The notes below the pieces were generated by a model. That model saw nothing but the letters and a program-made list of their open reading frames with translations, was not told the DNA's origin and did no database searches. A DNA stretch of 64,000 nucleotides from the NCBI GenBank assembly GCA_014384675.1, contig JACNFK010000020.1, positions 3,954 to 67,953 on the forward strand. The letters are read 5' to 3'. Both the position numbers and the translations under genes were made by a program. Source of the DNA: Candidatus Thiopontia autotrophica. Its GTDB lineage: Bacteria > Pseudomonadota > Gammaproteobacteria > GCF-002020875. Positions 1-64,000 of the stretch are shown piece after piece. Positions within the stretch are counted from its first letter, which is position 1; every line of letters starts with the position of its first letter.

Positions 1-688
1 CGGCATACATCACCGCAACCCGGTCAGCCATCTCTGCCACAACCCCAAGGTCGTGAGTAATAAGCAGGATCGCCATCCCCCGCTCTCTCTGCAGGCGCCG
101 CAACAGCTTCAGAATCTGTGCCTGAATAGTTACATCCAGTGCGGTTGTGGGCTCATCGGCAATCAGGATATCAGGCTCCGCCGCAAGTGCTATGGCAATC
201 ATCACCCGCTGTTTCATTCCACCGGAGAGTTGATGGGGATAGATATCAATCCGTTGTGCCGGATCCGGCAGGCCGACATCCTCTAACAGCTCAATTACCC
301 GCCTGCGTTGCTCCGCCCCCTTTACCCCAAAGTGGTGCTGTAGTACCTCGCCCACCTGGTCGCCTACACTCAGTACCGGATTGAGAGAGGTCATCGGCTC
401 CTGAAATATCATCGCAATACGTCTGCCACGAACCTTGCGCATCTTGCGCTCTGGCAGATCAAGCAGATTCTCTCCATCCAGCAATATATCGCCACGCAGT
501 CGTGCCAGTGGAGCCTCTGGAAGCAGCTGCATTATTGAGAGAGCAGTAATTGATTTGCCACATCCGGACTCGCCCAGCAGGGCAAAGGTCTCCCCATTGT
601 TGATCTCCAGCGACACCCCGTCTACAGCCCGAGCAGCTCCATGCCGTGTATAGAACCAGACCTGAAGGTTGGATACCTTGAGACTCAT
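1..688 (-). CDS. ABC transporter ATP-binding protein (YejF/DppD/OppD family), 3' end cut by window edge
   Basis: Reverse-strand translation from the ATG at 688 reads MSLKVSNLQVWFYTRHG.... It has Walker A GESGCGKS, ABC signature LSGGMKQR and Walker B ILIADEPTTALD. It is absent from the ORF track because it runs off the window. The start overlaps the stop of the upstream permease gene by 4 nt. Confidence 0.85.
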   Translation of the reverse strand, partial: MSLKVSNLQVWFYTRHGAARAVDGVSLEINNGETFALLGESGCGKSITALSIMQLLPEAPLARLRGDILLDGENLLDLPERKMRKVRGRRIAMIFQEPMTSLNPVLSVGDQVGEVLQHHFGVKGAEQRRRVIELLEDVGLPDPAQRIDIYPHQLSGGMKQRVMIAIALAAEPDILIADEPTTALDVTIQAQILKLLRRLQRERGMAILLITHDLGVVAEMADRVAVMYA

Positions 689-2124
689 CTCTCTCCTCTC
701 TGCAGACGAGGATCAAATGCCTCTCGTACCACATCGGAGAAGAGATTTGCCGCTAACACCAGAGTGAACATGAAGAGGAACGATGCCAGCAGCGTCCACC
801 AGACCACCGGTTCTCTTGCCATCTCGAGGCGAGCCCCATTGATCATGTTACCCCAGCTATACATGGTGGGATCAACTCCGACCCCCACATAGGAGAGCAC
901 AGCCTCGGCCAATACCAGACCACTGAAATCAAGCACTACCGAGATCAGCACTACATGCATCACGTTGGGGAGGATATGACGGGTGATGATACGCAGATTC
1001 TTCACCCCAAATGCATGGGCAGCCGTGATGTAGTCCATCTCGCGCAGCTTGAGAGTCTCTCCGCGTAGCAGTCGGCAGAGGCCGGTCCAGCTGGTAACCC
1101 CGAGGATAATGCAGAGGAAGAGCAGTCTCAGATCGGCACGCTCCTCGGTGGTCTCAAAAAGTGCGGCATTATTGTCTATATAGACCTGAATCATCAGGAT
1201 GGCTGCGGCAATCAGCAGCACCCCTGGAATAGAGTTTAGCGTGGTGTAGATGTACTGAATCGCATCATCTATCCAGCCCCGGAAGAAGCCGGCCATGATC
1301 CCCAACAGAATCGCAAATGGAAGCATGATAAGGGTGGTCAGAGTTCCAATCACCAGCCCTGTACGTATACTCTTTACTGCCTGGTAAAAGACATCCTGCC
1401 CCACTTTGTCGGTTCCAAGTATATGGTACTTAACCCCGATCTGAATGGAGAGCATCACCAGTATTGAGACTATGGCTGTGATCAACAGAACTGTTTTCCA
1501 TGGGGTCGCTGTATCTCCTCTGGTGACATCCGCCATCCAGCGCAGAGAGGACCGGTCACCCCGTTTCCTGCTGATCAACAGCGCCAATAAAAGAGCAATT
1601 CCAATCCAGAGCAGCACCCCCTTGACAGTGCCCAACATAAGATTATCAAGAAGGTCAGCGCCGCGCTGCTGGGGATCTTGCAGATGGGCGCCACCAGATT
1701 TCAGTCGCGGGAAGTCACGATTTACTGCGCCATCTGGAGCCTCCACCATCTCTCGCACATAGAGATGTGTTGCCATGGGTGCCGAGTAGCTCTTTTCACT
1801 ATTTTCTCGCAACCCACCAACCGTCCAGTCCAGCAAGGTTCTGGCCTCAACCGCATAGTGAACCTCCTCTCCCTGCTCACCCTGTTCCATAGCTGGACGA
1901 TAGTGAATGGAATCCATTAACCCTATCACTACATACACCAGTAACACCACAAGTGACCCCATGGCCAGTCGGCTTTTTGCCACCCGATGCCACGGCTCCA
2001 GCAGATGTGGGTGTTTACGGGTGTGTGAGACTCCAAAAAAAATGACTGCAACCAGTAGCCAGATCAACATGTCTGTCCAGAGGAAAAGTGGCTTGCCCCC
2101 AATCCAGGCGTATATCTCAGCCAT
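685..2124 (-). CDS. peptide/microcin-type ABC transporter permease (YejE/DppC-like) with extended N-terminal region
   Basis: 479-aa ORF with multiple hydrophobic segments and a binding-protein-dependent transporter inner-membrane fold; the C-terminal half resembles DppC/YejE. It is translationally coupled to the flanking genes. The true start is uncertain. Confidence 0.75.
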   Translation of the reverse strand: MAEIYAWIGGKPLFLWTDMLIWLLVAVIFFGVSHTRKHPHLLEPWHRVAKSRLAMGSLVVLLVYVVIGLMDSIHYRPAMEQGEQGEEVHYAVEARTLLDWTVGGLRENSEKSYSAPMATHLYVREMVEAPDGAVNRDFPRLKSGGAHLQDPQQRGADLLDNLMLGTVKGVLLWIGIALLLALLISRKRGDRSSLRWMADVTRGDTATPWKTVLLITAIVSILVMLSIQIGVKYHILGTDKVGQDVFYQAVKSIRTGLVIGTLTTLIMLPFAILLGIMAGFFRGWIDDAIQYIYTTLNSIPGVLLIAAAILMIQVYIDNNAALFETTEERADLRLLFLCIILGVTSWTGLCRLLRGETLKLREMDYITAAHAFGVKNLRIITRHILPNVMHVVLISVVLDFSGLVLAEAVLSYVGVGVDPTMYSWGNMINGARLEMAREPVVWWTLLASFLFMFTLVLAANLFSDVVREAFDPRLQRGER

Positions 2125-3101
2125 TACGACAGCCTCACCCGTGGATCAACCAGGGTATAGGAGAGATCTGTCAGTAGCAGCCCGATGATGTAGAGCACGG
2201 CCCCGAGGAAAACCATCGCACGGACAATGGCAAAGTCCTGGGCATTGATAGCCTCGATGGTGTAGCTACCAAGCCCGGGAATTCCAAAAAATGACTCCGT
2301 AATCAGGCTTCCCATAAAGAGCAGAGGCAACACAACCACCGCACCGGTAAGGATAGGGATCATCGCATTTCTCAGCACATGGTGAAACAGCACCCTGGAC
2401 TCTGGCAACCCCTTGGCACGGGCAGTACGAACATAATCTTTTCCCATCTCCTCAAGAAAGATGGTGCGATACCAGCGGGTCCCTGAGCCGATGCCCGAGA
2501 TCACCCCTATCGCCACCGGCAGGATCACAAATCGAAACGCATCCAGCCCCCCCTCATAACCGGATATCGGAACCAGATGCATCAGTTTACCAACCACAAA
2601 CTGCCCACCAATAATGTAGAAAAGACCAGAGATAGACATCAATACTACCGTCAGCACCACTCCCGAGAGATCAAGGTAGGTGGCACGGAAAAAGACCATC
2701 AACATGGCAAAGGTGATATTAGTGAAGAGCCCGATCATGAAGATGGGCACAGCTATTGCCAGACTTGGCCCCATTCGCTGTCTGATGTCTCCTCCAATAT
2801 TGCGTCCATCATCAGCCACCCCAAAATCAAAACGGAAGAGTTTGACGGACTCGGAGACAATCAGGGTATCGGTCATCTTTTCACTACCGGACGCCGCCTC
2901 GTTCCAGAGTAGTGGACGGTCATACCCCCTCTCCTGTTTCCAGTTCTCTATCGCCTCCTCGGTTACGTGCTTCATCCCCAGATGCATACGTGCCATGTCA
3001 TCAGGGGTGTTGACCACAAAGAAGAGGAAGAAGGTAAGCAGGTTGACTCCAACCAGAATCGGGAAGGCGTAGAGAATGCGACGCAGAATGTAGTTCAACA
3101 T
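2124..3101 (-). CDS. ABC transporter permease (YejB/DppB-like)
   Basis: The ORF track gives 2124..3158. The internal start MLNYILRRILYAFPILVGVNLLTFFLFFVV matches the conserved N-terminus of the DppB/YejB family, so I place the start at 3101. It is polytopic. Confidence 0.8.
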   Translation of the reverse strand: MLNYILRRILYAFPILVGVNLLTFFLFFVVNTPDDMARMHLGMKHVTEEAIENWKQERGYDRPLLWNEAASGSEKMTDTLIVSESVKLFRFDFGVADDGRNIGGDIRQRMGPSLAIAVPIFMIGLFTNITFAMLMVFFRATYLDLSGVVLTVVLMSISGLFYIIGGQFVVGKLMHLVPISGYEGGLDAFRFVILPVAIGVISGIGSGTRWYRTIFLEEMGKDYVRTARAKGLPESRVLFHHVLRNAMIPILTGAVVVLPLLFMGSLITESFFGIPGLGSYTIEAINAQDFAIVRAMVFLGAVLYIIGLLLTDLSYTLVDPRVRLS

Positions 3102-3114
3102 ATCTTTACCGTGC

Positions 3115-5331
3115 TCATTCAATAACCTCCAAACGCCCCGCCTCTGTAGAACCAACATGCTCCACTGTTCTCAGTGATGAGTTCTCTTTGCGGCGCACAC
3201 CCAACCATGCCGGCACCACCATAATCAACAGCAATAACCCTCCTCCCCACAGAGGCCAGAGCACTGGGCGGTTCCACTCGTCACGCAGCCTGGCACGCTC
3301 GCCCTGATCAACACGCACATATTTCAGGGTGTTGTTAGCCATAAGATTTGGCTTGGTATTTTGATACCAGCGGTGGTAGAGACCAAAATTCTTGGGGTGA
3401 AAACCCCATACCCATGGTGCATCATGCTGCAGCAGGGAGACCATCCTTTTGATTATCTGCTGCCGCTGAGGACTGTTCTCCATATTCTTCATCTGTTCAA
3501 AGAGGAGATTGAACTCGGGGTTATCATAGTTGGATGCATTCTCTCCACCCTTGCCAATTTTGGCATTTGGTCCATAGAGGAGAAACAGAAAGTTCTCGGG
3601 GTCAGGGTAGTCTGCATTCCATCCCCATAGATAGATCTGGGCGCTACCAGTACGAATCTTGTCCTGAAAACGGTTGTAGTCGGTATTACGAACCACCAAC
3701 TGTAGATCTATCTTCTCAAACTGCTTTCGATACCAGTCCATGCGTGCCTTGTCATCCGGGCCGCTGGCAGTTACATCAAAATAGAGGGTTAATGGCTTGC
3801 CGCTCTCCTGGTCACGTCCTTTTGGATAACCGGCCTCGGCCAACAACTGTTTAGCCTCATCCAGCGAACGCCGTTTTGGCTTGCCACCACTCCAACTGTA
3901 GACTGTCTGATTAACCCCGCTTCTCCCCTCTTGATGGCCAAAAATCCCGGCTGGCAGTGGCCCTTGGGCAGGAATACCTCGCCCATTTGCAAAAATTGAG
4001 ATGTACTCCTCGTAATCCACAGCTATTGAGATTGCCTGACGCAGCTTTCTGGCCTGTTCACTATCCCCACCAATAACCGAATCCACCATATTGAATCCCA
4101 TATAGTAGATTGAGGTAGATACAGATGTCTGCAGACGCATGCCCTGTTGCTCCATCTCACCACTCAACTCTGCCTCACCAGCTGAAGAGAACTGTACTGC
4201 CTGATCAAAACTGTCCGAGCTGATCCCGGATGAATCATAGTAACCCTGCAGAAACTTGTTCCAGTAGGGAATGGTCTCTTTTTCCAGACTAAACTCAATT
4301 CTGTCAAGAAACGGGATCTGTTTTCCTGCATCAACCAGCAGATCACTCTCATGGTCACCAGGCTCACCCTCAACGGGGTAATAGTCGGAGTGGTAATTTG
4401 GATTACGCTCCAAAACCATCTTGCGATTTGGGTTGTTTACCGTCAGCATAAATGGGCCTGTTCCCACAGGGTACCAGTCGAGAGTTATATTTTTCTCATG
4501 AAGCAGTGGATTAGAGTAAAAACGGTCTGCCTCCCACGGCATGGGGGCAAAAAATGGCATCGCCATCCAGTAGAGAAACTGGGGGTATTTTCCATTCACC
4601 TTGATCCGGTAAGTTTGTGAATCCACCACCTCAACCCCCTCCAGGGAAAATTCTCTCAGATCCAGCCACTCTTCCGGGTTGTTGTCTCTGGTCTCCTTCA
4701 GAGCATCTCGCAGATCACCAAGACCGACAATATGCTCTCTCATCAGACCAAAAATCGGAGAGTGGAGCGATGGATGGGCCAGCCGTTTTATCTGATAGAC
4801 ATAATCTGCTGCTGTCAGCAGCCGGGAATCACTCTCTGCGAAATCAGACATCTTCTCGATTCCAGCCAGCTCGTCCTCGGTCAGATCACCATAACGCACT
4901 CCACCATGCTCATCTTTTGCAAAAGCTGGATGTGGCTGATAGCTGACCCCATCTCTTATCGAGATCTCGTATAGAGAGTAGGCAATCTCTTCCACCTCAA
5001 CATCTCCTGGAAGCTCATTCCCATCCTTGTCCAGATAGGTGACCTGCGGCATTCTGGAGGCGGTTAGTGGCTCCAGTTGATAGGGTCTCTTCAGATAGTG
5101 ATACTGCAGTGGAGGCTCATATATCTGCCCAATAAAGGTGTACTCATTGGAGCTATAGGAACGTGCCGGATCCAGATGCTTGGGGCGCCCCGAGAATGAC
5201 GAGTAGAGCACCTGCTCCTCCAGCCCATCTTGAGGGTACGGATTATTCCAGTTAGCCTGGAGGGCAGAAGATAGTAGCCAGCCGCACAGGGCAACAGACA
5301 ATTCCCATCTTTTTATCCTGTTACTTCTCAC
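3115..5331 (-). CDS. periplasmic solute-binding protein, family 5 (YejA-like, long form)
   Basis: The ORF track runs to 5541 with no plausible N-terminus. A GTG at 5331 gives MRSNRIKRWELSVALCGWLLSSALQA, a clear signal peptide. The body resembles large oligopeptide/microcin C-type SBPs. The C-terminus carries an unusual hydrophobic stretch, WPLWGGGLLLLIMVVPAWLG. Confidence 0.7.
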   Translation of the reverse strand: MRSNRIKRWELSVALCGWLLSSALQANWNNPYPQDGLEEQVLYSSFSGRPKHLDPARSYSSNEYTFIGQIYEPPLQYHYLKRPYQLEPLTASRMPQVTYLDKDGNELPGDVEVEEIAYSLYEISIRDGVSYQPHPAFAKDEHGGVRYGDLTEDELAGIEKMSDFAESDSRLLTAADYVYQIKRLAHPSLHSPIFGLMREHIVGLGDLRDALKETRDNNPEEWLDLREFSLEGVEVVDSQTYRIKVNGKYPQFLYWMAMPFFAPMPWEADRFYSNPLLHEKNITLDWYPVGTGPFMLTVNNPNRKMVLERNPNYHSDYYPVEGEPGDHESDLLVDAGKQIPFLDRIEFSLEKETIPYWNKFLQGYYDSSGISSDSFDQAVQFSSAGEAELSGEMEQQGMRLQTSVSTSIYYMGFNMVDSVIGGDSEQARKLRQAISIAVDYEEYISIFANGRGIPAQGPLPAGIFGHQEGRSGVNQTVYSWSGGKPKRRSLDEAKQLLAEAGYPKGRDQESGKPLTLYFDVTASGPDDKARMDWYRKQFEKIDLQLVVRNTDYNRFQDKIRTGSAQIYLWGWNADYPDPENFLFLLYGPNAKIGKGGENASNYDNPEFNLLFEQMKNMENSPQRQQIIKRMVSLLQHDAPWVWGFHPKNFGLYHRWYQNTKPNLMANNTLKYVRVDQGERARLRDEWNRPVLWPLWGGGLLLLIMVVPAWLGVRRKENSSLRTVEHVGSTEAGRLEVIE

Positions 5332-5428
5332 TATGTCTGTGTAAAATTGGATTACTACAAGCTCTGTTGAAAGACTGGATAATACCAGAATAAAAACCGA
5401 ACGATTGGACAGTATACGAGGATTTGTA

Positions 5429-6229
5429 ATGGGATTTATGCAAGGTAAAAAAGTGCTGGTTGTTGGTGTAGCCAGTAACCGTTCTATTGCCTGGGGTATT
5501 GCCAAGGCGATGCACCGTGAGGGGGCCGAAATTGCCCTCACCTATCAGGGTGATAAACTGCAGGGCCGAGCTGAAAAATTTGCTGCCGAGCTTGGCAGTG
5601 ATATTACCATCCCCTGTGATGTCTCCAGCGATGACCAGATCAGGAAGACATTTGAGACTCTTGCTACCCATTGGGACGGACTGGACTGCCTGGTGCACTC
5701 AGTAGCTTTCTCACCAAAAGGGGAGCTTGATGGCCGTTTTATCGACTCGGTAACTCGTGAGGGCTCCAAGGTTGCCCACGATATCAGCTCTTATAGTTTT
5801 GCCGCACTGGGCCGTGAGGCCCTGCCGATGATGGAGGGGCGCAAGGGCTCAATGTTGACCCTAAGTTACCTGGGTGCAATACGCTCCATTCCCCACTACA
5901 ACGTCATGGGGCTGGCCAAGGCCAGTCTGGAGGCCGCTGTACGAGCAATGGCTGCCGACCTTGGGCCTGATGGAATTCGCGTTAATGGCCTCTCTGCAGG
6001 ACCAGTCAAGACCTTGGCGGCCAAGGGGATTGGTGACTTCAATCTGCTACTCGACTACTCGGAGAAAAACTCGCCACTACGCCGCAATGTGACAATTGAC
6101 GAGATTGGCAATGTTGGCGCCTTCCTCTGCTCTGATCTGGCTTCCGGAATGACCGGCGAGATCACCTATGTCGATGGTGGTTACAACACCACCGGAATGG
6201 CAACCTACGGAGTCAGGAAAGAGGATTAG
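5429..6229 (+). CDS. fabI: enoyl-[acyl-carrier-protein] reductase (NADH) FabI
   Basis: [40 protein letters not shown]... is near-collinear with E. coli FabI ([40 protein letters not shown]). Start set at the conserved MGF, 24 nt inside the track ORF. Confidence 0.95.
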
Positions 6230-6240
6230 GAGGGGTTTTT

Positions 6241-8163
6241 CTAGTTTAACTGATCCTCGTAGACCTTAATATCTGCCTGGTTACGCAGGCTGGCAACATA
6301 GCTCTGATAGTGACTTTTCACATTACGGTCTGCAAGCTCACGACGCATAACCTCTACCTGTTTGTCACCCATGGCCTCAAAACTACCATCCTCAACTGCC
6401 AGCAGTTCAATCAACGCATAACCACCTCCACGCAACTCGGTGCCAGCATACGCTTTCTGCCCCTTAAGCAGATTCACCTGAAATGCTCGTGCTACAACCT
6501 CTGAGGATATGGTTTTATCACTCCTGTTGATCTGTTCAACCCCGCTCCACTGCAGAGCCACACTCTCTGCAGCTGCGTCTGTGCCAACAGCACCACTCTG
6601 AATCTTGTCCAGAAGCTCCATTCCACTGTTCTTTGCAGTAGCCCTTGCGCGCTGGGCAAGAATTGCATCAACCACCTCTGCACGCACCCTCTCTAGCGGT
6701 TTTCTTGTTGCTGGACGGTGTTCACGCACTCTGACAACAACCATATGGTCCTCTGACAGCTCTATCGGATCACTATTCTTGCCATCTACCAAAACCATAT
6801 CTGAGAATGCTGCCTTGATTACTCCAGGGTTTGTGGCAACTCCATTAGTCGCCCCCTGGCGATTGAATAGCTCACTCTGCCTGACTACCAGGCCTGCGGC
6901 CTCTGCTGCCCCATCCAGTGAATCAGGCTGCTCATAAGCCAGATTGGCAATAGTCTCTGCATACTCAAAGAAGAGGTCCTCAGCAGTCTGGCGTTTTAGC
7001 TCTGCACTGAGTTCTCCGCGAACATCCTCAAACGTACGAATCTCTTCCGCCTGAATCTCATCCAGACGAATCAGATGAAAACCAAACGGAGTACGAACCG
7101 GCTCAGACACCTCCCCCACCTGCATGGAGAATACCGCATCATCAAATTCTGGAACCATCATGCCACGAGGGAAGAAGTCCAGATCACCCCCAGCAGCTGC
7201 GGATCCGGGATCATCAGAATAGTGTTCTGCCAGGGCCTCGAAAGAGTCTCCCGCAGCCAATTTGGCCTGCACCTCATTCAAACGAGCCTGAGCCGCTGCA
7301 GTGGCCTCCTCATCAGCCCCCTCCGCCAGCTCAATCAGAATATGTCGTGCATGACGCTCCTCATCTGCAAGCAGGCTCTCCTTGCGCTGCTCATATAGCT
7401 TCTGTAGTGCATCTACCTCAACCGGAACATCCCCGGCAAGATCTGCCACCGACAGTGAAATGTAATCAAGACTAACCTGTTCAGGAATCTCATAAGCAAC
7501 CGAGTTTATCTCGTACTGCGCAGCAATCTCATCATCTCCAACATCCTTGCTCTCAATCCTGTCAACTGATGCAGGAATAGTAAGCAGACGTAGTGAACGT
7601 TTCTGTTCTTGTAGACGCACAGCCTCACGCAGCTCACTCTCTGTTACAAAAGAGGCCTGACGAAAACCGGTAAGAAGCTGAGACTGCATCAGGTCAGAGC
7701 GTATTCTGCTCTCAAAAAATGGCTGGCTCATGCCCTGTGAGGAGAGAACCTGTTTGTAGATATCCTGACTGAATTTATCATCATTTCCACGAAAGGCCTC
7801 GGTACGCTGCAGCTGCCAGTAGAGCAACTCATCACCAATGCGGAAGCCATCACCATCTACTGCCTGATTCAATAGATCGTTTTCGATCATCGCATCCAGT
7901 ACCGCACGACGCATACGTGGATCTTCCAACATCTCCGGGCGATAATCTGCCCCCATCAACTGGCGCATTCTCTGACGCTGCTGCTGTAGCGAACGTTGAT
8001 ACTCATTTAGACTTATCTCTGTCCCATTTACCTCTGCAACAACCGCACCTGAACCCCCATCAAAATAGGAGTTAATGCCCCACAGTGCAAATGGAATAAT
8101 CAGCAACCCGACGATAACCCATGCAACCCAACTCTGTGCCTGATCGTGAATACTCTGCAACAT
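6241..8163 (-). CDS. ppiD: periplasmic chaperone / peptidyl-prolyl isomerase PpiD
   Basis: 640 aa with an N-terminal membrane anchor (WVAWVIVGLLIIPFALWGINSYF) and a parvulin-like segment (HARHILIELAEG). Its position downstream of lon matches the conserved tig-clpPX-lon-(hupB)-ppiD neighbourhood. Confidence 0.9.
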   Translation of the reverse strand: MLQSIHDQAQSWVAWVIVGLLIIPFALWGINSYFDGGSGAVVAEVNGTEISLNEYQRSLQQQRQRMRQLMGADYRPEMLEDPRMRRAVLDAMIENDLLNQAVDGDGFRIGDELLYWQLQRTEAFRGNDDKFSQDIYKQVLSSQGMSQPFFESRIRSDLMQSQLLTGFRQASFVTESELREAVRLQEQKRSLRLLTIPASVDRIESKDVGDDEIAAQYEINSVAYEIPEQVSLDYISLSVADLAGDVPVEVDALQKLYEQRKESLLADEERHARHILIELAEGADEEATAAAQARLNEVQAKLAAGDSFEALAEHYSDDPGSAAAGGDLDFFPRGMMVPEFDDAVFSMQVGEVSEPVRTPFGFHLIRLDEIQAEEIRTFEDVRGELSAELKRQTAEDLFFEYAETIANLAYEQPDSLDGAAEAAGLVVRQSELFNRQGATNGVATNPGVIKAAFSDMVLVDGKNSDPIELSEDHMVVVRVREHRPATRKPLERVRAEVVDAILAQRARATAKNSGMELLDKIQSGAVGTDAAAESVALQWSGVEQINRSDKTISSEVVARAFQVNLLKGQKAYAGTELRGGGYALIELLAVEDGSFEAMGDKQVEVMRRELADRNVKSHYQSYVASLRNQADIKVYEDQLN

Positions 8164-8195
8164 GGTCTGTTTCCTTCCTCAACAAAACTCAAAAA

Positions 8196-8235
8196 ATAGA
8201 TAAAAAAAGGGCGCACCTGAGATCAGGCACGCCCT
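8196..8235 (-). terminator. putative intrinsic terminator downstream of the tRNA-Val/tRNA-Asp pair
   Basis: On the minus strand, an imperfect GC-rich hairpin (GGGCGTGCCTGAtctCAGGTGCGCCC) is followed by TTTTTTT. Confidence 0.5.
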
Positions 8236-8242
8236 TGGTATA

Positions 8243-8319
8243 TGGCGGAGCGGACGGGACTCGAACCCGCGACCCCCGGCGTGACAGGCCGGTATTCTAA
8301 CCAACTGAACTACCGCTCC
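8243..8319 (-). tRNA. tRNA-Asp (anticodon GUC)
   Basis: Reverse complement GGAGCGGTAGTTCAGTTGGTTAGAATACCGGCCTGTCACGCCGGGGGTCGCGGGTTCGAGTCCCGTCCGCTCCGCCA. It is near-identical to E. coli tRNA-Asp, with anticodon loop CUGUCAC and an encoded CCA. Confidence 0.95.
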
Positions 8320-8341
8320 ACAATTTTTACAACACATTATT

Positions 8342-8417
8342 TGGTGGGTGCTGCAGGGATCGAACCTGCGACCCTCGCCTTGTAAGGGCGATGCTCTCCC
8401 AGCTGAGCTAAGCACCC
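8342..8417 (-). tRNA. tRNA-Val (anticodon UAC)
   Basis: Reverse complement GGGTGCTTAGCTCAGCTGGGAGAGCATCGCCCTTACAAGGCGAGGGTCGCAGGTTCGATCCCTGCAGCACCCACCA. Cloverleaf with anticodon loop CUUACAA and an encoded CCA. Confidence 0.95.
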
Positions 8418-8505
8418 TATCTGTCTTCAGATAGCGCGCGCTAGTCTACGATATACCATGACTCATTACTAGCTTAAATATCACTTTTATACTGTTTTTT
8501 TGCCT

Positions 8506-10950
8506 TTAGTGAGTCTGTCTAACAGATGACTCATGGCTGTTTTCCGCACCGCTACCGGACTCCTCTATTTTCTCGTCCTGCTGCTCTTTTTCGTCCAGTG
8601 GTTGCGGTGAAAACTGCAACGCAATCTCCAACACCTCATCAATCCATCTGACCGGTTTTACCTCAATGTCAGTGAGGATGTTTTCCGGAATCTCCTTGAG
8701 ATCCTTTCTGTTCTCTTCAGGTATCAGTACGGTAGTGATTCCACCACGATGAGCCGCCAGCATCTTCTCTTTCAACCCACCAATAGGCAACACTTCTCCA
8801 CGCAGGGTAATCTCACCTGTCATTGCTACATCTGCACGAACCGGAATACCGGTAAGCACGGAAACCAGTGCTGTACACATCCCTATCCCCGCACTTGGCC
8901 CATCCTTGGGAATAGCCCCTTCCGGCACATGGATATGGATATCACTTTTCTCGTAATAGGATGATTTGATTCCCAATGCGGAGGAGCGGCTACGCACCAC
9001 CGTCATCGCAGCCTGAATGGACTCTTTCATGACATCACCGAGCTGACCGGTCACCGAGAATTTGCCTTTTCCAGACATTACAGCCCCTTCTATGGTCAAC
9101 AACTCTCCACCAACCTCGGTCCATGCAAGGCCAGTAACCTGGCCAATCTGATCATTCTTCTCGGCCAGTCCAAAACGGAATTTTTTGACCCCAAGATAGT
9201 GCTCAAGGTTACGGATAGAGACAGATACCTTGCCCTTCTGCTCCTTGAGAACCAGCTCTTTGACCACTTTGCGTAATACCTTGGATATCTCACGCTCAAG
9301 ATTTCTGACCCCAGCCTCTCTGGTGTAGTGTCGTACCATCTGACGGACTGCACCAACACTTATGGTCACCTCTTTGGCCTTGAGACCGTTATCCTTCATC
9401 TGCTTTGGAATCAGGTACTGGCGCGCAATATTGAGCTTCTCCTCCTCGGTATAGCCAGGAATTCTGATCACCTCCATGCGATCACGCAGAGGGCCGGGTA
9501 TATTCATACTATTGGCGGTTGCCACAAACATCACATCAGAGAGATCATAGTCCACCTCAAGGTAGTGATCGCCAAAGGTGCTATTCTGCTCGGGGTCAAG
9601 CACTTCGAGCAGAGCCGATGCCGGATCACCACGAAAATCCATTGCCATCTTGTCTATTTCATCCAGCAGAAACAGTGGGTTTCTCACCTCCGCCTTGCTC
9701 ATATTCTGGATGATCCGACCCGGCATTGACCCTATATAGGTTCGCCTGTGCCCACGAATCTCAGCCTCATCACGAACCCCACCAAGTGACATCCGTACAA
9801 ATTTACGACTGGTAGCACGGGCAACTGATTGCCCTAACGAGGTCTTGCCAACCCCTGGAGGACCAACCAGACAGAGAATTGCCCCTTTGATCTTGCCTAC
9901 ACGCTTCTGTACTGCAAGGTACTCAAGAATTCTCTCCTTCACCTCTTCCAGACCGTAGTGGTCTTCATTCAATATCTTCTCTGCACGGGCCAGATCACCA
10001 CGAACTTTTGAGCTCTTCTTCCATGGAACGCCTATCAAGGTCTCAAGATAGGTACGGACAACTGCCGCCTCAGCAGACATGGGAGACATCATCTTCAGCT
10101 TCTTCAGCTCGGAGTCAGCTTTTGCCTGGGCCTCCTCTGACAGCTCGGCCTTCTTGATCTTTCCCTCCAACTCATCCATCTCGTTGGTTCCATCCTCAGA
10201 TTCACCCAACTCTTTCTGGATCGCCTTGATCTGTTCATTCAGATAGAACTCACGCTGATTACGCTCCATCTGTTTCTTGACCCTACCCCGCACCCTCTTC
10301 TCCACCTCAAGAATATCGAGCTCACCCTCCATGATGGAGAGAATATTTTCCATCCTCTCCTGCACATCGAAGGTCTCCAGCAGCTGCTGTTTCTCATCGA
10401 TTTTAAGCGTCATATGCGCCGCCACCGTATCACTGAGACGGCCAGGATCATCAATTCCAGCCAGTGAGGTCAAAACCTCTGGAGGAATCTTCTTGTTCAT
10501 TTTTACATAGTGTTCGAACTGACTCTGAATGGAGCCGGATAACAGATCAACCTCAACACCACCAACAATCTCTCCACGATGAACTGAAACCTGGGCACGC
10601 ATATACCCATGATCCTCATCGATATGGTGAATCAGTGCACGATTTTTACCCTCCACCAGAACCTTGACGGTCCCATCAGGCAATTTCAGTAGCTGGAGAA
10701 TGGTGGCAACTGTACCTGCATTAAACAGGTCGCTTATGGATGGCTCATTCTCAGTTGCACTCTTTTGTGCCACCAGAAGAATTTTTTTATTTTCCGCCAT
10801 CGCTGATTCCAGAGCCGCGATGGAACGGGGACGCCCAACAAATAGTGGGATCACCATATGTGGATATACCACAACATCGCGCAGTGGAAGCAGTGAGTAC
10901 TCCTGCATTAAAGGATCAACTGGAGCTACACTCTTGTCTTCTGTTCCCAT
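8506..10950 (-). CDS. lon: ATP-dependent Lon protease (LonA)
   Basis: 814 aa. The N-domain [21 protein letters not shown] matches E. coli Lon. Walker [10 protein letters not shown], protease-domain PKDGPSAGI with catalytic Ser, and an acidic C-terminal tail. Sits in the canonical tig-clpP-clpX-lon locus. Confidence 0.97.
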
Positions 10951-10963
10951 GGAGTATTAGGTA

Positions 10964-12232
10964 CTACTCAGCGACAGCCAGCTTTTCCTGCTCGCCCCCC
11001 TCAAAGATAAGCAGCGGCTCTGATTTATCATTGATAACAGTGGCATCCACCACCACCTTCTCAACACCCTCCTGGGATGGGAGATGGTACATGGTATCAA
11101 GTAGCGCATGCTCAAGAATAGAGCGCAGGCCACGAGCACCAGTCTTGCGTTTGATCCCCTTTTTGGCAATAGCATGCAGGGCATCCTCGCGAATATCCAG
11201 CTCTGCCCCCTCCATCTCAAAGAGTTTTCCATACTGTTTGGTAAGGGCGTTCTTCGGCTCTGTCAGAATCTTGACCAGCGCATCCTCATCCAGCTCTCTC
11301 AGAGTTGCCTCTACGGGAAGACGGCCAACAAACTCCGGGATCAATCCGTACTTGATCAGATCCTCTGGCTCAACATCCTCCAGCACCTCACCAACAGAAC
11401 GTTCATCATCCTTGCTCTTGATCTCGGCAGCAAAACCGATCCCACTTTTCTCGGAGCGGTCACGAATAATTTTGTCCAGCCCGGCAAAGGCACCGCCACA
11501 GATAAAGAGAATCTTGCTGGTATCTACCTGCAAAAACTCCTGTTGTGGATGCTTTCTTCCGCCCTGTGGCGGCACAGATGCTGTTGTACCCTCAACCAGC
11601 TTCAACAGTGCCTGCTGTACGCCTTCACCAGAGACATCACGGGTAATGGATGGGTTGTCTGCCTTGCGGGAGATCTTGTCAATCTCGTCAACATAGATAA
11701 TGCCACTCTCGGCACGCTCCACATCGTAATCACACTTCATCAGCAGTTTCTGGATGATATTCTCTACATCTTCACCTACATAACCGGCCTCGGTCAGTGT
11801 GGTTGCATCTGCAATGGTAAACGGAACATTAAGGGTACGGGCCAGAGTCTCTGCAAGCAGAGTCTTGCCACACCCTGTAGGGCCAATCAACAGTACGTTA
11901 CTTTTGGCAAGCTCTACATCATCCTTTTTATAACCTGACTCTACGCGCTTGTAGTGGTTATAGACCGCAACAGAGAGGGTCTTTTTGGCCTGGTTCTGAC
12001 CAATAACATAGTCATCAAGTGTTGCCCTGATCTTCTCCGGAGTCGGCAACAACGATTCTGAAGAGGACTCTTCATCCTCATCCTGCTCCTCTCGAATGAT
12101 GTCATTACAGAGCTCTACACACTCGTCGCAGACATAAACCGATGGGCCCGCAATCAGTTTTCTTACCTCAGTCTGACTCTTTCCGCAGAAAGAGCAGTAG
12201 AGAAGCTTGCCATCTTCCTCGTTTTCACTCAT
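10964..12232 (-). CDS. clpX: ATP-dependent Clp protease ATP-binding subunit ClpX
   Basis: Zinc-finger N-terminus [33 protein letters not shown], Walker A GPTGCGKT, and an IGF-like loop. Start set at MSENEEDGK (12232), which has a GGAAGGTG RBS, rather than the upstream in-frame Met at 12277. Confidence 0.95.
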
Positions 12233-12363
12233 AAAATTTGCACCTTCCGTACCTTGAGCAACTAGATCACTCGTCAATTACTGTTTTTTGATGGTTCTTT
12301 ATACTATATTGGCCAGATTATACAAGACGCAGCCACACAATAACCAACTGTTTCTATCAGTTA

Positions 12364-12969
12364 TTAATTGCGGCTCGATAACACCTTGTCTATCAGGCCA
12401 TACTCAACCGACTCATCACTACTCATAAAGTTGTCACGGTCTGTATCCTTGCGAATCTGATCAATTGGCTGCCCCGTATGGTTAGCCAGGATCTTGTTCA
12501 GCCTCTCACGCACATCGAGAATCTCTTTGGCATGAATCTCGATATCTGATGCCTGCCCCTGAAAACCACCAAGAGGCTGATGAATCATCATCCTGGAGTG
12601 TGGAAGACAGAAACGTTTCTCTGCCGCCCCGCCAGCCAGTAACAGTGCCCCCATACTGGCAGCCTGACCAATACACATGGTACTTACGTCTGGCTTGATA
12701 AACTGCATGGTGTCGTAAATAGAGAGACCAGCTGTAACTGAACCACCAGGAGAGTTGATATAGAGATGAATCTCCTTGTCTGGATTCTCAGACTCCAGAA
12801 ACAGTAGCTGAGCAACCACCAGATTAGCCATCTGATCCTCAACCGGGCCCACCAGAAAGATGACTCTCTCCTTGAGTAGGCGGGAGTAAATATCGTAAGC
12901 CCTCTCCCCACGTGAGGACTGCTCTACCACCATTGGTACCATGCCTATATTCTCTATTGGTGAACTCAT
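12364..12969 (-). CDS. clpP: ATP-dependent Clp protease proteolytic subunit ClpP
   Basis: 201 aa with the catalytic triad context [14 protein letters not shown] ... MIHQPLGG, collinear with E. coli ClpP. Confidence 0.97.
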
Positions 12970-13020
12970 ACTCTTATCTCTTCCTCGGTTAAATGGTTCA
13001 ATGCTACCTGTATGCGATAC

Positions 13021-14325
13021 CTAAGCAGTACGATTGGCATTAGCCTTCTGCATCAGCTCCTCGAACTCCATACTCTCGTCCGACACTGTAGCATCATTCA
13101 TCACCAGATCCACAATCTGCTCCTCCAGAGCCAGATTCTGCACACCCTCCAGCTGCTGTGGATTCTTCTCATACCACTCAATAACCTCCTGTGGATCCTC
13201 ATAACCTGAAGCCATGGTCTCAATATGCTTCTTCACCTTGGTTGGATCAACCTGGACATTATGTTCACGGGTAATCTCAGCCAGAATCAGCCCCAGCTTG
13301 ACTCTACGCTCTGCCTGCTCCTTGAACAGGTCAGGACTCAGAACTCCCTCCTGCCCCTGCATCTGCTGCTGCATGTTTTCAGCCATACGGGCAGCCTCTT
13401 CATCAATCAGTGGGGTTGGAATATCAAAGCCGTGCGTCTCATATAGCCCGTCCATCACCTGATTCTTGTTCACCTGGCTAACTGCCTGATCACACTCGCG
13501 CTGCATGTTTTCACGAATCTGGGTACGGAAAGCCTCAACCCCGCCCTCGGTTACGCCATACTTGGTAATAAACTCATCATCTATCTCTGGAAGCACCGCC
13601 TCGGAGACACTGTTTACCGTGATCGCAAACTGGGCTGGTTTGCCAGCCAAATCCTCTGCCGCATAGTCATCAGGGAAGGTGACATCAATACTCTTCTCCT
13701 CACCAGCCTTCATCCCGGCAATACCCTCTTCAAAGCCTGCAATCATTGAACCGGATCCCAGAGTTACCGGCACCCCTTCAGCAGAGCCTCGGTCAAACTC
13801 CTCACCATCAACAGTTCCAACAAAATCTATCACTACCTGATCACCATCGGCTGCTGCTCGCTCAACCTCGCCCCAGCTCTGTTGCTGGCTACGCAGATTG
13901 TCGATCATCTTGTCCATGTCATCATCACCAATCTCAACAACAGGCTTCTCTACCTTGATATCTGCAAACGATGCGATCTCAAACTCTGGATAGATCTCAA
14001 ATGTGGCCTTGTAGGTGAGGTCCTTACCCGCTGCTATCTCTTCCGGATCAATCTTTGGAGCTCCCGCCGGAGTAAGATTCTCCTTGGTGACCGCCTCACC
14101 AAAACTGGCCTGAATCACCTCTCCTGCAACCTCGTGGAGAACTGACTCCCCAAAACGCTTCTTGACTACCGCCATTGGCACTTTTCCAGGACGAAAACCA
14201 TTCAGTTTGGCCGTATTTTTCAGTCGGTTGAGACGATCCGCAACCTCCTTGTCAACACGCTCCGCAGGAACAGTAATTGTAATTGTGCGCTCTAGCCCTT
14301 GGGTTGTTTCTACAGATACTTCCAT
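13021..14325 (-). CDS. tig: trigger factor
   Basis: [28 protein letters not shown] parallels E. coli Tig [28 protein letters not shown]. Start at 14325 rather than the track start 14427, which would add 34 non-conserved residues. Confidence 0.93.
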   Translation of the reverse strand: [434 protein letters not shown]

Positions 14326-14630
14326 GTCTACTCTCGATTCCGTGGTTGAAAGCCGCGTATTGTACCCCAAAATCTCGCTCTGGCAGTACCCTAAAAAACC
14401 AATCATGGCTAGAATGTACAGTTTCATCCTGGAAGAGCAAATTTAACCTGAATCCTCCAGATGATCGTGCGTATAATGTGCAACATATTGATTCATAGAG
14501 CGAATTCTCGACTGAGCATAATCCTTGTTGTGATTTCCGAAGAATAAAATATCACTATATGAATCAAGAGGTTGGTGTATAACAGGTGGGAGCACCTAGA
14601 GAATTCAGGCTTAACATGGAGGTCAACAAT

Positions 14631-16571
14631 ATGAGCAGTGGAAAAACTTACCCGGTTAATAGTGATTTTGCGGCACAGGCCAACATCACCGCTGAACAGT
14701 ACGAGGAGATGTATCAAAAATCTGTGGCTGACCCTGAGGAGTTCTGGGCAGAGCAGGCATCTAGCTACCTCACCTGGTTCAAGCCGTGGGAGACCACACT
14801 TGACTGGGATTATAGTAATGACGTCCATATAAACTGGTTCAAGGGTGGCAAACTCAACGCCTCATACAACTGTCTTGATCGCCACCTGAAGGATCGTGGT
14901 GATCAGATTGCAATTATCTGGGAGGGGGATGACCCCAATGAGGATCGCAAGATAACCTACAGGGAACTCCATTCCGAGGTCAGTCAATTTGCCAATGTGC
15001 TCAAAGCACGTGGGGTAGAAAAGGGAGACCGAGTCTCCATATATATGCCGATGGTTCCAGAGGCTGCTGTAGCAATGCTTGCCTGCACCCGTATTGGTGC
15101 CATCCACTCTGTAGTGTTTGGCGGATTCTCTCCGGATGCACTGCGTGATCGCATCCTTGACTCTGATTGCCGGGTGGTGATTACCGCTGACCAGAGCATT
15201 CGTGGCGGCAAAAAGGTTCCGCTTAAACAGAATGCAGACCAGGCCATGGCCGCCTGCCCCAATGTCCATACCTCTATTGTGGTAAGACGTGGCGGAGAGC
15301 CTGTTGAGTGGAATGCGGAGAGAGATATCTGGTACCACGAAGCGATGGAGGATGCACCTACCAAGTGCCCTCCTGAGGAGATGGATGCCGAGGATCCAAT
15401 GTTTATCCTCTACACCTCTGGCTCTACCGGAAAACCAAAAGGGGTCCAACACACAACTGGTGGTTATATGCTCCATGCTGCCATTACCCACAAACTGGTC
15501 TTTGACTACAAGGATGGCGAAGTCTACTGGTGCACCGCCGACGTGGGATGGGTAACCGGACACACATATATACTCTATGGCCCCCTGGCTAATGGCGCCA
15601 CCACCATGATGTTTGAGGGCATCCCCACCTACCCCACCGTCTCCCGCTTCTGGGATGTTTGTGACAAGCACAGTGTAGCCAGCTTCTATACTGCACCCAC
15701 CGCAATTCGTGCACTAATGGCTGCTGGTGATGAGCCGGTGCGAAGCACATCCAGAAAATCACTGCGACTGCTCGGGACTGTAGGCGAACCGATTAATCCG
15801 GAGGCCTGGGAGTGGTACTACAATGTGGTTGGTGATGGGCGCTGCCCAATTGTTGATACCTGGTGGCAGACCGAGACCGGTGGCCATATGATTACCCCTC
15901 TGCCAGGGGCACATCAACTTAAACCGGGCTCTGCAAGCCGTCCCTTCTTTGGGGTGCAGCCAGTACTGCTGGATGATGAGGGTAACGAGCTTGAAGGGGC
16001 AACCTCAGGCAATCTGGCAATGAAATTTCCGTGGCCAGGGCAGATGCGCACCCTATATGGCGACCATAACCGTTTTATCGAAACCTATTTCAGCCAGTTC
16101 CCCGGATACTATTTCAGTGGTGATGGTGCCCGCCGTGATGAGGATGGATACTGGTGGATTACCGGTCGGGTTGATGATGTACTCAATGTCTCTGGTCACC
16201 GTCTGGGAACCGCAGAAATTGAATCAGCCCTCGTACTGCATGAACAGGTGGCCGAAGCTGCTGTGGTTGGATACCCACATGAAATTACCGGACAGGGAAT
16301 ATACGCCTTTGTCACCCTGATGCAGGAAACCGAAAGCAGTGACTCACTAAAAGATGAGTTGGTGGCGCTTGTACGCAAGGAGATTGGACCAATTGCCAAG
16401 GTTAACATTATCCAGTGGGCCCCAGGGCTGCCAAAAACACGTTCCGGCAAGATCATGCGCCGAATTCTACGCAAGATTGCAGCTAACGAGCTGGAAGATC
16501 TGGGAGACACCTCTACCCTGGCTGACCCCTCTGTGGTTGAGGAGTTAATCAACAATCGGGAGAGTGGATAA
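14631..16571 (+). CDS. acs: acetyl-coenzyme A synthetase (AMP-forming)
   Basis: AMP-binding motif [11 protein letters not shown], a conserved WWQTETGG segment, and C-terminal catalytic Lys context [14 protein letters not shown]. Start at MSSGKTYPV with GGAGG 10 nt upstream. Confidence 0.95.
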
Positions 16572-16819
16572 ACCAACCAGATCTCCCTCACAAGTTATCC
16601 TATGGGGGAAAGGTTATGGTTCAGTGCGTTGTAATAACACCTGTAGAGCCCTCTCCCCAAACCCCCATCCCATTAATCTTTTTCAGATGTTCCTTAGTTG
16701 TGTAGAAAAATAGTTGCGCCTACTCACCCAACCAGTATGATTGGGCGAGTAATAAAATATAAATTAAACATCTTGCTGATCCCATGATCTATCCAGGATG
16801 TTGTTTCGGAGGAGATGTA

Positions 16820-17482
16820 ATGCATAGAAAGCCGATCACTTTCATGTTTATTGCCATGTTGTCACCACTATCCCATGGGTGGGATGGGTTTGATCGTGGA
16901 GGTGAGGCCGAGGAGGCAATGACGCTTACACCGGATATAGATAACGGCAAAAAAATATATGATACCTGCTCTCTATGCCACACCTCGCAGGGCTGGGGAA
17001 TGGCTCCAGGAATTGGTCAATACCGTGTCCCGGGAACATATCCACAACTGGCCGGCCAGCACAAGTCGGTTCTGATCAAACAACTAACCGATATTCGCCA
17101 GCTTAATCGCGACAATCCGGTCATGTATCCATTTACTCTGAACAGATATATTGGTAATGCTCAGGATATAGCAGATGTCACTGGATACATCACAACCCTG
17201 CCTGTTAACAGGCAAAACTACCTCGGACATGGAGACGACCTGGAGCATGGCAAAAAACTTTATCAGGACAACTGCGCTCAATGCCATGGCGACAACGGTG
17301 AGGGCGATCCGGAAAATTTTTATCCCAAACTGAACAATCAACACTACGAATACATGTTAAGACAGTTTATCTGGATCAGGGATGGCAAACGGAGAAACGC
17401 CAACAAGAAGATGGTCAAACAGATTCAAAAATTTAGCTACAGAGATATAAAAGCAGTCATTGATTACTCATCAAGATTCTAA
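16820..17482 (+). CDS. dihaem c-type cytochrome, cytochrome c4-like, periplasmic
   Basis: Two CxxCH motifs (CSLCHT, CAQCHG), YPQLAGQ and other c4-type repeat features, and an N-terminal signal peptide. GGAGG RBS. Confidence 0.85.
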   Translation: MHRKPITFMFIAMLSPLSHGWDGFDRGGEAEEAMTLTPDIDNGKKIYDTCSLCHTSQGWGMAPGIGQYRVPGTYPQLAGQHKSVLIKQLTDIRQLNRDNPVMYPFTLNRYIGNAQDIADVTGYITTLPVNRQNYLGHGDDLEHGKKLYQDNCAQCHGDNGEGDPENFYPKLNNQHYEYMLRQFIWIRDGKRRNANKKMVKQIQKFSYRDIKAVIDYSSRF

Positions 17483-17537
17483 CAAACGCGCAATAATAAC
17501 AAGATATTATAAAAACTATTAAAGGAAACTTGTGAAG

Positions 17538-18239
17538 ATGAAAAAACTATTTGTCCCACTCCTGATTTTCGTGGCAGGCATGGTTGCCCTGGGGGGCGTA
17601 AACATATTCTTTGGTGCAACCAACGAGATGGCATTCTGTACATCATGTCACTCAATGAAGGTAAATCTTGAAGAGTACAAAGAGACCGTCCATTACAAAA
17701 ACCAGTCCGGTGTGCAGACAACCTGTTCCGACTGCCACGTACCGCAGCAATTCTTCCCCAAGGTCCTTGCCAAGATCATGGCAGCCAAGGATGTATACCA
17801 CTGGGTGCTCGGTACTATTGAGCCGGATGAGTCACAACTTGTAAGTGCAGATGACAATGGAAATTGTCCGGATCTGTTTGTCCCGATCAAGGAGGGGTCC
17901 AACCTCTGCATTCCAAATTACGGGGAAGTCTATAGCGAAGATGACATGAGCGAGGAGGCGGAAGAGCGTCGAGAGGCTGCCCTGGAGAAATTCAATGCAT
18001 ATCGCTGGAAGATGGCAAACAGTGTCTGGGACAAGATGAAGGCATCCGATTCTCGCGAATGTAGAAACTGTCATGATTTCGAGAACATGGACCTTGATAT
18101 ACAGGACCGCAGTGCTCGCAAGAAACATGGTCGCGCCACAGAGAAGGGACAGACCTGTATAGATTGCCATAAGGGAATTGCCCATACAGAGCCCGACGAG
18201 CCTGAGGAGAATGAAGACGAAGAGGAAGATGAAGAATAG
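17538..18239 (+). CDS. NapC/NirT/CymA-family membrane-anchored tetrahaem cytochrome c (quinol dehydrogenase-like) with acidic insertion and tail
   Basis: N-terminal TM helix (LFVPLLIFVAGMVALGGV) and four CxxCH motifs (CTSCHS, CSDCHV, CRNCHD, CIDCHK). Collinear with E. coli NapC (FCISCHEM..CPDCHVP..CRNCHNF..CIDCHKGIAH). It carries a ~50-aa Asp/Glu-rich insertion and a poly-acidic C-terminus, EPDEPEENEDEEEDEE. Confidence 0.85.
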   Translation: MKKLFVPLLIFVAGMVALGGVNIFFGATNEMAFCTSCHSMKVNLEEYKETVHYKNQSGVQTTCSDCHVPQQFFPKVLAKIMAAKDVYHWVLGTIEPDESQLVSADDNGNCPDLFVPIKEGSNLCIPNYGEVYSEDDMSEEAEERREAALEKFNAYRWKMANSVWDKMKASDSRECRNCHDFENMDLDIQDRSARKKHGRATEKGQTCIDCHKGIAHTEPDEPEENEDEEEDEE

Positions 18240-18249
18240 GAACAGCACA

Positions 18250-19188
18250 ATGAAAAAAATCGTAATAACCCTACTCTCCATGCTCCTCTCAACTACAGCA
18301 TCCGCTGATGAGGCACTGGATAACGCCCTGCGCAGAGCAGCTGCCAATGGTGATTTTGAGGCCACTCAACAACTAATTGACAGAGGCGCGAATGTAAACA
18401 GCAGAGGAGAGCTTGGCCATACTCCGCTGATTTATGCTGCAGAGGATGGTCAAATCTCAATTGCAAAACTGCTTATTGACAGTGGCGCCCGTATTAATGA
18501 TCAGACCAAAGGTGGATATACCGCCATCTCCGCTGCTGCAGATGAGGGAAGTATCACCCTGGTAGCCCTACTATTAAGGTCAGGTGCCGACCCTCACATC
18601 AAAACCAGTAATGGAATGGATGCCCTGATGGTGGCAATCCGCAGTGGAGATGCAGATGTCATCTCCATGCTTATGGCATATAACAGCAACATTAACACCG
18701 CAGATCGCCATGGACGGACTGCTCTCATGATAGCGACAAAACAGGGGCACATTAATACTGTACACATGCTTCTTCTCGCCAGTGCGGGAATGGATATTCG
18801 TGATAAAAATGGGAAAACTGCATTGATGATGGCGGCCGAGAGCGGGAATATGGATATTATTAATGCCCTGCTCAACCGCGGGGCATCAACATCCGTCACT
18901 AATGATCACGGCGCATCAGCTCTCCACTACGCTGTCTCCAAAAGAGGGGTTGATAGCGCACTTACCATACTTAACCACGGTGCAGATATAAATGTCACCG
19001 ACCAGGATGGGTGGACACCACTAATGGAAGCGGTAGGCAGTGGCAATATGGAGCTGGCAAAACTAATGATTCAACGAGGCGCAAAGACAGATGTGCGTGA
19101 TCATGAGGGGCTTGATCTGTTACTGATTTCAAAAATGAATCGCCATCATCAACTAACAGAATATCTTCGCACAATCATAAAAAAATAA
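18250..19188 (+). CDS. secreted ankyrin-repeat protein (about 8 ANK repeats) with signal peptide
   Basis: MKKIVITLLSMLLSTTASA signal peptide, then tandem ~33-aa repeats with the TPLxxAAxxGHxxxVxxLLxxGA consensus. Start chosen at the ATG with an AGGAA RBS, 72 nt inside the track ORF. Confidence 0.85.
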   Translation: MKKIVITLLSMLLSTTASADEALDNALRRAAANGDFEATQQLIDRGANVNSRGELGHTPLIYAAEDGQISIAKLLIDSGARINDQTKGGYTAISAAADEGSITLVALLLRSGADPHIKTSNGMDALMVAIRSGDADVISMLMAYNSNINTADRHGRTALMIATKQGHINTVHMLLLASAGMDIRDKNGKTALMMAAESGNMDIINALLNRGASTSVTNDHGASALHYAVSKRGVDSALTILNHGADINVTDQDGWTPLMEAVGSGNMELAKLMIQRGAKTDVRDHEGLDLLLISKMNRHHQLTEYLRTIIKK

Positions 19189-19386
19189 TTTTACTGAAAC
19201 GCTGCAGCCACACCCTGAATGCAGTTTCAGTAAACGCATATAAGAAGATACAGATACTCTAATCTGCCTCTATTTGCTTGCACAAGAAGTTCTTTTTATA
19301 TTATTATTGCTCTGCTCCGGGTTGAGAGACTTGGAGCAAATTAATATTAATTTTAACAAAATCTCTAATTAACTTTAGGAGGAGAT

Positions 19387-19986
19387 ATGAAAGCAACTAA
19401 ACTTGCTATGGCCATCATTGGTGGCTGCGCAATTAGTCTGTCTGTATCTGCAGGCGGAAATATGACAGGGGCTGATGCATCAATGCTATCCAATACCTGT
19501 GCCGGTTGTCACGGTACTGATGGCGGTAGTTCTGGACCAGCTATTCCATCCATTGGCGGAATGTCTGCAACCTACATTACAGATATGATGAATGCATACA
19601 AGTCGGGTGATACTGTCAGTACCATTATGGGACGTATTGCCAAGGGCTACAGCGAAGATGAGATCGGCGCAATGGCTAACTACTTCGCCGAGCAATCACA
19701 GACTCGTGCAGATCAGTCTTTTGACAAGGCCAAGGCTGCCAAGGGTATGAAACTGCATGACAAGTACTGTGAGAAGTGTCACTCAGAGGGTGGATCTCTA
19801 GCCGACGATGACTCCGGTATTCTTGCTGGTCAGCTAACACCTTACCTTCACTACAGCATGGAAGACTTCGATAATGGAGATCGCTCTATGCCCGAGAAGA
19901 TGAAGAAAAAGGTCAAGAAGCTGAACAAGAAGGAAGGTGCTGCCGGTATGGAAGCCATCCTCAACTACTACGCCAGTCAGCGTTAA
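19387..19986 (+). CDS. fccA: flavocytochrome c sulfide dehydrogenase, dihaem cytochrome subunit FccA
   Basis: Signal peptide, two CxxCH motifs (CAGCHG, CEKCHS), and the expected size (199 aa). Lies immediately upstream of the flavoprotein subunit. GGAGG RBS. Confidence 0.85.
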   Translation: MKATKLAMAIIGGCAISLSVSAGGNMTGADASMLSNTCAGCHGTDGGSSGPAIPSIGGMSATYITDMMNAYKSGDTVSTIMGRIAKGYSEDEIGAMANYFAEQSQTRADQSFDKAKAAKGMKLHDKYCEKCHSEGGSLADDDSGILAGQLTPYLHYSMEDFDNGDRSMPEKMKKKVKKLNKKEGAAGMEAILNYYASQR

Positions 19987-20001
19987 GGAGGAGCAAATAA
20001 A

Positions 20002-21324
20002 ATGAGTAAATTTAATCGTAGAGATTTTCTGAAGGTTTCTGGTGGAGCAGTTGGTGCTGCAACCATTGCCACTTCTGGGCTATCTTTTGCAAACACCAAC
20101 CTTGATTCGCGCGGTCGTGTTGTGGTTGTTGGTGGTGGTCTGGGTGGCGCAACTGCAGCAAAATACATTAAGCGTGCCGATGCATCCATTGATGTGACTA
20201 TCATTGAGCCAAACAAGACCTATTACACCGGCTTTACCAGTAACCTGACCCTGACCGGAATGGTTACCATGGATCAGCTTGGTCACACCTATGAGGGTCT
20301 TACTGCAATGGGTATCAAGGTTGTTCATGACTCTGTTACCGAGATTGGTGACAAGGCCGTGAAGACTGCTGGTGGTGGAAGCTACGGCTTTGACCGTTGC
20401 GTGGTATCTCCAGGTGTTGACTTCAAGTTTGTTGATGGACACAGTGAAGAGGTTGCCAACAAGTCTGTAACTCACGCATACAAGTCTGGTCATCAGATGA
20501 ACCTTCTTGGTGAGCAGATTCGTGGCATGAAGGATGGTGGTACTGTTGTAATTGCAGCACCTCGCAACCCATTCCGTTGCCCTCCTGGACCTTACGAGCG
20601 TACCAGCCAGATCGCTTCCTACCTCAAGACTCACAATCCAAAATCCAAGATTATTGTCCTTGATCCAAAGGGTAAGTTCTCCAAGTTTGGCCTGTTCCGT
20701 GAGGCATGGAATATCCATTATGGATTTGATCCAGCTGCAGACGGTAGCAATGATGGCTCTATCATTGAGTGGAGAAAGATGACTCCTCTGGAAGAGATTG
20801 ATGCAGCTACAAACACTGCTATCACCGAGGTTGACGAGGTTAAGGGTGACGTTCTTAACGTTATTCCTGACCAGAAGGCTGGCCATGTTGCACATGTAAA
20901 TGGTCTGGTTGATGGTGACTGGTGTCCTGTAAATCTGCAGACTTTTGAGTCCAAGAAGCGTGCAAACATCCACGTCATTGGTGACTCCAGTGCAGCCAAG
21001 GGGCTTCCAAAGTCCGGTTATGCGGCGGCATCTGAAGCGAAGGTAACGGCAGCGGCTATTGTTGCAGCATTGAATGGTAACTCTGCTCCAATCCCGGCCT
21101 ACACCAACACCTGCTACAGTGTGGTTGCACCAAATGATGCGTTCTCCGTAGCAGCGGTATACCAGTTGGCTGCAGATCACTCGAAGGTCATGAAGGTCTC
21201 CGGTGGTCTTACCCCAAGCGGTAAAAACCGTAATCCAGCACATCGCGAACGTGAAGTAGCGTATGCACTGAGCTGGTATGAGAACATTACTACTGATGCA
21301 TTTAGCGACGGCAAGAAGCTATAA
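20002..21324 (+). CDS. fccB: flavocytochrome c sulfide dehydrogenase, FAD-binding flavoprotein subunit FccB (Tat-exported)
   Basis: Twin-arginine signal NRRDFLKVSGGAVGAATIA, FAD fold VVVVGGGLGGATAAKYI, and pyridine-nucleotide disulfide oxidoreductase family features with Cys residues. Confidence 0.88.
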   Translation: MSKFNRRDFLKVSGGAVGAATIATSGLSFANTNLDSRGRVVVVGGGLGGATAAKYIKRADASIDVTIIEPNKTYYTGFTSNLTLTGMVTMDQLGHTYEGLTAMGIKVVHDSVTEIGDKAVKTAGGGSYGFDRCVVSPGVDFKFVDGHSEEVANKSVTHAYKSGHQMNLLGEQIRGMKDGGTVVIAAPRNPFRCPPGPYERTSQIASYLKTHNPKSKIIVLDPKGKFSKFGLFREAWNIHYGFDPAADGSNDGSIIEWRKMTPLEEIDAATNTAITEVDEVKGDVLNVIPDQKAGHVAHVNGLVDGDWCPVNLQTFESKKRANIHVIGDSSAAKGLPKSGYAAASEAKVTAAAIVAALNGNSAPIPAYTNTCYSVVAPNDAFSVAAVYQLAADHSKVMKVSGGLTPSGKNRNPAHREREVAYALSWYENITTDAFSDGKKL

Positions 21325-21348
21325 GCTCAGATTAACGTTCTGAAAACA

Positions 21349-21386
21349 GGCCCTCAGAAGGAGACTTCTGAGGGCTTTTTTATTAT
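21349..21386 (+). terminator. rho-independent terminator of the fccAB operon
   Basis: Perfect 11-bp stem GCCCTCAGAAG / CTTCTGAGGGC with a GAGA tetraloop, followed by TTTTTTATT. Confidence 0.88.
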
Positions 21387-21518
21387 GAATCCGTGCGAAA
21401 GTAATAGCGACCTCCCACGAGTAGCCGTCTGTGGCCTGGACGACCACAGTCGAGCGACACAGGGATGTGCTTGAGCATGCTGCATGGGTGATATCGCTAT
21501 TACTTTCGCACGGATTCA
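21386..21518. repeat. 133-bp MITE-like element bounded by perfect 25-bp terminal inverted repeats
   Basis: Left arm TGAATCCGTGCGAAAGTAATAGCGA (21386-21410) is the exact reverse complement of the right arm TCGCTATTACTTTCGCACGGATTCA (21494-21518). The internal segment has a further hairpin, CTGTGG..CCACAG. No coding capacity. Confidence 0.7.
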
Positions 21519-21525
21519 TACCAAC

Positions 21526-22959
21526 ATGGCCAGACTATTATTTGGATTGCTCTTGATCATTAGCAGCACGGCAGAGTCCGGCCGCCAGGGATACGAGGTG
21601 GTGACCATGAACAATGGCAACATCTTCCATGGCACTATTGCTCATGAGGCTTTCGCTATTGAGACCAGTTATGGTCTGGTCACAATTCCCTACTCTTTTG
21701 TTGCATCACTTACCCCTGGCCAGAAAGGTGGTACTGACCAGATTACAACTCATCCTGGAGAGCGTTTCAGCGGAACAATACAGGGTGATGAATTTACTAT
21801 TTTACGATTTGATCAACCTGCACTCCCTCTGGACCTGGCAGACATTTCAGAGATTATCTTCTCCAGGAAAACTGTACGTTCCCCACCACCGATACCTGTT
21901 GACTCAATCAGTACAGACAATGGAGACCGCTTCACTGCAACCATCTCAACCTCATCAATTCTGCTTGCAGGAGAGGATGGGCTCTCCATAATCCCCATCC
22001 AGCAGCTCCATATAATCGATCTTGAGGAGATAGAGGATCAGCTATCAGTTAACATTACCGACAATAATGGCAAGATACGACAAGGGGTAGTTAGAAACTC
22101 CTCAATACAGGCTGTGACCCGTTATGGAGACAGGGTTGATATCCCTTCATCACAGCTCTCACTGCTTGCAGTTAATGTCCATCACGGCAGAGCGCCATCT
22201 CTGTTTAATTATCGTCAACAACTTAACCCTGCAACCCAGTTTCATGATCTGCTATATCAGGATATTTCTGCTCCAGAGATGATCGCCTTGCGTGGAGGAG
22301 ACTTTACCAGAGGCTCAAGAAATAAGGATGGTGATAACGATGAGCTCCCTCTTCAACCAATGCGCCTTAGGCCATTTGCCATAGGTCAGTATGAGGTCAC
22401 TTTTGATGAGTATGATCTCTTCTGCGAGGTAACCGGTCATGATAAACCAGATGATAGCGGCTGGGGACGTGGTAACCGACCGGTTGTAAATGTGTCATGG
22501 AACGATGCAACTGCCTATACCGAGTGGCTTGCAACCAAAACACGCCAGCCATATCGCCTTCCATCTGATGCTGAGTGGGAGTATGCCGCGCGTGGTGGGA
22601 CAGAAACCGTGTTCTGGTGGGGTGATCAAGCGCCAACCACGGAGTCCAATTGTGATGGCTGTGGCAGCATATGGGATGGTGAGCGTACCGCACCTGTAGG
22701 GCGCTTCAGGCCAAACCTGTTTGGACTGCATGATACTGCCGGTAATGTATTCGAGATTGTTGCTGACTGTTGGTCTGACACCTATTCTGATGCCCCCATT
22801 GATGGCTCACCATATCTCAAGGGTGGCTGTGGAAAACGGGTTATCCGTGGTGGGGCATGGAGCTTTCCTCCACACGAGGTACGTTCCGCCAACCGCTGGC
22901 GCGACTTCCCAAGCAGAAAAAGTGATGATACCGGTTTTCGTGTTGCTCGCGATCTGTAG
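21526..22959 (+). CDS. FGE-sulfatase (formylglycine-generating enzyme / SUMF1 / PvdO / EgtB-C) domain protein with signal peptide and four N-terminal tandem repeats
   Basis: The C-terminal ~270 aa carry hallmark FGE-family motifs (RGGDFTRGS, NVSWNDATAYTEWL, RLPSDAEWEYAARGG, RVIRGGAWSFPP, GFRVARDL). The N-terminus has four ~45-aa repeats with G-[DE]-R-F-x-G-T-I ... IP-x-S consensus. Start at MARLLFGLLLIISSTAES, not the track start inside the IR element. Confidence 0.8.
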   Translation: MARLLFGLLLIISSTAESGRQGYEVVTMNNGNIFHGTIAHEAFAIETSYGLVTIPYSFVASLTPGQKGGTDQITTHPGERFSGTIQGDEFTILRFDQPALPLDLADISEIIFSRKTVRSPPPIPVDSISTDNGDRFTATISTSSILLAGEDGLSIIPIQQLHIIDLEEIEDQLSVNITDNNGKIRQGVVRNSSIQAVTRYGDRVDIPSSQLSLLAVNVHHGRAPSLFNYRQQLNPATQFHDLLYQDISAPEMIALRGGDFTRGSRNKDGDNDELPLQPMRLRPFAIGQYEVTFDEYDLFCEVTGHDKPDDSGWGRGNRPVVNVSWNDATAYTEWLATKTRQPYRLPSDAEWEYAARGGTETVFWWGDQAPTTESNCDGCGSIWDGERTAPVGRFRPNLFGLHDTAGNVFEIVADCWSDTYSDAPIDGSPYLKGGCGKRVIRGGAWSFPPHEVRSANRWRDFPSRKSDDTGFRVARDL

Positions 22960-23047
22960 CCAGGGAACCTCTAAAAAAGCTTAATGGATTCATACTACTC
23001 TACTCCCAACAACAGAAGTACAGGTGGGTGATGACGGCTGGATACCA

Positions 23048-23076
23048 CCTCTCCAGATATATCTTATCTGGAGAGG
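23048..23076. terminator. strong bidirectional hairpin between convergent genes
   Basis: 12-bp perfect stem CCTCTCCAGATA / TATCTGGAGAGG with a 5-nt loop. No clean U-tract on either side. Confidence 0.4.
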
Positions 23077-23093
23077 TTATGAAGAAACTATTC

Positions 23094-23420
23094 TTATTTT
23101 GACTGTGCCACCATGTAGTCAACCACAGCCTTCAGTGCATCATCACTCAGGCCTGTTCCACCACGCGGCATCATCAGTGGGTTTGTTGGAGAGCCATTGA
23201 TTGCGGTTGCATAGAGTGCATCCATACCTTTGGCAATACGTGGTGCCCAGGCAGTCTTGTCACCCACACCAGGAGCACCTACTGCGGCTGCAGTTGCAGG
23301 GCTGTGACAGGCAAAACATCCAGCGGCATAATCACCGGCAGCATCCGCAGATACATTTGTTGAGACTATTATTGCAGTGACTGCACTCAATGCCACCAGT
23401 AGACTATTTCTGCTCTTCAT
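23094..23420 (-). CDS. monohaem cytochrome c5-family protein, periplasmic
   Basis: Signal peptide, a single CFACHS, and a C-terminal GGTGLSDDALKAVVDYM typical of cytochrome c5/c555. Confidence 0.8.
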   Translation of the reverse strand: MKSRNSLLVALSAVTAIIVSTNVSADAAGDYAAGCFACHSPATAAAVGAPGVGDKTAWAPRIAKGMDALYATAINGSPTNPLMMPRGGTGLSDDALKAVVDYMVAQSK

Positions 23421-23653
23421 ATTTTCTTCCTTAAACGTGTTATGTTATTGAATGACTCGCTAGGTTACTCAATTATTCCAAACTAGTCCATATTTAATAG
23501 ATCACTTCATTGCGTGGCATACGGGATATAGGCGTACCCCCGTTGCTGCAAGGAGACCAGCTCAAGAATCCCAAAGATTGATCCGGAGCATACCATTTTA
23601 TTCCTGTAGCTCTGCAAAATTCAGCCCTGCGAATATGGTAAAGTCGTCATTCC

Positions 23654-24010
23654 ATGCGAGACCTGATTGAGACCCTTTTGCTTGTTGGTATCCCCCTCTC
23701 CGCCATTTTCTTCTGGTCGGACAGCATGCGTGCGCGTGAACGAGCCATTACGGTTTGTCGCCTGACCTGTAAAAATTATGGTGCACAACTCCTTGATCAG
23801 ACTGTATCACTCCGACGCATTCGCCTACGCAGAGACAGTAGTGGCCGTATCCGTTTTTACCGCACCTACAGCTTTGATTACAGCTATGATGGAACAGACC
23901 GCTTTCAGGGAACCATGACCATGCTTGGGCCATATTCTGATCTAATTCATATTGATCCACCTCAGGATCCAACTATTGTACCTCCACCGGAAAATATCGT
24001 AACTCTTTAA
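23654..24010 (+). CDS. DUF3301-like small membrane protein
   Basis: N-terminal TM helix, then RA..A...C....QLLD..V.L.R.R..RD..G pattern and a Y.F.YS..G.DR..G motif that I recall from DUF3301 proteins of Pseudomonas and other gammaproteobacteria. Confidence 0.55.
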   Translation: MRDLIETLLLVGIPLSAIFFWSDSMRARERAITVCRLTCKNYGAQLLDQTVSLRRIRLRRDSSGRIRFYRTYSFDYSYDGTDRFQGTMTMLGPYSDLIHIDPPQDPTIVPPPENIVTL

Positions 24011-24013
24011 TAT

Positions 24014-24118
24014 TATGGGAAAAATACTTGCATTATTGGCTCTGGCTCTTGTTATTGGCATCATGATTGCTCTACGTAGAAATCGAAAGTTGGAGAAAGA
24101 TTCCCAGAATAAGCATTG
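24014..24118 (+). CDS. putative 34-aa single-TM micropeptide (MGKILALLALALVIGIMIALRRNRKLEKDSQNKH)
   Basis: Below the ORF-track size cutoff. The ATG overlaps the DUF3301 stop (TAATATTATGG). One hydrophobic helix plus a basic tail. Resembles small DUF2897-type partners of DUF3301 genes. Confidence 0.35.
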
Positions 24119-24314
24119 AAGGGATTTGTTGAATATGGTACAATGCGCGCAGTATTAATTTAACAACAGTCACCACATTCTATTCACAAAAAAGAGAATA
24201 GATTCCGCCACTTATACCAAAAATAGCGGTCTTGAACCCCAATAATCACGGGGTCATAATTTAGATGGCTTGCATAGTTATCCTGGTGACAAATGGATAA
24301 AAAAGGAAACAATT

Positions 24315-24608
24315 ATGTTTTCACAGAACATAAGCTGCGAAGATGCGCAGCGGATGATAAAAGATGAGGATGGGCAACTGGTAGATGTTCGCAGTCCGAT
24401 GGAGTACGCACAAGGATGCCTTCCTGATGCGGTAAATGTCCCACTGCAATCAATTCAGGTGGCCGAGGAGATGCTCGATAAAGAGCGTCCAATAGTCCTC
24501 TATTGCGTTACCGGAGCCCGCACCCGTATGGCAAAAACATACCTGGAATCTATGGGCTTCGATAATGTTCATGATCTTGGTTCATTCAGGAACTATATGA
24601 GCTGCTAA
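24315..24608 (+). CDS. single-domain rhodanese-like sulfurtransferase
   Basis: ~98 aa with an active-site Cys loop, IVLYCVTGARTRMA. AGGAA RBS. Confidence 0.8.
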   Translation: MFSQNISCEDAQRMIKDEDGQLVDVRSPMEYAQGCLPDAVNVPLQSIQVAEEMLDKERPIVLYCVTGARTRMAKTYLESMGFDNVHDLGSFRNYMSC

Positions 24609-24644
24609 TTGCACTCTACCGGTGAATATGTCATTCTGAAAGGG

Positions 24645-27458
24645 ATGAAGAAACTTACCCAACCCAGAGACCAGATTCTCCGTAGCAGAGTAAAACTGCT
24701 CGGCACACTCCTTGGCAATGTGCTTAAAAACCAGGCTGGTGAGGATATTTTTGATGCTGTAGAGACGCTGAGAAAGGGTTTTATAGCTCTCAGAAAAAAG
24801 GAGAATAGCCGAAAACGTGCCCGACTGATGCAGCTGATAGAACAGCTGGACCCAGATCAGCTCACCCATGTTATCAGGGCATTCAGCATCTACTTCAGCC
24901 TGATAAACCAGACTGAAGAGGAGTTTCAGCACCTGCAACGTCGCAAACAACTACTTACCGACAAGCAGTTGTGGAGAGGATCATTTGATGCAACCCTCCA
25001 CAGTTTTGTGGATGATGGAATTGACAAAGAAGATCTGCAATCCCTGTTAAACAGTCTGGCCTACATGCCGGTCATGACAGCCCATCCCACCGAGGCGCGT
25101 CGCAGAACAATCATGGAGGGTCTGCGCCGGGTTTTTGAGTATGAAGAGAAGCTGGATGACCCTCGTCTGAGCCGCTCTGAAAAAGATGAGATTATTCGTG
25201 ACCTGGAGGGACAGATACAGATACTCTGGAATACAGACGAGATTCGTACACGCAAACCAACTGTAGAGGATGAGATCAACCAGGGGCTCTACTATTACCA
25301 GAAATCTCTATTCAAGTCCGTCCCCAGACTCTATCGTAATCTGGAACGACACATCCGCAAGATATATCTTGATGGCGCTCCTACCATGGAGGGAGTTGAG
25401 GTGCCATCATTTCTCCGCTTTGGCTCATGGATTGGTGGAGATCGTGATGGCAACCCATATGTTACGCCTCAAACCACTGAAACCGCTGTACGTATCTATG
25501 CAAAAACCATTCTTGAGGAGTATATAGGTCGTGTTGACTCACTCATCCATGTGCTCACACACTCCAGTAAGCTATCAGATCTGCCACAGCCATTTATTGA
25601 CCAGGTTTCCCGGGATGAAAAATTCTGCCAATCAATCGATTGTGGCCAGATAGAGCGCTTTGATAATGAACCATATCGGCGTCGCCTCTTTGTTATTCAA
25701 CACCGTCTCTCACTAAATCTGGAGATCCTGAATCGCCGCATCTTCGGCAATAACGTGGACAATCGTATTCCTGGCTATGACTCCATTGATGAGTTCCGCC
25801 AAGATCTAGGGTTGATATACGATGCCCTGGTACATCAGGGAGATCTACGTACTGCCAGAGGAGACCTGCAGGATCTAATCAGGCTTGTCGAGACCTTTGG
25901 CTTCCACCTTCTCCATCTTGATATACGCCAGGAATCGACACGCCATACCGATGCTATTGCAGATATGCTAACCAGCAATGAAACCGGCATCGACTATAAC
26001 AGCCTTGATGAATCTGAACGAATTGAGCTGCTTGCCAAGGCAATAGAGCAGGATCGGCCCTTCACTCTACAGAAAAATCTACTGCAGACAGAAACCCTGG
26101 AGACTCTAGAGATATTCGATGTTATCTATCGTATGCGTGAGGAACTTGGTGATGAATCATTTGGCCACTATGTGATCTCCATGACTCATGAGGCAAGCCA
26201 TCTGCTAGAGGTGCTATTGCTTGCCCGCCAGGCAGGGTTGGTTGGGCGTGATATTGGTGGACGCTTCTGCCATCTCCAGGTGACCCCACTATTTGAAACC
26301 ATTGATGACCTTGACAGACTGAAACCGGTACTGAGCAGACTATTCAAAAACCAGACATACAGAGAGTTGCTCACTCTATCAGGCAATCTCCAGGAGGTGA
26401 TGCTGGGCTACTCTGATTCATCGAAGGATGGGGGTATCGCATCCTCATCATGGCATCTGTACAAGGCTCAACAACAGGTTGTAAAACTGACGAAGCAGTA
26501 CAAGATAGAGTGTCGCCTGTTCCACGGTCGTGGCGGTACCATTGGGCGTGGTGGCGGCCCTACCCATGATGCAATTCTTTCACAACCAGCCGGAACTGTT
26601 CATGGCCAAATCAAGTTTACCGAACAAGGAGAGGTGCTCTATTACAAGTATGCCAATGAGGAGACTGCACTCTACGAACTGACCATGGGCGTTACTGGAC
26701 TTATGAAAGCAACCACATGCATCATACGCAAAAGTGAATCCGAACACCCAGAGCATCGCAAGGTAATGGAGAGGCTAAGCAAGCTTGGGGAAAAGAGTTA
26801 TCGCAATCTGATAGATGATACGCCCGGACTACTGGACTACTTCTATGAAGCAACACCAGTCATGGAGATCGGACTCCTTAACCTGGGATCTCGTCCATCA
26901 CATCGTTCCAAGGGTAATCGTTCCAAGAGCTCCATTCGTGCCATCCCCTGGGTATTTGGCTGGGCCCAATCCAGACACACTCTCCCAGCATGGTATGGCA
27001 TAGGCAGCGCCCTGGAAAAGTGGCGCGATAACAAGCCTGAAAGGTTAAAACAGCTTAGGCAGATGGCCAGACAATGGCCCTACTTCAGCGCCCTCTTGGG
27101 TAATACACAGATGGCCCTGTTCAAGGGAGATATGGACATAGCGGAAGAGTATTCCATGCTGGCAGAGGACAAAGAGAGCGCACAAAAGATCTTCAGCATG
27201 ATCAGAGACGAACATGCCAAAACATGTCAGCAGCTCCTGGAGATTACCGAACAGGAGAGCATGCTTGAGGATATACCATCTCTCGCACTCTCTCTTATGC
27301 GCCGCAACCCCTATCTGGACCCACTTAACCACATCCAGATTATTCTGCACCAGAGATTTATCTCATCTCCAGATATAGAGAGAGAGGATGATCAATGGAT
27401 GCAGCCGCTGTTAAGAACCATTAATGCCATATCCAATGGGATGAGGAATACTGGCTAG
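24645..27458 (+). CDS. ppc: phosphoenolpyruvate carboxylase
   Basis: VMTAHPTE, GYSDSSKDGG, FHGRGGTIGRGGGPTH, and the C-terminal NTG end. Collinear with E. coli Ppc. Confidence 0.95.
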   Translation: MKKLTQPRDQILRSRVKLLGTLLGNVLKNQAGEDIFDAVETLRKGFIALRKKENSRKRARLMQLIEQLDPDQLTHVIRAFSIYFSLINQTEEEFQHLQRRKQLLTDKQLWRGSFDATLHSFVDDGIDKEDLQSLLNSLAYMPVMTAHPTEARRRTIMEGLRRVFEYEEKLDDPRLSRSEKDEIIRDLEGQIQILWNTDEIRTRKPTVEDEINQGLYYYQKSLFKSVPRLYRNLERHIRKIYLDGAPTMEGVEVPSFLRFGSWIGGDRDGNPYVTPQTTETAVRIYAKTILEEYIGRVDSLIHVLTHSSKLSDLPQPFIDQVSRDEKFCQSIDCGQIERFDNEPYRRRLFVIQHRLSLNLEILNRRIFGNNVDNRIPGYDSIDEFRQDLGLIYDALVHQGDLRTARGDLQDLIRLVETFGFHLLHLDIRQESTRHTDAIADMLTSNETGIDYNSLDESERIELLAKAIEQDRPFTLQKNLLQTETLETLEIFDVIYRMREELGDESFGHYVISMTHEASHLLEVLLLARQAGLVGRDIGGRFCHLQVTPLFETIDDLDRLKPVLSRLFKNQTYRELLTLSGNLQEVMLGYSDSSKDGGIASSSWHLYKAQQQVVKLTKQYKIECRLFHGRGGTIGRGGGPTHDAILSQPAGTVHGQIKFTEQGEVLYYKYANEETALYELTMGVTGLMKATTCIIRKSESEHPEHRKVMERLSKLGEKSYRNLIDDTPGLLDYFYEATPVMEIGLLNLGSRPSHRSKGNRSKSSIRAIPWVFGWAQSRHTLPAWYGIGSALEKWRDNKPERLKQLRQMARQWPYFSALLGNTQMALFKGDMDIAEEYSMLAEDKESAQKIFSMIRDEHAKTCQQLLEITEQESMLEDIPSLALSLMRRNPYLDPLNHIQIILHQRFISSPDIEREDDQWMQPLLRTINAISNGMRNTG

Positions 27459-27469
27459 AGAATATAGTA

Positions 27470-27850
27470 CTAGGCGGCCTGTACAGGAATGGTATGGGCG
27501 GTTCTCTCAATACGGTTATCACCGCTGAGGTAGATCAGTCTGGGCTTGAAATTTTTTGCCTCTGCCTGATCCAGTGCCGTGTAAGCACAGATAATCACAC
27601 GATCTCCAGGGTTTGCCTTGTGTGCTGCCGCACCATTAACCGAGATCACACCAGAACGATGCTCTGCACGAATAGCATAGGTTACAAAACGTTCGCCATT
27701 ATCGATATTGTAGATATGTATCTGCTCGTACTCCATTATTCCGGAGGCATCAAGCAGGCTTCCATCAATCGCACATGAGCCCTCATACTCCAATTCAGAG
27801 TGGGTAACCGTTGCACGATGCAGTTTTGTCTTGAGCATATTGATTTGCAT
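27470..27850 (-). CDS. panD: aspartate 1-decarboxylase
   Basis: [38 protein letters not shown] parallels E. coli Pan[39 protein letters not shown]. The self-processing Gly-Ser site is conserved. Confidence 0.93.
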
Positions 27851-27857
27851 CGGCATA

Positions 27858-28709
27858 TTATCTCAGATTAAGGGGTAAATTATCAATTAATCGGGTTGCC
27901 CCCATCTTTGCTGCAGCCAAAACAGTCAGGTTTTTGCTGCCATTTTTGACGCTGTGCAACCCTGAATCCAGAATTGAGAAGTAGTCAACCAGGAACCCGG
28001 CCTGCCGAAGTTTTTCTATCGCCTCCAGCTCAATCACGGGGTAATCCTCTCTACCTGCCTCAAGCTGATCTCCAGCCCACTGTAGTGTACGGTATATTTC
28101 GGGGGCCCTCTCTCTCTCCTCCGCATCAAGATAACCATTCCTGGAGCTCATGGCCAAACCATCATCTTCACGAAAAGTTGGAACCCCGATAACCTCAACA
28201 GGAAGGTTAAGATCTGCAACCAGTTGGCGAATAACCAGTAACTGCTGGTAATCCTTCTGCCCAAAAAGCGCTACATCAGGCTGCACAATGTTTAATAACT
28301 TGGTAACTACTGTAGCTACCCCGGCAAAATGTCCTGGACGAGAGCGGCCGCAGAGCTGTTCGGATATCCCTGCAACCTCAACAGTTGTAGCTGGTGAACG
28401 GTCTCCAGCTGGATACATCTCTCCATCTGATGGAACAAAGAGAATTGAGGTATCAATATTCTCAAGCTTCTCTCGGTCTTGCTGCATGGTCCGGGGATAA
28501 TTATCAAAATCCTCACCCTCTCCAAACTGGGCAGGATTAACATAGATAGAGACAACCACCACAGCTGCATTTCTCTTTGCCTCTTTCACCAACTCCAGGT
28601 GTCCTTCATGCAGGTTACCCATGGTTGGTACAAAGGCGATTGACTCGCCCATGCAGCGCAATCCGGCAAGATGCTCTCTTAATGACTCAATTTGACTAAA
28701 CTCTTCCAC
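27858..28709 (-). CDS. panC: pantoate--beta-alanine ligase
   Basis: [18 protein letters not shown]-type motif and conserved FGQKDYQQ. Confidence 0.93.
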
Positions 28710-28721
28710 CCCACAACCGCC

Positions 28722-29549
28722 CTACTGAAATGTATGCTCAACAGCCGGGAACTTGCCCCCTCTAACCTCTGCAACATAATTGGAAAGTGCCTCCGAAACA
28801 GCACCGCCATCTTCCATGAAGTTTTTCACAAACTGTGGAACTCTGCCCATAGTAATTCCCAGCATGTCGTACAGCACCAACACCTGGCCATCACACTCAA
28901 CCCCTGCCCCAATCCCAATAACCGGAATCTCAAGCGCCGCCGTAATCTCCTGAGCCAGAACCACCGGGACACACTCCAGCACCAGCATTGAGGCTCCTGC
29001 CTGCTCTAGCGCGTGAGCATCGGCAATCATCTGCTGGGCAACATCACTCTCTCTGCCCTGAACACGATATCCGCCCAAACGGTGAACAGACTGTGGCTGC
29101 AATCCCAGATGAGCACAAACAGGAATATTTCTACTCACCAAAAGTGACACCGTTTCAACCTGATCTTCTCCACCCTCCAGTTTTACCATCTGTGCCCCTG
29201 TCTCTTTCATAAGGCGACCACCATTCTCCAGAGCCAGCTCTGGCGTGGCGTAACTCATAAAGGGCATATCAACCAGCAGTAACGCTCTCTTCAGGCCATG
29301 ACCAACCATCCTGGCGTGATAAATCATCTCGTCAACAGTCACTGGAATTGTGGTCTCTCTGCCCTGAATTACCATCCCCAGAGAGTCCCCTACCAAAACC
29401 AGGTCAACTCCCGCCTTATCAATCTGTTGAGCAAAACTATAGTCATATGCCGTAAGTGAGGTGATTTTTTCTTTATTAGCCTTCATCTCCATTAATGTAG
29501 AGACTGTTACACGACCATGCCCACTGTTTGTGGTTGAACTACTCATCAA
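28722..29549 (-). CDS. panB: 3-methyl-2-oxobutanoate hydroxymethyltransferase
   Basis: TAYDYSFAQ, LVGDSLGMV and other conserved KPHMT segments collinear with E. coli PanB. The exact start is uncertain (several N-terminal Met). Confidence 0.9.
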   Translation of the reverse strand: MMSSSTTNSGHGRVTVSTLMEMKANKEKITSLTAYDYSFAQQIDKAGVDLVLVGDSLGMVIQGRETTIPVTVDEMIYHARMVGHGLKRALLLVDMPFMSYATPELALENGGRLMKETGAQMVKLEGGEDQVETVSLLVSRNIPVCAHLGLQPQSVHRLGGYRVQGRESDVAQQMIADAHALEQAGASMLVLECVPVVLAQEITAALEIPVIGIGAGVECDGQVLVLYDMLGITMGRVPQFVKNFMEDGGAVSEALSNYVAEVRGGKFPAVEHTFQ

Positions 29550-30040
29550 TCTATCCCTCTTATTTCTATTTTTGTCATCTCACCACAATCACACTGTTGC
29601 AACAACTCTCCAACCATCCCCTCCCCGGGAACATTCAGCTCAGCACCTGCAATCTCAGCCAGAGGAACCAGTACAAATGGCCTCTCTGCAACTCCTGGAT
29701 GAGGAATCTGCAATCTCTCGTCATCCACAACATCTTGTCCATAGAGCAAAATATCAAGATCAATTGTACGCTCCCCCCAACGCCTTTCTCTGTTACGCCC
29801 TTGTTGATGCTCTATCTTTTGTAGCTGATCCAGAAGTTGTGATGGTCCCAGTGTTGTATCTATCTCTGCAACTGCATTCAGGTAGTCCGGCTGATCCTGT
29901 GGTCCCATCGGTGGATTTATATAAAGTGAAGAGATGGCAACAAGAGTGGTTTGATCCATATTCTCCAACGCAAGCAGCGCACTATCTATCTGCTTGTCTG
30001 GACTATCCAGGTTACTTCCCAGCCCAACATATGCCTTCAT
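29546..30040 (-). CDS. folK: 2-amino-4-hydroxy-6-hydroxymethyldihydropteridine pyrophosphokinase
   Basis: MKAYVGLGSNL... RERRWGERTIDLDILLYG ... RPFVLVPLAEI are HPPK hallmarks. Position between pcnB and panB matches E. coli. Confidence 0.9.
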   Translation of the reverse strand: MKAYVGLGSNLDSPDKQIDSALLALENMDQTTLVAISSLYINPPMGPQDQPDYLNAVAEIDTTLGPSQLLDQLQKIEHQQGRNRERRWGERTIDLDILLYGQDVVDDERLQIPHPGVAERPFVLVPLAEIAGAELNVPGEGMVGELLQQCDCGEMTKIEIRGID

Positions 30041-31380
30041 CAGTTGCTGGTCTGAGCCGGCTTCTTGCTGCGTCTACGCCGCTTTTTTCTGGGCTTACCG
30101 CTACCCGGAGCCTCGTTGATCATGCTCTCTCGCTCCTTCGTACCAACTTTCTGGAAGTCAGTCCACCAGTTGGCCAGTTCGCTATCAACCTCACCAACCT
30201 CGGATCTGAGCAACAGAAAATCATAAGCAGCACGAAAGCGGGGGTGATCCATAAAACGGTATGGCTGCCTGCCTTTACGACGCTGAAAACGGGTCTGCAG
30301 TTCCCATATCTCCTGGGCCATTATGGCGAACCTTTTTGGCATTGATAGAGTTTTTCTTTGTTCCCTCAATGCATTACGCCCTGCATGGTGCAGGCGTACA
30401 TTTTCTGGCAATCTGGCACCACTTTCTGGGTGTCTCTCATCAGATCTGTCTGCAATCTGTCGCACCTCCTCCCAGAGAAGTGCTGCAATCAGAAATGCCG
30501 GGGTAATTGGTTTGTTCTCTGCAACACGACGATCCGTATTCTCCAGTGCCTTGATCAGAAAGGCATGAGGAAACCCCTCTTGCTGATCCAATACCCTGTC
30601 AGTAAGCGGAAAGAGGTAGCGAAACAGATCATAGTGACGCAGTCGTTCAAAGGTCTCCAGCGCCTGCCCTGACTGGAACATCTTGAGAAACTCCTCATAT
30701 AGTCGCGCCTGGGGGATCTGCTCCAACAGATTTCCCAGCTTGAAAATTGGTTGCTCAGTCTTTTTCTCAATCTGAAAACCAAGCTTTACTGCAAAACGGA
30801 CTGCCCGCAACATTCTTACAGGATCTTCATGATAGCGTTGCGCTGGATCACCAATCATCCTGATCTGTCCACGTTCCAGATCTCTTACTCCACCGGTATA
30901 ATCCACCACCGAAAAATCGGCAATATTGTAATAGAGCGCATTGATTGTGAAGTCTCTACGCCAGGCATCCTCTTCCAGAGTTCCGTAGAGGTTATCTCGC
31001 AGAATCATGCCCTGTTCACTCTGTTTCGCGTTACTCACTGAACCATCCTGTCCCGAACGGAAGGTGGCAACCTCGATTATCTCCCTCCCAAAATGGACAT
31101 GAGCCAGACGAAAACGGCGACCAATCAGACGACAGTTACGAAATAGTGCCTTGATCTCCTCTGGAGTTGCATCTGTTGCTACATCGAAATCCTTGGGCTC
31201 ACGCTCCAGCATCAAATCTCTAACTCCACCCCCAACCAGATAAGCTCCATATCCACCTTTGTGTATTCTATTTAGAACCTTGACCGCATTACGGCTCATC
31301 TGCCCACGTGAGACCGGATGCTCCGAACGAGAAAATATAGTCGCATCGACAGATGGTCGCCCTTTTTCAGAAGAGAACAT
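30040..31380 (-). CDS. pcnB: poly(A) polymerase I
   Basis: Nucleotidyltransferase core AYLVGGGVRDLMLEREPKDFDVAT ... NCRLIGRRFRLAHVHFG, collinear with E. coli PcnB. The start is uncertain; 31380, 31416 and 31476 are all possible, and E. coli uses a non-canonical start. Confidence 0.88.
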   Translation of the reverse strand: MFSSEKGRPSVDATIFSRSEHPVSRGQMSRNAVKVLNRIHKGGYGAYLVGGGVRDLMLEREPKDFDVATDATPEEIKALFRNCRLIGRRFRLAHVHFGREIIEVATFRSGQDGSVSNAKQSEQGMILRDNLYGTLEEDAWRRDFTINALYYNIADFSVVDYTGGVRDLERGQIRMIGDPAQRYHEDPVRMLRAVRFAVKLGFQIEKKTEQPIFKLGNLLEQIPQARLYEEFLKMFQSGQALETFERLRHYDLFRYLFPLTDRVLDQQEGFPHAFLIKALENTDRRVAENKPITPAFLIAALLWEEVRQIADRSDERHPESGARLPENVRLHHAGRNALREQRKTLSMPKRFAIMAQEIWELQTRFQRRKGRQPYRFMDHPRFRAAYDFLLLRSEVGEVDSELANWWTDFQKVGTKERESMINEAPGSGKPRKKRRRRSKKPAQTSN

Positions 31381-31482
31381 GCGTTTTATCCATCCTGAGC
31401 CTTTTATTAATTTCATATTGCGTATTGTACTTGTTTTATCTCTCTGGCAGAATACGCCACCGGTCACATAGACCAAAAAAAT

Positions 31483-31557
31483 GCTCTCTTCGTCTAGCGG
31501 TTAGGACGCTGGCCTCTCACGCCGGTAACAGGGGTTCGATTCCCCTAGGGAGTACCA
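31483..31557 (+). tRNA. tRNA-Glu-like, anticodon reads CUC
   Basis: GCTCTCTTCGTCTAGCGGTTAGGACGCTGGCCTCTCACGCCGGTAACAGGGGTTCGATTCCCCTAGGGAGTACCA. The D-loop, T-arm and overall sequence parallel E. coli tRNA-Glu (GTCCCCTTCGTCTAGAGGCCCAGGACACCGCCCTTTCACGGCGGTAACAGGGGTTCGAATCCCC...), but the anticodon loop is CUCUCAC, not CUUUCAC. Confidence 0.75.
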
Positions 31558-31566
31558 ACAACAAGG

Positions 31567-31617
31567 CCGATTCTTGTTCTATAGACCTGCTCTACAGAGA
31601 TAAGAATCGGTTTTTTA
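31567..31617 (+). terminator. rho-independent terminator after the tRNA
   Basis: 9-bp stem CCGATTCTT / AAGAATCGG with a structured loop, followed by TTTTTTA. Confidence 0.65.
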
Positions 31618-31654
31618 TGTTATATTCGTTTGTTTTCAATACATAAAATCCTGC

Positions 31655-32281
31655 ATGAGCGATACCCAAACAAAAGTCCATGTCACCATTAACGGCAAAC
31701 AGATCCATGTCTCCTCGACACTATCTGTAATCCAGGCACTGTGGAAAGCAGGATATCCCCGCGTCCAGGGGGTTGGCTGTCTCGAGGGTGTATGTGGATC
31801 CTGCCGGGTATTGGTGCGTCGCGCAGAAACTGACGAGATAAGCATGGAGATGGGGTGCCAGACCCTGGTTGAGGATGGTATGGAGGTAATGTTTCTGGTC
31901 TTTCCGTCACCATCCCAGCATAGCTACAGTCTGGAACAGATACAAAATTCATGGGAGGTCCAGACCGAGTTCCACAAGATTTTTCCTGAAGCACAACAGT
32001 GCCGCAATTGTCACGGTTGTACAACATCATGCCCCAAGGATATTGATGTTGAGAAGGGGGTTGAGCTTGCGGTAAAGGGGCGTTTTAAAGAGGCCGGAGA
32101 CCTGTTTATTGAGTGTGTTATGTGTGATCTCTGCATGACCGGATGTCCTGAACAGATTGCTCCAAACCATGTTGGCCTGTTTGCTCGACGTGTGACCGCA
32201 TACTTTCACTCTCGCCCCTCCAACCTGATTAATCGCCTTGAAAAGATCCGTACTGGCGCCCTACAGGTGATCAAGGAGTAA
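31655..32281 (+). CDS. succinate dehydrogenase / fumarate reductase iron-sulfur subunit-like protein (short, 208 aa)
   Basis: [2Fe-2S] motif CLEGVCGSC (cf. SdhB CREGVCGSD) plus two Cys clusters, CRNCHGCTTSCP and CVMCDLCMTGCP, in the positions of the SdhB [4Fe-4S]/[3Fe-4S] sites. Confidence 0.8.
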   Translation: MSDTQTKVHVTINGKQIHVSSTLSVIQALWKAGYPRVQGVGCLEGVCGSCRVLVRRAETDEISMEMGCQTLVEDGMEVMFLVFPSPSQHSYSLEQIQNSWEVQTEFHKIFPEAQQCRNCHGCTTSCPKDIDVEKGVELAVKGRFKEAGDLFIECVMCDLCMTGCPEQIAPNHVGLFARRVTAYFHSRPSNLINRLEKIRTGALQVIKE

Positions 32282-32283
32282 TT

Positions 32284-33921
32284 ATGGATAAGGTCAATAA
32301 CGAGGCAATATCCTATCAGAAGGCAGTCGCCAACTATCGCATCAAACAGGAGCGGCCTCTGCCAATACCTGAAATTGATAGTGAAAAACTGTTAAACAGT
32401 TTTCACCCAGACTATATCGAAGAGTGCCTAACTACACTAAAGGTTGGAGCCAACAAGGGAGACCCTTGCCACAAACAGCTTGCCGATACACTGCAGTCAG
32501 ACTCAAGAATCAGTGAAGCTGATTTGGCAGGAGCCGCGACTGTAGAGACAGATGTACTGGTTATTGGTGGTGGTGGTGCAGGATGTGCTGCCGCACTGAT
32601 TGCACAACAACAGGGGGCCAGAGTAATCCTGGCTACAAAACTGCGTCTTGGGGATAGCAACACAGTAATGGCAGAGGGCGGTATTCAAGCCTCCATCAAC
32701 AAGGATGATTCGCCCCAATTCCACTATAACGACACCATGAGTGCCGGCCATCAGAAATCTGATCCTGACCTTGTATCTCAACTGGTGCTGGATGGACCTG
32801 ATGTTATTCGCTGGCTTATCCAGCAGGGCATGCAGTTTGATCTGGATGAGTTTGGTGACCTGCTTACCAGGCGTGCTGGTGGTACCTCAGCGGAACGCAT
32901 ATGTTTCTATCGTGACTACACTGGCCTGGAGATGATGCGAGTACTACGTGAATCTGTCCATAACAGCAACATTGATGTGTGGGACTACAGTCCAACAGTG
33001 GAGCTACTAGGGGATGATCAGGGTGGCTGCTCTGGAGCTGTTATCTCTTCACTGAAAAATCGAAAATATATCCAGATAAGCGCAAAGGCAGTTATTGTCG
33101 CAACTGGCGGCATTGGAAGAATGCACCTTAATGGTTTTCCAACATCAAACCATTTCGGTGCAACTGGTGATGGCCTGGTACTCTCCTATCGCATGGGAGC
33201 GCAACTGCGTGATCTTGACTCTTTTCAGTACCATCCAACTGGTCTTGCATACCCCTTCCACCTTGCAGGCAGCCTTATAACTGAAGGAGTTCGCTCCTGT
33301 GGAACCTATCTGTTAAACGGGAATGGAGAACGCTTTGTTGATGAGCTCTCCGCTCGAGATATTGTTGCTGCCGCCGTTATTCGTGAATGTCGTGAAGGTC
33401 GAGGCATAATTACAGAGGATGGCCATCAGGGAATCTGGCTGGACACCCCAGGGCTGGAGGCCAGGCAACCCGGGGTTCTGCAGAAGAGGTTTCCCAAGCT
33501 AATGCACCTGGGAGAGAAAGCCGAAATCAACCCGGCTGAAACACCACTACTTATATACCCTACCCTCCACTATCAGAACGGTGGTGTAGTAATTAATGAA
33601 GATTGTGAAACCTCAGTGCCAGGACTCTTCTCTACTGGTGAGGTAACCGGTGGAATTCACGGAAGAAATCGTCTTATGGGAAATGCTCTTCTTGAGATTA
33701 TCAGCTTTGGGCGTAAGGCAGGAGCTGCCGCCGCCAAAAAAAGAAAAGACAAACGCAGCAGTCAACTATCTATTGAGCACCTAAATACACTCCGTAGAGA
33801 GCTGACCAACGCAGAACTCTCTATGGATCTACAGGGACCAATACTCTTTCCTGAATATGCAAAATTTGATCTGGACTCAGATTATGTTGGTCTGCACCGT
33901 AACCGAAGGCAGAGCTCATGA
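32284..33921 (+). CDS. FAD-dependent fumarate reductase / L-aspartate oxidase-family flavoprotein with ~85-aa N-terminal extension
   Basis: GxGxxG VLVIGGGGAGCAAALIA, then MAEGGIQA (no His for covalent FAD, as in NadB and soluble FRDs), HPTGLAYPFHLAGSLITEGVRSCGTYLLNGNGERFVDELSARDIVAAAV (close to E. coli NadB FHPTALYHP...LTEALRGEGAYL...RDIVARAI), and GNALLEIISFGRKAG. Stop overlaps the next start (ATGA). Confidence 0.8.
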   Translation: MDKVNNEAISYQKAVANYRIKQERPLPIPEIDSEKLLNSFHPDYIEECLTTLKVGANKGDPCHKQLADTLQSDSRISEADLAGAATVETDVLVIGGGGAGCAAALIAQQQGARVILATKLRLGDSNTVMAEGGIQASINKDDSPQFHYNDTMSAGHQKSDPDLVSQLVLDGPDVIRWLIQQGMQFDLDEFGDLLTRRAGGTSAERICFYRDYTGLEMMRVLRESVHNSNIDVWDYSPTVELLGDDQGGCSGAVISSLKNRKYIQISAKAVIVATGGIGRMHLNGFPTSNHFGATGDGLVLSYRMGAQLRDLDSFQYHPTGLAYPFHLAGSLITEGVRSCGTYLLNGNGERFVDELSARDIVAAAVIRECREGRGIITEDGHQGIWLDTPGLEARQPGVLQKRFPKLMHLGEKAEINPAETPLLIYPTLHYQNGGVVINEDCETSVPGLFSTGEVTGGIHGRNRLMGNALLEIISFGRKAGAAAAKKRKDKRSSQLSIEHLNTLRRELTNAELSMDLQGPILFPEYAKFDLDSDYVGLHRNRRQSS

Positions 33922-35177
33922 GTGACTTATCAAAACTGAATCAGGTACTACTTCATCCTGATCGTCGCTTCGGTGCTGATCTCGATACCTGGCTGGTTGA
34001 TATTGGTGGTGACGGTCTGGAGAAAGCAATACTGAATCCGGAACATATTCTACCAACCATTCGTGAAGCAAAGTTACTGGGGCTCGGTGGTAGCGGGTTC
34101 CCAACCCATATCAAGTGGGAATTTGTAGCGAATGAACCGAGTGACCAGGACAAATATCTCATCTGTAACGGAAATGAAGATGAGCCGGGAACATTCAAAG
34201 ACCGAATCCTGCTTCAGGAGACCCCTCATCAGGTTATTGAAGGGGCAATTATTACCGCACTGGCCACTGGCACAAACCAGATTGTCTTCTATATAAATCC
34301 TGAACAGGAAGGTTCGCTTGAGGCGATGAAAGAGGCCACAAACCAGTGGAGTGAAACCGACTATGTAAACCAGGTCTCCAACATCCTTGGACGCCCTCTT
34401 GAGTTTTATATTGTTGCCAGCTCTGGTCACTATATTGGTGGTGAAGAGACTGCGGCAATTGAGTCTATTGAGGGCAAATTTCCATTTCCACGTGGCAAGC
34501 CACCATATCCTGCTAAAGCAGGACTATTTGGACTCCCTACACTGATTAATAATGTAGAGACCATGGCCAACGTCTCTCATATTATTCGCAATGGTGCAGA
34601 GTGGTTTATAAACCAGGGAGAGGGAGACTCGCACGGCACAAAGATCTTCTCCCTGAGTGGTGATGTACTACGTCCCGGAGCTTATGAACTCCCGATGGGT
34701 ACTCCCCTGTCTGACCTGATCCATATCCATGGTGGAGGCATGTTGCTGGACAGAAAACTCAAGGCAGTCTTTACCGGTGGCCCCTCCAACACAATCTTGA
34801 CACCAAAGGATCTGGATGTCCCGCTGGACTTTGACTCGGTGCAGGAGAGACGATCCAGCCTGGGTACAGGGGCAATGATCGTAATCTCAGAGGGGACAGG
34901 AGTTGTACGCCGGGTGACAGAATATGTCTCGTTCTTTGCAAACTCATCCTGTGGGCAGTGTCCTTCATGCAAAACAGGAACATTTTATGCGTCTCAACTG
35001 CTCTCGCGAATTGACAGCGGAAATGGAACCCGTGCCGATCTTGACACATTGATTAATCTAACCCGCATCCTCCCGGGAAGTGGCCGTTGCCATCTTTTGG
35101 ACGGGGCAATAAAACTGCTTGATAGCTCTCTCTACCATTTTATGGATGAATATGAGCAACCACTGAGACACAGCTAA
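33918..35177 (+). CDS. NuoF / 51-kDa-like NADH-binding FMN iron-sulfur flavoprotein
   Basis: GLGGSGFPTHIKWEF (NuoF GRGGAGFPTGLKW), YLICNGNEDEPGTFKDRILLQETPHQVIEGAIITALATG (NuoF [28 protein letters not shown]), GGEETAAIESIEGK, and [4Fe-4S] SCGQCPSCKTG (NuoF SCGQCTPCREG). Confidence 0.8.
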   Translation: MSDLSKLNQVLLHPDRRFGADLDTWLVDIGGDGLEKAILNPEHILPTIREAKLLGLGGSGFPTHIKWEFVANEPSDQDKYLICNGNEDEPGTFKDRILLQETPHQVIEGAIITALATGTNQIVFYINPEQEGSLEAMKEATNQWSETDYVNQVSNILGRPLEFYIVASSGHYIGGEETAAIESIEGKFPFPRGKPPYPAKAGLFGLPTLINNVETMANVSHIIRNGAEWFINQGEGDSHGTKIFSLSGDVLRPGAYELPMGTPLSDLIHIHGGGMLLDRKLKAVFTGGPSNTILTPKDLDVPLDFDSVQERRSSLGTGAMIVISEGTGVVRRVTEYVSFFANSSCGQCPSCKTGTFYASQLLSRIDSGNGTRADLDTLINLTRILPGSGRCHLLDGAIKLLDSSLYHFMDEYEQPLRHS

Positions 35178-35371
35178 ACAAACCTAAACTTCGGCGAAAT
35201 CTAGGTAAAAAACCGGTAATCGTCGGTTATTTTCTCCAAAAACCACAATACACACATAGCTTATATAGTCATTTCAGCTTGATTCCACACCCTGTTTCAT
35301 GAGATGATTAGCGGCTATTGCCACCGACCTGTCAAGGTCAACAAAAGAAAAAGCTCTGCGAGGAAATCGTT

Positions 35372-37259
35372 CGTGCAACCAACTAGCATCAAAGAAAATA
35401 TTGTAGAAATTGTAAGCGACTCTGGAGAAGGAGCCCAAAAATGTGGGCAGACCTTCGGAAATATAAGTGCCAAAATGAACAATGGAGTCTGGACGGTAGA
35501 AATTATCCCTGCCGAGATCCAGCCACCTGCGCGCACCCCATCTGGAGCCAGTGGTATTCGTATCCGCTTTGGCTCTAAATATATGACCAATGTCGGCAAT
35601 GAGGGTGACCTGGTTGTCGCCTTCAATGAACAGGTTCTCTACTCCAGAATAGCCAATGGTGCCTACAAAAAAGGCACTATTGTTCTGTTGGATAATCGCT
35701 GGGAAAGTGATGCTTCCACAGAAATTCAGGAGATGTATAGAAAGGCCGTTGTCGAATTCCGTGAGCATGGGCTGGTTGTCCATGAGCTACCGATCCACGA
35801 GGCCTGTCTGGAGGTAGTCAAAGACCCCCGCAAAGGGAAAAACATGTTTGTCCTCGGCATGCTCTGCCGAATCTATAACCGCGACAAAGAGATGAGCCGA
35901 AACGAGATTGCCATCACCTTTGCCGGCAAGAAAAACGCGATCATCACCAGCAATCAAAACCTGTTTGATGCTGGTTACGCCTTTGCAGAGAAGCATGTTG
36001 GCGACTATTTCTTTGATATTCCTCCAGCAGAAGAGATGGGCAGTCAGAAAATGGTTGTCACTAACGGGAATACTGCAATTGGTTTGGGGGTGATGGCCTC
36101 TGGAATGGAGTTAGTCTCCATGTACCCCATTACTCCGGCAACCTCTGCCTCACACTATCTGGCAGATGTTTACCCGGCAGCTGGAGGCTTCGTTCATCAG
36201 GCAGAGGATGAGATTGCGGCAATAGCATTTGCAATTGGTGCCTCCTACGCTGGCAAAACAGCCTGCACAATTACCTCAGGTCCAGGTATGGCACTGAAGA
36301 CCGAGAACATTGCTCTGGCAGTAATGGCAGAGATCCCGCTGGTGATTGTAGATGTTCAGCGTGGCGGGCCATCTACTGGTCTCCCCACCAAAATTGAGCA
36401 GGGAGACCTCCTCTCATCCCTTTATGGCATGCCTGGAGATGCGCCCAAGATTATACTTGCTGCCGCCACCATTGCTGAGTGTTTTAGTATGGTAGTGCTG
36501 GCCCGCAAACTGGCTGAAACCTTCCGCACCCCAGTAATCGTCTTGACAGATGCAAATCTGGCAACCGGGGTACAGCCTTGGGTACGTCCGGAATTGAGCC
36601 GTGACATGCTGGCACCACCACTGGATCAATCAGAATGGAACCCGGATGTTCCAGCCTATGACTGGGATGAAAAAACCGGGCTCTCACAACGCCCAATCCC
36701 GGGAATGCCCAGGGGTGAATATGTACTGACAGGCCTCTCTCACACCAAACAGAGCAAGGTATCCTATGAGTCGACCGAGAACCAGCACAGCACAAGCATG
36801 CGTAGTCGCAAACTGGCCACCTTGCAAAGCACCCTGACTCCTCCAGAAATACACGGTGACGAGAGTGGAGACCTGTTAGTTGTTGGCTGGGGTTCTACCT
36901 ATGGCGCAATCAACGAGGCAATTGATAATCTTCGTGAAAAAGGGAGCAAGGTCTCCTCAATACACCTACGATTCCTCTCTCCATTGGAGCCTGGACTAAA
37001 AGAGATTTTCTCTAGATTCAAAAAGGTAATTACGGTAGAGGTCAACTACAGTGACGACCCCAAGGCACCGATGATTACCGATGAGAACCGTCGCTACGCA
37101 CAGCTGGCTAGCATACTACGTATTCAGACTCTGGTTGATGTGGACTGCTGGTCAGTGGTCTATGGACACCCCCTGCAACCGGAACTTATTGAGAACGCCA
37201 TTCAGGAACGGTTGGATCAGGTTACTGACAACCGATCCTCACAGGACAAAGGAGAATAA
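35372..37259 (+). CDS. korA: 2-oxoglutarate:ferredoxin oxidoreductase subunit alpha, two-subunit type
   Basis: GTG start with GAGG 8 nt upstream gives MQPTSIKENIVEIVSDSGEGAQKCGQTFGNISAKMNNGVWTVEIIPAEIQPPARTP. This matches the conserved KorA N-terminus of two-subunit OFORs (SGDSGDG..QLTG....A..GND..T.PDFPAEIRAP). The track start at 35304 adds an implausible leader. Followed 2 nt later by korB. Confidence 0.85.
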
Positions 37260-37261
37260 CG

Positions 37262-38224
37262 ATGTTTGGAATCAAGGCAGATTGGTCCCTCGATATTCAG
37301 GAGCGTTACTTCACCCTGGATGATTATGAAGGAAATGAGGCACGCTGGTGCTCCGGATGTGGTGACCATGCAGTACTGGCAACAGCTCATCGCATCCTGC
37401 GTGATGCTCAGCTACCACCGGAAAAATCAGTTTTTGTCTCCGGAATCGGCTGCTCAAGCCGGATGCCACACTATATGGCAACTTATGGACTCCATGGGCT
37501 CCATGGTCGCGCCCTCCCTCTGGCCTGCGGGGTAAAATCTCGACGCCCAGATCTTGATGTATGGGTAGCTACCGGAGATGGTGACTGTTTCTCTATTGGT
37601 ACAGCTCACTGGATTCATGCCGTGCGTTATAACATGGATATGACAGTGCTTGTCTTTGACAACCAGATCTATGGATTGACCAAAAAGCAGACCTCTCCAA
37701 CCACCCCAATCGAGTTCAAGACCAGCACTCATCCGCAGGGAGCATCTCTGGATATGCTCAACCCCAATACAGTTACTCTGGGAATCACCAACGCATCATT
37801 TGTTGCGCAGGTTGTGGACTGGAACCCTCCCCTGCTGCACGAGACTCTGAAGGCGGCACACAAACACAAGGGGACAAGTTTTGTCAGAATCATTCAGCGT
37901 TGCCCGGTCTTTGTAGACTCCATTACCAAGGAGCTTCAGGAGGATGCCTCCAGACTGCGTCTACTGACCCATGAAAACGGGATCCCCGTCGCCAAGGGAA
38001 TTGAAAAGCTCTTTCCTGAAACCATGGAACATGACCCTGCAGATATGGCTGAAGCTCTTCAAATTGCACGTGACGAGACCGAGAAGGGAATCATTCCTGT
38101 TGGTCTCCTCTATCAGAATAGTAACATCCCTTGCTACAGTGACCTCTCTAGCGTCGGCCACGATGCTACGGATGAAATAAAGATTGCTGCAACCAATGAC
38201 GCCCTGGATGCGTTTGCGATCTAA
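37262..38224 (+). CDS. korB: 2-oxoglutarate:ferredoxin oxidoreductase subunit beta, TPP-binding
   Basis: N-terminal Cys cluster WCSGCGDH ... GIGCSS for the [4Fe-4S]. Canonical TPP motif GDGDCFSIG...(x27)...VFDNQIYGLT. Confidence 0.88.
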   Translation: MFGIKADWSLDIQERYFTLDDYEGNEARWCSGCGDHAVLATAHRILRDAQLPPEKSVFVSGIGCSSRMPHYMATYGLHGLHGRALPLACGVKSRRPDLDVWVATGDGDCFSIGTAHWIHAVRYNMDMTVLVFDNQIYGLTKKQTSPTTPIEFKTSTHPQGASLDMLNPNTVTLGITNASFVAQVVDWNPPLLHETLKAAHKHKGTSFVRIIQRCPVFVDSITKELQEDASRLRLLTHENGIPVAKGIEKLFPETMEHDPADMAEALQIARDETEKGIIPVGLLYQNSNIPCYSDLSSVGHDATDEIKIAATNDALDAFAI

Positions 38225-38242
38225 AGAGGAATATTCAACCCA

Positions 38243-40762
38243 ATGAGTAGTGCACATTCACTTCCCATACTGAACTCTACGCAATCAGAGCCAGAATCAG
38301 AGACCAAAACTCTAAGGACTCTTCACCACTTTCACCTTGGAGACCCTAGTGTAGAACGTGAGACCAGACAGATTGGCAGTGATTATCTTCCTGCACTGCT
38401 TGGTCCATTTCGTGATGTCTCAAAGATTAGTTATGACTATCCATTGGTTCTCTTCTCCAGAGAGTCCCGCCAGAGCAGTCAATATGCACTACCTCTCTCC
38501 ACATTTCTCCAGGAGTCTGTAGCAGAATTTGCCCCCGGCGAGAATGGTGCACGAATACTTAAAGATAACCTGGGTTGGCTGGAACATGCAATTCGAGGTG
38601 AGCTGGAAGGGCATGATGGGCCACTCCAGCTCTTCCCGGCAGTAAACCGTTCTGTTGAAGCACTGTTACAGCACCTCTCTCTATCTGGTGACAACCAGAA
38701 GGCGGTCGAGAATGATCTTGAGCAACTTAAGGGTTTCTTCAGTGAAGCGGATCAACTCCTCCCATACGATCGCTATACCGCAATTCATCTAATGATTCAT
38801 CTGGTCCATGGACGCTCTGAAGAGCGCTGGGACCAGTTTGAGATTGAGCTCCAGGATTTACGCCGCCAACTCAATCAGATTCTTGATATCGAGCAGCGCA
38901 AATCAGGTGAAGCAATGGGCGCCTCTGCACTACAGAAAAGTGTTGGCAGCAATGCCAATCGCTTTAATTCCGAGGCCCTCTCTTCAGTGCTTCCCCAGAA
39001 TAGTGGCACAGTCACCATGTCTGAGGCGCGCAAGGATAGAATCACTCATGCAGCAGAGATCATAAACCAGTTCCAGCGAGATCCTGTTCAGGTACGCTTT
39101 ATCCATACTGGCGACTTCTCTGGTCCATGGGCTGATCATCCCAACCACTTTGAGACTACAGTTGATGCAGACCCTTGTCACAAGGCGACATCCATATTCG
39201 ACAGTGAGGCAAATGAGCTTGCCGAGCTCTTTACTGCATGCAGAATTGCCCGCCTGGAGATTGACAACAGTTATGATGCAACTGTTCATGACCCCTGGTT
39301 TGCCAACTTTAACTGGGAGGCTTTTTCAAAGGAGGAACTCTTACTTGTTCCAGCAACGGTTGCTTTAGAGCCGGCAAATCGATTGGCCCGTGAGGGGCTT
39401 AGCTCCTTCTCTCAGCTACTGGGCTCCGGACGACCCATTCAGATCCTGACTCGAGTCAAGGGTCATAGTAATCCTGCTGCTAGTGAAGAAGAGTCCCCAT
39501 TCCATGATTTCCGTCTGGAACTAGGGTATATAGCAACAGCACATCGTCAATGCTACGTGGCCCAAACCTCTGCTGCTCGCTATCAACATTTGATGAGCAG
39601 CTTCCTGGAGGCAACCGAGATTCCCCACACTGGAGTCCACCTGATTAATACCGGGGTTCAGATTACCAGTAATCTGCAGGAAGATGATCCTCACATGATC
39701 GATCCATCAATCCAGAAGAGCAGAAAACAGTTCCTGATGGATCCATGGATGGTGGCCAGTGCTGCCCTGGAGGGGCGTGTTCACCCCTTCTTCCGGATGA
39801 ATCCAGAACTGGGGGATACCTTTGCCGAGCGGATGAATTTTAGTGTCAATCCGCAGCCTGAAAAGGATTGGGCCATCCATCCGTTCAGCTATCAAAATGA
39901 GAATGGTGAGGTGACTCATACGGAATTCGCCTTCACCTTTGCCGACTATGCACTGCTGGTACCTAAACTCAGAAACCATTTTCGCCTTATTCCTGGTAAT
40001 TTTGAGTCCGAGGCTCTAACTCCAATTGCTGAGTATCTGCAACAATCCGAGGAAAACAGCTTCTCTCTAGTACCATTCGTCTGGACTATCAACAAGGATA
40101 ACCTGCTCCACAGAGCTGTTGTATCCCGAGAACTGGTGCTTGCGTGCAAGGATAGGCTCAACTACTGGCATACCCTGCAGGAGCTCTCTGGAGTACGTAA
40201 TCCACACGCAGACCAGGCTGTCAATGAGGCTAACCTGTTGATGGAGGCAAAACAGAACAGCATTATCAGTGAGCTTCAGCAGAGTCACGCCGAGGAGATT
40301 AGTCAACTACAGGCCGATGCAACAGCAACGGTGATGAGTAAACTGGCTAAGGTGCTGATGGGAATGAACCTCGAACAGAATATCGTTGCCGGCGCTGGAT
40401 CTACTGCAACTACTGCAACTACTACAGAGACAGAAGAGCAAGACTCCGAACCAACCGAGGAGGCTGTCGAAGAGATGGCTTCAGAGGAGGAGCCTGTTAT
40501 CGAGATCTCTGAAGACCCATGGATCGAATCCATTCTCTGCACAACATGCAATGATTGCACCAATATGAATCCACAAATGTTTGTCTACAACGATGATAAA
40601 CAGGCATACATAGCTGACCCCAATGCTGGAACCTATGCGGAACTGGTTGAAGCGGCAGAAATATGTCCATCCCGCTGTATCCACCCTGGAATGCCACTCA
40701 ATAGCAGTGAACCTGATCTGGATGAGCTGATCGAGAGAGCAGCCCCATTCAACCAGGGATAG
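38243..40762 (+). CDS. 839-aa protein of unknown function with a C-terminal single-[4Fe-4S] ferredoxin domain
   Basis: AAGAGGAA RBS. I recognise no motifs in the first ~750 aa (no Rossmann or P-loop, and no citrate synthase, aconitase or IDH signatures). The last ~80 aa, CTTCNDCTNMNPQMFVYNDDKQAYIADPNAGTYAELVEAAEICPSRCIHPG, fit the Pyrococcus-type single-cluster ferredoxin pattern CxxCxxC...(x~30)...CP. A Thr/Glu-rich acidic linker precedes it. Confidence 0.7.
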   Translation: MSSAHSLPILNSTQSEPESETKTLRTLHHFHLGDPSVERETRQIGSDYLPALLGPFRDVSKISYDYPLVLFSRESRQSSQYALPLSTFLQESVAEFAPGENGARILKDNLGWLEHAIRGELEGHDGPLQLFPAVNRSVEALLQHLSLSGDNQKAVENDLEQLKGFFSEADQLLPYDRYTAIHLMIHLVHGRSEERWDQFEIELQDLRRQLNQILDIEQRKSGEAMGASALQKSVGSNANRFNSEALSSVLPQNSGTVTMSEARKDRITHAAEIINQFQRDPVQVRFIHTGDFSGPWADHPNHFETTVDADPCHKATSIFDSEANELAELFTACRIARLEIDNSYDATVHDPWFANFNWEAFSKEELLLVPATVALEPANRLAREGLSSFSQLLGSGRPIQILTRVKGHSNPAASEEESPFHDFRLELGYIATAHRQCYVAQTSAARYQHLMSSFLEATEIPHTGVHLINTGVQITSNLQEDDPHMIDPSIQKSRKQFLMDPWMVASAALEGRVHPFFRMNPELGDTFAERMNFSVNPQPEKDWAIHPFSYQNENGEVTHTEFAFTFADYALLVPKLRNHFRLIPGNFESEALTPIAEYLQQSEENSFSLVPFVWTINKDNLLHRAVVSRELVLACKDRLNYWHTLQELSGVRNPHADQAVNEANLLMEAKQNSIISELQQSHAEEISQLQADATATVMSKLAKVLMGMNLEQNIVAGAGSTATTATTTETEEQDSEPTEEAVEEMASEEEPVIEISEDPWIESILCTTCNDCTNMNPQMFVYNDDKQAYIADPNAGTYAELVEAAEICPSRCIHPGMPLNSSEPDLDELIERAAPFNQG

Positions 40763-40770
40763 GAGCAGCC

Positions 40771-41634
40771 TTGAACAGTCTGCTAGCATCTCCAGCTATA
40801 ATGATGGGAATAGGACTCTTTTTCGGGGTAATTCTTGCTGTTGCCTATCGTCTGCTAAAGGTAGACGAAGACCCCAGAATTGATGAGACAGAAGAGATGC
40901 TACCTGGCACCAACTGTGGTGCATGTGGTGTTCCTGGATGCCGTGCTTTTGCTGAAGAACTCATCAAAGGCAGTGTGGAACCAAGCCAATGTACGGTTGC
41001 CCCCAAGGATGAGATCGAGGAAATTGCCGAATTCCTGGGAGTTGATGCTGGCTCACAGATAAAACGGGTTGCCCGTCTTCATTGTGCTGGTGGCAAAGAG
41101 GAGGCCTGGCAGATTGCAGAGTACCAGGGATTTGATAGCTGCCGCGCTGCTGCTGTAGTCTCTGGAGGTGGCAAAGGGTGTTCATGGGGATGTCTGGGAC
41201 TGGCAGACTGCGAGATCGCATGTGATTTTGATGCCATTCACATGAATGCCAATGGTCTCCCGGTTGTGGATCTGGATAAATGTACAGCCTGTGAGGATTG
41301 TGTAGTTGCATGTCCAAAGGATCTTTTCAAGATTCACCCGATTAATGAACACCTCCTGGTTCAATGCAGTGCCCCACTGGAGGGGGATGCGATTCTCTCA
41401 CTATGTGGTACCGCCTGTGATGGCTGTGGACGTTGTGCAACAGATGCCAATCCTGGCTTGATAGAGATGGTGGATGGCCTGCCTGTTGTAGATTACAGTA
41501 GCATGGTGGAAGAGACACCAGAGGCCACCTATCGCTGCCCCACTGAAGCCATTATATGGATAGATGGTGGACAGTTTGACCGCAAAAACAGAAACCTGAC
41601 CGAGGGTCAAAAACGTTATGCCCAGCTTCGCTGA
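40771..41634 (+). CDS. rnfB: Rnf electron-transport complex subunit B
   Basis: N-terminal TM helix, RnfB-specific LPGTNCGACGVPGCRAFAEELI (E. coli RsxB [21 protein letters not shown]), then two ferredoxin-type CxxCxxCxxxCP domains. TTG start with AGGAG 6 nt upstream; an ATG at 40801 is possible. Confidence 0.85.
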   Translation: MNSLLASPAIMMGIGLFFGVILAVAYRLLKVDEDPRIDETEEMLPGTNCGACGVPGCRAFAEELIKGSVEPSQCTVAPKDEIEEIAEFLGVDAGSQIKRVARLHCAGGKEEAWQIAEYQGFDSCRAAAVVSGGGKGCSWGCLGLADCEIACDFDAIHMNANGLPVVDLDKCTACEDCVVACPKDLFKIHPINEHLLVQCSAPLEGDAILSLCGTACDGCGRCATDANPGLIEMVDGLPVVDYSSMVEETPEATYRCPTEAIIWIDGGQFDRKNRNLTEGQKRYAQLR

Positions 41635-44600
41635 AATCGCAAACCGCATCTACCGCAAAGTCATCGGAGCAGATAACACTCTGCAAACAGACAGTCACGG
41701 TATTACCACAACGCTAAATGGTAGTGTTGCGGTAGCTACAGTTGAGAGCATTCTATCGGAGGCTGCCGCATGTGGTGAGGCCTTCCCTCCTGAGAAAGGT
41801 TCCATTGCATGGCGTAACGAACAGCAGCGTCAACAGGTTAATCTTTTTGGAAAGCCACTCCTTAACATAGAGAGCGGAAGTGCTCGTGGTGCACTATCTG
41901 CGGCCATGGGGCTTGCGATGGCTGGCAAACGGGCCTCCTGCAGTCTATGGTCAAGTGACCTTGCCAATGCACAGGATCTTGTCAGACGTGCAGTTGGTCA
42001 CCACTTGCCACTGGTTATCCATGCCACCAGCAAGGCACTTCCCCTGAATGGCGAAAGCCATGAAGATAGTGATGAAGGTATTCATCAACTCAGAGATAGT
42101 GGAGCATTTATTCTCTATGCACAGAATGTACAAGAGGCCATTGATTTCACCCTGATTGCCAGAGCAGTTGCTGAGAAGGCACTTGTTCCAGGTATAGTAA
42201 TAATGGATGGTCACGAAACCGCGTCATCACCACAACAGATTGAACTGCCATCTCCAGAACTTATCGAAAACCTGGTTGGCAACTATGCTGATTCAATTCC
42301 GGTTGCAGAGCCAGCCCAGCAACTTGTATTTGGAGAAGAGCGCCGCCGGGTGCCAAATTGGTACAGTCTGGATAATCCAACACTACAGGGAAGCTATCGA
42401 GACCCATACAGTTTTGGGCTTGGCACCATCTCTCACACCAAGTTCTTTGGAGCACTGGTTCAGGAAATTTTGCAGGATACCTTCACCGGTTTCGCTCAAC
42501 TAACAGGTAGAAATTACAGTGCTGTCACCTACCTCGGCAAGAAGAGAGCTAAAAAGATTATTGTTTGCTATGGATCAATAACAGGTCGTTGTAATAACAT
42601 CTCCAACCAACTTAAAGAGATTGCTGTAGCTAGTATTCATCTGCTTGCACCATTTCCTGCCAAAACACTACATGAGACTCTACAGAACTGTAGTGAGGCT
42701 ATAATCCTTGATCGCAGTGAATCACTGCTTGATGAAAAGCCTCAGTTGTATAGAGAAGTTTTGCCTCTGCTCTCACATAACTGTAAGGCAAACTCCGTCA
42801 TCTATGGAGTTGGAGGACTTCCTGTTCACGACTCTGATCTGGTGGCAGCGTTTAAGGCTCCTCACCATGATGACGCTATAAGGGTTGGAGTTACCCCACT
42901 ACCCAACAACAGCAATCCAAAACAGCAGGTCCTAACTGACCTGCTGGAGAGGAATTATCCTGAACTGGGGGAACTTGGCATTACTGGAGGGAGAGAGAAC
43001 AACAGCCACCCCTCCACACCATCCAACTCACAGCATACCCCTATGGCAGTACGCCACCTGGGATCTGATCAAGATAGCGGATACCAGAACCTGTCACGAT
43101 TCTGGGATCAGACCGGAGTTCTCTACCGGGACGGGATGGAGAGTAACCAGGGTATTGATCCATTCGCTGCAGTTGGTCACATTCCTCCGCTAACCTCAAC
43201 ATTTATCACTACTGGCTGCAACACTCTGCCTCTTCTCAATCCGGAGCAGTGCACAGGATGTGGCAAGTGTTGGAGTAACTGTCCTGACAGTGCAATTGTA
43301 GCTGTCTCCCTCTCTCCCACCCAACTTCTGGAGGCAGGTATAAAGATGGGAGGAGCAGATGCACTGCGCCCCCACCTATCCAAACTCGCCAAACAGATGA
43401 GCCTCACCATCAACAGCGGTGAAGCTAAAGAGCTTTTAGAAAAAAGCTGGGATGAGTTAATGACACACTCCCCCCTCCCGGATGAACGCAGAACCAGTGC
43501 GGAAGATGCCATATCACAGCTTGCATCCAACATTGGTGAGCTCCCTCTCATCCATACAGAACCTCTTTTCCACCACCCGGAACGGCTAAAAGCACAATCC
43601 GGGGAGCTGCTATCAATTGTAGTCAACCCTGACAGCTGCAAGGGATGTGGAATCTGTGCCGAACTTTGTAAAACAGAATCAGATACGCCTGCACTCACTA
43701 TGCAGGAACAGAGTGATGAAGAGCTGGACCACGCCTATAAGAGCTGGAGAGTATGGGAGCAACTTCCAGACAGTAGCTCAACAACCATTATTGATTATGG
43801 TGCTCGTCCGGAAATCAGCACACTCAATGCAACCATGCTCTCTCGCCATGCATCTATGGCAATGGCTGGTGGTGACTCTGCAGAACCAGGTTCTGGTGAG
43901 AAAATTGCTATCAGACAACTGTTGGGGATAACCGAATATCATCAACAGCCAATGGTACACAGACTTCTGGAGAATATTGATGAGACTCATCAAAAGCTAC
44001 TCTCCGGAATCCGGGAAAAACTGGCAGTAGCCTCTCATGCCGATGATCTCTCCTCGCTGGCAGAAGGTCTTGAGAGCGTATCCAGCAGGCAAATTGATCT
44101 GAGTGCATTGGCAGAAAAGACTGCCAATATTGAAAGTGATGGTGTAAATGCGGAAGAGCTGAAAGAGTGGATAAATCTGGCTGAGAGAATCCGCACAGAG
44201 AGAGAAAGGATTGCAAGCGGAGAACACTCTCTGGGACGCTCCCGCTATAGCATGGTATTTGCTCCTGGAACTGCAGCAGCCTGGGCGGGAACCTTTCCAT
44301 CCAACCCATTCCAGGTCCCTGTAGTTATTGGATCTGCAGGAGAGGTCGGTGCCCTTGCATCCGGCCTGATAGAGGGTCAACTGGAACAGGCCACAGAGAT
44401 TCATCGCATTTTGCGCAAAGCAAAACTACTACTGAAGAATGGCTCTCTTGCAGAACGCAAGGCCACAGAACAGCTTGTCTGGGGGGATTTAAGCAGAGAT
44501 GAACTACAGCAATCGCCTCCTCTATTGCTAATTGGCAATGACACCACGCTGGGTGCAGAATCTGCAGGGGAACTTATCTGGTTACTTAACAGCAGACTCC

Positions 44601-45394
44601 CCATAAAGGTTATTGTGCTGGCAGAAATGGATCTTGGGTTTAGTGACACCCACTCCGATGCCCGCTCGGAGCTTGCTCTGACTGCCCTCTCCCAACGCAA
44701 TGCTTACGTTGCACAGAGCTCAATCGCCGCCCCTGACCATCTAAATAGAGTGGTACGTGAATCACTGCGTCATTCTGGACCTGCCCTGCTAAGAATTTAT
44801 GTGCCCAGCCCACAACGCCATGGATTTAATCCCGAGGCGACAATCAGACAGGCTGAATTGGCCCTCAACGGACATGCCACTCCTCTATTTAGCTACAACC
44901 CGACTGCTGACGGAGTCTTTGGAACACGCATTAGCCTGGAAGGAAATCCAACCGAGAGCAGATCAATTGCAGAGTGGGCAATCAGCGAAGAACGTTTCTC
45001 GGGACAGTTCACCAGCCTCTCCAATGGACAGAAGAGCAAAGCTGTAGAGCTTGAGGAGTGGCTCAAGCTTGATACCAGGGCCCAGAACAACAAGATTCCT
45101 GTTTTCGAAGAACATGCAATCAATCCCGGTTTTGCCAGTCGTCTGGGGCAACTGCTTGAGCAGTGGCAGATGCTCCAGGAGCTCGCCGGAATCGTTACTC
45201 CGTTTACTGAACAGGTTAAGAGAGAGGCAGAGAGCAATATCTCTGCCGACCATCAAAGAGAGATTGATGAACTGAACAGAGAGCACCAAGAGGAGCTCCA
45301 GACACTAAGAAACCGGCTGGAGTCCGAGATTACCCAACGCATAACTGATCAACTGGTTGCACTAACTGACAGCCAGTCTGATCCAGACCAATAA
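41618..45394 (+). CDS. divergent pyruvate:ferredoxin oxidoreductase (PFOR/NifJ)-like multidomain protein, 1258 aa
   Basis: Domain I/II-like N-terminus collinear with single-chain PFOR (IESGSARGALSAAMGLAMAGKRASCSLWSS...LPLVIHATSKAL vs PFOR [26 protein letters not shown]...LPGVFHVTARAI). Central 2x[4Fe-4S] ferredoxin domain (CTGCGKCWSNCP, CKGCGICAELCK). C-terminal TPP-domain-like region with a degenerate motif (LLLIGNDTT...KVIVLAEMDLG instead of GDG...NTGGQ). I see no counterpart of PFOR domain III. 150-aa coiled-coil tail. Confidence 0.65.
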   Translation: MPSFAEIANRIYRKVIGADNTLQTDSHGITTTLNGSVAVATVESILSEAAACGEAFPPEKGSIAWRNEQQRQQVNLFGKPLLNIESGSARGALSAAMGLAMAGKRASCSLWSSDLANAQDLVRRAVGHHLPLVIHATSKALPLNGESHEDSDEGIHQLRDSGAFILYAQNVQEAIDFTLIARAVAEKALVPGIVIMDGHETASSPQQIELPSPELIENLVGNYADSIPVAEPAQQLVFGEERRRVPNWYSLDNPTLQGSYRDPYSFGLGTISHTKFFGALVQEILQDTFTGFAQLTGRNYSAVTYLGKKRAKKIIVCYGSITGRCNNISNQLKEIAVASIHLLAPFPAKTLHETLQNCSEAIILDRSESLLDEKPQLYREVLPLLSHNCKANSVIYGVGGLPVHDSDLVAAFKAPHHDDAIRVGVTPLPNNSNPKQQVLTDLLERNYPELGELGITGGRENNSHPSTPSNSQHTPMAVRHLGSDQDSGYQNLSRFWDQTGVLYRDGMESNQGIDPFAAVGHIPPLTSTFITTGCNTLPLLNPEQCTGCGKCWSNCPDSAIVAVSLSPTQLLEAGIKMGGADALRPHLSKLAKQMSLTINSGEAKELLEKSWDELMTHSPLPDERRTSAEDAISQLASNIGELPLIHTEPLFHHPERLKAQSGELLSIVVNPDSCKGCGICAELCKTESDTPALTMQEQSDEELDHAYKSWRVWEQLPDSSSTTIIDYGARPEISTLNATMLSRHASMAMAGGDSAEPGSGEKIAIRQLLGITEYHQQPMVHRLLENIDETHQKLLSGIREKLAVASHADDLSSLAEGLESVSSRQIDLSALAEKTANIESDGVNAEELKEWINLAERIRTERERIASGEHSLGRSRYSMVFAPGTAAAWAGTFPSNPFQVPVVIGSAGEVGALASGLIEGQLEQATEIHRILRKAKLLLKNGSLAERKATEQLVWGDLSRDELQQSPPLLLIGNDTTLGAESAGELIWLLNSRLPIKVIVLAEMDLGFSDTHSDARSELALTALSQRNAYVAQSSIAAPDHLNRVVRESLRHSGPALLRIYVPSPQRHGFNPEATIRQAELALNGHATPLFSYNPTADGVFGTRISLEGNPTESRSIAEWAISEERFSGQFTSLSNGQKSKAVELEEWLKLDTRAQNNKIPVFEEHAINPGFASRLGQLLEQWQMLQELAGIVTPFTEQVKREAESNISADHQREIDELNREHQEELQTLRNRLESEITQRITDQLVALTDSQSDPDQ

Positions 45395-45420
45395 ATTAGC
45401 AATTACAAGGAACGTAATTA

Positions 45421-46596
45421 ATGAACCTTCACGAATATCAATCCAAAGAGCTTTTTGAACAGGTTGGGATCCCCGTACCTGCTGGAGTAACCATCGAACG
45501 TCTTGGTGAGGTAGCGCAGGCTGCCAACGATATTGGTGGCGAGGCCTGGGTTGCCAAGGCGCAAGTCCATGCTGGTGGGCGCGGCAAGGCTGGAGGCGTA
45601 AAAATAGCAAAGAGCATTGATGAACTTTCTACCTTCAGTGATGAGATGCTGGGTAGCACCCTAACCACCCCTCAGACCCATGGTCGTGGCCTGCCTATCC
45701 AGAAGGTATTAATTGAACAGACACTGGATATCAGTAGAGAGTTATACCTTGGCGCACTGGTTGATCGCGATCGCGAACAGATTGTCTATATGGTATCTGC
45801 GGCTGGTGGAATGGATATCGAACAGGTTGCTGCCGAAACTCCCGAGAAGATACTTACAGTACATGCCCATAGTGCTGCTGGTCTGCAGCCATACCAATGC
45901 CGCCAACTGGCATTTGGGCTGGAGCTGGAGGGCAAACAGATTGGGATGTTGACCAAAATTGTTAGCGGTCTGCACCGTCTATTTACTCACAACGACTTTA
46001 GTCTGGTAGAGATTAACCCTCTTATAGTAACTGGTGATGGAGATCTTCTGGCGCTTGATGCCAAGATCAACCTGGATGATAACGCTCTCTATCGCCACCC
46101 GAAACTACAGGAACTACATGATCCGTCACAGGAAGATAGGACTGAACTCGAAGCAAGCAAACACGACCTGAACTATATAACTCTGGACGGCAATATTGGC
46201 TGCATGGTCAATGGTGCCGGTCTCGCTATGGCTACAATGGATCTGATCAAGCTCCATGGCGGAGACCCTGCAAACTTTCTTGATGTCGGTGGCGGTACAA
46301 CTGCAGAACGGGTAGCCGCTGCATTCAAGCTGATCCTCAGTGACGCCAAGGTAGAGGCCATTCTGGTAAATATCTTCGGTGGCATCGTGCGCTGTGATCT
46401 GATTGCCGAGGGAATAATCTCGGCTGTGAAGGAGGTTGGTATAGAGATCCCGGTAATTGTTCGTCTGGAGGGAACCAACGCTCCGCAAGGGATGGATCTC
46501 CTGAAAAACAGTGGACTCAACATTGATGTTGAAGAGACCCTTACAGGGGCTGCCAAGAAGGCAGTCTCTTCAACCAATAGCCAGGAGGGAGAGTAG
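45421..46596 (+). CDS. sucC: succinate--CoA ligase (ADP-forming) subunit beta
   Basis: [20 protein letters not shown]...[19 protein letters not shown] is near-collinear with E. coli SucC ([20 protein letters not shown]...[19 protein letters not shown]). Confidence 0.93.
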
Positions 46597-46598
46597 AG

Positions 46599-47474
46599 AT
46601 GAGCATTTTAATTAACAACGATACTCGTGTCATCGTCCAGGGCTTCACAGGCAAACAGGGCACATTCCACGCAGAGCAGTCAATTGCCTACGGAACAAAT
46701 ATTGTTGGAGGAGTAACCCCGGGGAAAGGTGGCCAGAGCCATCTTGACCGCCCTGTATTCAACACTGTAAAAGATGCTGTAGACGCTACCGGTGCTGATG
46801 CCAGCATGATCTATGTTCCTGCCGCCTTTGCGGCGGACGCAATCTTTGAGGCTGCTGCCGGTGGTATCAAGACGATCGTATGCATTACCGAGGGCATTCC
46901 TGTTCAGGACATGATCAAGGTAAAGGCATTCCTGAAAGACTTTCCAGACACCCGCCTTATCGGACCCAACTGTCCAGGCATCATCACCCCCGGAGCCTGC
47001 AAGATTGGAATCATGCCTGGCAATATTCACCAGGAGGGGGCAATTGGCATAGTCTCCCGTTCTGGCACCCTCACCTATGAAGCGGTCTTCCAGACCACCA
47101 ATGAGGGTCTTGGACAGAGTACCTGTATCGGTATTGGAGGAGATCCAATCCATGGCATGAATTTTATCGACTGTCTGGAGCTGTTCCAGCAGGATGAACA
47201 GACCAGGGGAATTGTACTGGTTGGTGAGATTGGTGGCAGCAAAGAGGAGGAGGCCGCAGAGTATATTCGCCAGAATGTAACAAAGCCGGTAGTAGCATAT
47301 ATTGCCGGAGTGACCGCACCTCCAGGACGCAGAATGGGTCATGCAGGTGCAATCATCTCTGGTGGCAAGGGAACAGCGGAAGACAAGATAAGCGCCCTTG
47401 AGGCAGCCGGGGTCACAGTCTCCCGCTCTCCTGCCGAGATCGGAAAACATATGGCTGCATTACTGAACAGTTAA
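46599..47474 (+). CDS. sucD: succinate--CoA ligase subunit alpha
   Basis: [24 protein letters not shown], phospho-His loop [14 protein letters not shown], and CoA-binding fold. Confidence 0.93.
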
Positions 47475-47487
47475 CCATTAATAGTTT

Positions 47488-48837
47488 ATGGGTCTCCTTT
47501 CACTTTTCAGACAGAGCTTTGCACACGGTGTACACCCTGCCCACAACAAGGGGCAGACTGCAGACCTTGCAATTCAGCGGGTACCTTTTGGTCACCGTTA
47601 TGTAATGCCGCTGGGGCAACATATAGGTGCGCCAGCCATAGCTGTTGTAAAAAAAGGTCAGAGCGTGAAACGTGGAGAGATGATTGCCAAACCGGGAGGC
47701 TTCATATCTACCGCTCTACACAGCCCAGTCACCGGCACAGTAAGTGAAATAAGCCCTCAACGCACACTGGATGGATCATTTAAACCAGCCATTGTCATCG
47801 AGGCTGATCCATTTTCCACCCAGAGGGTAGAGACCACCCCTCCCCCATCCTGGGAGACCATCTCTCTGGATGATTTTATTGAACTTGTACAGCAGGCAGG
47901 AGTAGTTGGAATGGGTGGTGCAGCATTCCCCAGCCATGTTAAATACTCGATTCCAGACGGCATCGTGATTGATGATCTGCTGATCAATGGTGCAGAGTGT
48001 GAGCCGTTCCTTACCAACGATCATCGCTTAATGGTTGAGCAGCCAGAAAAAGTTATTAACGGAACCGAAATCCTGCGCCAAAAACTTGGGGCCAAGAGAG
48101 CCAATATTGGCGTAGAGAAAAATAAGCCAGAGGCGATTGTAAATCTCCAAAAAGCTCTTGATAAAAACCCGGAACTGCCAATAACCATAACCCCTCTGGA
48201 GGTGAAGTATCCCCAGGGTGCAGAGAAGATGTTGATTCAATCTGTCTACCACAAAGAGGTTCCTGCCGGTCAACTACCGAGAGATATCGGGGTTGCTGTC
48301 AACAACAGCGGCACCGTTGTAGCGATTGCTGACCTCTTTGCAACCGGATCCCCACTTATTGAACGGGTGGTCACAGTCTCTGGCCCTGGCATTGATCAAC
48401 CAGCAAATCTTCTGGTTCCACTTGGTACTCCAGTCAGGGATGTATTGAAATTCTGTGGTGGGCTCAATGACAAAACTCGAGAGGTAATAATGGGTGGTCC
48501 CATGATGGGATTTCCTATAGCCAGTCTGGATGTTCCCATTCTAAAGGGAAGCTCAGCCATTCTTGCATTTACCGAGCAAGAGACAGCCAGACCCCATGAG
48601 TACCCATGCATTAGATGTGGGCGCTGCCTGGAGGCATGCCCATACTTTCTCAATCCATCACGGCTGGCACTGTTAAGTCGCAACAGACGTTATGAAGAGA
48701 CTATTGATTACCATGTAATGGATTGTGTTGAGTGCGGTGCATGCAGCTTTGCATGCCCATCCAATATCCCGATTGTGCAGTTGATTAGAACAGCCAAAGA
48801 CAATATGCGCCAGCACCCTGTCGAGGAGGCAGCATGA
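47488..48837 (+). CDS. rnfC: Rnf complex subunit C
   Basis: N-terminal GVHPAHNKGQT...PLGQHIGAPA, Rossmann-like GMGGAAFP, and two C-terminal [4Fe-4S] motifs (CIRCGRCLEACP, CVECGACSFACP). Confidence 0.9.
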   Translation: MGLLSLFRQSFAHGVHPAHNKGQTADLAIQRVPFGHRYVMPLGQHIGAPAIAVVKKGQSVKRGEMIAKPGGFISTALHSPVTGTVSEISPQRTLDGSFKPAIVIEADPFSTQRVETTPPPSWETISLDDFIELVQQAGVVGMGGAAFPSHVKYSIPDGIVIDDLLINGAECEPFLTNDHRLMVEQPEKVINGTEILRQKLGAKRANIGVEKNKPEAIVNLQKALDKNPELPITITPLEVKYPQGAEKMLIQSVYHKEVPAGQLPRDIGVAVNNSGTVVAIADLFATGSPLIERVVTVSGPGIDQPANLLVPLGTPVRDVLKFCGGLNDKTREVIMGGPMMGFPIASLDVPILKGSSAILAFTEQETARPHEYPCIRCGRCLEACPYFLNPSRLALLSRNRRYEETIDYHVMDCVECGACSFACPSNIPIVQLIRTAKDNMRQHPVEEAA

Positions 48838-49850
48838 ACAGGGATGACCCGAATCTTCTGCTGCAGCCATCACCTCTGGTAAAACAGGGGCTGACTGTAC
48901 CGACTGCAATGCGTGACGTGTTGTTGGCACTTATGCCTGCACTATTTGCAGGGATCTGGTTCTTTGGCCTGAGTGCACTGCTGGTGGTTACTGCGACCAC
49001 TCTTGGTGCCTTGATGACAGAGTGGGTTTTTACCTCCAGAGAGAGCCGCTCCATTACGCTTGGTGATGGCAGTGCACTACTTACTGGAATATTACTGGGT
49101 ATGACCCTACCACCTGCTCTTCCGCTGTGGATGGCGTGGCTGGGAGGAGTAGTTGCTATTGGGCTCGGCAAGATAATCTGGGGAGGTCTTGGTAATAATC
49201 TATTCAACCCTGCCATTGTGGGTCGTGCCTTTCTGCTTGGAACATTTCCAATAGCAATGACGACATGGCATATCGCTGCGGGGCCTGACAGTTTCTTCAG
49301 CCTACACCCAAGCACCCTTGCCATGCCATTCATGCAGTCTCCCCCCATGGATGGCATGAGTGCCGCAACCCCACTTGGCCTGATGAAGTTTGAGCAGATT
49401 GATACCCCAATATTCTCCCTGATGTTTGGCAACACCTCTGGCTCACTTGGAGAGACCAGTGGCCTGCTACTGATGGTTGGAGGACTATACCTGCTGTTAC
49501 GTCGTGCGCTGGAGTGGAGAATACCACTGGCAATCTTTCTCTCTGTAGGGGTCTTTACCCTACTGTTACAGGCAATCGATCCAGCCCGTTTCCCAGATAT
49601 CCATTTCACCCTCTTCTCTGGCGGAATGATGCTTGGTGCAATCTACATGGCAACCGACCCTGTCACCTCACCTGTCACTACAAAAGGGGCATGGATATTT
49701 GGTTGCGGAGTTGGATTCCTGGTAGTGCTAATTCGTAACTTTGGTGGGCTACCAGAGGGGATACTATATGCCATTCTCTTTATGAATGCCGCCACCCCAC
49801 TGATTAACCGTTATACCCAACCCAGAGTCTTTGGCCGGAGCAGGAAATGA
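48834..49850 (+). CDS. rnfD: Rnf complex subunit D
   Basis: Polytopic NqrB/RnfD-family membrane protein. Overlaps the rnfC stop by 4 nt. Has the conserved FMN-attachment region. Confidence 0.88.
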   Translation: MNRDDPNLLLQPSPLVKQGLTVPTAMRDVLLALMPALFAGIWFFGLSALLVVTATTLGALMTEWVFTSRESRSITLGDGSALLTGILLGMTLPPALPLWMAWLGGVVAIGLGKIIWGGLGNNLFNPAIVGRAFLLGTFPIAMTTWHIAAGPDSFFSLHPSTLAMPFMQSPPMDGMSAATPLGLMKFEQIDTPIFSLMFGNTSGSLGETSGLLLMVGGLYLLLRRALEWRIPLAIFLSVGVFTLLLQAIDPARFPDIHFTLFSGGMMLGAIYMATDPVTSPVTTKGAWIFGCGVGFLVVLIRNFGGLPEGILYAILFMNAATPLINRYTQPRVFGRSRK

Positions 49851-50482
49851 GTGACGAACCCACCTCCACCCGCCTGATCTCCACACTGGCAATAGCTGGG
49901 CTAATTTCAGGCGTGGCAATTGTTGCCATCTATGAGGCTACTCTGCAGACAATTACCGACAATAAAGCCAGAGAGTTGAGAGAGGCTGTATTCAAGGTGT
50001 TGCCAGGGGTAAGTGAGATGAAAAAGTTTCAGCTAGATGCAGACGGCCTGCGTTTCCGTACAGAAAAAGGTAAAGATGAAAACACCCTTTACGGTGGATA
50101 TAACCAGCATGGAGAGTTCGTCGGTTATGCCCTCCCCAGTGCCGGTCCGGGGTTTCAGGACACTATCGGGATACTGTATGGATATATTCCAGAGTCACGT
50201 AAAGTAGTAGGTATGGAGATTCTGGAGAGCCGTGAGACTCCAGGGCTTGGAGACAAAATATACAAGGACCTCTCATTTGTATCCAATTTTGATAATCTTG
50301 CTATTGATCCAGAAATAGTTACCGTGAAAAAAGGGATGAAGAACGCTCCCAATGAAGTTGATGCCATTACAGGTGCAACCATCTCAGCAAAAGCTGTGGT
50401 TCGTATTATCAACGAGGGTAATGAGCGCTGGTTAAACAGGCTTCCTACCCACGGCATTCCACTACATGAGGGAGCCAGATAG
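49847..50482 (+). CDS. rnfG: Rnf complex subunit G (FMN-binding)
   Basis: N-terminal anchor and the covalent-FMN site context DAITGATISAKAV. Confidence 0.88.
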   Translation: MSDEPTSTRLISTLAIAGLISGVAIVAIYEATLQTITDNKARELREAVFKVLPGVSEMKKFQLDADGLRFRTEKGKDENTLYGGYNQHGEFVGYALPSAGPGFQDTIGILYGYIPESRKVVGMEILESRETPGLGDKIYKDLSFVSNFDNLAIDPEIVTVKKGMKNAPNEVDAITGATISAKAVVRIINEGNERWLNRLPTHGIPLHEGAR

Positions 50483-50484
50483 TC

Positions 50485-51138
50485 ATGGCAAAAACACCTG
50501 AAAGCGCGTACCAGGAGATGCTCAAGGGGATCTGGAGAGACAACCCTGTCTTTGTCCAGGTACTCGGAATGTGCCCCATGCTGGCGGTCACCAACTCTGC
50601 TGTCAATGCATTGGCGATGGGGCTAGCCACATTCTTTGTGCTGGTAGGCTCCAGCCTGCTGGTCTCACTAATGCGCAAGTGGATTCCCAAACAGGTTCGT
50701 ATCTCCAGCTACATCATCATTATCGCCACCTTTGTAACCATCATCGACTATACCCTGCTGGCAATCTTTCCCAAGATCCACAAAGAGCTAGGAGCGTTCA
50801 TCCCGCTGATTACCGCAAACTGCCTGATCCTGGGGCGCCAGGAGGCCTTCGCCTCACGCAACAGTGTCCGCTTTGCGGTAATGGATGCGGTGGGTATGGC
50901 GGGAGGATTCCTCTTCGCCCTGCTGGCACTTGGTGGGGTGCGCGAGATTCTCGGTGAGGGGGCACTGTTTGGGGTCTCACTCTTCGGACCCAACTTTGAA
51001 CCATGGATAATCATGATCCTGCCACCTGGCGGCTTCCTTACCCTGGGGCTGATTCTGCTCTTCTTCAACTGGGTCACAGAGAAGCGCAGAGAGGCACAGA
51101 TGCGTATGCTGCAACCGGCTGAGGAGAGAGCGTCATGA
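50485..51138 (+). CDS. rnfE: Rnf complex subunit E
   Basis: NqrD/RnfE family: NPVFVQVLGMCPMLAVT ... LITANCLILGR. Confidence 0.88.
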   Translation: MAKTPESAYQEMLKGIWRDNPVFVQVLGMCPMLAVTNSAVNALAMGLATFFVLVGSSLLVSLMRKWIPKQVRISSYIIIIATFVTIIDYTLLAIFPKIHKELGAFIPLITANCLILGRQEAFASRNSVRFAVMDAVGMAGGFLFALLALGGVREILGEGALFGVSLFGPNFEPWIIMILPPGGFLTLGLILLFFNWVTEKRREAQMRMLQPAEERAS

Positions 51139-51728
51139 TGACAGATGCCGCCTTCCAGCACTTCCTCTGGATTTTCGTCAGTGCTCTGTTGGTAAACAAC
51201 TTTGTGCTGGCATACTTTCTTGGGCTCTGCCCATTCCTGGGTGTCTCCGGAAAGCTCGAAACCTCATTCAGGCTTGGGCTTGCCACCACCTTTGTACTGA
51301 TTATCACCGCCATCTGTGCCTGGATACTCAACACCTACGTACTTCCCCATGCACCATACCTGCGACTGATCAGCTTTATTGTGGTGATTGCCAGCGTAGT
51401 ACAATTTATCGAGATGCTGATCAAAAAGCTCAGCCCCTCTCTATTCCGCTCACTTGGAATCTTCCTGCCGCTGATCACCACCAACTGCGCCATCCTGGGG
51501 CTTGCCATATTTGCCACCAACCGTGAATATGGGTTTGCTGAAAGCATTATCTTCGCCCTTGGTGCCGGAGGCGGATTCACCCTGGCACTGCTGCTTATGG
51601 CCGGACTTCGTGAGGAGAGTGAACTATCCGATGTTCCAACCCTGATACGTGGCACTGCATTTAATCTGATTATTGCAGGCATCCTCTCCATGGCCTTTAT
51701 GGGCTTTGCCGGACTCTTCTCGTCATGA
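51135..51728 (+). CDS. rnfA: Rnf complex subunit A
   Basis: NqrE/RnfA family: FVLAYFLGLCPFLGVS ... LPLITTNCAILG. Confidence 0.88.
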   Translation: MMTDAAFQHFLWIFVSALLVNNFVLAYFLGLCPFLGVSGKLETSFRLGLATTFVLIITAICAWILNTYVLPHAPYLRLISFIVVIASVVQFIEMLIKKLSPSLFRSLGIFLPLITTNCAILGLAIFATNREYGFAESIIFALGAGGGFTLALLLMAGLREESELSDVPTLIRGTAFNLIIAGILSMAFMGFAGLFSS

Positions 51729-51916
51729 CGGGATATATCATCTCTATCCTTGCATTGATCGCCCTGCTAGTTGGCTGGGTGCTGTTTCAGGAGTGGCTGA
51801 AGAAGAGGGATCCCCAACAGTTTGGATATAAACCAGGATGTGACGCCTGTGCCAGCAAGGATAACTGCTCTGCCCAGAAACCAGACAACACAATAAAATT
51901 TACAACACCTAAATAG
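51725..51916 (+). CDS. small membrane protein (63 aa) with Cys-rich tail, translationally coupled to rnfA
   Basis: ATGA overlap with the rnfA stop. One TM helix (IISILALIALLVGWVLF), then KPGCDACASKDNC. Confidence 0.4.
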   Translation: MTGYIISILALIALLVGWVLFQEWLKKRDPQQFGYKPGCDACASKDNCSAQKPDNTIKFTTPK

Positions 51917-51919
51917 ACT

Positions 51920-52855
51920 ATGAGTTTACAGACCAGAAAAATTGCCCTCGTTGGTGGTGGCCAGATAGGCACAGCACTAGCCCTTATGATCACCCAGAAA
52001 GATCATGCCGAAGTAGTCATTGTTGATCTGCCAGAAGCAGTCGACCCTATCAAGGGCAAGGCACTTGATATCATGGCACTACGCCCCCACGCCGGTGTTG
52101 ATGTAGAGATTACTGCAACCAGTGACTACAGCAAGATAGCGGATGCCGAGGTTGTGATCGTAACAGCAGGTATTCCACGCAAAGCTGGCATGAGTCGTAA
52201 CGACCTGCTGGAGATAAATCTTGGGGTTATCGAATCCGTCGCCAAAGAGGTTGCCACTCACGCCCCCAATGCGTTTGTTGTCCTGTCAACAAACCCTGTA
52301 GATACCATGTGTCAGGCCTTCCAGCGCCACTCTGGTTTTCCTAAAAATCGTGTAATCGGCCTCTCTGGTGCTCTGGACAGCGGACGCTTTCGTCTGTTTA
52401 TCGCCATGGAGACCGGCTTCTCTGCCAAGGATGTCTCCTGCATGGTAATGGGTGGGCATGGCCCATCAATGATCCCCCTGACCAGAACTGCAACTGTTGG
52501 CGGCATCCCCATCCAGACCCTGCTATCAGATGAGAAGATCGAGGAGATTGTCGAACGTACCCGTCACGCCGGAACCGAGATTGTTCAACTTATGGGGCAA
52601 GGCAGCGCCTACATAAGCCCTGCCTCTGCAATTATGGAGATGGTTGAGGCCTACCTGTACAACAAGAAGAGACTTATTGCATCCTCTGTGCGTTGTGATG
52701 GAGAGTATGGGATCAATGACTGCTTCATAGGTGTGCCTTGTGTGATCGGCGCTGGTGGTGTGGAAAAGATAGTAGAGATGGAGCTGACTGCTAGTGAACA
52801 GTCCCAGCTCAAAACCAACTACCAATCACTACTGGAAAACATAAAACAGATCTGA
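51920..52855 (+). CDS. mdh: malate dehydrogenase (LDH-like type)
   Basis: IALVGGGQIGTALALMI NAD-binding fold, catalytic-loop IPRKAGMSRNDLL, and MVMGGHG, typical of tetrameric LDH-like MDHs. Confidence 0.9.
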   Translation: MSLQTRKIALVGGGQIGTALALMITQKDHAEVVIVDLPEAVDPIKGKALDIMALRPHAGVDVEITATSDYSKIADAEVVIVTAGIPRKAGMSRNDLLEINLGVIESVAKEVATHAPNAFVVLSTNPVDTMCQAFQRHSGFPKNRVIGLSGALDSGRFRLFIAMETGFSAKDVSCMVMGGHGPSMIPLTRTATVGGIPIQTLLSDEKIEEIVERTRHAGTEIVQLMGQGSAYISPASAIMEMVEAYLYNKKRLIASSVRCDGEYGINDCFIGVPCVIGAGGVEKIVEMELTASEQSQLKTNYQSLLENIKQI

Positions 52856-52871
52856 ACGAAAAATTGACCTA

Positions 52872-54260
52872 TCAAATAACCTTTGAGAAGTGTTGTGCCT
52901 TTTTCTCACGTAGATAGCGGTCAAATACCATACATACGTTACGGATCAACAACCGTCCTGCAGTAGCCACGGTAACACCATCACTGTCCATGGTTAGCAG
53001 TCCATCTGTCTCCATATCCTTGAGCTCTTCAAGTTCTATCTGGAAGTAGTTACTGAAGTTGATGTTATGGCGCTCTTCGATTGCACTGTAGCCAAGACGG
53101 AAGTTGCAGATAAGTTCGGTGATTACATCTCTGCGTAGCAGATCATCGGCATCCAGCTCTACCCCACGGAAAATTGGAAGTTGGCCGGCATCTATTGCTG
53201 CATAGTAATCATCTGACTCTTTCAGGTTCTGTGAGTATGTATTACCCACCACCCCAATTGAGGTTACTCCCAGACCAATAAGATCGCAGTCACGGTGGGT
53301 AGAGTAGCCCTGGAAGTTTCTATAGAGTGTACCTTCACGTTGGGCCACAGCCAGTTCGTCATCAGGAAGTGCGAAGTGATCCATTCCAATGTATAGATAT
53401 CCTGCCTCGGATAGCTGTTGGTTGGTACGTTGAAGAATTTCCAGTTTTTGATCAGGCGTTGGAAGGTCTGCCTCATTGATACGGCGCTGTGGTTTAAATA
53501 TCTCGGGGAGATGAGCATAATTAAATACCGACAGCCTGTCTGGTCTAACCTCCAGCACCTTGTCCACTGTTTTCTGGAAGCTATCTGCAGTCTGATGTGG
53601 CAGACCATAGATAAGATCAATACTGATCGATTTGAAACCGGTATCACGAGCCGCATTCAATACCGCAAACGTCTCTTCCTCTGACTGGATGCGGTTTACT
53701 GCTTTCTGTACCACAGGATCAAAATCCTGCAGACCCAGACTCATGCGGTTGAAGCCCTGCTCTCGCAGTAGCGCAATGGTCTCTGCTGTCGCCTCACGGG
53801 GATCGATCTCGATTGAGTACTCACCTTCATCATCGTCACGCAGATTGAAGTTTGCCCGAGTTGCATCCATCAACCGGAGAATCTCTTCATGGTTGAGGAA
53901 GGTTGGGGTACCACCGCCCCAGTGCAGCTGGTCAACAACTCTTGAGCTATCAAACTGCTCACCCTGAAGCTCCAGTTCACGAATTATCCTGTCCAGATAT
54001 GGAGGTGACTTGGCTCTATCCTTGGTTGCAATCTTGTTGCAGCCACAATAGAAACATACAGTGTCGCAAAACGGTATGTGGAAATAGAGTGACAGAGGAC
54101 GCAGTGGATCTTCCTGGTTGGTACGAGATGCCGCTGCTTTATAGGATTCCCTGTCAAATCCCTCATGAAACTGAACCGCCGTTGGGTATGATGTATAACG
54201 TGGACCCGCCTTGTCATAACGGCGAATCAAATCCATATCGAATGTTAGTATCTGTTCCAT
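52872..54260 (-). CDS. hemN: oxygen-independent coproporphyrinogen III oxidase (radical SAM)
   Basis: GPRYTSYPTA, radical-SAM CDTVCFYCGCN and LHWGGGTPTFL. Collinear with E. coli HemN through the C-terminal ...FDRYLREKKAQHFSKVI. Confidence 0.93.
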   Translation of the reverse strand: MEQILTFDMDLIRRYDKAGPRYTSYPTAVQFHEGFDRESYKAAASRTNQEDPLRPLSLYFHIPFCDTVCFYCGCNKIATKDRAKSPPYLDRIIRELELQGEQFDSSRVVDQLHWGGGTPTFLNHEEILRLMDATRANFNLRDDDEGEYSIEIDPREATAETIALLREQGFNRMSLGLQDFDPVVQKAVNRIQSEEETFAVLNAARDTGFKSISIDLIYGLPHQTADSFQKTVDKVLEVRPDRLSVFNYAHLPEIFKPQRRINEADLPTPDQKLEILQRTNQQLSEAGYLYIGMDHFALPDDELAVAQREGTLYRNFQGYSTHRDCDLIGLGVTSIGVVGNTYSQNLKESDDYYAAIDAGQLPIFRGVELDADDLLRRDVITELICNFRLGYSAIEERHNINFSNYFQIELEELKDMETDGLLTMDSDGVTVATAGRLLIRNVCMVFDRYLREKKAQHFSKVI

Positions 54261-54296
54261 ATAATTATCTTCCTCCCGTCTCTACGACTGTAGCAC

Positions 54297-55223
54297 TCAT
54301 GGTACCGCTCGCCGCTCAAATTCCTTGCGAAATAGTGGCCGGTATCTATCCAGCAAATCATGGCCGATCACAAATACCCCATGCCCACCACGTTCAAAAT
54401 CTATCCAGCTCCACGGGACTTCTGGAAACAGTTGTTCCAGAGCCAATGCACTATTCCCTACCTCACAAACCAGTGCGCCATTCTCTTCCAGATGGGCTGA
54501 GGATTCCAGTAGAATCTGAACCACAATATCGAGTCCATCCTCACCAGCCTCCAACCCCATACGGGGCTCGGCATGAAACTCTGCCGGCATTGAATCCAGA
54601 TCCAACTTGTCCACATACGGTGGATTGGTAACGATCAGATCATACCTCTTTCCATCAAGCTCAGAGAATAGATCTGAACGGATCAGATTAACCTGATCCT
54701 CTAACCCATGTTGCTCAACATTTATCTCTGCAACCTTCAGAGCATCCTCGGAAAGATCTACGGCATCTATAGTTGCCTCTGGAAACTCATAAGCACAAGC
54801 TATTGCAATACAAGCACTTCCAGCACCAATCTCAAGTATATGATCCGGTACTTCCGGATTTATCCAGGGTGAAAACTGCTGCTCTATCAGCTCAGCAACC
54901 GGCGATCTTGGGACCAGAACACGCTCATCTACATAGAACTGTAGCCCTGCAAACATTGCCCTATTGGTCAGATATGGGAGCGGCACCCTATCCTCGACTC
55001 TTCTCGCAAAAAGCTTGACCAAGTGCTGTCGCTCAGTCTGCAGCAGGTTCCCCTCAAGCAGAAGGTCAGGACAGTCAGATGGTAAATGCAGGCCGTTTAA
55101 AACCAGCTGAACAGACTCATCTACAGCATTATCTGTGCCGTGCCCAAAGTAGATCTGATCCTGCTGTTCAGCCTCCCCCATTAAAGAAGCACCCCAACGG
55201 ATAAAATCCCTTGGGGTGATCAA
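54297..55223 (-). CDS. prmB: ribosomal protein uL3 glutamine N5-methyltransferase
   Basis: N-terminal GHGTDNAVDESVQLVL (E. coli PrmB GHGTDNPWDEAVQLVL), SAM-binding ILEIGAGSACIAIA, and a catalytic NPPY. Confidence 0.8.
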   Translation of the reverse strand: MITPRDFIRWGASLMGEAEQQDQIYFGHGTDNAVDESVQLVLNGLHLPSDCPDLLLEGNLLQTERQHLVKLFARRVEDRVPLPYLTNRAMFAGLQFYVDERVLVPRSPVAELIEQQFSPWINPEVPDHILEIGAGSACIAIACAYEFPEATIDAVDLSEDALKVAEINVEQHGLEDQVNLIRSDLFSELDGKRYDLIVTNPPYVDKLDLDSMPAEFHAEPRMGLEAGEDGLDIVVQILLESSAHLEENGALVCEVGNSALALEQLFPEVPWSWIDFERGGHGVFVIGHDLLDRYRPLFRKEFERRAVP

Positions 55224-55252
55224 ATTCTCTTCAGCTGTAGCTCTATCTATAA

Positions 55253-55621
55253 TCAGGCCTTGGACTCCTTCTCTTCGATCTGCTTGCGCACTTCTGCCAT
55301 ATCAAGCTCTTGTGCTTTTGCCACCAGATCCTTGAGTCCTTCTGCTGGAACCATTCCTGGCTGAGAGAAGATAACAATCTGCTCACGAAAAATCATAAGG
55401 GTCGGGATAGAGCGAATCTGAAAATGGGATGCAAGATCATGATGCTCTTCTGTATTAACCTTTGCAAAGACCACATCCTCGATCTCTTCCGAGACCTTCT
55501 CATAGATTGGCGCAAAGTTTTTACACGGACCACACCAGGGCGCCCAAAAATCAACAACTACAATATCATTTCCATTAACAGTCTCTTCAAAAGAGGTCCC
55601 ATCAAGCTCAACAGTACTCAT
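55253..55621 (-). CDS. thioredoxin with a C-terminal acidic/Lys extension
   Basis: VVVDFWAPWCGPCKNFAPIYEK and IRSIPTLMIF. About 15 extra C-terminal residues relative to TrxA. Confidence 0.88.
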   Translation of the reverse strand: MSTVELDGTSFEETVNGNDIVVVDFWAPWCGPCKNFAPIYEKVSEEIEDVVFAKVNTEEHHDLASHFQIRSIPTLMIFREQIVIFSQPGMVPAEGLKDLVAKAQELDMAEVRKQIEEKESKA

Positions 55622-55736
55622 AACAAACTCTTCCTTGTATTAACCAATCATCCAATATTCTGTAACTTCGCACAGTATTCTAACATCCCTGAAACCAACA
55701 ATCCTGCAACATTAGCAAACCTCCTGAAGAGACTGT

Positions 55737-56135
55737 TCAGAAGCTTTTATCCTCCCCCTTATCCTTATCCTTATTCTGCTCAACATCAGACTCTGACTCA
55801 AACGAGGATGGCAGCATCCTCCAAGGAACAACTTTAGCTACCAGTGGCAACAGAAGTGCGCCTCCAGGCAGCATAAAAATACCGAAAGCTGGAACCGTTC
55901 TAGCCAGATCCTTTGCCTGCTCAAGCGCCTCTTGACGCTCCTCTGCCGTCGTATCCTGTCCTAGTGAAATTTTACGCAGTGTGGTCAACATAACCCCGGT
56001 CTGCTGTATCTCCATCCATGTTTTCAGGCTTATGTCTCTAAATACCCTGCCAATCAGCTCCGGATCACTAACTTTATCTGTAGTTATCCGCAGAATCTCA
56101 CGGGTTCTGGTAACTATCTTGATTTCACTTAACAA
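55737..56135 (-). CDS. hypothetical protein with central hydrophobic segment and KD-rich tail
   Basis: 132-aa ORF in a gap between mogA and trx that no other gene explains. No family recognised. Confidence 0.4.
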   Translation of the reverse strand: MLSEIKIVTRTREILRITTDKVSDPELIGRVFRDISLKTWMEIQQTGVMLTTLRKISLGQDTTAEERQEALEQAKDLARTVPAFGIFMLPGGALLLPLVAKVVPWRMLPSSFESESDVEQNKDKDKGEDKSF

Positions 56136-56151
56136 AAGTTATTGCCCCGAT

Positions 56152-56688
56152 CTATTTGCCTTTGGGCCGAAAAACCTTAACCACATCAGGATGAGCCTCC
56201 AGGCGTGGTCCCTCAATCAGATCCACACAGTATGGGATTGCAGGAAAAAGCTCATCCAGAGTCTCTGCAATGGCAGACGGTTTTCCCGGTAGGTTTACAA
56301 TAAGGGCCTTGCCACAGATGCCTGCAGTCTGACGGGAGAGTATCGCAGTTGGTACATACTTCAATGATATTTGACGCATCAATTCACCAAAGCCTGGCAT
56401 CATGCGATCACATACAGCTTCTGTCGCCTCAGGGGTAACGTCTCGTGGCGCAGGACCTGTGCCACCTGTGGTTACGATAAGGCAACACCCCTCTTCATCC
56501 GAGAGCGCGCGCAGGGTCTCTTCAATAATTGGCTGTTCATCAGGGATAACTCTGGCAACTGGATGCCACGATGAAGATATGGCCTTCTCAAACCACCCCT
56601 GCAGGGCAGGACCGCCAAGGTCCTCATACTCTCCTCGACTGGCACGATCGGACACCGTTACAATTCCAATTTTTGCGATCTCATCCAT
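56152..56688 (-). CDS. mogA: molybdopterin adenylyltransferase MogA
   Basis: MDEIAKIGIVTVSDRASRGEYEDLGGPAL...LIVTTGGTGPAPRDVTPEAT...MPGFGELMRQISL is collinear with E. coli MogA. The track ORF has a 52-codon spurious leader. Confidence 0.9.
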   Translation of the reverse strand: MDEIAKIGIVTVSDRASRGEYEDLGGPALQGWFEKAISSSWHPVARVIPDEQPIIEETLRALSDEEGCCLIVTTGGTGPAPRDVTPEATEAVCDRMMPGFGELMRQISLKYVPTAILSRQTAGICGKALIVNLPGKPSAIAETLDELFPAIPYCVDLIEGPRLEAHPDVVKVFRPKGK

Positions 56689-56862
56689 TGATCTGGACTC
56701 CTCAGTGGTTAAATTTAGTGAAGGCATTCTATAACAAAAAAACCGCATCACCCACCTTGAAAAAAGAATAATCATCCCCACATCAGTCCTTTCCAAAAAT
56801 TGTAGAGTCAGGGAAAATACCCTCCCTGAAAACAGATACAACAACAGATAAACAGAGAAAAC

Positions 56863-59277
56863 ATGAGCAATAAATTTGACGAGGGCATGGAGACAATTAA
56901 TGGTGAGGTAGAGGTTGAGATTGAGCTCTCCCCATCATCTGAACTTGCGCTTCCATCTGAAAATCTGCCAACACAGATCTATCTTCTCCCTCTATCTGAA
57001 CGCCCCTTCTTCCCGGCCCAGACTCAACCTCTCTTGATGAATGGCAAACCATGGATGGATACCGTTCAGAAAATTGGTGATACCAACGAACATATGGTTG
57101 GCCTGTTCATGACTCAGCCACATGAATCTGATTTTGCCTCTCCAGAAGACTATTTTGAGATTGGTACTGTCGCCCGTATGCACCACCCCATGAAGCAGGA
57201 GGGGAAAATTCAGTTTATTGCAGAGGGTGTACAGCGTGCCAGAATCGTACGCTGGCTATCAGATACTCCGCCCTACAGGGTTGAGGTTGAGTATCCCAAA
57301 CCAATTCAGCCAAAGAACAAGGATGAGGCCAAGGCATTTGCCATGGCAATCATCAATATTCTGCGAGAACTTATTCCACTCAACCCTCTATATGGCGAAG
57401 AGTTGCGATTCTTTCTCGACAGATTCAGCCCTAATGAACCATCCGCACTGACCGACTTTGCCGCCAGCCTGACCACAGCAACATCCGATGAGCTGCAAAA
57501 GGTATTGGATACATTGAACATTCGTCGCCGCATGCAGAATGTACTATCTCTGCTAAAGAACGACCTGAAAGTTGCAAAGCTACAGACCAAGATACGTGAC
57601 AGTGTTGATGACAAGATGGATGAACAGCAGCGCAAGTTCTTCCTCAAAGAGCAGTTAAAGGCAATTCAGAAAGAGCTTGGTATTGCCAAGGATGACCGTA
57701 CTGCAGACTATGACAGATTTATGGAACGCATGGAAAAGCTGACCATCCCCGAGGCATCAATGAAAAAGATTGATGAGGAGATGGAAAAACTGAGCATGCT
57801 GGAGACTGGATCCCCCGAATATGCAGTGACCCGCAACTATCTGGATCAGATCATCTCACTACCATGGGGGATCCACTCAAAGGATAAACTTGACCTGCGA
57901 CGTGCGCGCAAGATCCTTGACCGTGACCATGACAGCCTGGAGGATGTAAAAGATCGTATGATCGAGTTTCTTGCTGTAGGCAAGCTAAGGGGTGAGATCA
58001 ATGGCTCTATTCTGCTGCTGGTTGGCCCTCCTGGTGTCGGCAAGACCTCGATTGGAAAATCTGTCGCTGATGCGCTGGGACGAAAATTCTACCGTCTCTC
58101 CGTTGGCGGCATGAGGGATGAGGCAGAGATCAAGGGACATCGCCGCACCTATATTGGAGCCATGCCTGGAAAGTTTATCCAGGCGATCCGTGAGACAGGG
58201 ACCCAGAACCCTATCATTATGCTGGATGAGATAGACAAGATCGGTGCCTCCTACCATGGAGACCCCGCATCCGCCCTGTTGGAGGTGCTCGATCCGGAAC
58301 AGAATGTGGAGTTCCTTGATCACTATCTTGATACCAGATTTGACCTCTCCAAGGTGCTCTTTATCTGTACCGCCAACCAGCTGGACACTATCCCTGGACC
58401 GCTGCTGGATCGTATGGAGACCATTAGACTTTCGGGATACATCACCCAGGAGAAGGTGGAGATTGCAAAGCACCATCTGTGGCCACGACAGATAGAACGT
58501 AGCGGCCTCAAACCAAGTGATATCAGGATAAGTGATGCTGCGCTGCGCACAGTAATAGATGGCTATGCTCGCGAATCCGGAGTAAGAAATCTTGAGAAGC
58601 AGCTGGGGCGCATTATCCGCAAGATCGCAGTAAAAATAGTCAAAGGAAAAAAGGGGCCTTTCAAAGTAAATATCAAGAATGTGGTCGAGTACCTTGATCA
58701 ACCAATATTCCAGAGTGAAAAACCATACCGGGGAGTTGGTGTTGTGACTGGGCTTGCCTGGACTGTTATGGGTGGTGAGACCCTGACAATTGAGGCCTCC
58801 AAGATTCATACAGACAATCGCGGCTTCAAACTTACCGGGCAACTTGGGGATGTAATGCAGGAGTCAGCCTCAATTGCCTACAGCTACATCACATCGCATC
58901 TGAAAAAATACGGTGCCAATGCTGGCTTCTTTGATAAGGCACATGTCCATCTTCATGTTCCTGCTGGTGCCACCCCCAAGGATGGGCCCAGTGCAGGCAT
59001 AACCATGGGTATCGCTCTGTTATCTCTGGCGCGCGGAAGAAAGATAAACCGCCCGCTGGCAATGACAGGTGAGATGACCCTTACCGGACGAGTCCTACCA
59101 ATTGGAGGAGTAAGAGAAAAGACAATTGCTGCCCGCCGTCAGAATATCAAAGAGCTGATCTTCCCTGCTGAAAACAAAAATGATTTTGAGGAGCTGCCAG
59201 ACTATATCCGTGAAGGGATCAACCCACACTTTGTTGCCCATTTTGATGAGGTTGCAGAGATCGTATTCCCCTCCTGA
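56863..59277 (+). CDS. second Lon-family ATP-dependent protease paralog (LonA architecture)
   Basis: 804 aa with a Lon N-domain (LLPLSERPFFPAQTQPLL), Walker [10 protein letters not shown], and protease domain PKDGPSAGI. ~45% identity by eye to the lon at 8506-10950. Confidence 0.88.
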   Translation: MSNKFDEGMETINGEVEVEIELSPSSELALPSENLPTQIYLLPLSERPFFPAQTQPLLMNGKPWMDTVQKIGDTNEHMVGLFMTQPHESDFASPEDYFEIGTVARMHHPMKQEGKIQFIAEGVQRARIVRWLSDTPPYRVEVEYPKPIQPKNKDEAKAFAMAIINILRELIPLNPLYGEELRFFLDRFSPNEPSALTDFAASLTTATSDELQKVLDTLNIRRRMQNVLSLLKNDLKVAKLQTKIRDSVDDKMDEQQRKFFLKEQLKAIQKELGIAKDDRTADYDRFMERMEKLTIPEASMKKIDEEMEKLSMLETGSPEYAVTRNYLDQIISLPWGIHSKDKLDLRRARKILDRDHDSLEDVKDRMIEFLAVGKLRGEINGSILLLVGPPGVGKTSIGKSVADALGRKFYRLSVGGMRDEAEIKGHRRTYIGAMPGKFIQAIRETGTQNPIIMLDEIDKIGASYHGDPASALLEVLDPEQNVEFLDHYLDTRFDLSKVLFICTANQLDTIPGPLLDRMETIRLSGYITQEKVEIAKHHLWPRQIERSGLKPSDIRISDAALRTVIDGYARESGVRNLEKQLGRIIRKIAVKIVKGKKGPFKVNIKNVVEYLDQPIFQSEKPYRGVGVVTGLAWTVMGGETLTIEASKIHTDNRGFKLTGQLGDVMQESASIAYSYITSHLKKYGANAGFFDKAHVHLHVPAGATPKDGPSAGITMGIALLSLARGRKINRPLAMTGEMTLTGRVLPIGGVREKTIAARRQNIKELIFPAENKNDFEELPDYIREGINPHFVAHFDEVAEIVFPS

Positions 59278-59288
59278 ACAGATCGACA

Positions 59289-61187
59289 GTGGCTCTGGTT
59301 CAACTAAAGGATATCCAGCTCGCCTATGGTGATCTACCCCTGCTCGACCATGCCAACCTGATTATTGAGCGTGGTGAACGTCTCTGCCTGGTTGGACGAA
59401 ACGGAACTGGAAAATCAACTCTGCTAAAGGTTATTTCCGGAGATGCCACCGCAGAAGATGGCACAACAGAGATTGGTTCAACAAAAATATCACGTCTCAA
59501 ACAAGAGGTCCCCAAAGATACATCCGGCACTATTTATGATGTGACAGCCCAGGGAGTGGGTAAGATGGGTGCACTTATTGCAGAGTATCATCACCTTGTT
59601 CTGCAGCTTGCTGATGATTCATCTGAAAAAGCTCTCAACATAATGGCGTCCGTTCAACAGAAAATTGAGGCCGCTCATGGCTGGTCAATTCAACAACAGA
59701 TAGAGACCACTCTTTCAAAAATGGGGCTAGACCCGGAGGAGAATTTCTCAAGCCTCTCCGGAGGGATGAAAAGACGCGTACTGCTGGCGCAGGCTCTGGT
59801 GCAGAGCCCTGACCTGCTACTTCTGGATGAGCCAACCAACCATCTGGACATTGAATCAATTCAGTGGCTCGAAGAGTTTTTGCTCAATAGCCACATCACT
59901 CTGCTATTTATCACTCATGATCGCCAATTCCTGCGCAGACTTGCCACCAGAATTATTGAGCTGGACCGTGGAAACCTGACCGACTGGCCCGGCAACTATG
60001 ACACCTATCTGGAAAAGAAGGAGAAGGCTCTAGAGGAGGAGGAGCGCAACAACGCCCTCTTCGACAAGAAGCTGGCTCAGGAGGAGGTCTGGATTAGACA
60101 GGGGATAAAGGCTCGCCGCACCAGAAATGAGGGGCGAGTTCGGGCCTTGAAAGCCCTGCGTCAAGAGCGTAGTGAGCGCCGCAACCGTGCCGGCAATGTC
60201 AAAATGAGTGTGCAAAAGTCAGAGGCATCCGGAAAGAAGGTAATCAGGGCAAAGAATCTGCACCACAGATATGATGGTGCACCACTGATAAACTGCCTCT
60301 CTGTCAATATTCAGCGGGGTGATCGTATAGGTATCATCGGCCCCAACGGGGTTGGAAAAAGTACCCTGCTACGTATTCTTCTTGGTGAAACCGAGCCAGA
60401 CAAGGGGACCGTGCTACATGGCACCAAACTGCAGGTTGCCTACTTTGATCAGCTGAGAAACCAGCTCGATGAAAATAGATCAGTACAGGACAGTGTTGCC
60501 GATGGAAGCGACAATGTAACCATTAACGGCAACAGCAAACATGTAATCAGTTATCTGCAAGACTTCCTCTTCTCTCCACAACGAACCCGCAGCCCGGTAA
60601 GCACCCTATCCGGAGGTGAAAGAAATCGCCTGTTGTTGGCAAGACTATTCTCAAAACCATCTAATCTTCTGGTGATGGATGAGCCCACCAATGACCTTGA
60701 CGTTGAGACCCTGGAGCTTCTGGAGGAGTTGCTACTGGAATACAAGGGCACACTGCTCCTGGTAAGTCATGACCGTGCCTTCCTGAATAATGTCGTAACC
60801 AGTACCCTGGTTTTTGAGGGTGATGGAGAAATTAACGAATATGTTGGTGGTTATGATGACTGGATCCGCCAGTCAAAAACGGTCAGCTCCACCGCTCAAC
60901 CATCTCAACAAAAACAGGAGAAGAGGGATAACCCTCCAAAAAAATCCACCCCTGTAAAATTAAGTTACAAAGATAAACGGGAACTGGAGGCACTCCCAAA
61001 ACAGATTGAATCTCTAGAGAGTGAACAGGCTACAATCCACGCAACACTGGCAGACCCCAACTTTTATCAGAGTGAAGAGGATGAAGTAAGTAAAACAACT
61101 GAACGCCTAAATGAGATTGAACAACAACTCAGCGCAATGTATGAGCGCTGGGAGATGTTGGAGGAGATGAGTGGAGAGGATAAATAA
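59289..61187 (+). CDS. uup: ABC-F family ATPase with C-terminal coiled-coil (Uup-like)
   Basis: Two ABC cassettes (GRNGTGKST and GPNGVGKST; LSGGMKRR and LSGGERNR), an inter-domain linker and a ~90-aa C-terminal coiled-coil domain. Size and architecture match E. coli Uup. GTG start. Confidence 0.7.
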   Translation: MALVQLKDIQLAYGDLPLLDHANLIIERGERLCLVGRNGTGKSTLLKVISGDATAEDGTTEIGSTKISRLKQEVPKDTSGTIYDVTAQGVGKMGALIAEYHHLVLQLADDSSEKALNIMASVQQKIEAAHGWSIQQQIETTLSKMGLDPEENFSSLSGGMKRRVLLAQALVQSPDLLLLDEPTNHLDIESIQWLEEFLLNSHITLLFITHDRQFLRRLATRIIELDRGNLTDWPGNYDTYLEKKEKALEEEERNNALFDKKLAQEEVWIRQGIKARRTRNEGRVRALKALRQERSERRNRAGNVKMSVQKSEASGKKVIRAKNLHHRYDGAPLINCLSVNIQRGDRIGIIGPNGVGKSTLLRILLGETEPDKGTVLHGTKLQVAYFDQLRNQLDENRSVQDSVADGSDNVTINGNSKHVISYLQDFLFSPQRTRSPVSTLSGGERNRLLLARLFSKPSNLLVMDEPTNDLDVETLELLEELLLEYKGTLLLVSHDRAFLNNVVTSTLVFEGDGEINEYVGGYDDWIRQSKTVSSTAQPSQQKQEKRDNPPKKSTPVKLSYKDKRELEALPKQIESLESEQATIHATLADPNFYQSEEDEVSKTTERLNEIEQQLSAMYERWEMLEEMSGEDK

Positions 61188-61201
61188 TGGGTAGCGACAA
61201 G

Positions 61202-61420
61202 ATGGATTACAACTCACTTGAGTCTCGTCTGGAGGAGATTGAGAGCAGACTCTCATTTCAGGACAACCACATCCAGGAATTAAACGACATAATCAGCAAG
61301 CTTCAATTGGAGGTGATGACCATGGCTCAGCGTCTCAGTGATTCCGAGAGACAGATCCAGGAGATCACGCCCTCACTGATAAAGTCACTCTCGGAAGAGA
61401 CCCCTCCCCCTCATTACTGA
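61202..61420 (+). CDS. slyX: SlyX family protein
   Basis: LESRLEEIESRLSFQDNHIQELN... ends in EETPPPHY, the same C-terminus as E. coli SlyX. Confidence 0.85.
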   Translation: MDYNSLESRLEEIESRLSFQDNHIQELNDIISKLQLEVMTMAQRLSDSERQIQEITPSLIKSLSEETPPPHY

Positions 61421-61422
61421 TC

Positions 61423-62109
61423 ATGCCAGCTACGGAGCAGATAAAACTTGGGGAGAGCTGGAAGCAGGTCCTGCTACCTGAATTTGATAAACCATACATG
61501 GTCAAGCTGCGCGAGTTTCTACTGCAGCGTAAAAGGGGTGGGCACACCATCTTCCCCCCCTCTAACAGATGGTTCAATGCGTTCGACCACACCCCTTTTA
61601 AGAGAGTAAAAGTAGTTATTATTGGGCAGGATCCATACCATGGAGATGGTCAGGCTCATGGCCTCTGCTTCTCTGTACAGCCCAAAATAAAGATCCCTCC
61701 ATCTCTTGTTAATATCTATAAAGAGCTGGAATCAGACATTGGGGTTACAAACAGCACCGGAACCTTAACCAGCTGGGCTGATCAGGGGGTACTGCTACTG
61801 AATGCTGTGCTGACTGTTGAGAGCGGCAGTGCAGGTGCTCACCAGGGAAAAGGGTGGGAGACTTTTACAGATGCAGCCATTGACCACCTGAACCGCGAAC
61901 GTGACCATCTGGTTTTTATTCTGTGGGGGGCATATGCGCAGAAGAAGGGGCAACGAATTGATAGAGAGCATCACCTGGTTATCCAGGCACCACACCCCTC
62001 TCCGCTCTCAGCCCATAGAGGTTTTTTTGGTAGCCGCCCATTCTCTCAGACCAACGACTATCTACTCAGCCATGGCATCAAGCCGATAGAGTGGAAAATA
62101 GAGAGCTGA
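61423..62109 (+). CDS. ung: uracil-DNA glycosylase
   Basis: VVIIGQDPYHGDGQAHGLCFSV, LLLNAVLTV and HPSPLSAHRGFFG are collinear with E. coli Ung. Confidence 0.93.
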   Translation: MPATEQIKLGESWKQVLLPEFDKPYMVKLREFLLQRKRGGHTIFPPSNRWFNAFDHTPFKRVKVVIIGQDPYHGDGQAHGLCFSVQPKIKIPPSLVNIYKELESDIGVTNSTGTLTSWADQGVLLLNAVLTVESGSAGAHQGKGWETFTDAAIDHLNRERDHLVFILWGAYAQKKGQRIDREHHLVIQAPHPSPLSAHRGFFGSRPFSQTNDYLLSHGIKPIEWKIES

Positions 62110-62121
62110 TAGCTCTATAGG

Positions 62122-62856
62122 TCAGTAACGTCTGGGAGGATAGCCACCGGTTCTACGTCTGTCTGGAGCTCTGCGTTCGTAACGCTCACGTTTCGGCTCT
62201 ACCTCCACCTCTGGTGGCGTCCAGTAGAGGATACTGCCGTGCACCAGAATATCCTCACTCTTGTTGTCAAATACCTTGATTGGCTCCCAATAAGAGTAGC
62301 TCCCTTCACCCTGCACATCAGTGGTTGAACGCCACTCACACAGATAACGCTCAAACTGTCCACCCCTGTTGCAGTAGATTGTTGTGCCGTAATTAAGATC
62401 TACCTTAACTTCGGTCATGCTCATGGCTATCTCACACGGTCTACCACCACTTTTCTGTAGATCAGGATCATTATGCCACTCATACTCCTCCATGGTCATT
62501 GGGCTGTTCTTGCCATCAACCATTTTGGCCTCAACACGATGCTGGGTCATACGCATAAAACATCGGCCTGACTCATTTTTGTACAGGGTGCGTGTAGAGA
62601 GGTACCCATGCTCCTCATTATATTCGTTAAACACCATCACCTTCTGATAGAAAACATCCTCACCTGCAGTAGATTTTTCAACCGGCTTCACCTCCGAGGC
62701 AGTTGGCTGCTCTATCTCTTTTTTAATGCTCTCCTGCTCAAATTCAGATGCCTGCTTGGGCTGAATAAGAGCAATAAAGATCATGATGAACAACAGATCA
62801 AGCAGGGATGTAAGATGAACCTTGCTTCTTCTCTTGAGTGAAAGCCTCTCCATCAT
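62122..62856 (-). CDS. ExbD/TolR-like N-terminal anchor fused to a ~170-aa C-terminal domain of unknown function
   Basis: The N-terminus KVHLTSLLDLLFIMIFIAL matches the ExbD/TolR signature (basic - NLTPLIDVMLVLLIIF). The remainder (Cys, Trp and Tyr-rich: RCFMRM...RPCEIAM...YCNRGGQFERYLCEW...SYSYWEP) has no resemblance to ExbD periplasmic domains. C-terminal RRAPDRRRTGGYPPRRY tail. Confidence 0.6.
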   Translation of the reverse strand: MMERLSLKRRSKVHLTSLLDLLFIMIFIALIQPKQASEFEQESIKKEIEQPTASEVKPVEKSTAGEDVFYQKVMVFNEYNEEHGYLSTRTLYKNESGRCFMRMTQHRVEAKMVDGKNSPMTMEEYEWHNDPDLQKSGGRPCEIAMSMTEVKVDLNYGTTIYCNRGGQFERYLCEWRSTTDVQGEGSYSYWEPIKVFDNKSEDILVHGSILYWTPPEVEVEPKRERYERRAPDRRRTGGYPPRRY

Positions 62857-63476
62857 TACCCTAAATGAACTCTGGTAATAATATTTTTGAAATCGATACT
62901 CTCGTTAATCATGCGCTCAACCTTGGGGGCAATAAAACTCTCAACCATCATAAAGATGACTGAAAAACCGATACCCAGAATTGTTGTATCCATTGCCAAC
63001 ACAAATGCACTGGTCAAACGTGATGCATCAATACCGCCATCTCCGAATGCTGTGCCGGCAATTGCCAGAATTGTTCCCAAGATCCCCAACAGAGGGAAGA
63101 TCTGCACCATGGTGGACATAACGCTACTAGCGCTCTCTATCAGATAGTATCTGTTGTAGAGATTTCTCTCCGAGAGTCTGGAGACATTCTCCTTGATGAT
63201 TGCTGCGGCGCTCTTATCCAGCAGTATCTTGTTTGATAGATAGTGCAGGGCAGCATCAATCTTTTCATGTGACTTCTGTAGTGAGTCCTGATCCGGGGCA
63301 TCCGCAAACCCTTTTAGCAGATTACTGGATACATCATGCAACCTCAGACTGTGCCGTTTTAGAGAGGATGCTATAAGAGCGATAATGCCAATCTCGACTA
63401 TGGCAAGCAGATAAATCAGGGTAAAAATATTGTCAGTTACAACACTAAAAATACCCTGAACAGGGGAAACTTCCAT
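62856..63476 (-). CDS. MotA/TolQ/ExbB-family proton-channel protein
   Basis: C-terminal MotA_ExbB core FPLLGILGTILAIAGTAFGDGG...AMDTTILGIGFSVIFM. The stop overlaps the start of the ExbD-like gene. Confidence 0.75.
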   Translation of the reverse strand: MEVSPVQGIFSVVTDNIFTLIYLLAIVEIGIIALIASSLKRHSLRLHDVSSNLLKGFADAPDQDSLQKSHEKIDAALHYLSNKILLDKSAAAIIKENVSRLSERNLYNRYYLIESASSVMSTMVQIFPLLGILGTILAIAGTAFGDGGIDASRLTSAFVLAMDTTILGIGFSVIFMMVESFIAPKVERMINESIDFKNIITRVHLG

Positions 63477-63528
63477 ACGCGCCTCTTATGTTGGTGTTGA
63501 GGAGAATTGGCTGATTGTACATGAATGG

Positions 63529-64000
63529 CTATGCAAGATCCCCATAGTGCGTGAGCAATAACTCCTCCTTATCCTCCAGCTTCTGGTCCACCTCTCTCTT
63601 CTCCTGCAAAACCTCTTTCAGCTTCTGTTTGGCGCCATCCTCATAAATCTCTGGCTGCGCCAACCTCTCCTCCAGATCAGATCTAGCCACTTCAAGCTTC
63701 TCAATCTCCTGCTCCAGCCTGGCAACCACCCTTTTTAGTGGTGCCTGCTGTTTTCTCTGTTCTGCATCAAGCCGGCGCTGCTCCTTACGATTTATGTTCT
63801 CTCTCTGGGTATCACCACCGTCACCCTCTCTTGTCGTTGCCTCCACCTGCTTCCCGGAAGAGCGCAACCACTGCCCATAATCATCCAGGTCACCCTTAAA
63901 CTGCTCTGCCTCACCATCTGCAACCAGCATAAACTGATCTGCCACCCCCTCCAGCAGATAGCGATCATGAGAGACCACCACCAATGCGCCCTTAAATTCC
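63529..64000 (-). CDS. ABC-F family ATPase, C-terminal part only (N-terminus beyond window)
   Basis: The reverse frame continues open to the window edge: ...GALVVVSHDRYLLEGVADQF, then a charged coiled-coil tail rich in E, K, R and Q, typical of ABC-F C-termini. Confidence 0.7.
   Translation of the reverse strand, partial: EFKGALVVVSHDRYLLEGVADQFMLVADGEAEQFKGDLDDYGQWLRSSGKQVEATTREGDGGDTQRENINRKEQRRLDAEQRKQQAPLKRVVARLEQEIEKLEVARSDLEERLAQPEIYEDGAKQKLKEVLQEKREVDQKLEDKEELLLTHYGDLA

Follow-up and report, generated by a model that had tools for sequence, protein, structure and literature searches.

A PFOR-derived protein with a tethered ferredoxin domain encoded between korAB and rnfB in Candidatus Thiopontia autotrophica

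Gene X of Candidatus Thiopontia autotrophica was analysed within a window of 64,000 nt, i.e., the whole stretch of DNA under study. On balance, X probably encodes a PFOR-derived, non-catalytic scaffold with a tethered ferredoxin, which would be one component of a korAB–X–rnfB–PFOR-like–rnfCDGEA module. As part of this explanation, the body of X was read as a pseudoenzyme, that is, a predicted non-catalytic descendant of a PFOR-type 2-oxoacid:ferredoxin oxidoreductase. The features of the locus are given in Table 1.

Table 1. Coordinates of X, its segments and the neighbouring genes in the window
Feature	Position	Strand	Basis
korA and korB, two-subunit 2-oxoacid:ferredoxin oxidoreductase	35304..38224	+	TIGR03710, PorB_KorB, TPP_enzyme_C
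Shine-Dalgarno-like AGAGGAA	38225..38231	+	read from sequence; between korB stop codon and X start codon
Gene X, 839-aa PFOR-derived protein with C-terminal ferredoxin domain	38243..40762	+	ORF list, translation; stop codon included
X residues 44–173, probable PFOR domain V remnant (first half and helical insertion), cluster cysteines lost	38372..38761	+	collinear profile-profile alignment to PFOR-like 517–665
X residues 174–653, degenerate PFOR domain VI (ThDP PP-domain fold) and subsequent beta-rich region	38762..40201	+	
X residues 654–706, one long alpha-helix	40202..40360	+	AF2 secondary structure pLDDT ~77–83, alignments
X residues 707–760, acidic Thr/Glu/Ala-rich tether, predicted disordered	40361..40522	+	pLDDT, composition
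X residues 761–839, single-[4Fe-4S] ferredoxin domain and conserved C-terminal helix	40523..40759	+	Pfam Fer4_13, PDB 1dax, cysteines
rnfB, membrane-anchored Fe-S subunit of Rnf	40771..41634	+	NCBIfam RnfB models, Pfam FeS and Fer4, N-terminal hydrophobic helix
PFOR-like paralogue, 1258 aa	41618..45394	+	PDB 6cin, column statistics, alignment
rnfC, rnfD, rnfG and two Rnf-Nqr membrane subunits	47488..51728	+	Pfam RnfC_N/Complex1_51K, NQR2_RnfD_RnfE, FMN_bind, Rnf-Nqr x2

Origin of the X body and loss of its cofactor sites

The reading frame of X started with ATG, and its product was 100% identical to NCBI entry MBC8519293.1 (Ca. Thiopontia autotrophica), annotated as 'ferredoxin'. The homologue search found 227 sequences, and nearly all of the 120 listed were full length, covering 96–100% of the query with the exception of one partial entry. 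Relatives of X were present in 387 species genomes. The structure predicted with AF2 was of medium confidence (pLDDT 73, pTM 0.67).

The original prediction had described X as uncharacterisable, with no known motif in its first 750 residues, and as a candidate for a previously undescribed family. The statement on motifs held for motif searches and standard HMM libraries: residues 1–750 had no match in Pfam (X and 40 homologues, down to E = 1), NCBIfam or the PDB sequences (single sequence and profile). Weak matches of the N-terminal part to adhesin P1 and DUF325 were taken as chance. The statement failed for remote homology. Separate hhalign comparisons of X with the adjacent PFOR-like protein gave Prob values of 99.2%, 99.7% and 99.9%. 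Residues 44–714 of X aligned with residues 517–1255 of this neighbour (Prob 99.9%, E 3.9e-34), and the two segments are paralogous. Moreover, X was 30% identical over 576 residues (E 3e-81) to 'Big', a motif-complete PFOR. X is thus a homologue of the 2-oxoacid:ferredoxin oxidoreductases (PFOR/OFOR), and it has the PP-domain (domain VI / beta subunit) fold. Hence, the confident N-terminal homology to a known enzyme family that had been named as evidence against the original prediction was largely found; the region is PFOR-related and not a new fold. Orthologues of X had also already been named, as "putative pyruvate flavodoxin/ferredoxin oxidoreductase" or "pyruvate decarboxylase" in UniProt and as "PFOR-like ferredoxin" by Mitchell et al. 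(2024). The profile of X had no similarity to the KorB family profile of the window itself (hhalign Prob 0.1%), so a recent duplication of korB was ruled out.

The segments of the body were supported to different degrees. Residues 44–173 were helical in the predicted structure, and the MAFFT register was the same as that of the profile-profile alignment. When residues 47–167 were compared alone with residues 520–640 of the PFOR-like protein, the Prob was 38–57% (E 1e-4 to 3e-4). The assignment of residues 44–173 to domain V was graded as probable because, on their own, residues 1–310 matched the PFOR-like profile only moderately. The long helix at residues 654–706 comes after a W-x-x-LQEL-(A/S)-G motif and was common to the PFOR-like protein and 'Big'.

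In the alignment, X lacked each of the four cofactor sites of PFOR, namely the ThDP loop, the cysteines of the proximal cluster and the two clusters of domain V. The ThDP-binding GDG...(Y)SNTGGQ loop was not found; at the corresponding positions X has A-L-E-P-A and K-G-H-S-N-P and then a deletion. None of the proximal [4Fe-4S] cysteine motifs (CxxC(GE), GCSS, PC) stood at the aligned positions, the segment that would bear the first two was deleted, and X had no equivalents of GCGE, GCSS or APC. Residues 174–653 thus contained neither the GDG...YSNTGGQ loop nor any of the four proximal-cluster cysteines. The domain-V motifs (CxxCxxCxxxCP) occurred neither in X nor in any of 150 family representatives. 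The Pyr domain (domain I / alpha subunit), which completes the ThDP site, was absent from the 839-aa form, and weak POR_N/PFOR_II matches occurred only in long forms of 1290–1565 aa. The gammaproteobacterial X appears to have lost domains I–II as well. With every ThDP and Fe-S ligand motif of PFOR gone, the homology does not reassign X to catalysis.

A residual ThDP/Mg site was considered and rejected. E376 and N410 have the spacing of the ThDP Mg ligands in the gammaproteobacterial subfamily, but among 151 family members an acidic residue was conserved at the former site in 56% and Asn at the latter in 55%, and both were absent in the long and the tail-less forms. More than 100 non-cofactor residues of the body were invariant, and the polar ones include R266, R334, H349, E365, R435, Q441, R512, N536, D568 and R638. 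Such invariance may reflect an unknown activity instead of a docking surface.

The relatives of X retained these sites to different extents. The PFOR-like protein matched PFOR 6cin (PDB) with E 2e-24 for the single sequence and 6.8e-62 for the profile. Unlike X, it keeps domains I–II and both domain-V [4Fe-4S] motifs, the eight cysteines of which were invariant in 25 sequences, and has no ferredoxin tail; it also has neither the proximal-cluster cysteines nor the ThDP loop. In the long forms of X, the similarity to this protein reached domains I–II. 'Big' is a metagenomic PFOR of 1668 aa (L085:12351-17357). It shares with X the clade-specific long helix, a low-complexity linker and a CTTCNEC-type ferredoxin tail, whereas every canonical PFOR motif is present (GCGE, GCSS, GGDG...YSNTGGQ, PC and two CxxCxxCxxxCP), together with domains I–III. 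'Big' is presumably a working enzyme, and with all cofactor motifs beside the same helix, linker and tail it reveals what X lost. The PFORs of Moorella thermoacetica (6CIN) and Desulfovibrio africanus (1B0P) are related to X over domains V–VI; X differs from them by the absence of the ThDP loop, the proximal cluster ligands, the domain-V clusters and domains I–III, and by its tethered C-terminal single-cluster ferredoxin, which neither solved PFOR has. X likewise has none of the cofactor motifs of the OFOR beta subunits (PorB 9BT4_D, OorB 8YS5_C, StOFOR beta 5B48_B and Magnetococcus KorB 6N2N_B).

The ferredoxin domain and its tether

X carries one intact ferredoxin domain, predicted from its sequence to bind a [4Fe-4S] cluster, in agreement with the original description of a C-terminal single-cluster ferredoxin reached through an acidic Thr/Glu linker. 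Fer4_13 was the sole Pfam match (residues 765–814, E 8.5e-9, 36.4 bits against a cut-off of 24.5), no NCBIfam model matched X, and the PDB sequence search returned only D. africanus ferredoxin I, 1dax (E 3.6e-4 for the single sequence, 2.4e-6 for the profile). The ligand pattern C766-x2-C769-x2-C772...C808-P corresponds to CxxCxxC...CP, so X combined a score above the Fer4_13 gathering threshold with the expected cysteines. Furthermore, C766, C769, C772, C808-P809 and C812 were invariant among 40 homologues, all of which carried Fer4_13. The C-terminal 55 residues aligned over the entire small ferredoxin I (1DAX/1FXR), which is a free carrier, whereas its counterpart in X is the terminal domain of a 760-residue protein. 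The tail was found in 140 of the 150 top-ranked 50%-cluster representatives and was wholly missing from some family members.

The tether contained 16 acidic and no basic residues among 54, and its pLDDT was below 50 at residues 707–754. In the 40 homologues it was 47–66 aa long, with 24% acidic, 2% basic and 54% small residues; it was kept in character, not in sequence.

Gene neighbourhood and conservation of the module

X was found between korAB and rnfB, as originally described. korA occupied positions 35304–37259 and korB 37262–38224, and rnfB started at 40771, 8 nt past X. The genes were closely spaced, being separated by 18 nt and 8 nt in two places and overlapping by 17 nt in a third. 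An AGAGGA site stood 12 nt before the X start and abutted the korB stop codon. Between korB, X and rnfB, candidate promoter and terminator signals did not exceed the shuffled expectation. The korAB pair matched TIGR03710 with 499 bits (cut-off 482.75) and is the only catalytically intact OFOR of the operon. X had no homology to Rnf subunits (RnfA, B, C, D, E, G) in Pfam or NCBIfam and was tied to rnf by gene order only. The two Rnf-Nqr subunits were labelled E and then A from gene order alone.

Across genomes, the linkage of X to korAB and rnf was tight and widespread. The korA-korB-X-rnfB-PFORlike-rnfCDGEA module was found in ~85% of 82 gammaproteobacterial loci. korAB lay directly upstream of X in 58 of the 66 loci with enough flank, and rnfB directly downstream in 60/73. 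The PFOR-like gene followed in 52/61, so that it and X bracketed rnfB, and rnfC in 45/58. The same module was also present in Acidobacteriota, Riflebacteria and unnamed lineages, where a hemerythrin gene stood ahead of korA in the non-gammaproteobacterial modules. X stood alone, with no korAB or rnfB nearby, in seven loci, mostly of Thiomargarita/Beggiatoa-type or other Thiotrichaceae MAGs. Cultured carriers of X include Thiorhodococcus minor DSM 11518 (L075) and Endothiovibrio diazotrophicus (L002). In the single complete locus with a tail-less X (L085), the adjacent downstream gene was the catalytic-looking 'Big', which bears the tail; a 'Big'-type gene interrupted by the contig end also followed X in L087 and L088.

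A protein of the symbiont Endoriftia, WP_006475426.1, is an orthologue of X. As a full-length homologue, it fell into one 90% cluster with a match 45% identical to X, and its gene was placed after korB(3), the same position as that of X. This protein was labelled "PFOR-like ferredoxin" in a supplementary table and changed together with KorA(3) and KorB(3), with logFC values of -1.91, -2.62 and -2.57; the gene was named as a possible PFOR and its domains were not dissected (Mitchell et al., 2024, PMC11636981). The full-text literature search found no dedicated account of X, and this table label was the sole mention.

Possible roles of X and their meaning

The original prediction had proposed an electron shuttle, a scaffold or a new catalytic component. 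The first two fit best, and the loss of all ThDP and Fe-S ligand motifs makes the catalytic option the least likely of the three. Most likely, X is a docking scaffold whose tethered ferredoxin connects RnfB with KorAB or the PFOR-like protein as an electron carrier. The pseudoenzyme body would dock X onto its partner, the PFOR-like paralogue and/or KorAB; docking to the paralogue may use the PFOR-type dimer contact or the common helix. The ferredoxin could then swing back and forth, with the RnfB Fe-S clusters on one side and the acceptor cluster of KorAB (as well as the two clusters kept by the PFOR-like protein) on the other. Low-potential electrons made by Rnf from NADH and an ion gradient would thus reach 2-oxoglutarate synthase and bypass the free ferredoxin pool, and the path would be reversible in principle. 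The choice of partner, and likewise the route and direction of the electrons, are inferred only, with the partner guessed from gene order and paralogy. A more elaborate form of this proposal is tentative and seems rather doubtful. X and the PFOR-like protein would be pseudoenzyme subunits bolting KorAB to Rnf in a membrane-bound supercomplex, with a closed Fe-S relay from RnfB through the PFOR-like domain-V clusters and the X ferredoxin to KorB. NADH and the ion gradient would drive the reductive carboxylation of succinyl-CoA, and the electrons would never enter the oxygen-exposed ferredoxin pool.

PFORs are obligate dimers. X may accordingly be only a pseudo-protomer of the PFOR-like paralogue, the heterodimer being the functional unit (e.g., an Fe-S relay on Rnf), while KorAB is merely co-transcribed and uses free ferredoxin. 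This is unlikely, and it overlaps with the scaffold explanation without excluding it. The paralogy over residues 44–714 with a common terminal long helix, the extension of the similarity to domains I–II in the long forms and the flanking of rnfB by both genes are consistent with such a heterodimer. However, the adjacency of korAB and X was as strong as that of X and the PFOR-like gene (58/66 vs 52/61), it was kept in four loci (L055, L056, L062 and L075) without a downstream rnfB or PFOR-like gene, and X was co-regulated with korAB in Endoriftia.

It is improbable that the old PP-domain scaffold of X has acquired a new enzymatic activity, for which the ferredoxin tail would be the redox partner. 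The many invariant polar residues and the E376/N410 pair of the gammaproteobacterial subfamily would suit an active site, but that pair is only ~55% conserved among the 151 family members, none of the canonical ThDP and Fe-S ligand motifs remains, and the short form has no Pyr domain. Moreover, no catalytic family was matched in Pfam, NCBIfam or the PDB sequences, and some family members have no ferredoxin tail.

A protective or regulatory role is slightly more improbable still. X would cap an exposed cluster of the oxygen-sensitive KorAB, or sense redox through the ferredoxin, with no catalytic electron flux. KorAB is of the two-subunit type without a delta/ferredoxin domain, a hemerythrin gene precedes korA outside the Gammaproteobacteria, and the hosts are microaerobic sulfur oxidisers. 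This role leaves unexplained why X is constantly embedded in the rnf operon and why the ferredoxin tail has moved between paralogues, and no sensor-type domain was detected by Pfam in X and its 40 homologues. Finally, an assembly or frameshift artefact joining a large gene to a small ferredoxin gene, a concern raised at the outset, was ruled out by the same architecture in 40/40 aligned homologues and 140/150 cluster representatives from independent assemblies; the fusion is genuine.

X and its neighbour of 1258–1500 aa are counted as possible pyruvate synthases when the metabolism of free-living sulfur oxidisers and of tubeworm, lucinid and nematode symbionts is reconstructed. These assignments are probably wrong because neither protein has the ThDP or proximal-cluster ligands. 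The family can be ordered from a motif-complete PFOR with a ferredoxin tail, via long forms devoid of cofactor sites, to the short X, a series that would be a clear natural case of an enzyme turned scaffold, with one electron-carrier domain kept. A module of ten genes, two of them for PFOR-derived pseudoenzymes (X directly ahead of rnfB, its paralogue after rnfB and ahead of rnfC), has been kept in Gammaproteobacteria, Acidobacteria and Riflebacteria alike. This conservation suggests a hard-wired coupling of Rnf to 2-oxoglutarate:ferredoxin oxidoreductase (OGOR). Such a coupling bears on the question of how OGOR obtains low-potential electrons in oxygen-exposed organisms. If the supercomplex were true, X and its paralogue would form a new class of Rnf accessory subunits and would explain the ferredoxin-dependent CO2 fixation steps in microaerobic sulfur oxidisers.

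Homology of the N-terminal body to PFOR

X, the ORF with a C-terminal ferredoxin domain between korAB and rnfB, was recovered at the coordinates of the original prediction, on the + strand and with a length of 839 aa. An AGAGGA ribosome-binding site preceded it immediately after the korB stop codon, and its product was 100% identical to the Candidatus Thiopontia autotrophica protein MBC8519293.1, entered at NCBI as "ferredoxin". The sole standard-library match was Pfam Fer4_13 at residues 765-814 (E 8.5e-9, 36.4 bits, cut-off 24.5). NCBIfam gave no match, and PDB sequence searches gave none beyond D. africanus ferredoxin I. The large N-terminal part had been called uncharacterisable, which held for the sequence libraries but not for the profile-profile comparison, in which X 44-714 was collinear with residues 517-1255 of PFOR-like, a protein encoded downstream (Prob 99.9%, E 3.9e-34, 594 columns). 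The X family profile (alignment A1) also matched the C-terminal part of PFOR-like (Prob 99.2%, E 1.6e-19) and its Ca. Vondammii orthologue (Prob 99.7%). Judged from these alignments, X is a paralogue of its neighbour. The match of X residues 1-310 alone was moderate (X 47-167 against PFOR-like 520-640, Prob 38-57%, E ~1e-4) and in the same register as the strong match; homology of these first ~310 residues is probable. PFOR-like matched Moorella thermoacetica PFOR (6cin) with E values of 2e-24 as a single sequence and 6.8e-62 as a profile, and its residues 1016-1127 aligned with PFOR 1026-1136 in domain VI, indicating that PFOR-like is a genuine PFOR homologue.

The structure model of X was of moderate confidence. 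In the fold comparison, the scores were 15.2 for PFOR 6cin_A (288 residues), 14.4 for PorB 9bt4_D, 12.6 for OorB 8ys5_C, 10.6 for StOFOR beta 5b48_B, 10.3 for Magnetococcus KorB 6n2n_B and 7-9 for various generic ThDP enzymes. The top Foldseek families (PFOR and OFOR beta types) agreed. Sequence and fold both placed X in the PFOR/OFOR superfamily. Hence, X does not found the previously undescribed family that had been suggested; it is a superfamily homologue that lacks every tested feature of a working member.

Coordinates of the features
Feature	Locus	Position	Strand	Remark
PEP carboxylase	window	24609-27458		upstream of operon
Fe-S protein, flavoprotein, NuoF-like protein	window	31655-35177		co-oriented, upstream of korA
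X	window	38243-40762	+	ATG start, 839 aa
PFOR-like	window	41618-45394	+	1258 aa
sucC, sucD	window	45421-47474		between PFOR-like and rnfC
Malate dehydrogenase	window	51920-52855		end of operon
Longer PFOR-like	L001	13602-18176		compared with window copy
Hemerythrin	L083	2537-3010
Hemerythrin	L084	6560-7015
Hemerythrin	L085	6582-7022
Hemerythrin	L087	5599-6051
Hemerythrin	L088	486-1019
'Big'	L085	12351-17357		1668 aa
P0166 (long X)	L086	4398-9095		1565 aa, Ca. Riflebacteria
PFOR gene	L088	6242-9925		incomplete at contig end
'Big'-like N-terminus	L087	11317-11658		~114 residues, to contig end

Cofactor sites and the tethered ferredoxin

The cofactor sites were compared by an alignment of X, PFOR-like and 'Big', a motif-complete metagenomic PFOR with a ferredoxin tail, and by column statistics.

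Cofactor motifs in the three proteins
Motif	'Big'	PFOR-like	X
Domain-V CxxCxxCxxxCP	both	both, 8 Cys invariant in 25 sequences	neither
CxxCGE	GCGE	GSGE	within ~95-aa deletion
GCSS	present	GTAA	absent
GGDG ... YSNTGGQ	present	G-N-D-T, loop deleted	A-L-E-P-A ... K-G-H-S-N-P, then gap
PC (fourth Cys)	present	PSP	absent

The second domain-V motif position falls within the same deletion in X, and an internal CxxCxxCxxxCP occurred in none of 150 family representatives (the best 150 of 2596). The ThDP loop, proximal cluster, domain-V clusters and Pyr domain of a working PFOR/OFOR were all missing from X, and no homology to Rnf subunits was detected. In the gammaproteobacterial subfamily, the acidic E376 and N410 stood at the spacing of ThDP Mg ligands; they were conserved in 56% and 55% of 151 members, were absent from the long and tail-less forms, and are read as residual, not functional. 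Because the canonical PFOR cofactor features are missing and E376/N410 is residual, the body of X is, by its sequence, a pseudoenzyme.

PFOR-like had neither the proximal cluster ligands nor the ThDP loop in the alignment and is unlikely to work as a pyruvate synthase; the literature treats it as a possible PFOR. KorAB is the sole intact OFOR in the operon, since X and PFOR-like both lack these features. PFOR-like and its orthologues (L001, L002, L083, L084, L086) shared the motif changes tabulated above, with a variable G-N-D in place of GGDG, and in the window copy Gly replaced the domain-I Glu presumed to be catalytic. In the window lineage the protein (1258-1291 aa) was ~250 residues shorter than in most Gammaproteobacteria (~1500 aa), and the missing segment was weakly domain-III-like.

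The predicted single-cluster ferredoxin and acidic linker were both confirmed. The ligand pattern C766-x2-C769-x2-C772 ... C808-P was invariant in 40 homologues, and together with the Pfam match it marks the C-terminus, by sequence, as a true Fer4_13 ferredoxin. The linker (residues 707-760) contained 16 acidic and no basic residues among 54, and the pLDDT was below 50, denoting predicted disorder; across the 40 homologues the linker measured 47-66 aa (24% acidic, 2% basic).

Gene context, distribution and family history

The genes flanking X were korA, korB and rnfB, as expected. The window operon comprised genes for an Fe-S protein, a TfrA-like flavoprotein and a NuoF-like protein, then korA, korB, X, rnfB, PFOR-like, sucC, sucD, rnfC, rnfD, rnfG, two Rnf-Nqr subunits and mdh. 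The gaps were 18 nt (korB-X) and 8 nt (X-rnfB), and rnfB and PFOR-like overlapped by 17 nt. A pattern scan found relatives in 387 of 185,579 species genomes, and 82 loci were retrieved (80 from the scan and two others). Among loci with enough flank, korAB was directly upstream of X in 58/66 and rnfB directly downstream in 60/73, with PFOR-like (52/61) and rnfC (45/58) also downstream. The hosts were sulfur-oxidising Gammaproteobacteria (Sedimenticola, Thiodiazotropha, Thiosymbion, tubeworm symbionts, Chromatiaceae, Thiohalomonadaceae and Thiomargarita/Beggiatoa-type). The order korA-korB-X-rnfB-PFORlike-rnfCDGEA also occurred in Acidobacteriota and Riflebacteria loci and one metagenomic locus. 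Seven exceptions (L063-L067, L073, L082) had neither korAB nor rnfB within 10 kb of X; they were mostly Thiomargarita/Beggiatoa-type or other Thiotrichaceae MAGs, and in L064 and L073 a ~855-aa ORF without a Pfam match preceded X.

The trio upstream of korA (a 2Fe-2S/4Fe-4S protein of 208 aa, a TfrA/L-aspartate-oxidase-like flavoprotein of 545 aa and a NuoF-like FMN/NADH protein of 419 aa) resembles a soluble NADH-dependent fumarate reductase; it held this position in ~1/3 of the 82 loci and was absent or elsewhere otherwise. The genes sucCD lay at this place in some other lineages too (e.g., L003, L017, L046), and in many loci (e.g., L001, L002, L024) rnfC directly followed PFOR-like. A hemerythrin gene was often ahead of korA in non-gammaproteobacterial modules, directly so in all those examined except Riflebacteria L086, and ApbE (flavin transferase) was nearby in 3 of these modules.

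In these symbionts a dimeric korAB lies apart from the main rTCA cluster (Rubin-Blum et al., 2019). "korAB(3)" and the "PFOR-like" gene drop in expression together, with logFC values of -2.62 for KorA(3) (LOY14_RS16060), -2.57 for KorB(3) (RS16065) and -1.91 for the "PFOR-like ferredoxin" WP_006475426.1 (RS16070) (Mitchell et al., 2024, supplementary table, PMC11636981). The last falls in the same 90% cluster as P0061, which is a full-length homologue with 45% identity to X; thus an X orthologue is expressed, co-regulated with korAB and loosely labelled PFOR-like. The full-text literature searched contained no domain analysis or mechanism for X, and the module of two PFOR pseudoenzymes bracketing rnfB beside korAB is not described there.

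Cluster representatives found by an exhaustive HMM search numbered 2596 at E <= 1e-3; 1982 of them reached E <= 1e-10 and 1166 reached E <= 1e-30, and the weaker matches probably include the paralogues. Among the best 150 of the 2596 (all E < 1e-160), the tail was present in 130 short forms and in 10 long forms (1120-1565 aa); the other 10 were tail-less, some of them truncated. Weak N-terminal POR_N and/or PFOR_II matches were found in 5 of 7 long forms scanned, and one was collinear with its own PFOR-like neighbour through domains I-II too. Long forms occurred in Acidobacteriota and Ca. Riflebacteria, the latter (P0166) with two tandem tails (CTSCSEC at residue 1399, CTSCAEC at residue 1494). 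A large PFOR gene was next downstream of tail-less X in 3/3 loci examined. In the incomplete locus L085 (korA-korB-X-'Big'-rnfB-PFORlike, then its end) this gene was complete: 'Big' kept all catalytic motifs and shared the long helix, low-complexity linker and tail of X (30% identity over 576 aa, E 3e-81); its linker was Ala/Pro-rich. The L088 gene had canonical PFOR motifs as far as the sequence ran, and the L087 fragment closely matched the 'Big' N-terminus. In a rough neighbour-joining tree, X and PFOR-like formed separate clades with 'Big' between them. Most simply, a catalytic PFOR ancestor that carried a tethered ferredoxin would have been duplicated, and the copies would then have degenerated along different lines; 'Big' resembles the catalytic type from which both pseudoenzymes would descend.

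Proposed role of X

X combines a cofactor-less PFOR scaffold with a single-cluster ferredoxin that is intact and attached by a long, acidic, disordered tether. It is consistently placed between KorAB, the sole working OFOR, and the Rnf subunit that interacts with ferredoxin; in L085, the one locus where a tail-less X is followed by a complete gene, the tail is instead on that adjacent catalytic-looking PFOR. The body may dock onto PFOR-like and/or KorAB, in the former case through the terminal helix that the two share or a dimer contact of the PFOR type. The tail would carry electrons between RnfB on one side and, on the other, either KorAB or the two clusters kept by PFOR-like. This reading of the sequences is somewhat favoured. 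That X is a pseudo-protomer of PFOR-like only is unlikely. A new catalytic activity, part of the original prediction, appears improbable, with no PFOR cofactor motif retained in the body. The hemerythrin and ApbE neighbours hint at oxygen sensing or protection and at Rnf maturation; that X itself protects KorAB from oxygen, or regulates it, is slightly less probable still. A fusion artefact is dismissed because all 40 homologues share the architecture, and an assembly artefact is hardly conceivable.

A reductive path leading from PEP to 2-oxoglutarate, powered by Rnf running uphill, would suit the co-located ppc, mdh, sucCD and fumarate-reductase-like genes; the oxidative direction is also possible. 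Together with korAB, these genes would cover the whole path except for fumarase. The interest of X lies at the level of the module, in which two PFOR pseudoenzymes flank rnfB within an rnf operon adjoining korAB, an arrangement that is directly testable.

Follow-up and report, generated by a model that had tools for sequence, protein, structure and literature searches.

The 63-codon open reading frame (micro-ORF) that follows rnfA in Candidatus Thiopontia autotrophica is a genuine, unnamed gene that belongs to a distinct Rnf cassette common to several phyla, and its product (MTGYIISILALIALLVGWVLFQEWLKKRDPQQFGYKPGCDACASKDNCSAQKPDNTIKFTTPK) may well be a membrane-tethered protein that binds Fe or Fe–S and serves this Rnf type as an accessory or maturation factor, a reading that draws on sequence comparison and to which we assign a probability of about 0.5. 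The window analyzed here is a 64,000-nucleotide stretch of this organism's DNA, with positions counted from its first nucleotide. Within it, rnfB is followed by a PFOR-like gene, sucCD, rnfCDGEA and then the micro-ORF, all in a single gap-free array on the + strand, with intergenic distances of −17 to +26 nt and with stop and start codons that overlap or abut throughout rnfC-D-G-E-A. In this lineage, korAB and the gene for an 839-aa PFOR-derived protein lie upstream of the cassette and mdh lies downstream. The features are as follows.

38243..40762, + strand: gene for the 839-aa protein, outside the finding proper, ending upstream of rnfB
40771..41634, + strand: rnfB, TTG start with AGGAG 5 nt upstream; PF04060 and Fer4 domains
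41618..45394, + strand: PFOR-like gene (1258 aa), TIGR02176 below cutoff
45421..46596, + strand: sucC, succinyl-CoA synthetase; sucC/sucD matches to NF001913 (563 bits) and NF004230 (474 bits)
46599..47474, + strand: sucD, succinyl-CoA synthetase; NF001913 and NF004230 matches given jointly with sucC
47488..48837, + strand: rnfC
48834..49850, + strand: rnfD
49847..50482, + strand: rnfG
50485..51138, + strand: rnfE
51135..51728, + strand: rnfA
51725..51916, + strand: gene for the 63-aa micro-protein, its ATG overlapping the rnfA TGA as ATGA
51731..51808, + strand: membrane helix of the micro-protein, residues 3–28 (AF2, KD19, alignment A2)
51839..51868, + strand: Cys motif of the micro-protein, residues 39–48 (C39-x2-C42-x5-C48)
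51920..52855, + strand: mdh, malate dehydrogenase (NF004863, 388 bits), the final gene of the array

As the original prediction described, rnfB lies far upstream of rnfC, at 5.85 kb from the end of the former to the start of the latter, with the PFOR-like gene and sucCD in between. The same prediction saw in this layout a split rnf operon, a view that has to be given up, because rnfB, the PFOR-like gene and rnfCDGEA make up a conserved multi-phylum cassette. Together with the micro-ORF, this cassette is present in Gammaproteobacteria (Piscirickettsiaceae-like MAGs, Sedimenticolaceae, tubeworm symbionts, Ca. Thiodiazotropha, Ca. Thiosymbion and Chromatiaceae being among the host lineages), Planctomycetota, including Phycisphaerales, Acidobacteriota and Myxococcota. 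Its only lineage-specific insertion is sucCD, placed behind the PFOR-like gene and ahead of rnfC; outside the window's clade, this insertion is found at a single further locus (L083) and nowhere else. The placement of mdh after the micro-ORF (L001-L008, L012-L016, L061 and L066) is likewise specific to the window's clade. The array is built around this distinct Rnf cassette, which is probably shared laterally between lineages. The architecture itself was previously known: the same arrangement, the rnf2 operon (rnfBCDGEA) with a “PFOR” between rnfB2 and rnfC2, was noted in the Solemya velum symbiont in 2014 (PMC4287430). That paper does not mention the small ORF and took the inserted gene for a working PFOR passing pyruvate electrons to Rnf (PMC4287430). 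New here are the recognition of the micro-ORF and of the ligand loss in the PFOR-like protein.

Each element anticipated for the micro-ORF, namely its place after rnfA, the ATGA overlap, the single helix and the Cys tail, is present in the window, and the gene is kept in every related genome that has the same region downstream of rnfA, so that non-conservation, which the original prediction had named as grounds for its own refutation, does not refute it. Using an architecture-only filter (an N-terminal membrane helix, at least three Cys and a start −90 to +150 nt from the rnfA stop), we found such an ORF in 106 of 122 unique related loci, against a background of just 2.0% of 240-nt windows with such a start in the same loci; about 8 of the 122 lack one after rnfA. 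The position is fixed relative to rnfA: in 57 of 58 loci, the family ORF lies between −26 and +70 nt of the rnfA stop, and it starts either with the ATGA overlap or, where a gap exists, behind a strong Shine–Dalgarno sequence. Codons 1–49 are under purifying selection (dN/dS 0.02–0.15 at dS 0.5–2.3), and in the tail dN roughly equals dS. Among 1.84 billion proteins, 86 representative clusters match at E ≤ 1e-3, every one of them 48–94 aa long, and a broader family profile gives 87 matches. The protein is annotated “hypothetical” everywhere; no Pfam or NCBIfam model passes threshold on it, and the family profile has no matches in the PDB. The next gene is frequently apbE (PF02424, E about 1e-70, TAT signal), as seen in at least 13 loci.

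Could the micro-ORF nonetheless be a functionless relic, either a decaying remnant of the rnfB 5′ part or a chance ORF? It does occupy the position of rnfB in clostridial operons and resembles the RnfB N-terminus, as a remnant should. Such a relic would have to account for strong purifying selection despite widely diverged synonymous sites, for conservation in at least five phyla, for invariant residues and for a maintained Shine–Dalgarno sequence or ATGA overlap, the usual signature of translational coupling. We regard it as hardly credible, since it is in practice refuted by dN/dS together with conservation across phyla.

The micro-protein has a single hydrophobic helix, with a Kyte–Doolittle 19-residue maximum of 2.53 at residues 3–21; AF2 places the helix at residues 3–28 (pLDDT 82–96), followed by KKR and then a disordered tail. 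By the positive-inside rule, the N-terminus would face out and the Cys tail the cytoplasm. Across 92 family representatives (alignment A2), W18 and Q22 are invariant, and L14, W24, C39, C42 and C48 are at least 90% conserved; the helix motif WVxFQxW is distinctive of the family. The window protein's three Cys form CX2CX5C, while relatives also have CX2CX2C, CX2CX4C and CX3CX3C, and an intrahelical Cys found in most members is missing from the window's clade. Because the spacing varies and this clade lacks the helix Cys, the ligand geometry, judged from the aligned family, is not fixed.

PF12669 (FeoB-associated Cys-rich) proteins, which are thought to bind iron (PMC8749426), are likewise built from a helix at the N-terminus, basic residues and a tail rich in Cys, and the micro-protein could in principle be a general iron- or metal-handling protein of this type, carried as a passenger in the rnf operon with no Rnf-specific role. 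There is weak similarity, in that the window protein matches at E 0.063, 22 of the 92 relatives at E ≤ 1 (best E 1e-6), and divergent post-rnfA ORFs at E 3e-5 to 0.02. However, the window protein, at 14 bits, stays below the Pfam cutoff of 27, the WVxFQxW motif is specific to the micro-protein family, and the gene adjoins rnfA in every context examined and feoB in none, all of which make a passenger improbable.

The array encodes a full set of Rnf subunits (A, B, C, D, G and E), as a search with NCBIfam and Pfam profiles shows. RnfB matches PF04060 at E 1e-14 and TIGR01944 at 78.3 bits (cutoff 68.7), and belongs to the long, multi-cluster RnfB proteins, in which a tethered Fe–S domain follows an N-terminal membrane helix. 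In the rnfCDGEA stretch, TIGR01945 (522 bits), TIGR01946 (333), TIGR01948 (234) and TIGR01943 (242) each exceed their cutoffs; for rnfG, TIGR01947 falls under its cutoff (95.9 bits vs 102) and PF04205 passes. The candidate Cys ligands of the intramembrane [2Fe-2S] cluster (RnfA C32/C118 and RnfE C30/C113) and the flavinylation motifs (GATIS at RnfG residue 176 and SAATPL at RnfD residue 176) are present, their assignment as cofactor ligands resting on published NQR and Rnf structures.

In line with the original prediction, this Rnf is not of the Rsx type. The order B…C-D-G-E-A is unlike the enteric rsxABCDGE, and the E. coli RsxA/C/D/G/B proteins are only 54/38/38/29/30% identical, compared with 74–76/53–55/55–58/51–53/59–63% for RnfA/C/D/G/B of the Planctomycetota and Acidobacteriota cassettes. 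Assignment to enterobacterial Rsx was rejected on sub-cutoff scores (RsxA 233 vs 240, RsxD 254 vs 415, RsxB 80 vs 203). Among PDB entries, clostridial and Acetobacterium Rnf score above the Azotobacter enzyme, the best RnfB matches being A. woodii 9eri_B (176 bits) and C. tetanomorphum 7zc6_B (162), with A. vinelandii 8ahx_B at 55. The further proposal of a clostridial-type gene order needs correcting: with rnfB placed first, the order is the rnfBCDGEA of Chlorobi and Bacteroidetes (PMC4014512), although the micro-ORF occupies the clostridial rnfB position.

A possible functional analog of the proposed factor is NqrM, a small membrane-bound protein needed for the intramembrane [2Fe-2S] of Na+-NQR. 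This cluster lies between NqrD and NqrE, the homologs of RnfE and RnfA, and nqrM closes the nqrABCDEF-apbE-nqrM operon (PMC12174285). Both are short membrane proteins with one helix and conserved Cys, and nqrM adjoins apbE where the operon of a pump homologous to Rnf ends, much as the micro-ORF does in the loci where apbE comes next; the two genes differ in order, apbE preceding nqrM there and following the micro-ORF here. The micro-proteins of the window's clade have three Cys, whereas NqrM reportedly has four conserved ones. Hmmscan returned no NqrM (DUF539) similarity for the window protein at E ≤ 10, and for the 92 relatives NqrM is absent among the best 25 of 31 matched families.

A second comparison is with RseC, a protein associated with Rnf and with the SoxR-reducing system. 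Its conserved cytoplasmic CX2CX5C binds an O2-sensitive Fe–S cluster and is required for RseC to contact RsxB and RsxD (PMC11729352), and its gene adjoins rnfC in C. ljungdahlii and is essential for autotrophy there (PMC9124969). The CX2CX5C is shared by the micro-protein, RseC/MucC (PF04246) and the RseC-like part of R. capsulatus RnfF, a likeness at the level of the motif only: RseC is about 150 aa long and has a Cys domain at its N-terminus and two membrane helices after it, unlike the 63-aa micro-protein, in which the helix comes first and the Cys last. Homology to RseC is unsupported (PF04246 11.4 bits vs cutoff 24.4; hhalign 12%).

More extended is the resemblance to the RnfB N-terminus, which hhalign aligns with the whole micro-protein at 77% probability over 53 collinear columns, with a score of 31.9 against 10.6 ± 2.1 (maximum 16.3) for column-shuffled controls. 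The helix, a DP, the linker and CGACGxxxC are collinear, and in RnfB they lead into the tethered domain that docks onto the RnfA/E [2Fe-2S] cluster (PMC12174285). The micro-protein differs in lacking the fourth Cys (at +16) and any ferredoxin domain; it has no PF04060 match by hmmscan, and a search of the PDB with the family profile did not find an RnfB chain. We hold the relationship to be tentative.

From these likenesses we infer metal binding, a maturation role and an evolutionary origin for the micro-protein. Anchored by its helix, the micro-protein would present the thiol motif at the surface of the membrane beside RnfA/RnfE, where the motif may transiently bind Fe or an Fe–S cluster and thereby support the assembly of the complex's Fe–S centers, most plausibly the intramembrane [2Fe-2S], in a role akin to that of NqrM for Na+-NQR and to the one suspected for RseC with Rsx/Rnf. 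The gene may derive from the 5′ part of rnfB, retaining the membrane helix and the first three Cys of the tethered Fe–S domain, and now sits where rnfB lies in clostridial rnfCDGEAB operons. No chain of this kind is present in the Rnf structures solved for C. tetanomorphum, A. woodii and A. vinelandii, and some bacteria can assemble Rnf without RseC (PMC11729352), so that not every Rnf needs such a factor.

The main rival to this maturation role counts the micro-protein as an additional subunit that this Rnf variant would carry permanently and in stoichiometric amounts, with a status like that of RnfH in Azotobacter Rnf1. Its helix would then pack on RnfA/E or RnfB, and its three Cys would hold an electron-path cluster toward RnfB or the PFOR-derived proteins, perhaps completed by a ligand from a partner or by dimerization. 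Gene adjacency is compatible with either an assembly factor or a stoichiometric subunit. Strict co-linearity and translational coupling with rnfA, co-occurrence with the long RnfB, the PFOR-like protein and the 839-aa protein, the collinear similarity to the RnfB membrane anchor and the start of its tethered Fe–S domain, and the precedent of RnfH as a lineage-specific Rnf subunit (PMC12174285) would all suit a subunit. A fixed redox center, however, would not usually go with Cys spacing that varies and a tail that evolves neutrally, the window's clade has three Cys only, and the maturation gene apbE comes next in many loci, as a maturation module predicts. On balance, a subunit seems possible rather than probable.

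The PFOR-like gene is, by its sequence, a degenerate PFOR homolog. Its product scores 131 bits with TIGR02176 (cutoff 911) and aligns in pieces with its best PDB match, 6cin (E 2e-24). In an alignment of 18 cassette orthologs with E. coli YdbK, domains I–II, a 2×[4Fe-4S] ferredoxin domain and a remnant of domain VI are kept, and just 18 of 212 positions of domain III align in the window protein. All four Cys of the proximal [4Fe-4S] cluster (YdbK C819, C822, C847 and C1071) are replaced in 18 of 18 orthologs, the window protein having no Cys beyond residue 684, and the TPP/Mg2+ motif GDG…N is lost (GGDG to GNDT, with the Asn absent) and unconserved among orthologs. Ferredoxin domain V retains CxxCxxCxxxC motifs at residues 545 and 674, with all eight Cys kept in 17 of 18 orthologs. 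Because the proximal-cluster Cys and the TPP motif are gone, the protein is probably not a pyruvate synthase, and the lack of these key cofactor ligands sets it apart from the working PFOR read into the Solemya velum symbiont locus. The 839-aa protein is a paralog of its C-terminal half (BLASTP residues 315–713 vs 914–1254, E 8e-14), carries a C-terminal single-cluster ferredoxin domain (Fer4_13 at residues 765–814) and is a frequent companion of the cassette, its gene lying upstream of rnfB in L063, L068, L078, L086, L099, L101 and L108.

This degeneracy bears on the direction of electron flow, for which the original prediction had invoked a setting of ferredoxin-dependent carbon-fixation enzymes. 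Being degenerate, the PFOR-like gene is weak evidence for such a setting. Among the cassette's carriers are MAGs from the Planctomycetota, Acidobacteriota and Myxococcota, none of which is a phylum known for autotrophy. Calvin cycle genes are reported for Ca. Thiopontia autotrophica itself (PMC8359478). Rnf could plausibly run in reverse here, from NADH to ferredoxin, which is a reasonable supposition.

Finally, at a more speculative level than the subunit reading, the micro-protein could be an Rnf-specific Fe–S insertion factor, “RnfM”, which would have arisen from the RnfB anchor and Cys triad and would load the RnfA/RnfE [2Fe-2S] via a cytoplasm-facing cavity, as part of a new type of Rnf supercomplex in which two catalytically dead PFOR-derived proteins (1258 aa and 839 aa) serve as electron wires or docking platforms. 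If this tentative picture is true, PFOR-derived Fe–S proteins would stand in for an enzyme in an unrecognized type of Rnf supercomplex.

The 63-codon micro-ORF immediately behind rnfA (51725-51916, +) is a real, conserved gene, and the family to which it belongs is a new, unnamed family of small proteins tied to a distinct Rnf cassette. In the window, it stands near the end of a tightly packed array in which all genes lie on the forward strand, with gaps of -17 to +26 nt, followed 3′ of mdh by a convergent hemN-like gene. Here the observations of the original prediction were borne out in every detail; its interpretation, taken as a whole, was supported in part.

Genes of the korA-to-mdh array, with window coordinates, strand, and basis of assignment
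35304-37259, +, korA (Pfam/NCBIfam)
37262-38224, +, korB (Pfam/NCBIfam)
38243-40762, +, gene of an 839-aa protein (Fer4_13 at the C-terminus; no NCBIfam match)
40771-41634, +, rnfB (Pfam/NCBIfam)
41618-45394, +, PFOR-like gene, 1258 aa (TIGR02176, 131 bits, below cutoff)
45421-46596, +, sucC (Pfam/NCBIfam)
46599-47474, +, sucD (Pfam/NCBIfam)
47488-48837, +, rnfC (Pfam/NCBIfam)
48834-49850, +, rnfD (Pfam/NCBIfam)
49847-50482, +, rnfG (Pfam/NCBIfam)
50485-51138, +, rnfE (Pfam/NCBIfam)
51135-51728, +, rnfA (Pfam/NCBIfam)
51725-51916, +, micro-ORF, 63 codons (ATG on the rnfA TGA, as ATGA)
51920-52855, +, mdh (Pfam/NCBIfam)

Since a consensus scan of 35000-54500 returned internal promoters and terminators at or near the numbers expected from shuffled sequence, and none above, the array shows no sign of an internal operon boundary. 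Neither apbE nor rseC was found in the window by tblastn. Directly upstream of korAB (31655-35177, +) lie a 208-aa ORF without a family match, a gene for a 545-aa FrdA/TfrA-like flavoprotein (top match TfrA, 349 bits, below the TfrA cutoff), and a gene for a 419-aa NuoF-like protein (390 bits, below cutoff), which together may constitute a soluble NADH-linked fumarate reductase. Further upstream are a PEP carboxylase (24609-27458, +, 949 bits) and, as a weak match, a sulfide:quinone reductase-like protein (20002-21324, +), which form the background for an anaplerotic or reductive C4 branch of a sulfur oxidizer's metabolism.

First, the arrangement that the original prediction read as a "split" rnf operon is a cassette conserved across phyla. 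In Thiocystis violacea and in MAGs of Planctomycetota and Myxococcota, the PFOR-like gene is followed directly by rnfC-D-G-E-A and the micro-ORF, and rnfB precedes the PFOR-like gene where the DNA reaches that far, as in a Planctomycetota locus. By count from the locus map, ~30 of the ~40 genome loci with enough upstream sequence have the full order, its carriers including Sedimenticolaceae, Ca. Thiodiazotropha, Chromatiaceae, Thiohalocapsa, Phycisphaerales, and Acidobacteriota. Because the placement of the PFOR-like gene between rnfB and rnfC is kept across phyla, a split caused by rearrangement was rejected. Insertion of sucCD between the PFOR-like gene and rnfC is confined to the window's clade and one comparison locus (L083). 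One earlier record describes "rnfBCDGEA (rnf2)" in the Solemya velum symbiont, with a PFOR between rnfB2 and rnfC2 (PMC4287430), and rnfBCDGEA is the gene order described for Chlorobi and Bacteroidetes (PMC4014512). In a Ca. Thiosymbion ectosymbiont (L041), rnfE, rnfA, and the micro-ORF stand apart from the remaining cassette. Judged by identity, the window's Rnf proteins are a lineage separate from Rsx, and their scores against solved Rnf structures agree with this separation; lateral spread of the whole cassette would fit these sequence comparisons.

Identity of the window's Rnf proteins to E. coli Rsx and to Planctomycetota/Acidobacteriota cassette proteins, followed by PDB bit scores where obtained (C. 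tetanomorphum, A. woodii, A. vinelandii)
RnfA: 54%; 74-76%; 196, 179, 169
RnfB: 30%; 59-63%; 162, 176, 55
RnfC: 38%; 53-55%; 350, 346, 317
RnfD: 38%; 55-58%
RnfG: 29%; 51-53%

Second, the PFOR-like gene at the center of the cassette is probably not a PFOR, but a degenerate, non-catalytic homologue. Its product reaches 131 bits against an equivalog cutoff of 911 bits and matches the M. thermoacetica PFOR only piecewise, in domains I-II and the ferredoxin domain and at the end of domain VI. When 18 cassette orthologues were aligned with E. coli YdbK, the eight cysteines of the 2x[4Fe-4S] domain were kept in 17 of 18, while all four proximal-cluster cysteines (YdbK C819, C822, C847, C1071) were replaced in every one. 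Also lost is the Glu of the CGE motif, presumed here to be catalytic; the GDG...N TPP/Mg motif varies even from one orthologue to another; domain III is missing from the window and Planctomycetota proteins; and, independently of any alignment, the window protein contains no Cys beyond residue 684. With its cofactor ligands gone, the protein was no longer read by default as a functional pyruvate synthase. A Phycisphaerales MAG orthologue (L040, 1170-5666) has lost both CxxCxxCxxxC ferredoxin motifs too, so that the protein may be Fe-S-free and purely structural in at least one lineage.

The 839-aa protein encoded directly upstream of rnfB looks like a second PFOR-derived Fe-S protein, probably also non-catalytic: over residues 315-713 it aligns as a paralogue with the PFOR-like protein's C-terminal half (E 8e-14), it ends in a Fer4_13 domain, and it recurs beside rnfB or rnfC in many cassettes. 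We infer that both descend from PFOR and are attached to the cassette Rnf as non-catalytic Fe-S or scaffold proteins. The Ca. Thiosymbion locus L041 also encodes (12722-17842) a 1706-aa PFOR with a canonical YPITPS motif and a C-terminal extension homologous to the 839-aa protein, which may resemble the ancestor of both. As the embedded "PFOR" of rnf clusters has been used to argue for pyruvate feeding Rnf, or for carbon fixation, in sulfur-oxidizing symbionts, this re-reading corrects a common annotation, the ligands for PFOR chemistry being absent.

Third, the micro-ORF itself is under selection and is fixed in position. Its product is identical to MBC8519303.1 of Candidatus Thiopontia autotrophica, a member of the Black Sea BS-GSO2 clade of gammaproteobacterial sulfur oxidizers, and direct search returned six close relatives at 63-84% identity and one at 49%, with the neighborhood rnfA, micro-ORF, mdh wherever the contig was long enough. 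A profile search of 1.84 billion representative proteins gave 86 clusters at E<=1e-3, all of 48-94 aa and in every case named "hypothetical protein". Members follow the pattern M..hLhAhLGLhALCxxWVxFQxWLxRxDP, then 5-10 residues, GCGxC, 2-6 residues, and C, in which W18 and Q22 are invariant, conservation is 90% or more at L14, W24, C39, C42, and C48, and the Cys spacing differs between clades. Compared with four relatives, the window's micro-ORF has dN/dS of 0.02-0.15 at dS of 0.5-2.3 over codons 1-49, and its codons 50-60 evolve neutrally, which marks the helix, linker, and Cys motif as the functional part. Micro-ORFs that do not overlap rnfA usually have a good Shine-Dalgarno sequence in front, such as ctgAGGAGGgttaccaATG in tubeworm symbionts. 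AF2, run on the family alignment as a monomer, predicts a single helix at residues 3-28 (pLDDT 82-96) with a disordered tail and nothing more; the Kyte-Doolittle profile peaks at 2.53 (residues 3-21), and with KKR after the helix the positive-inside rule would place the Cys tail in the cytoplasm.

Of 58 cases, drawn from 47 species-representative genomes retrieved with the family pattern (23-sequence alignment) and from earlier loci, 57 have the micro-ORF between -26 and +70 nt from the rnfA stop. The converse search, starting from RnfA, covered 80 metagenomic loci at 62-90% RnfA identity: nearly all with at least 79% identity and enough downstream DNA have a profile-positive micro-ORF, and at lower identity the profile often fails, yet a 39-80-aa ORF of like design abuts rnfA (e.g., MSTLIGIVALALLFALFGLLRPGEACNGHCDACSGTCPF). 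A filter on architecture alone (a helix, at least three Cys, start -90 to +150 nt from the rnfA stop) was positive in 106 of 122 unique evaluable loci, against a background pass rate of 2.0% for 240-nt windows of these loci, and the positives rise to ~114 once profile matches and inspection by eye are added. These counts bear out the conservation of the micro-ORF downstream of rnfA in related loci. In a Chromatiaceae MAG (L043), the sole such case among genome loci, the family match lies ~8 kb from rnfA, which may reflect rearrangement or an error of assembly. Seven tubeworm-endosymbiont loci (L022-L024, L026, L027, L029, L036) have rnfCDGEA and the micro-ORF with no adjacent rnfB or PFOR-like gene, so that the micro-ORF tracks rnfA rather than the PFOR-like gene; at L024, the only one of them checked, the upstream genes read by eye as NrdD/NrdG-like (anaerobic ribonucleotide reductase). 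Three metagenome loci (L104, L114, L121) carry, after the micro-ORF and ~100-130 nt past rnfA, a second small conserved ORF of ~106-109 aa containing AYCSACDRQVE...CLEMGESCTGSMCPMCDV, by that content another Cys-rich protein of some distant cassettes.

Fourth, the genomic setting and sequence of the micro-protein bear on its role, its closest counterparts in design being NqrM, RseC, and PF12669. RnfG and RnfD are matured by the flavin transferase ApbE, whose gene comes next after the micro-ORF in at least 13 loci (PF02424, E ~1e-70), an order that recalls nqrABCDEF-apbE-nqrM. For the intramembrane [2Fe-2S] between NqrD and NqrE to be installed, NQR requires NqrM, a small membrane-bound factor, and a 2025 review of Rnf and NQR names such a dedicated factor for NQR only (PMC12174285). 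No Pfam/NCBIfam match of the micro-protein to NqrM appeared even at E<=10, and against PF12669 it scored 14 bits, below the cutoff of 27. With RseC it shares CX2CX5C (here C39-x2-C42-x5-C48), a motif that in RseC lies on the cytoplasmic side, holds an O2-sensitive Fe-S cluster, and is required to interact with RsxB and RsxD (PMC11729352); autotrophy in C. ljungdahlii depends on rseC, a neighbor of rnfC there (PMC9124969). What RseC does for Rnf and Rsx remains a matter of debate. Kinship with RseC was dropped at an hhalign probability of 12%, a weak test given an all-enterobacterial RseC alignment, and the likeness is kept as a shared motif only.

The family is also collinear with the first ~60 residues of cassette RnfB (helix, DP, linker, CGACGxxxC), at an hhalign probability of 77% (E 2e-5, score 31.9, where column-shuffled controls scored 10.6 +/- 2.1 and a reversed alignment 12.9), and it occupies the slot of rnfB in clostridial rnfCDGEAB operons; it possibly derives from RnfB, in which the tethered domain gains access to the [2Fe-2S] by docking where RnfA/E opens to the cytoplasm (PMC12174285). 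Might the micro-protein, then, be a permanent redox subunit of Rnf? We consider this the less likely reading. As a caveat, the solved Rnf complexes contain no chain of its kind, and a PDB search with the family profile returned only chance Cdc37 matches (E ~2) and no Rnf chain. Taken together, the operon logic, the motif, and the RnfB-like sequence suggest a membrane-tethered thiol motif with access to RnfA/E on the cytoplasmic side, where it would handle Fe or Fe-S, and we favor a role in maturation or assembly, at roughly even odds (about 0.5). The "unrecognised accessory subunit" of the original prediction thus stands as an unnamed gene tied to rnfA, with maturation preferred to permanent membership of the complex.

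Fifth, in which direction does this Rnf run? Its neighbors are korAB, sucCD, mdh, the FrdA-like and NuoF-like pair, and PEP carboxylase, and from this gene content it is reasonable to suppose that its purpose here is ferredoxin supply for 2-oxoglutarate synthesis, which would require ion-gradient-driven operation from NADH to ferredoxin. No citrate-cleaving enzyme occurs among the annotated ORFs, which cover part of the window, and the cassette is also present in phyla that are not known for autotrophy. Ca. Thiopontia autotrophica, with reported rDsr and Calvin-cycle genes, is described as a Calvin-cycle autotroph (PMC8359478). On these three grounds, the reverse operation proposed for this locus appears plausible but unproven.

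Finally, this work defines a putatively mobile Rnf cassette of 8-10 genes, present in abundant marine sulfur oxidizers and in several other phyla. Fixed behind rnfA, often followed by apbE, and bearing the Cys motif of RseC, its micro-protein family is a concrete, easily testable candidate for insertion of the intramembrane [2Fe-2S] of Rnf.
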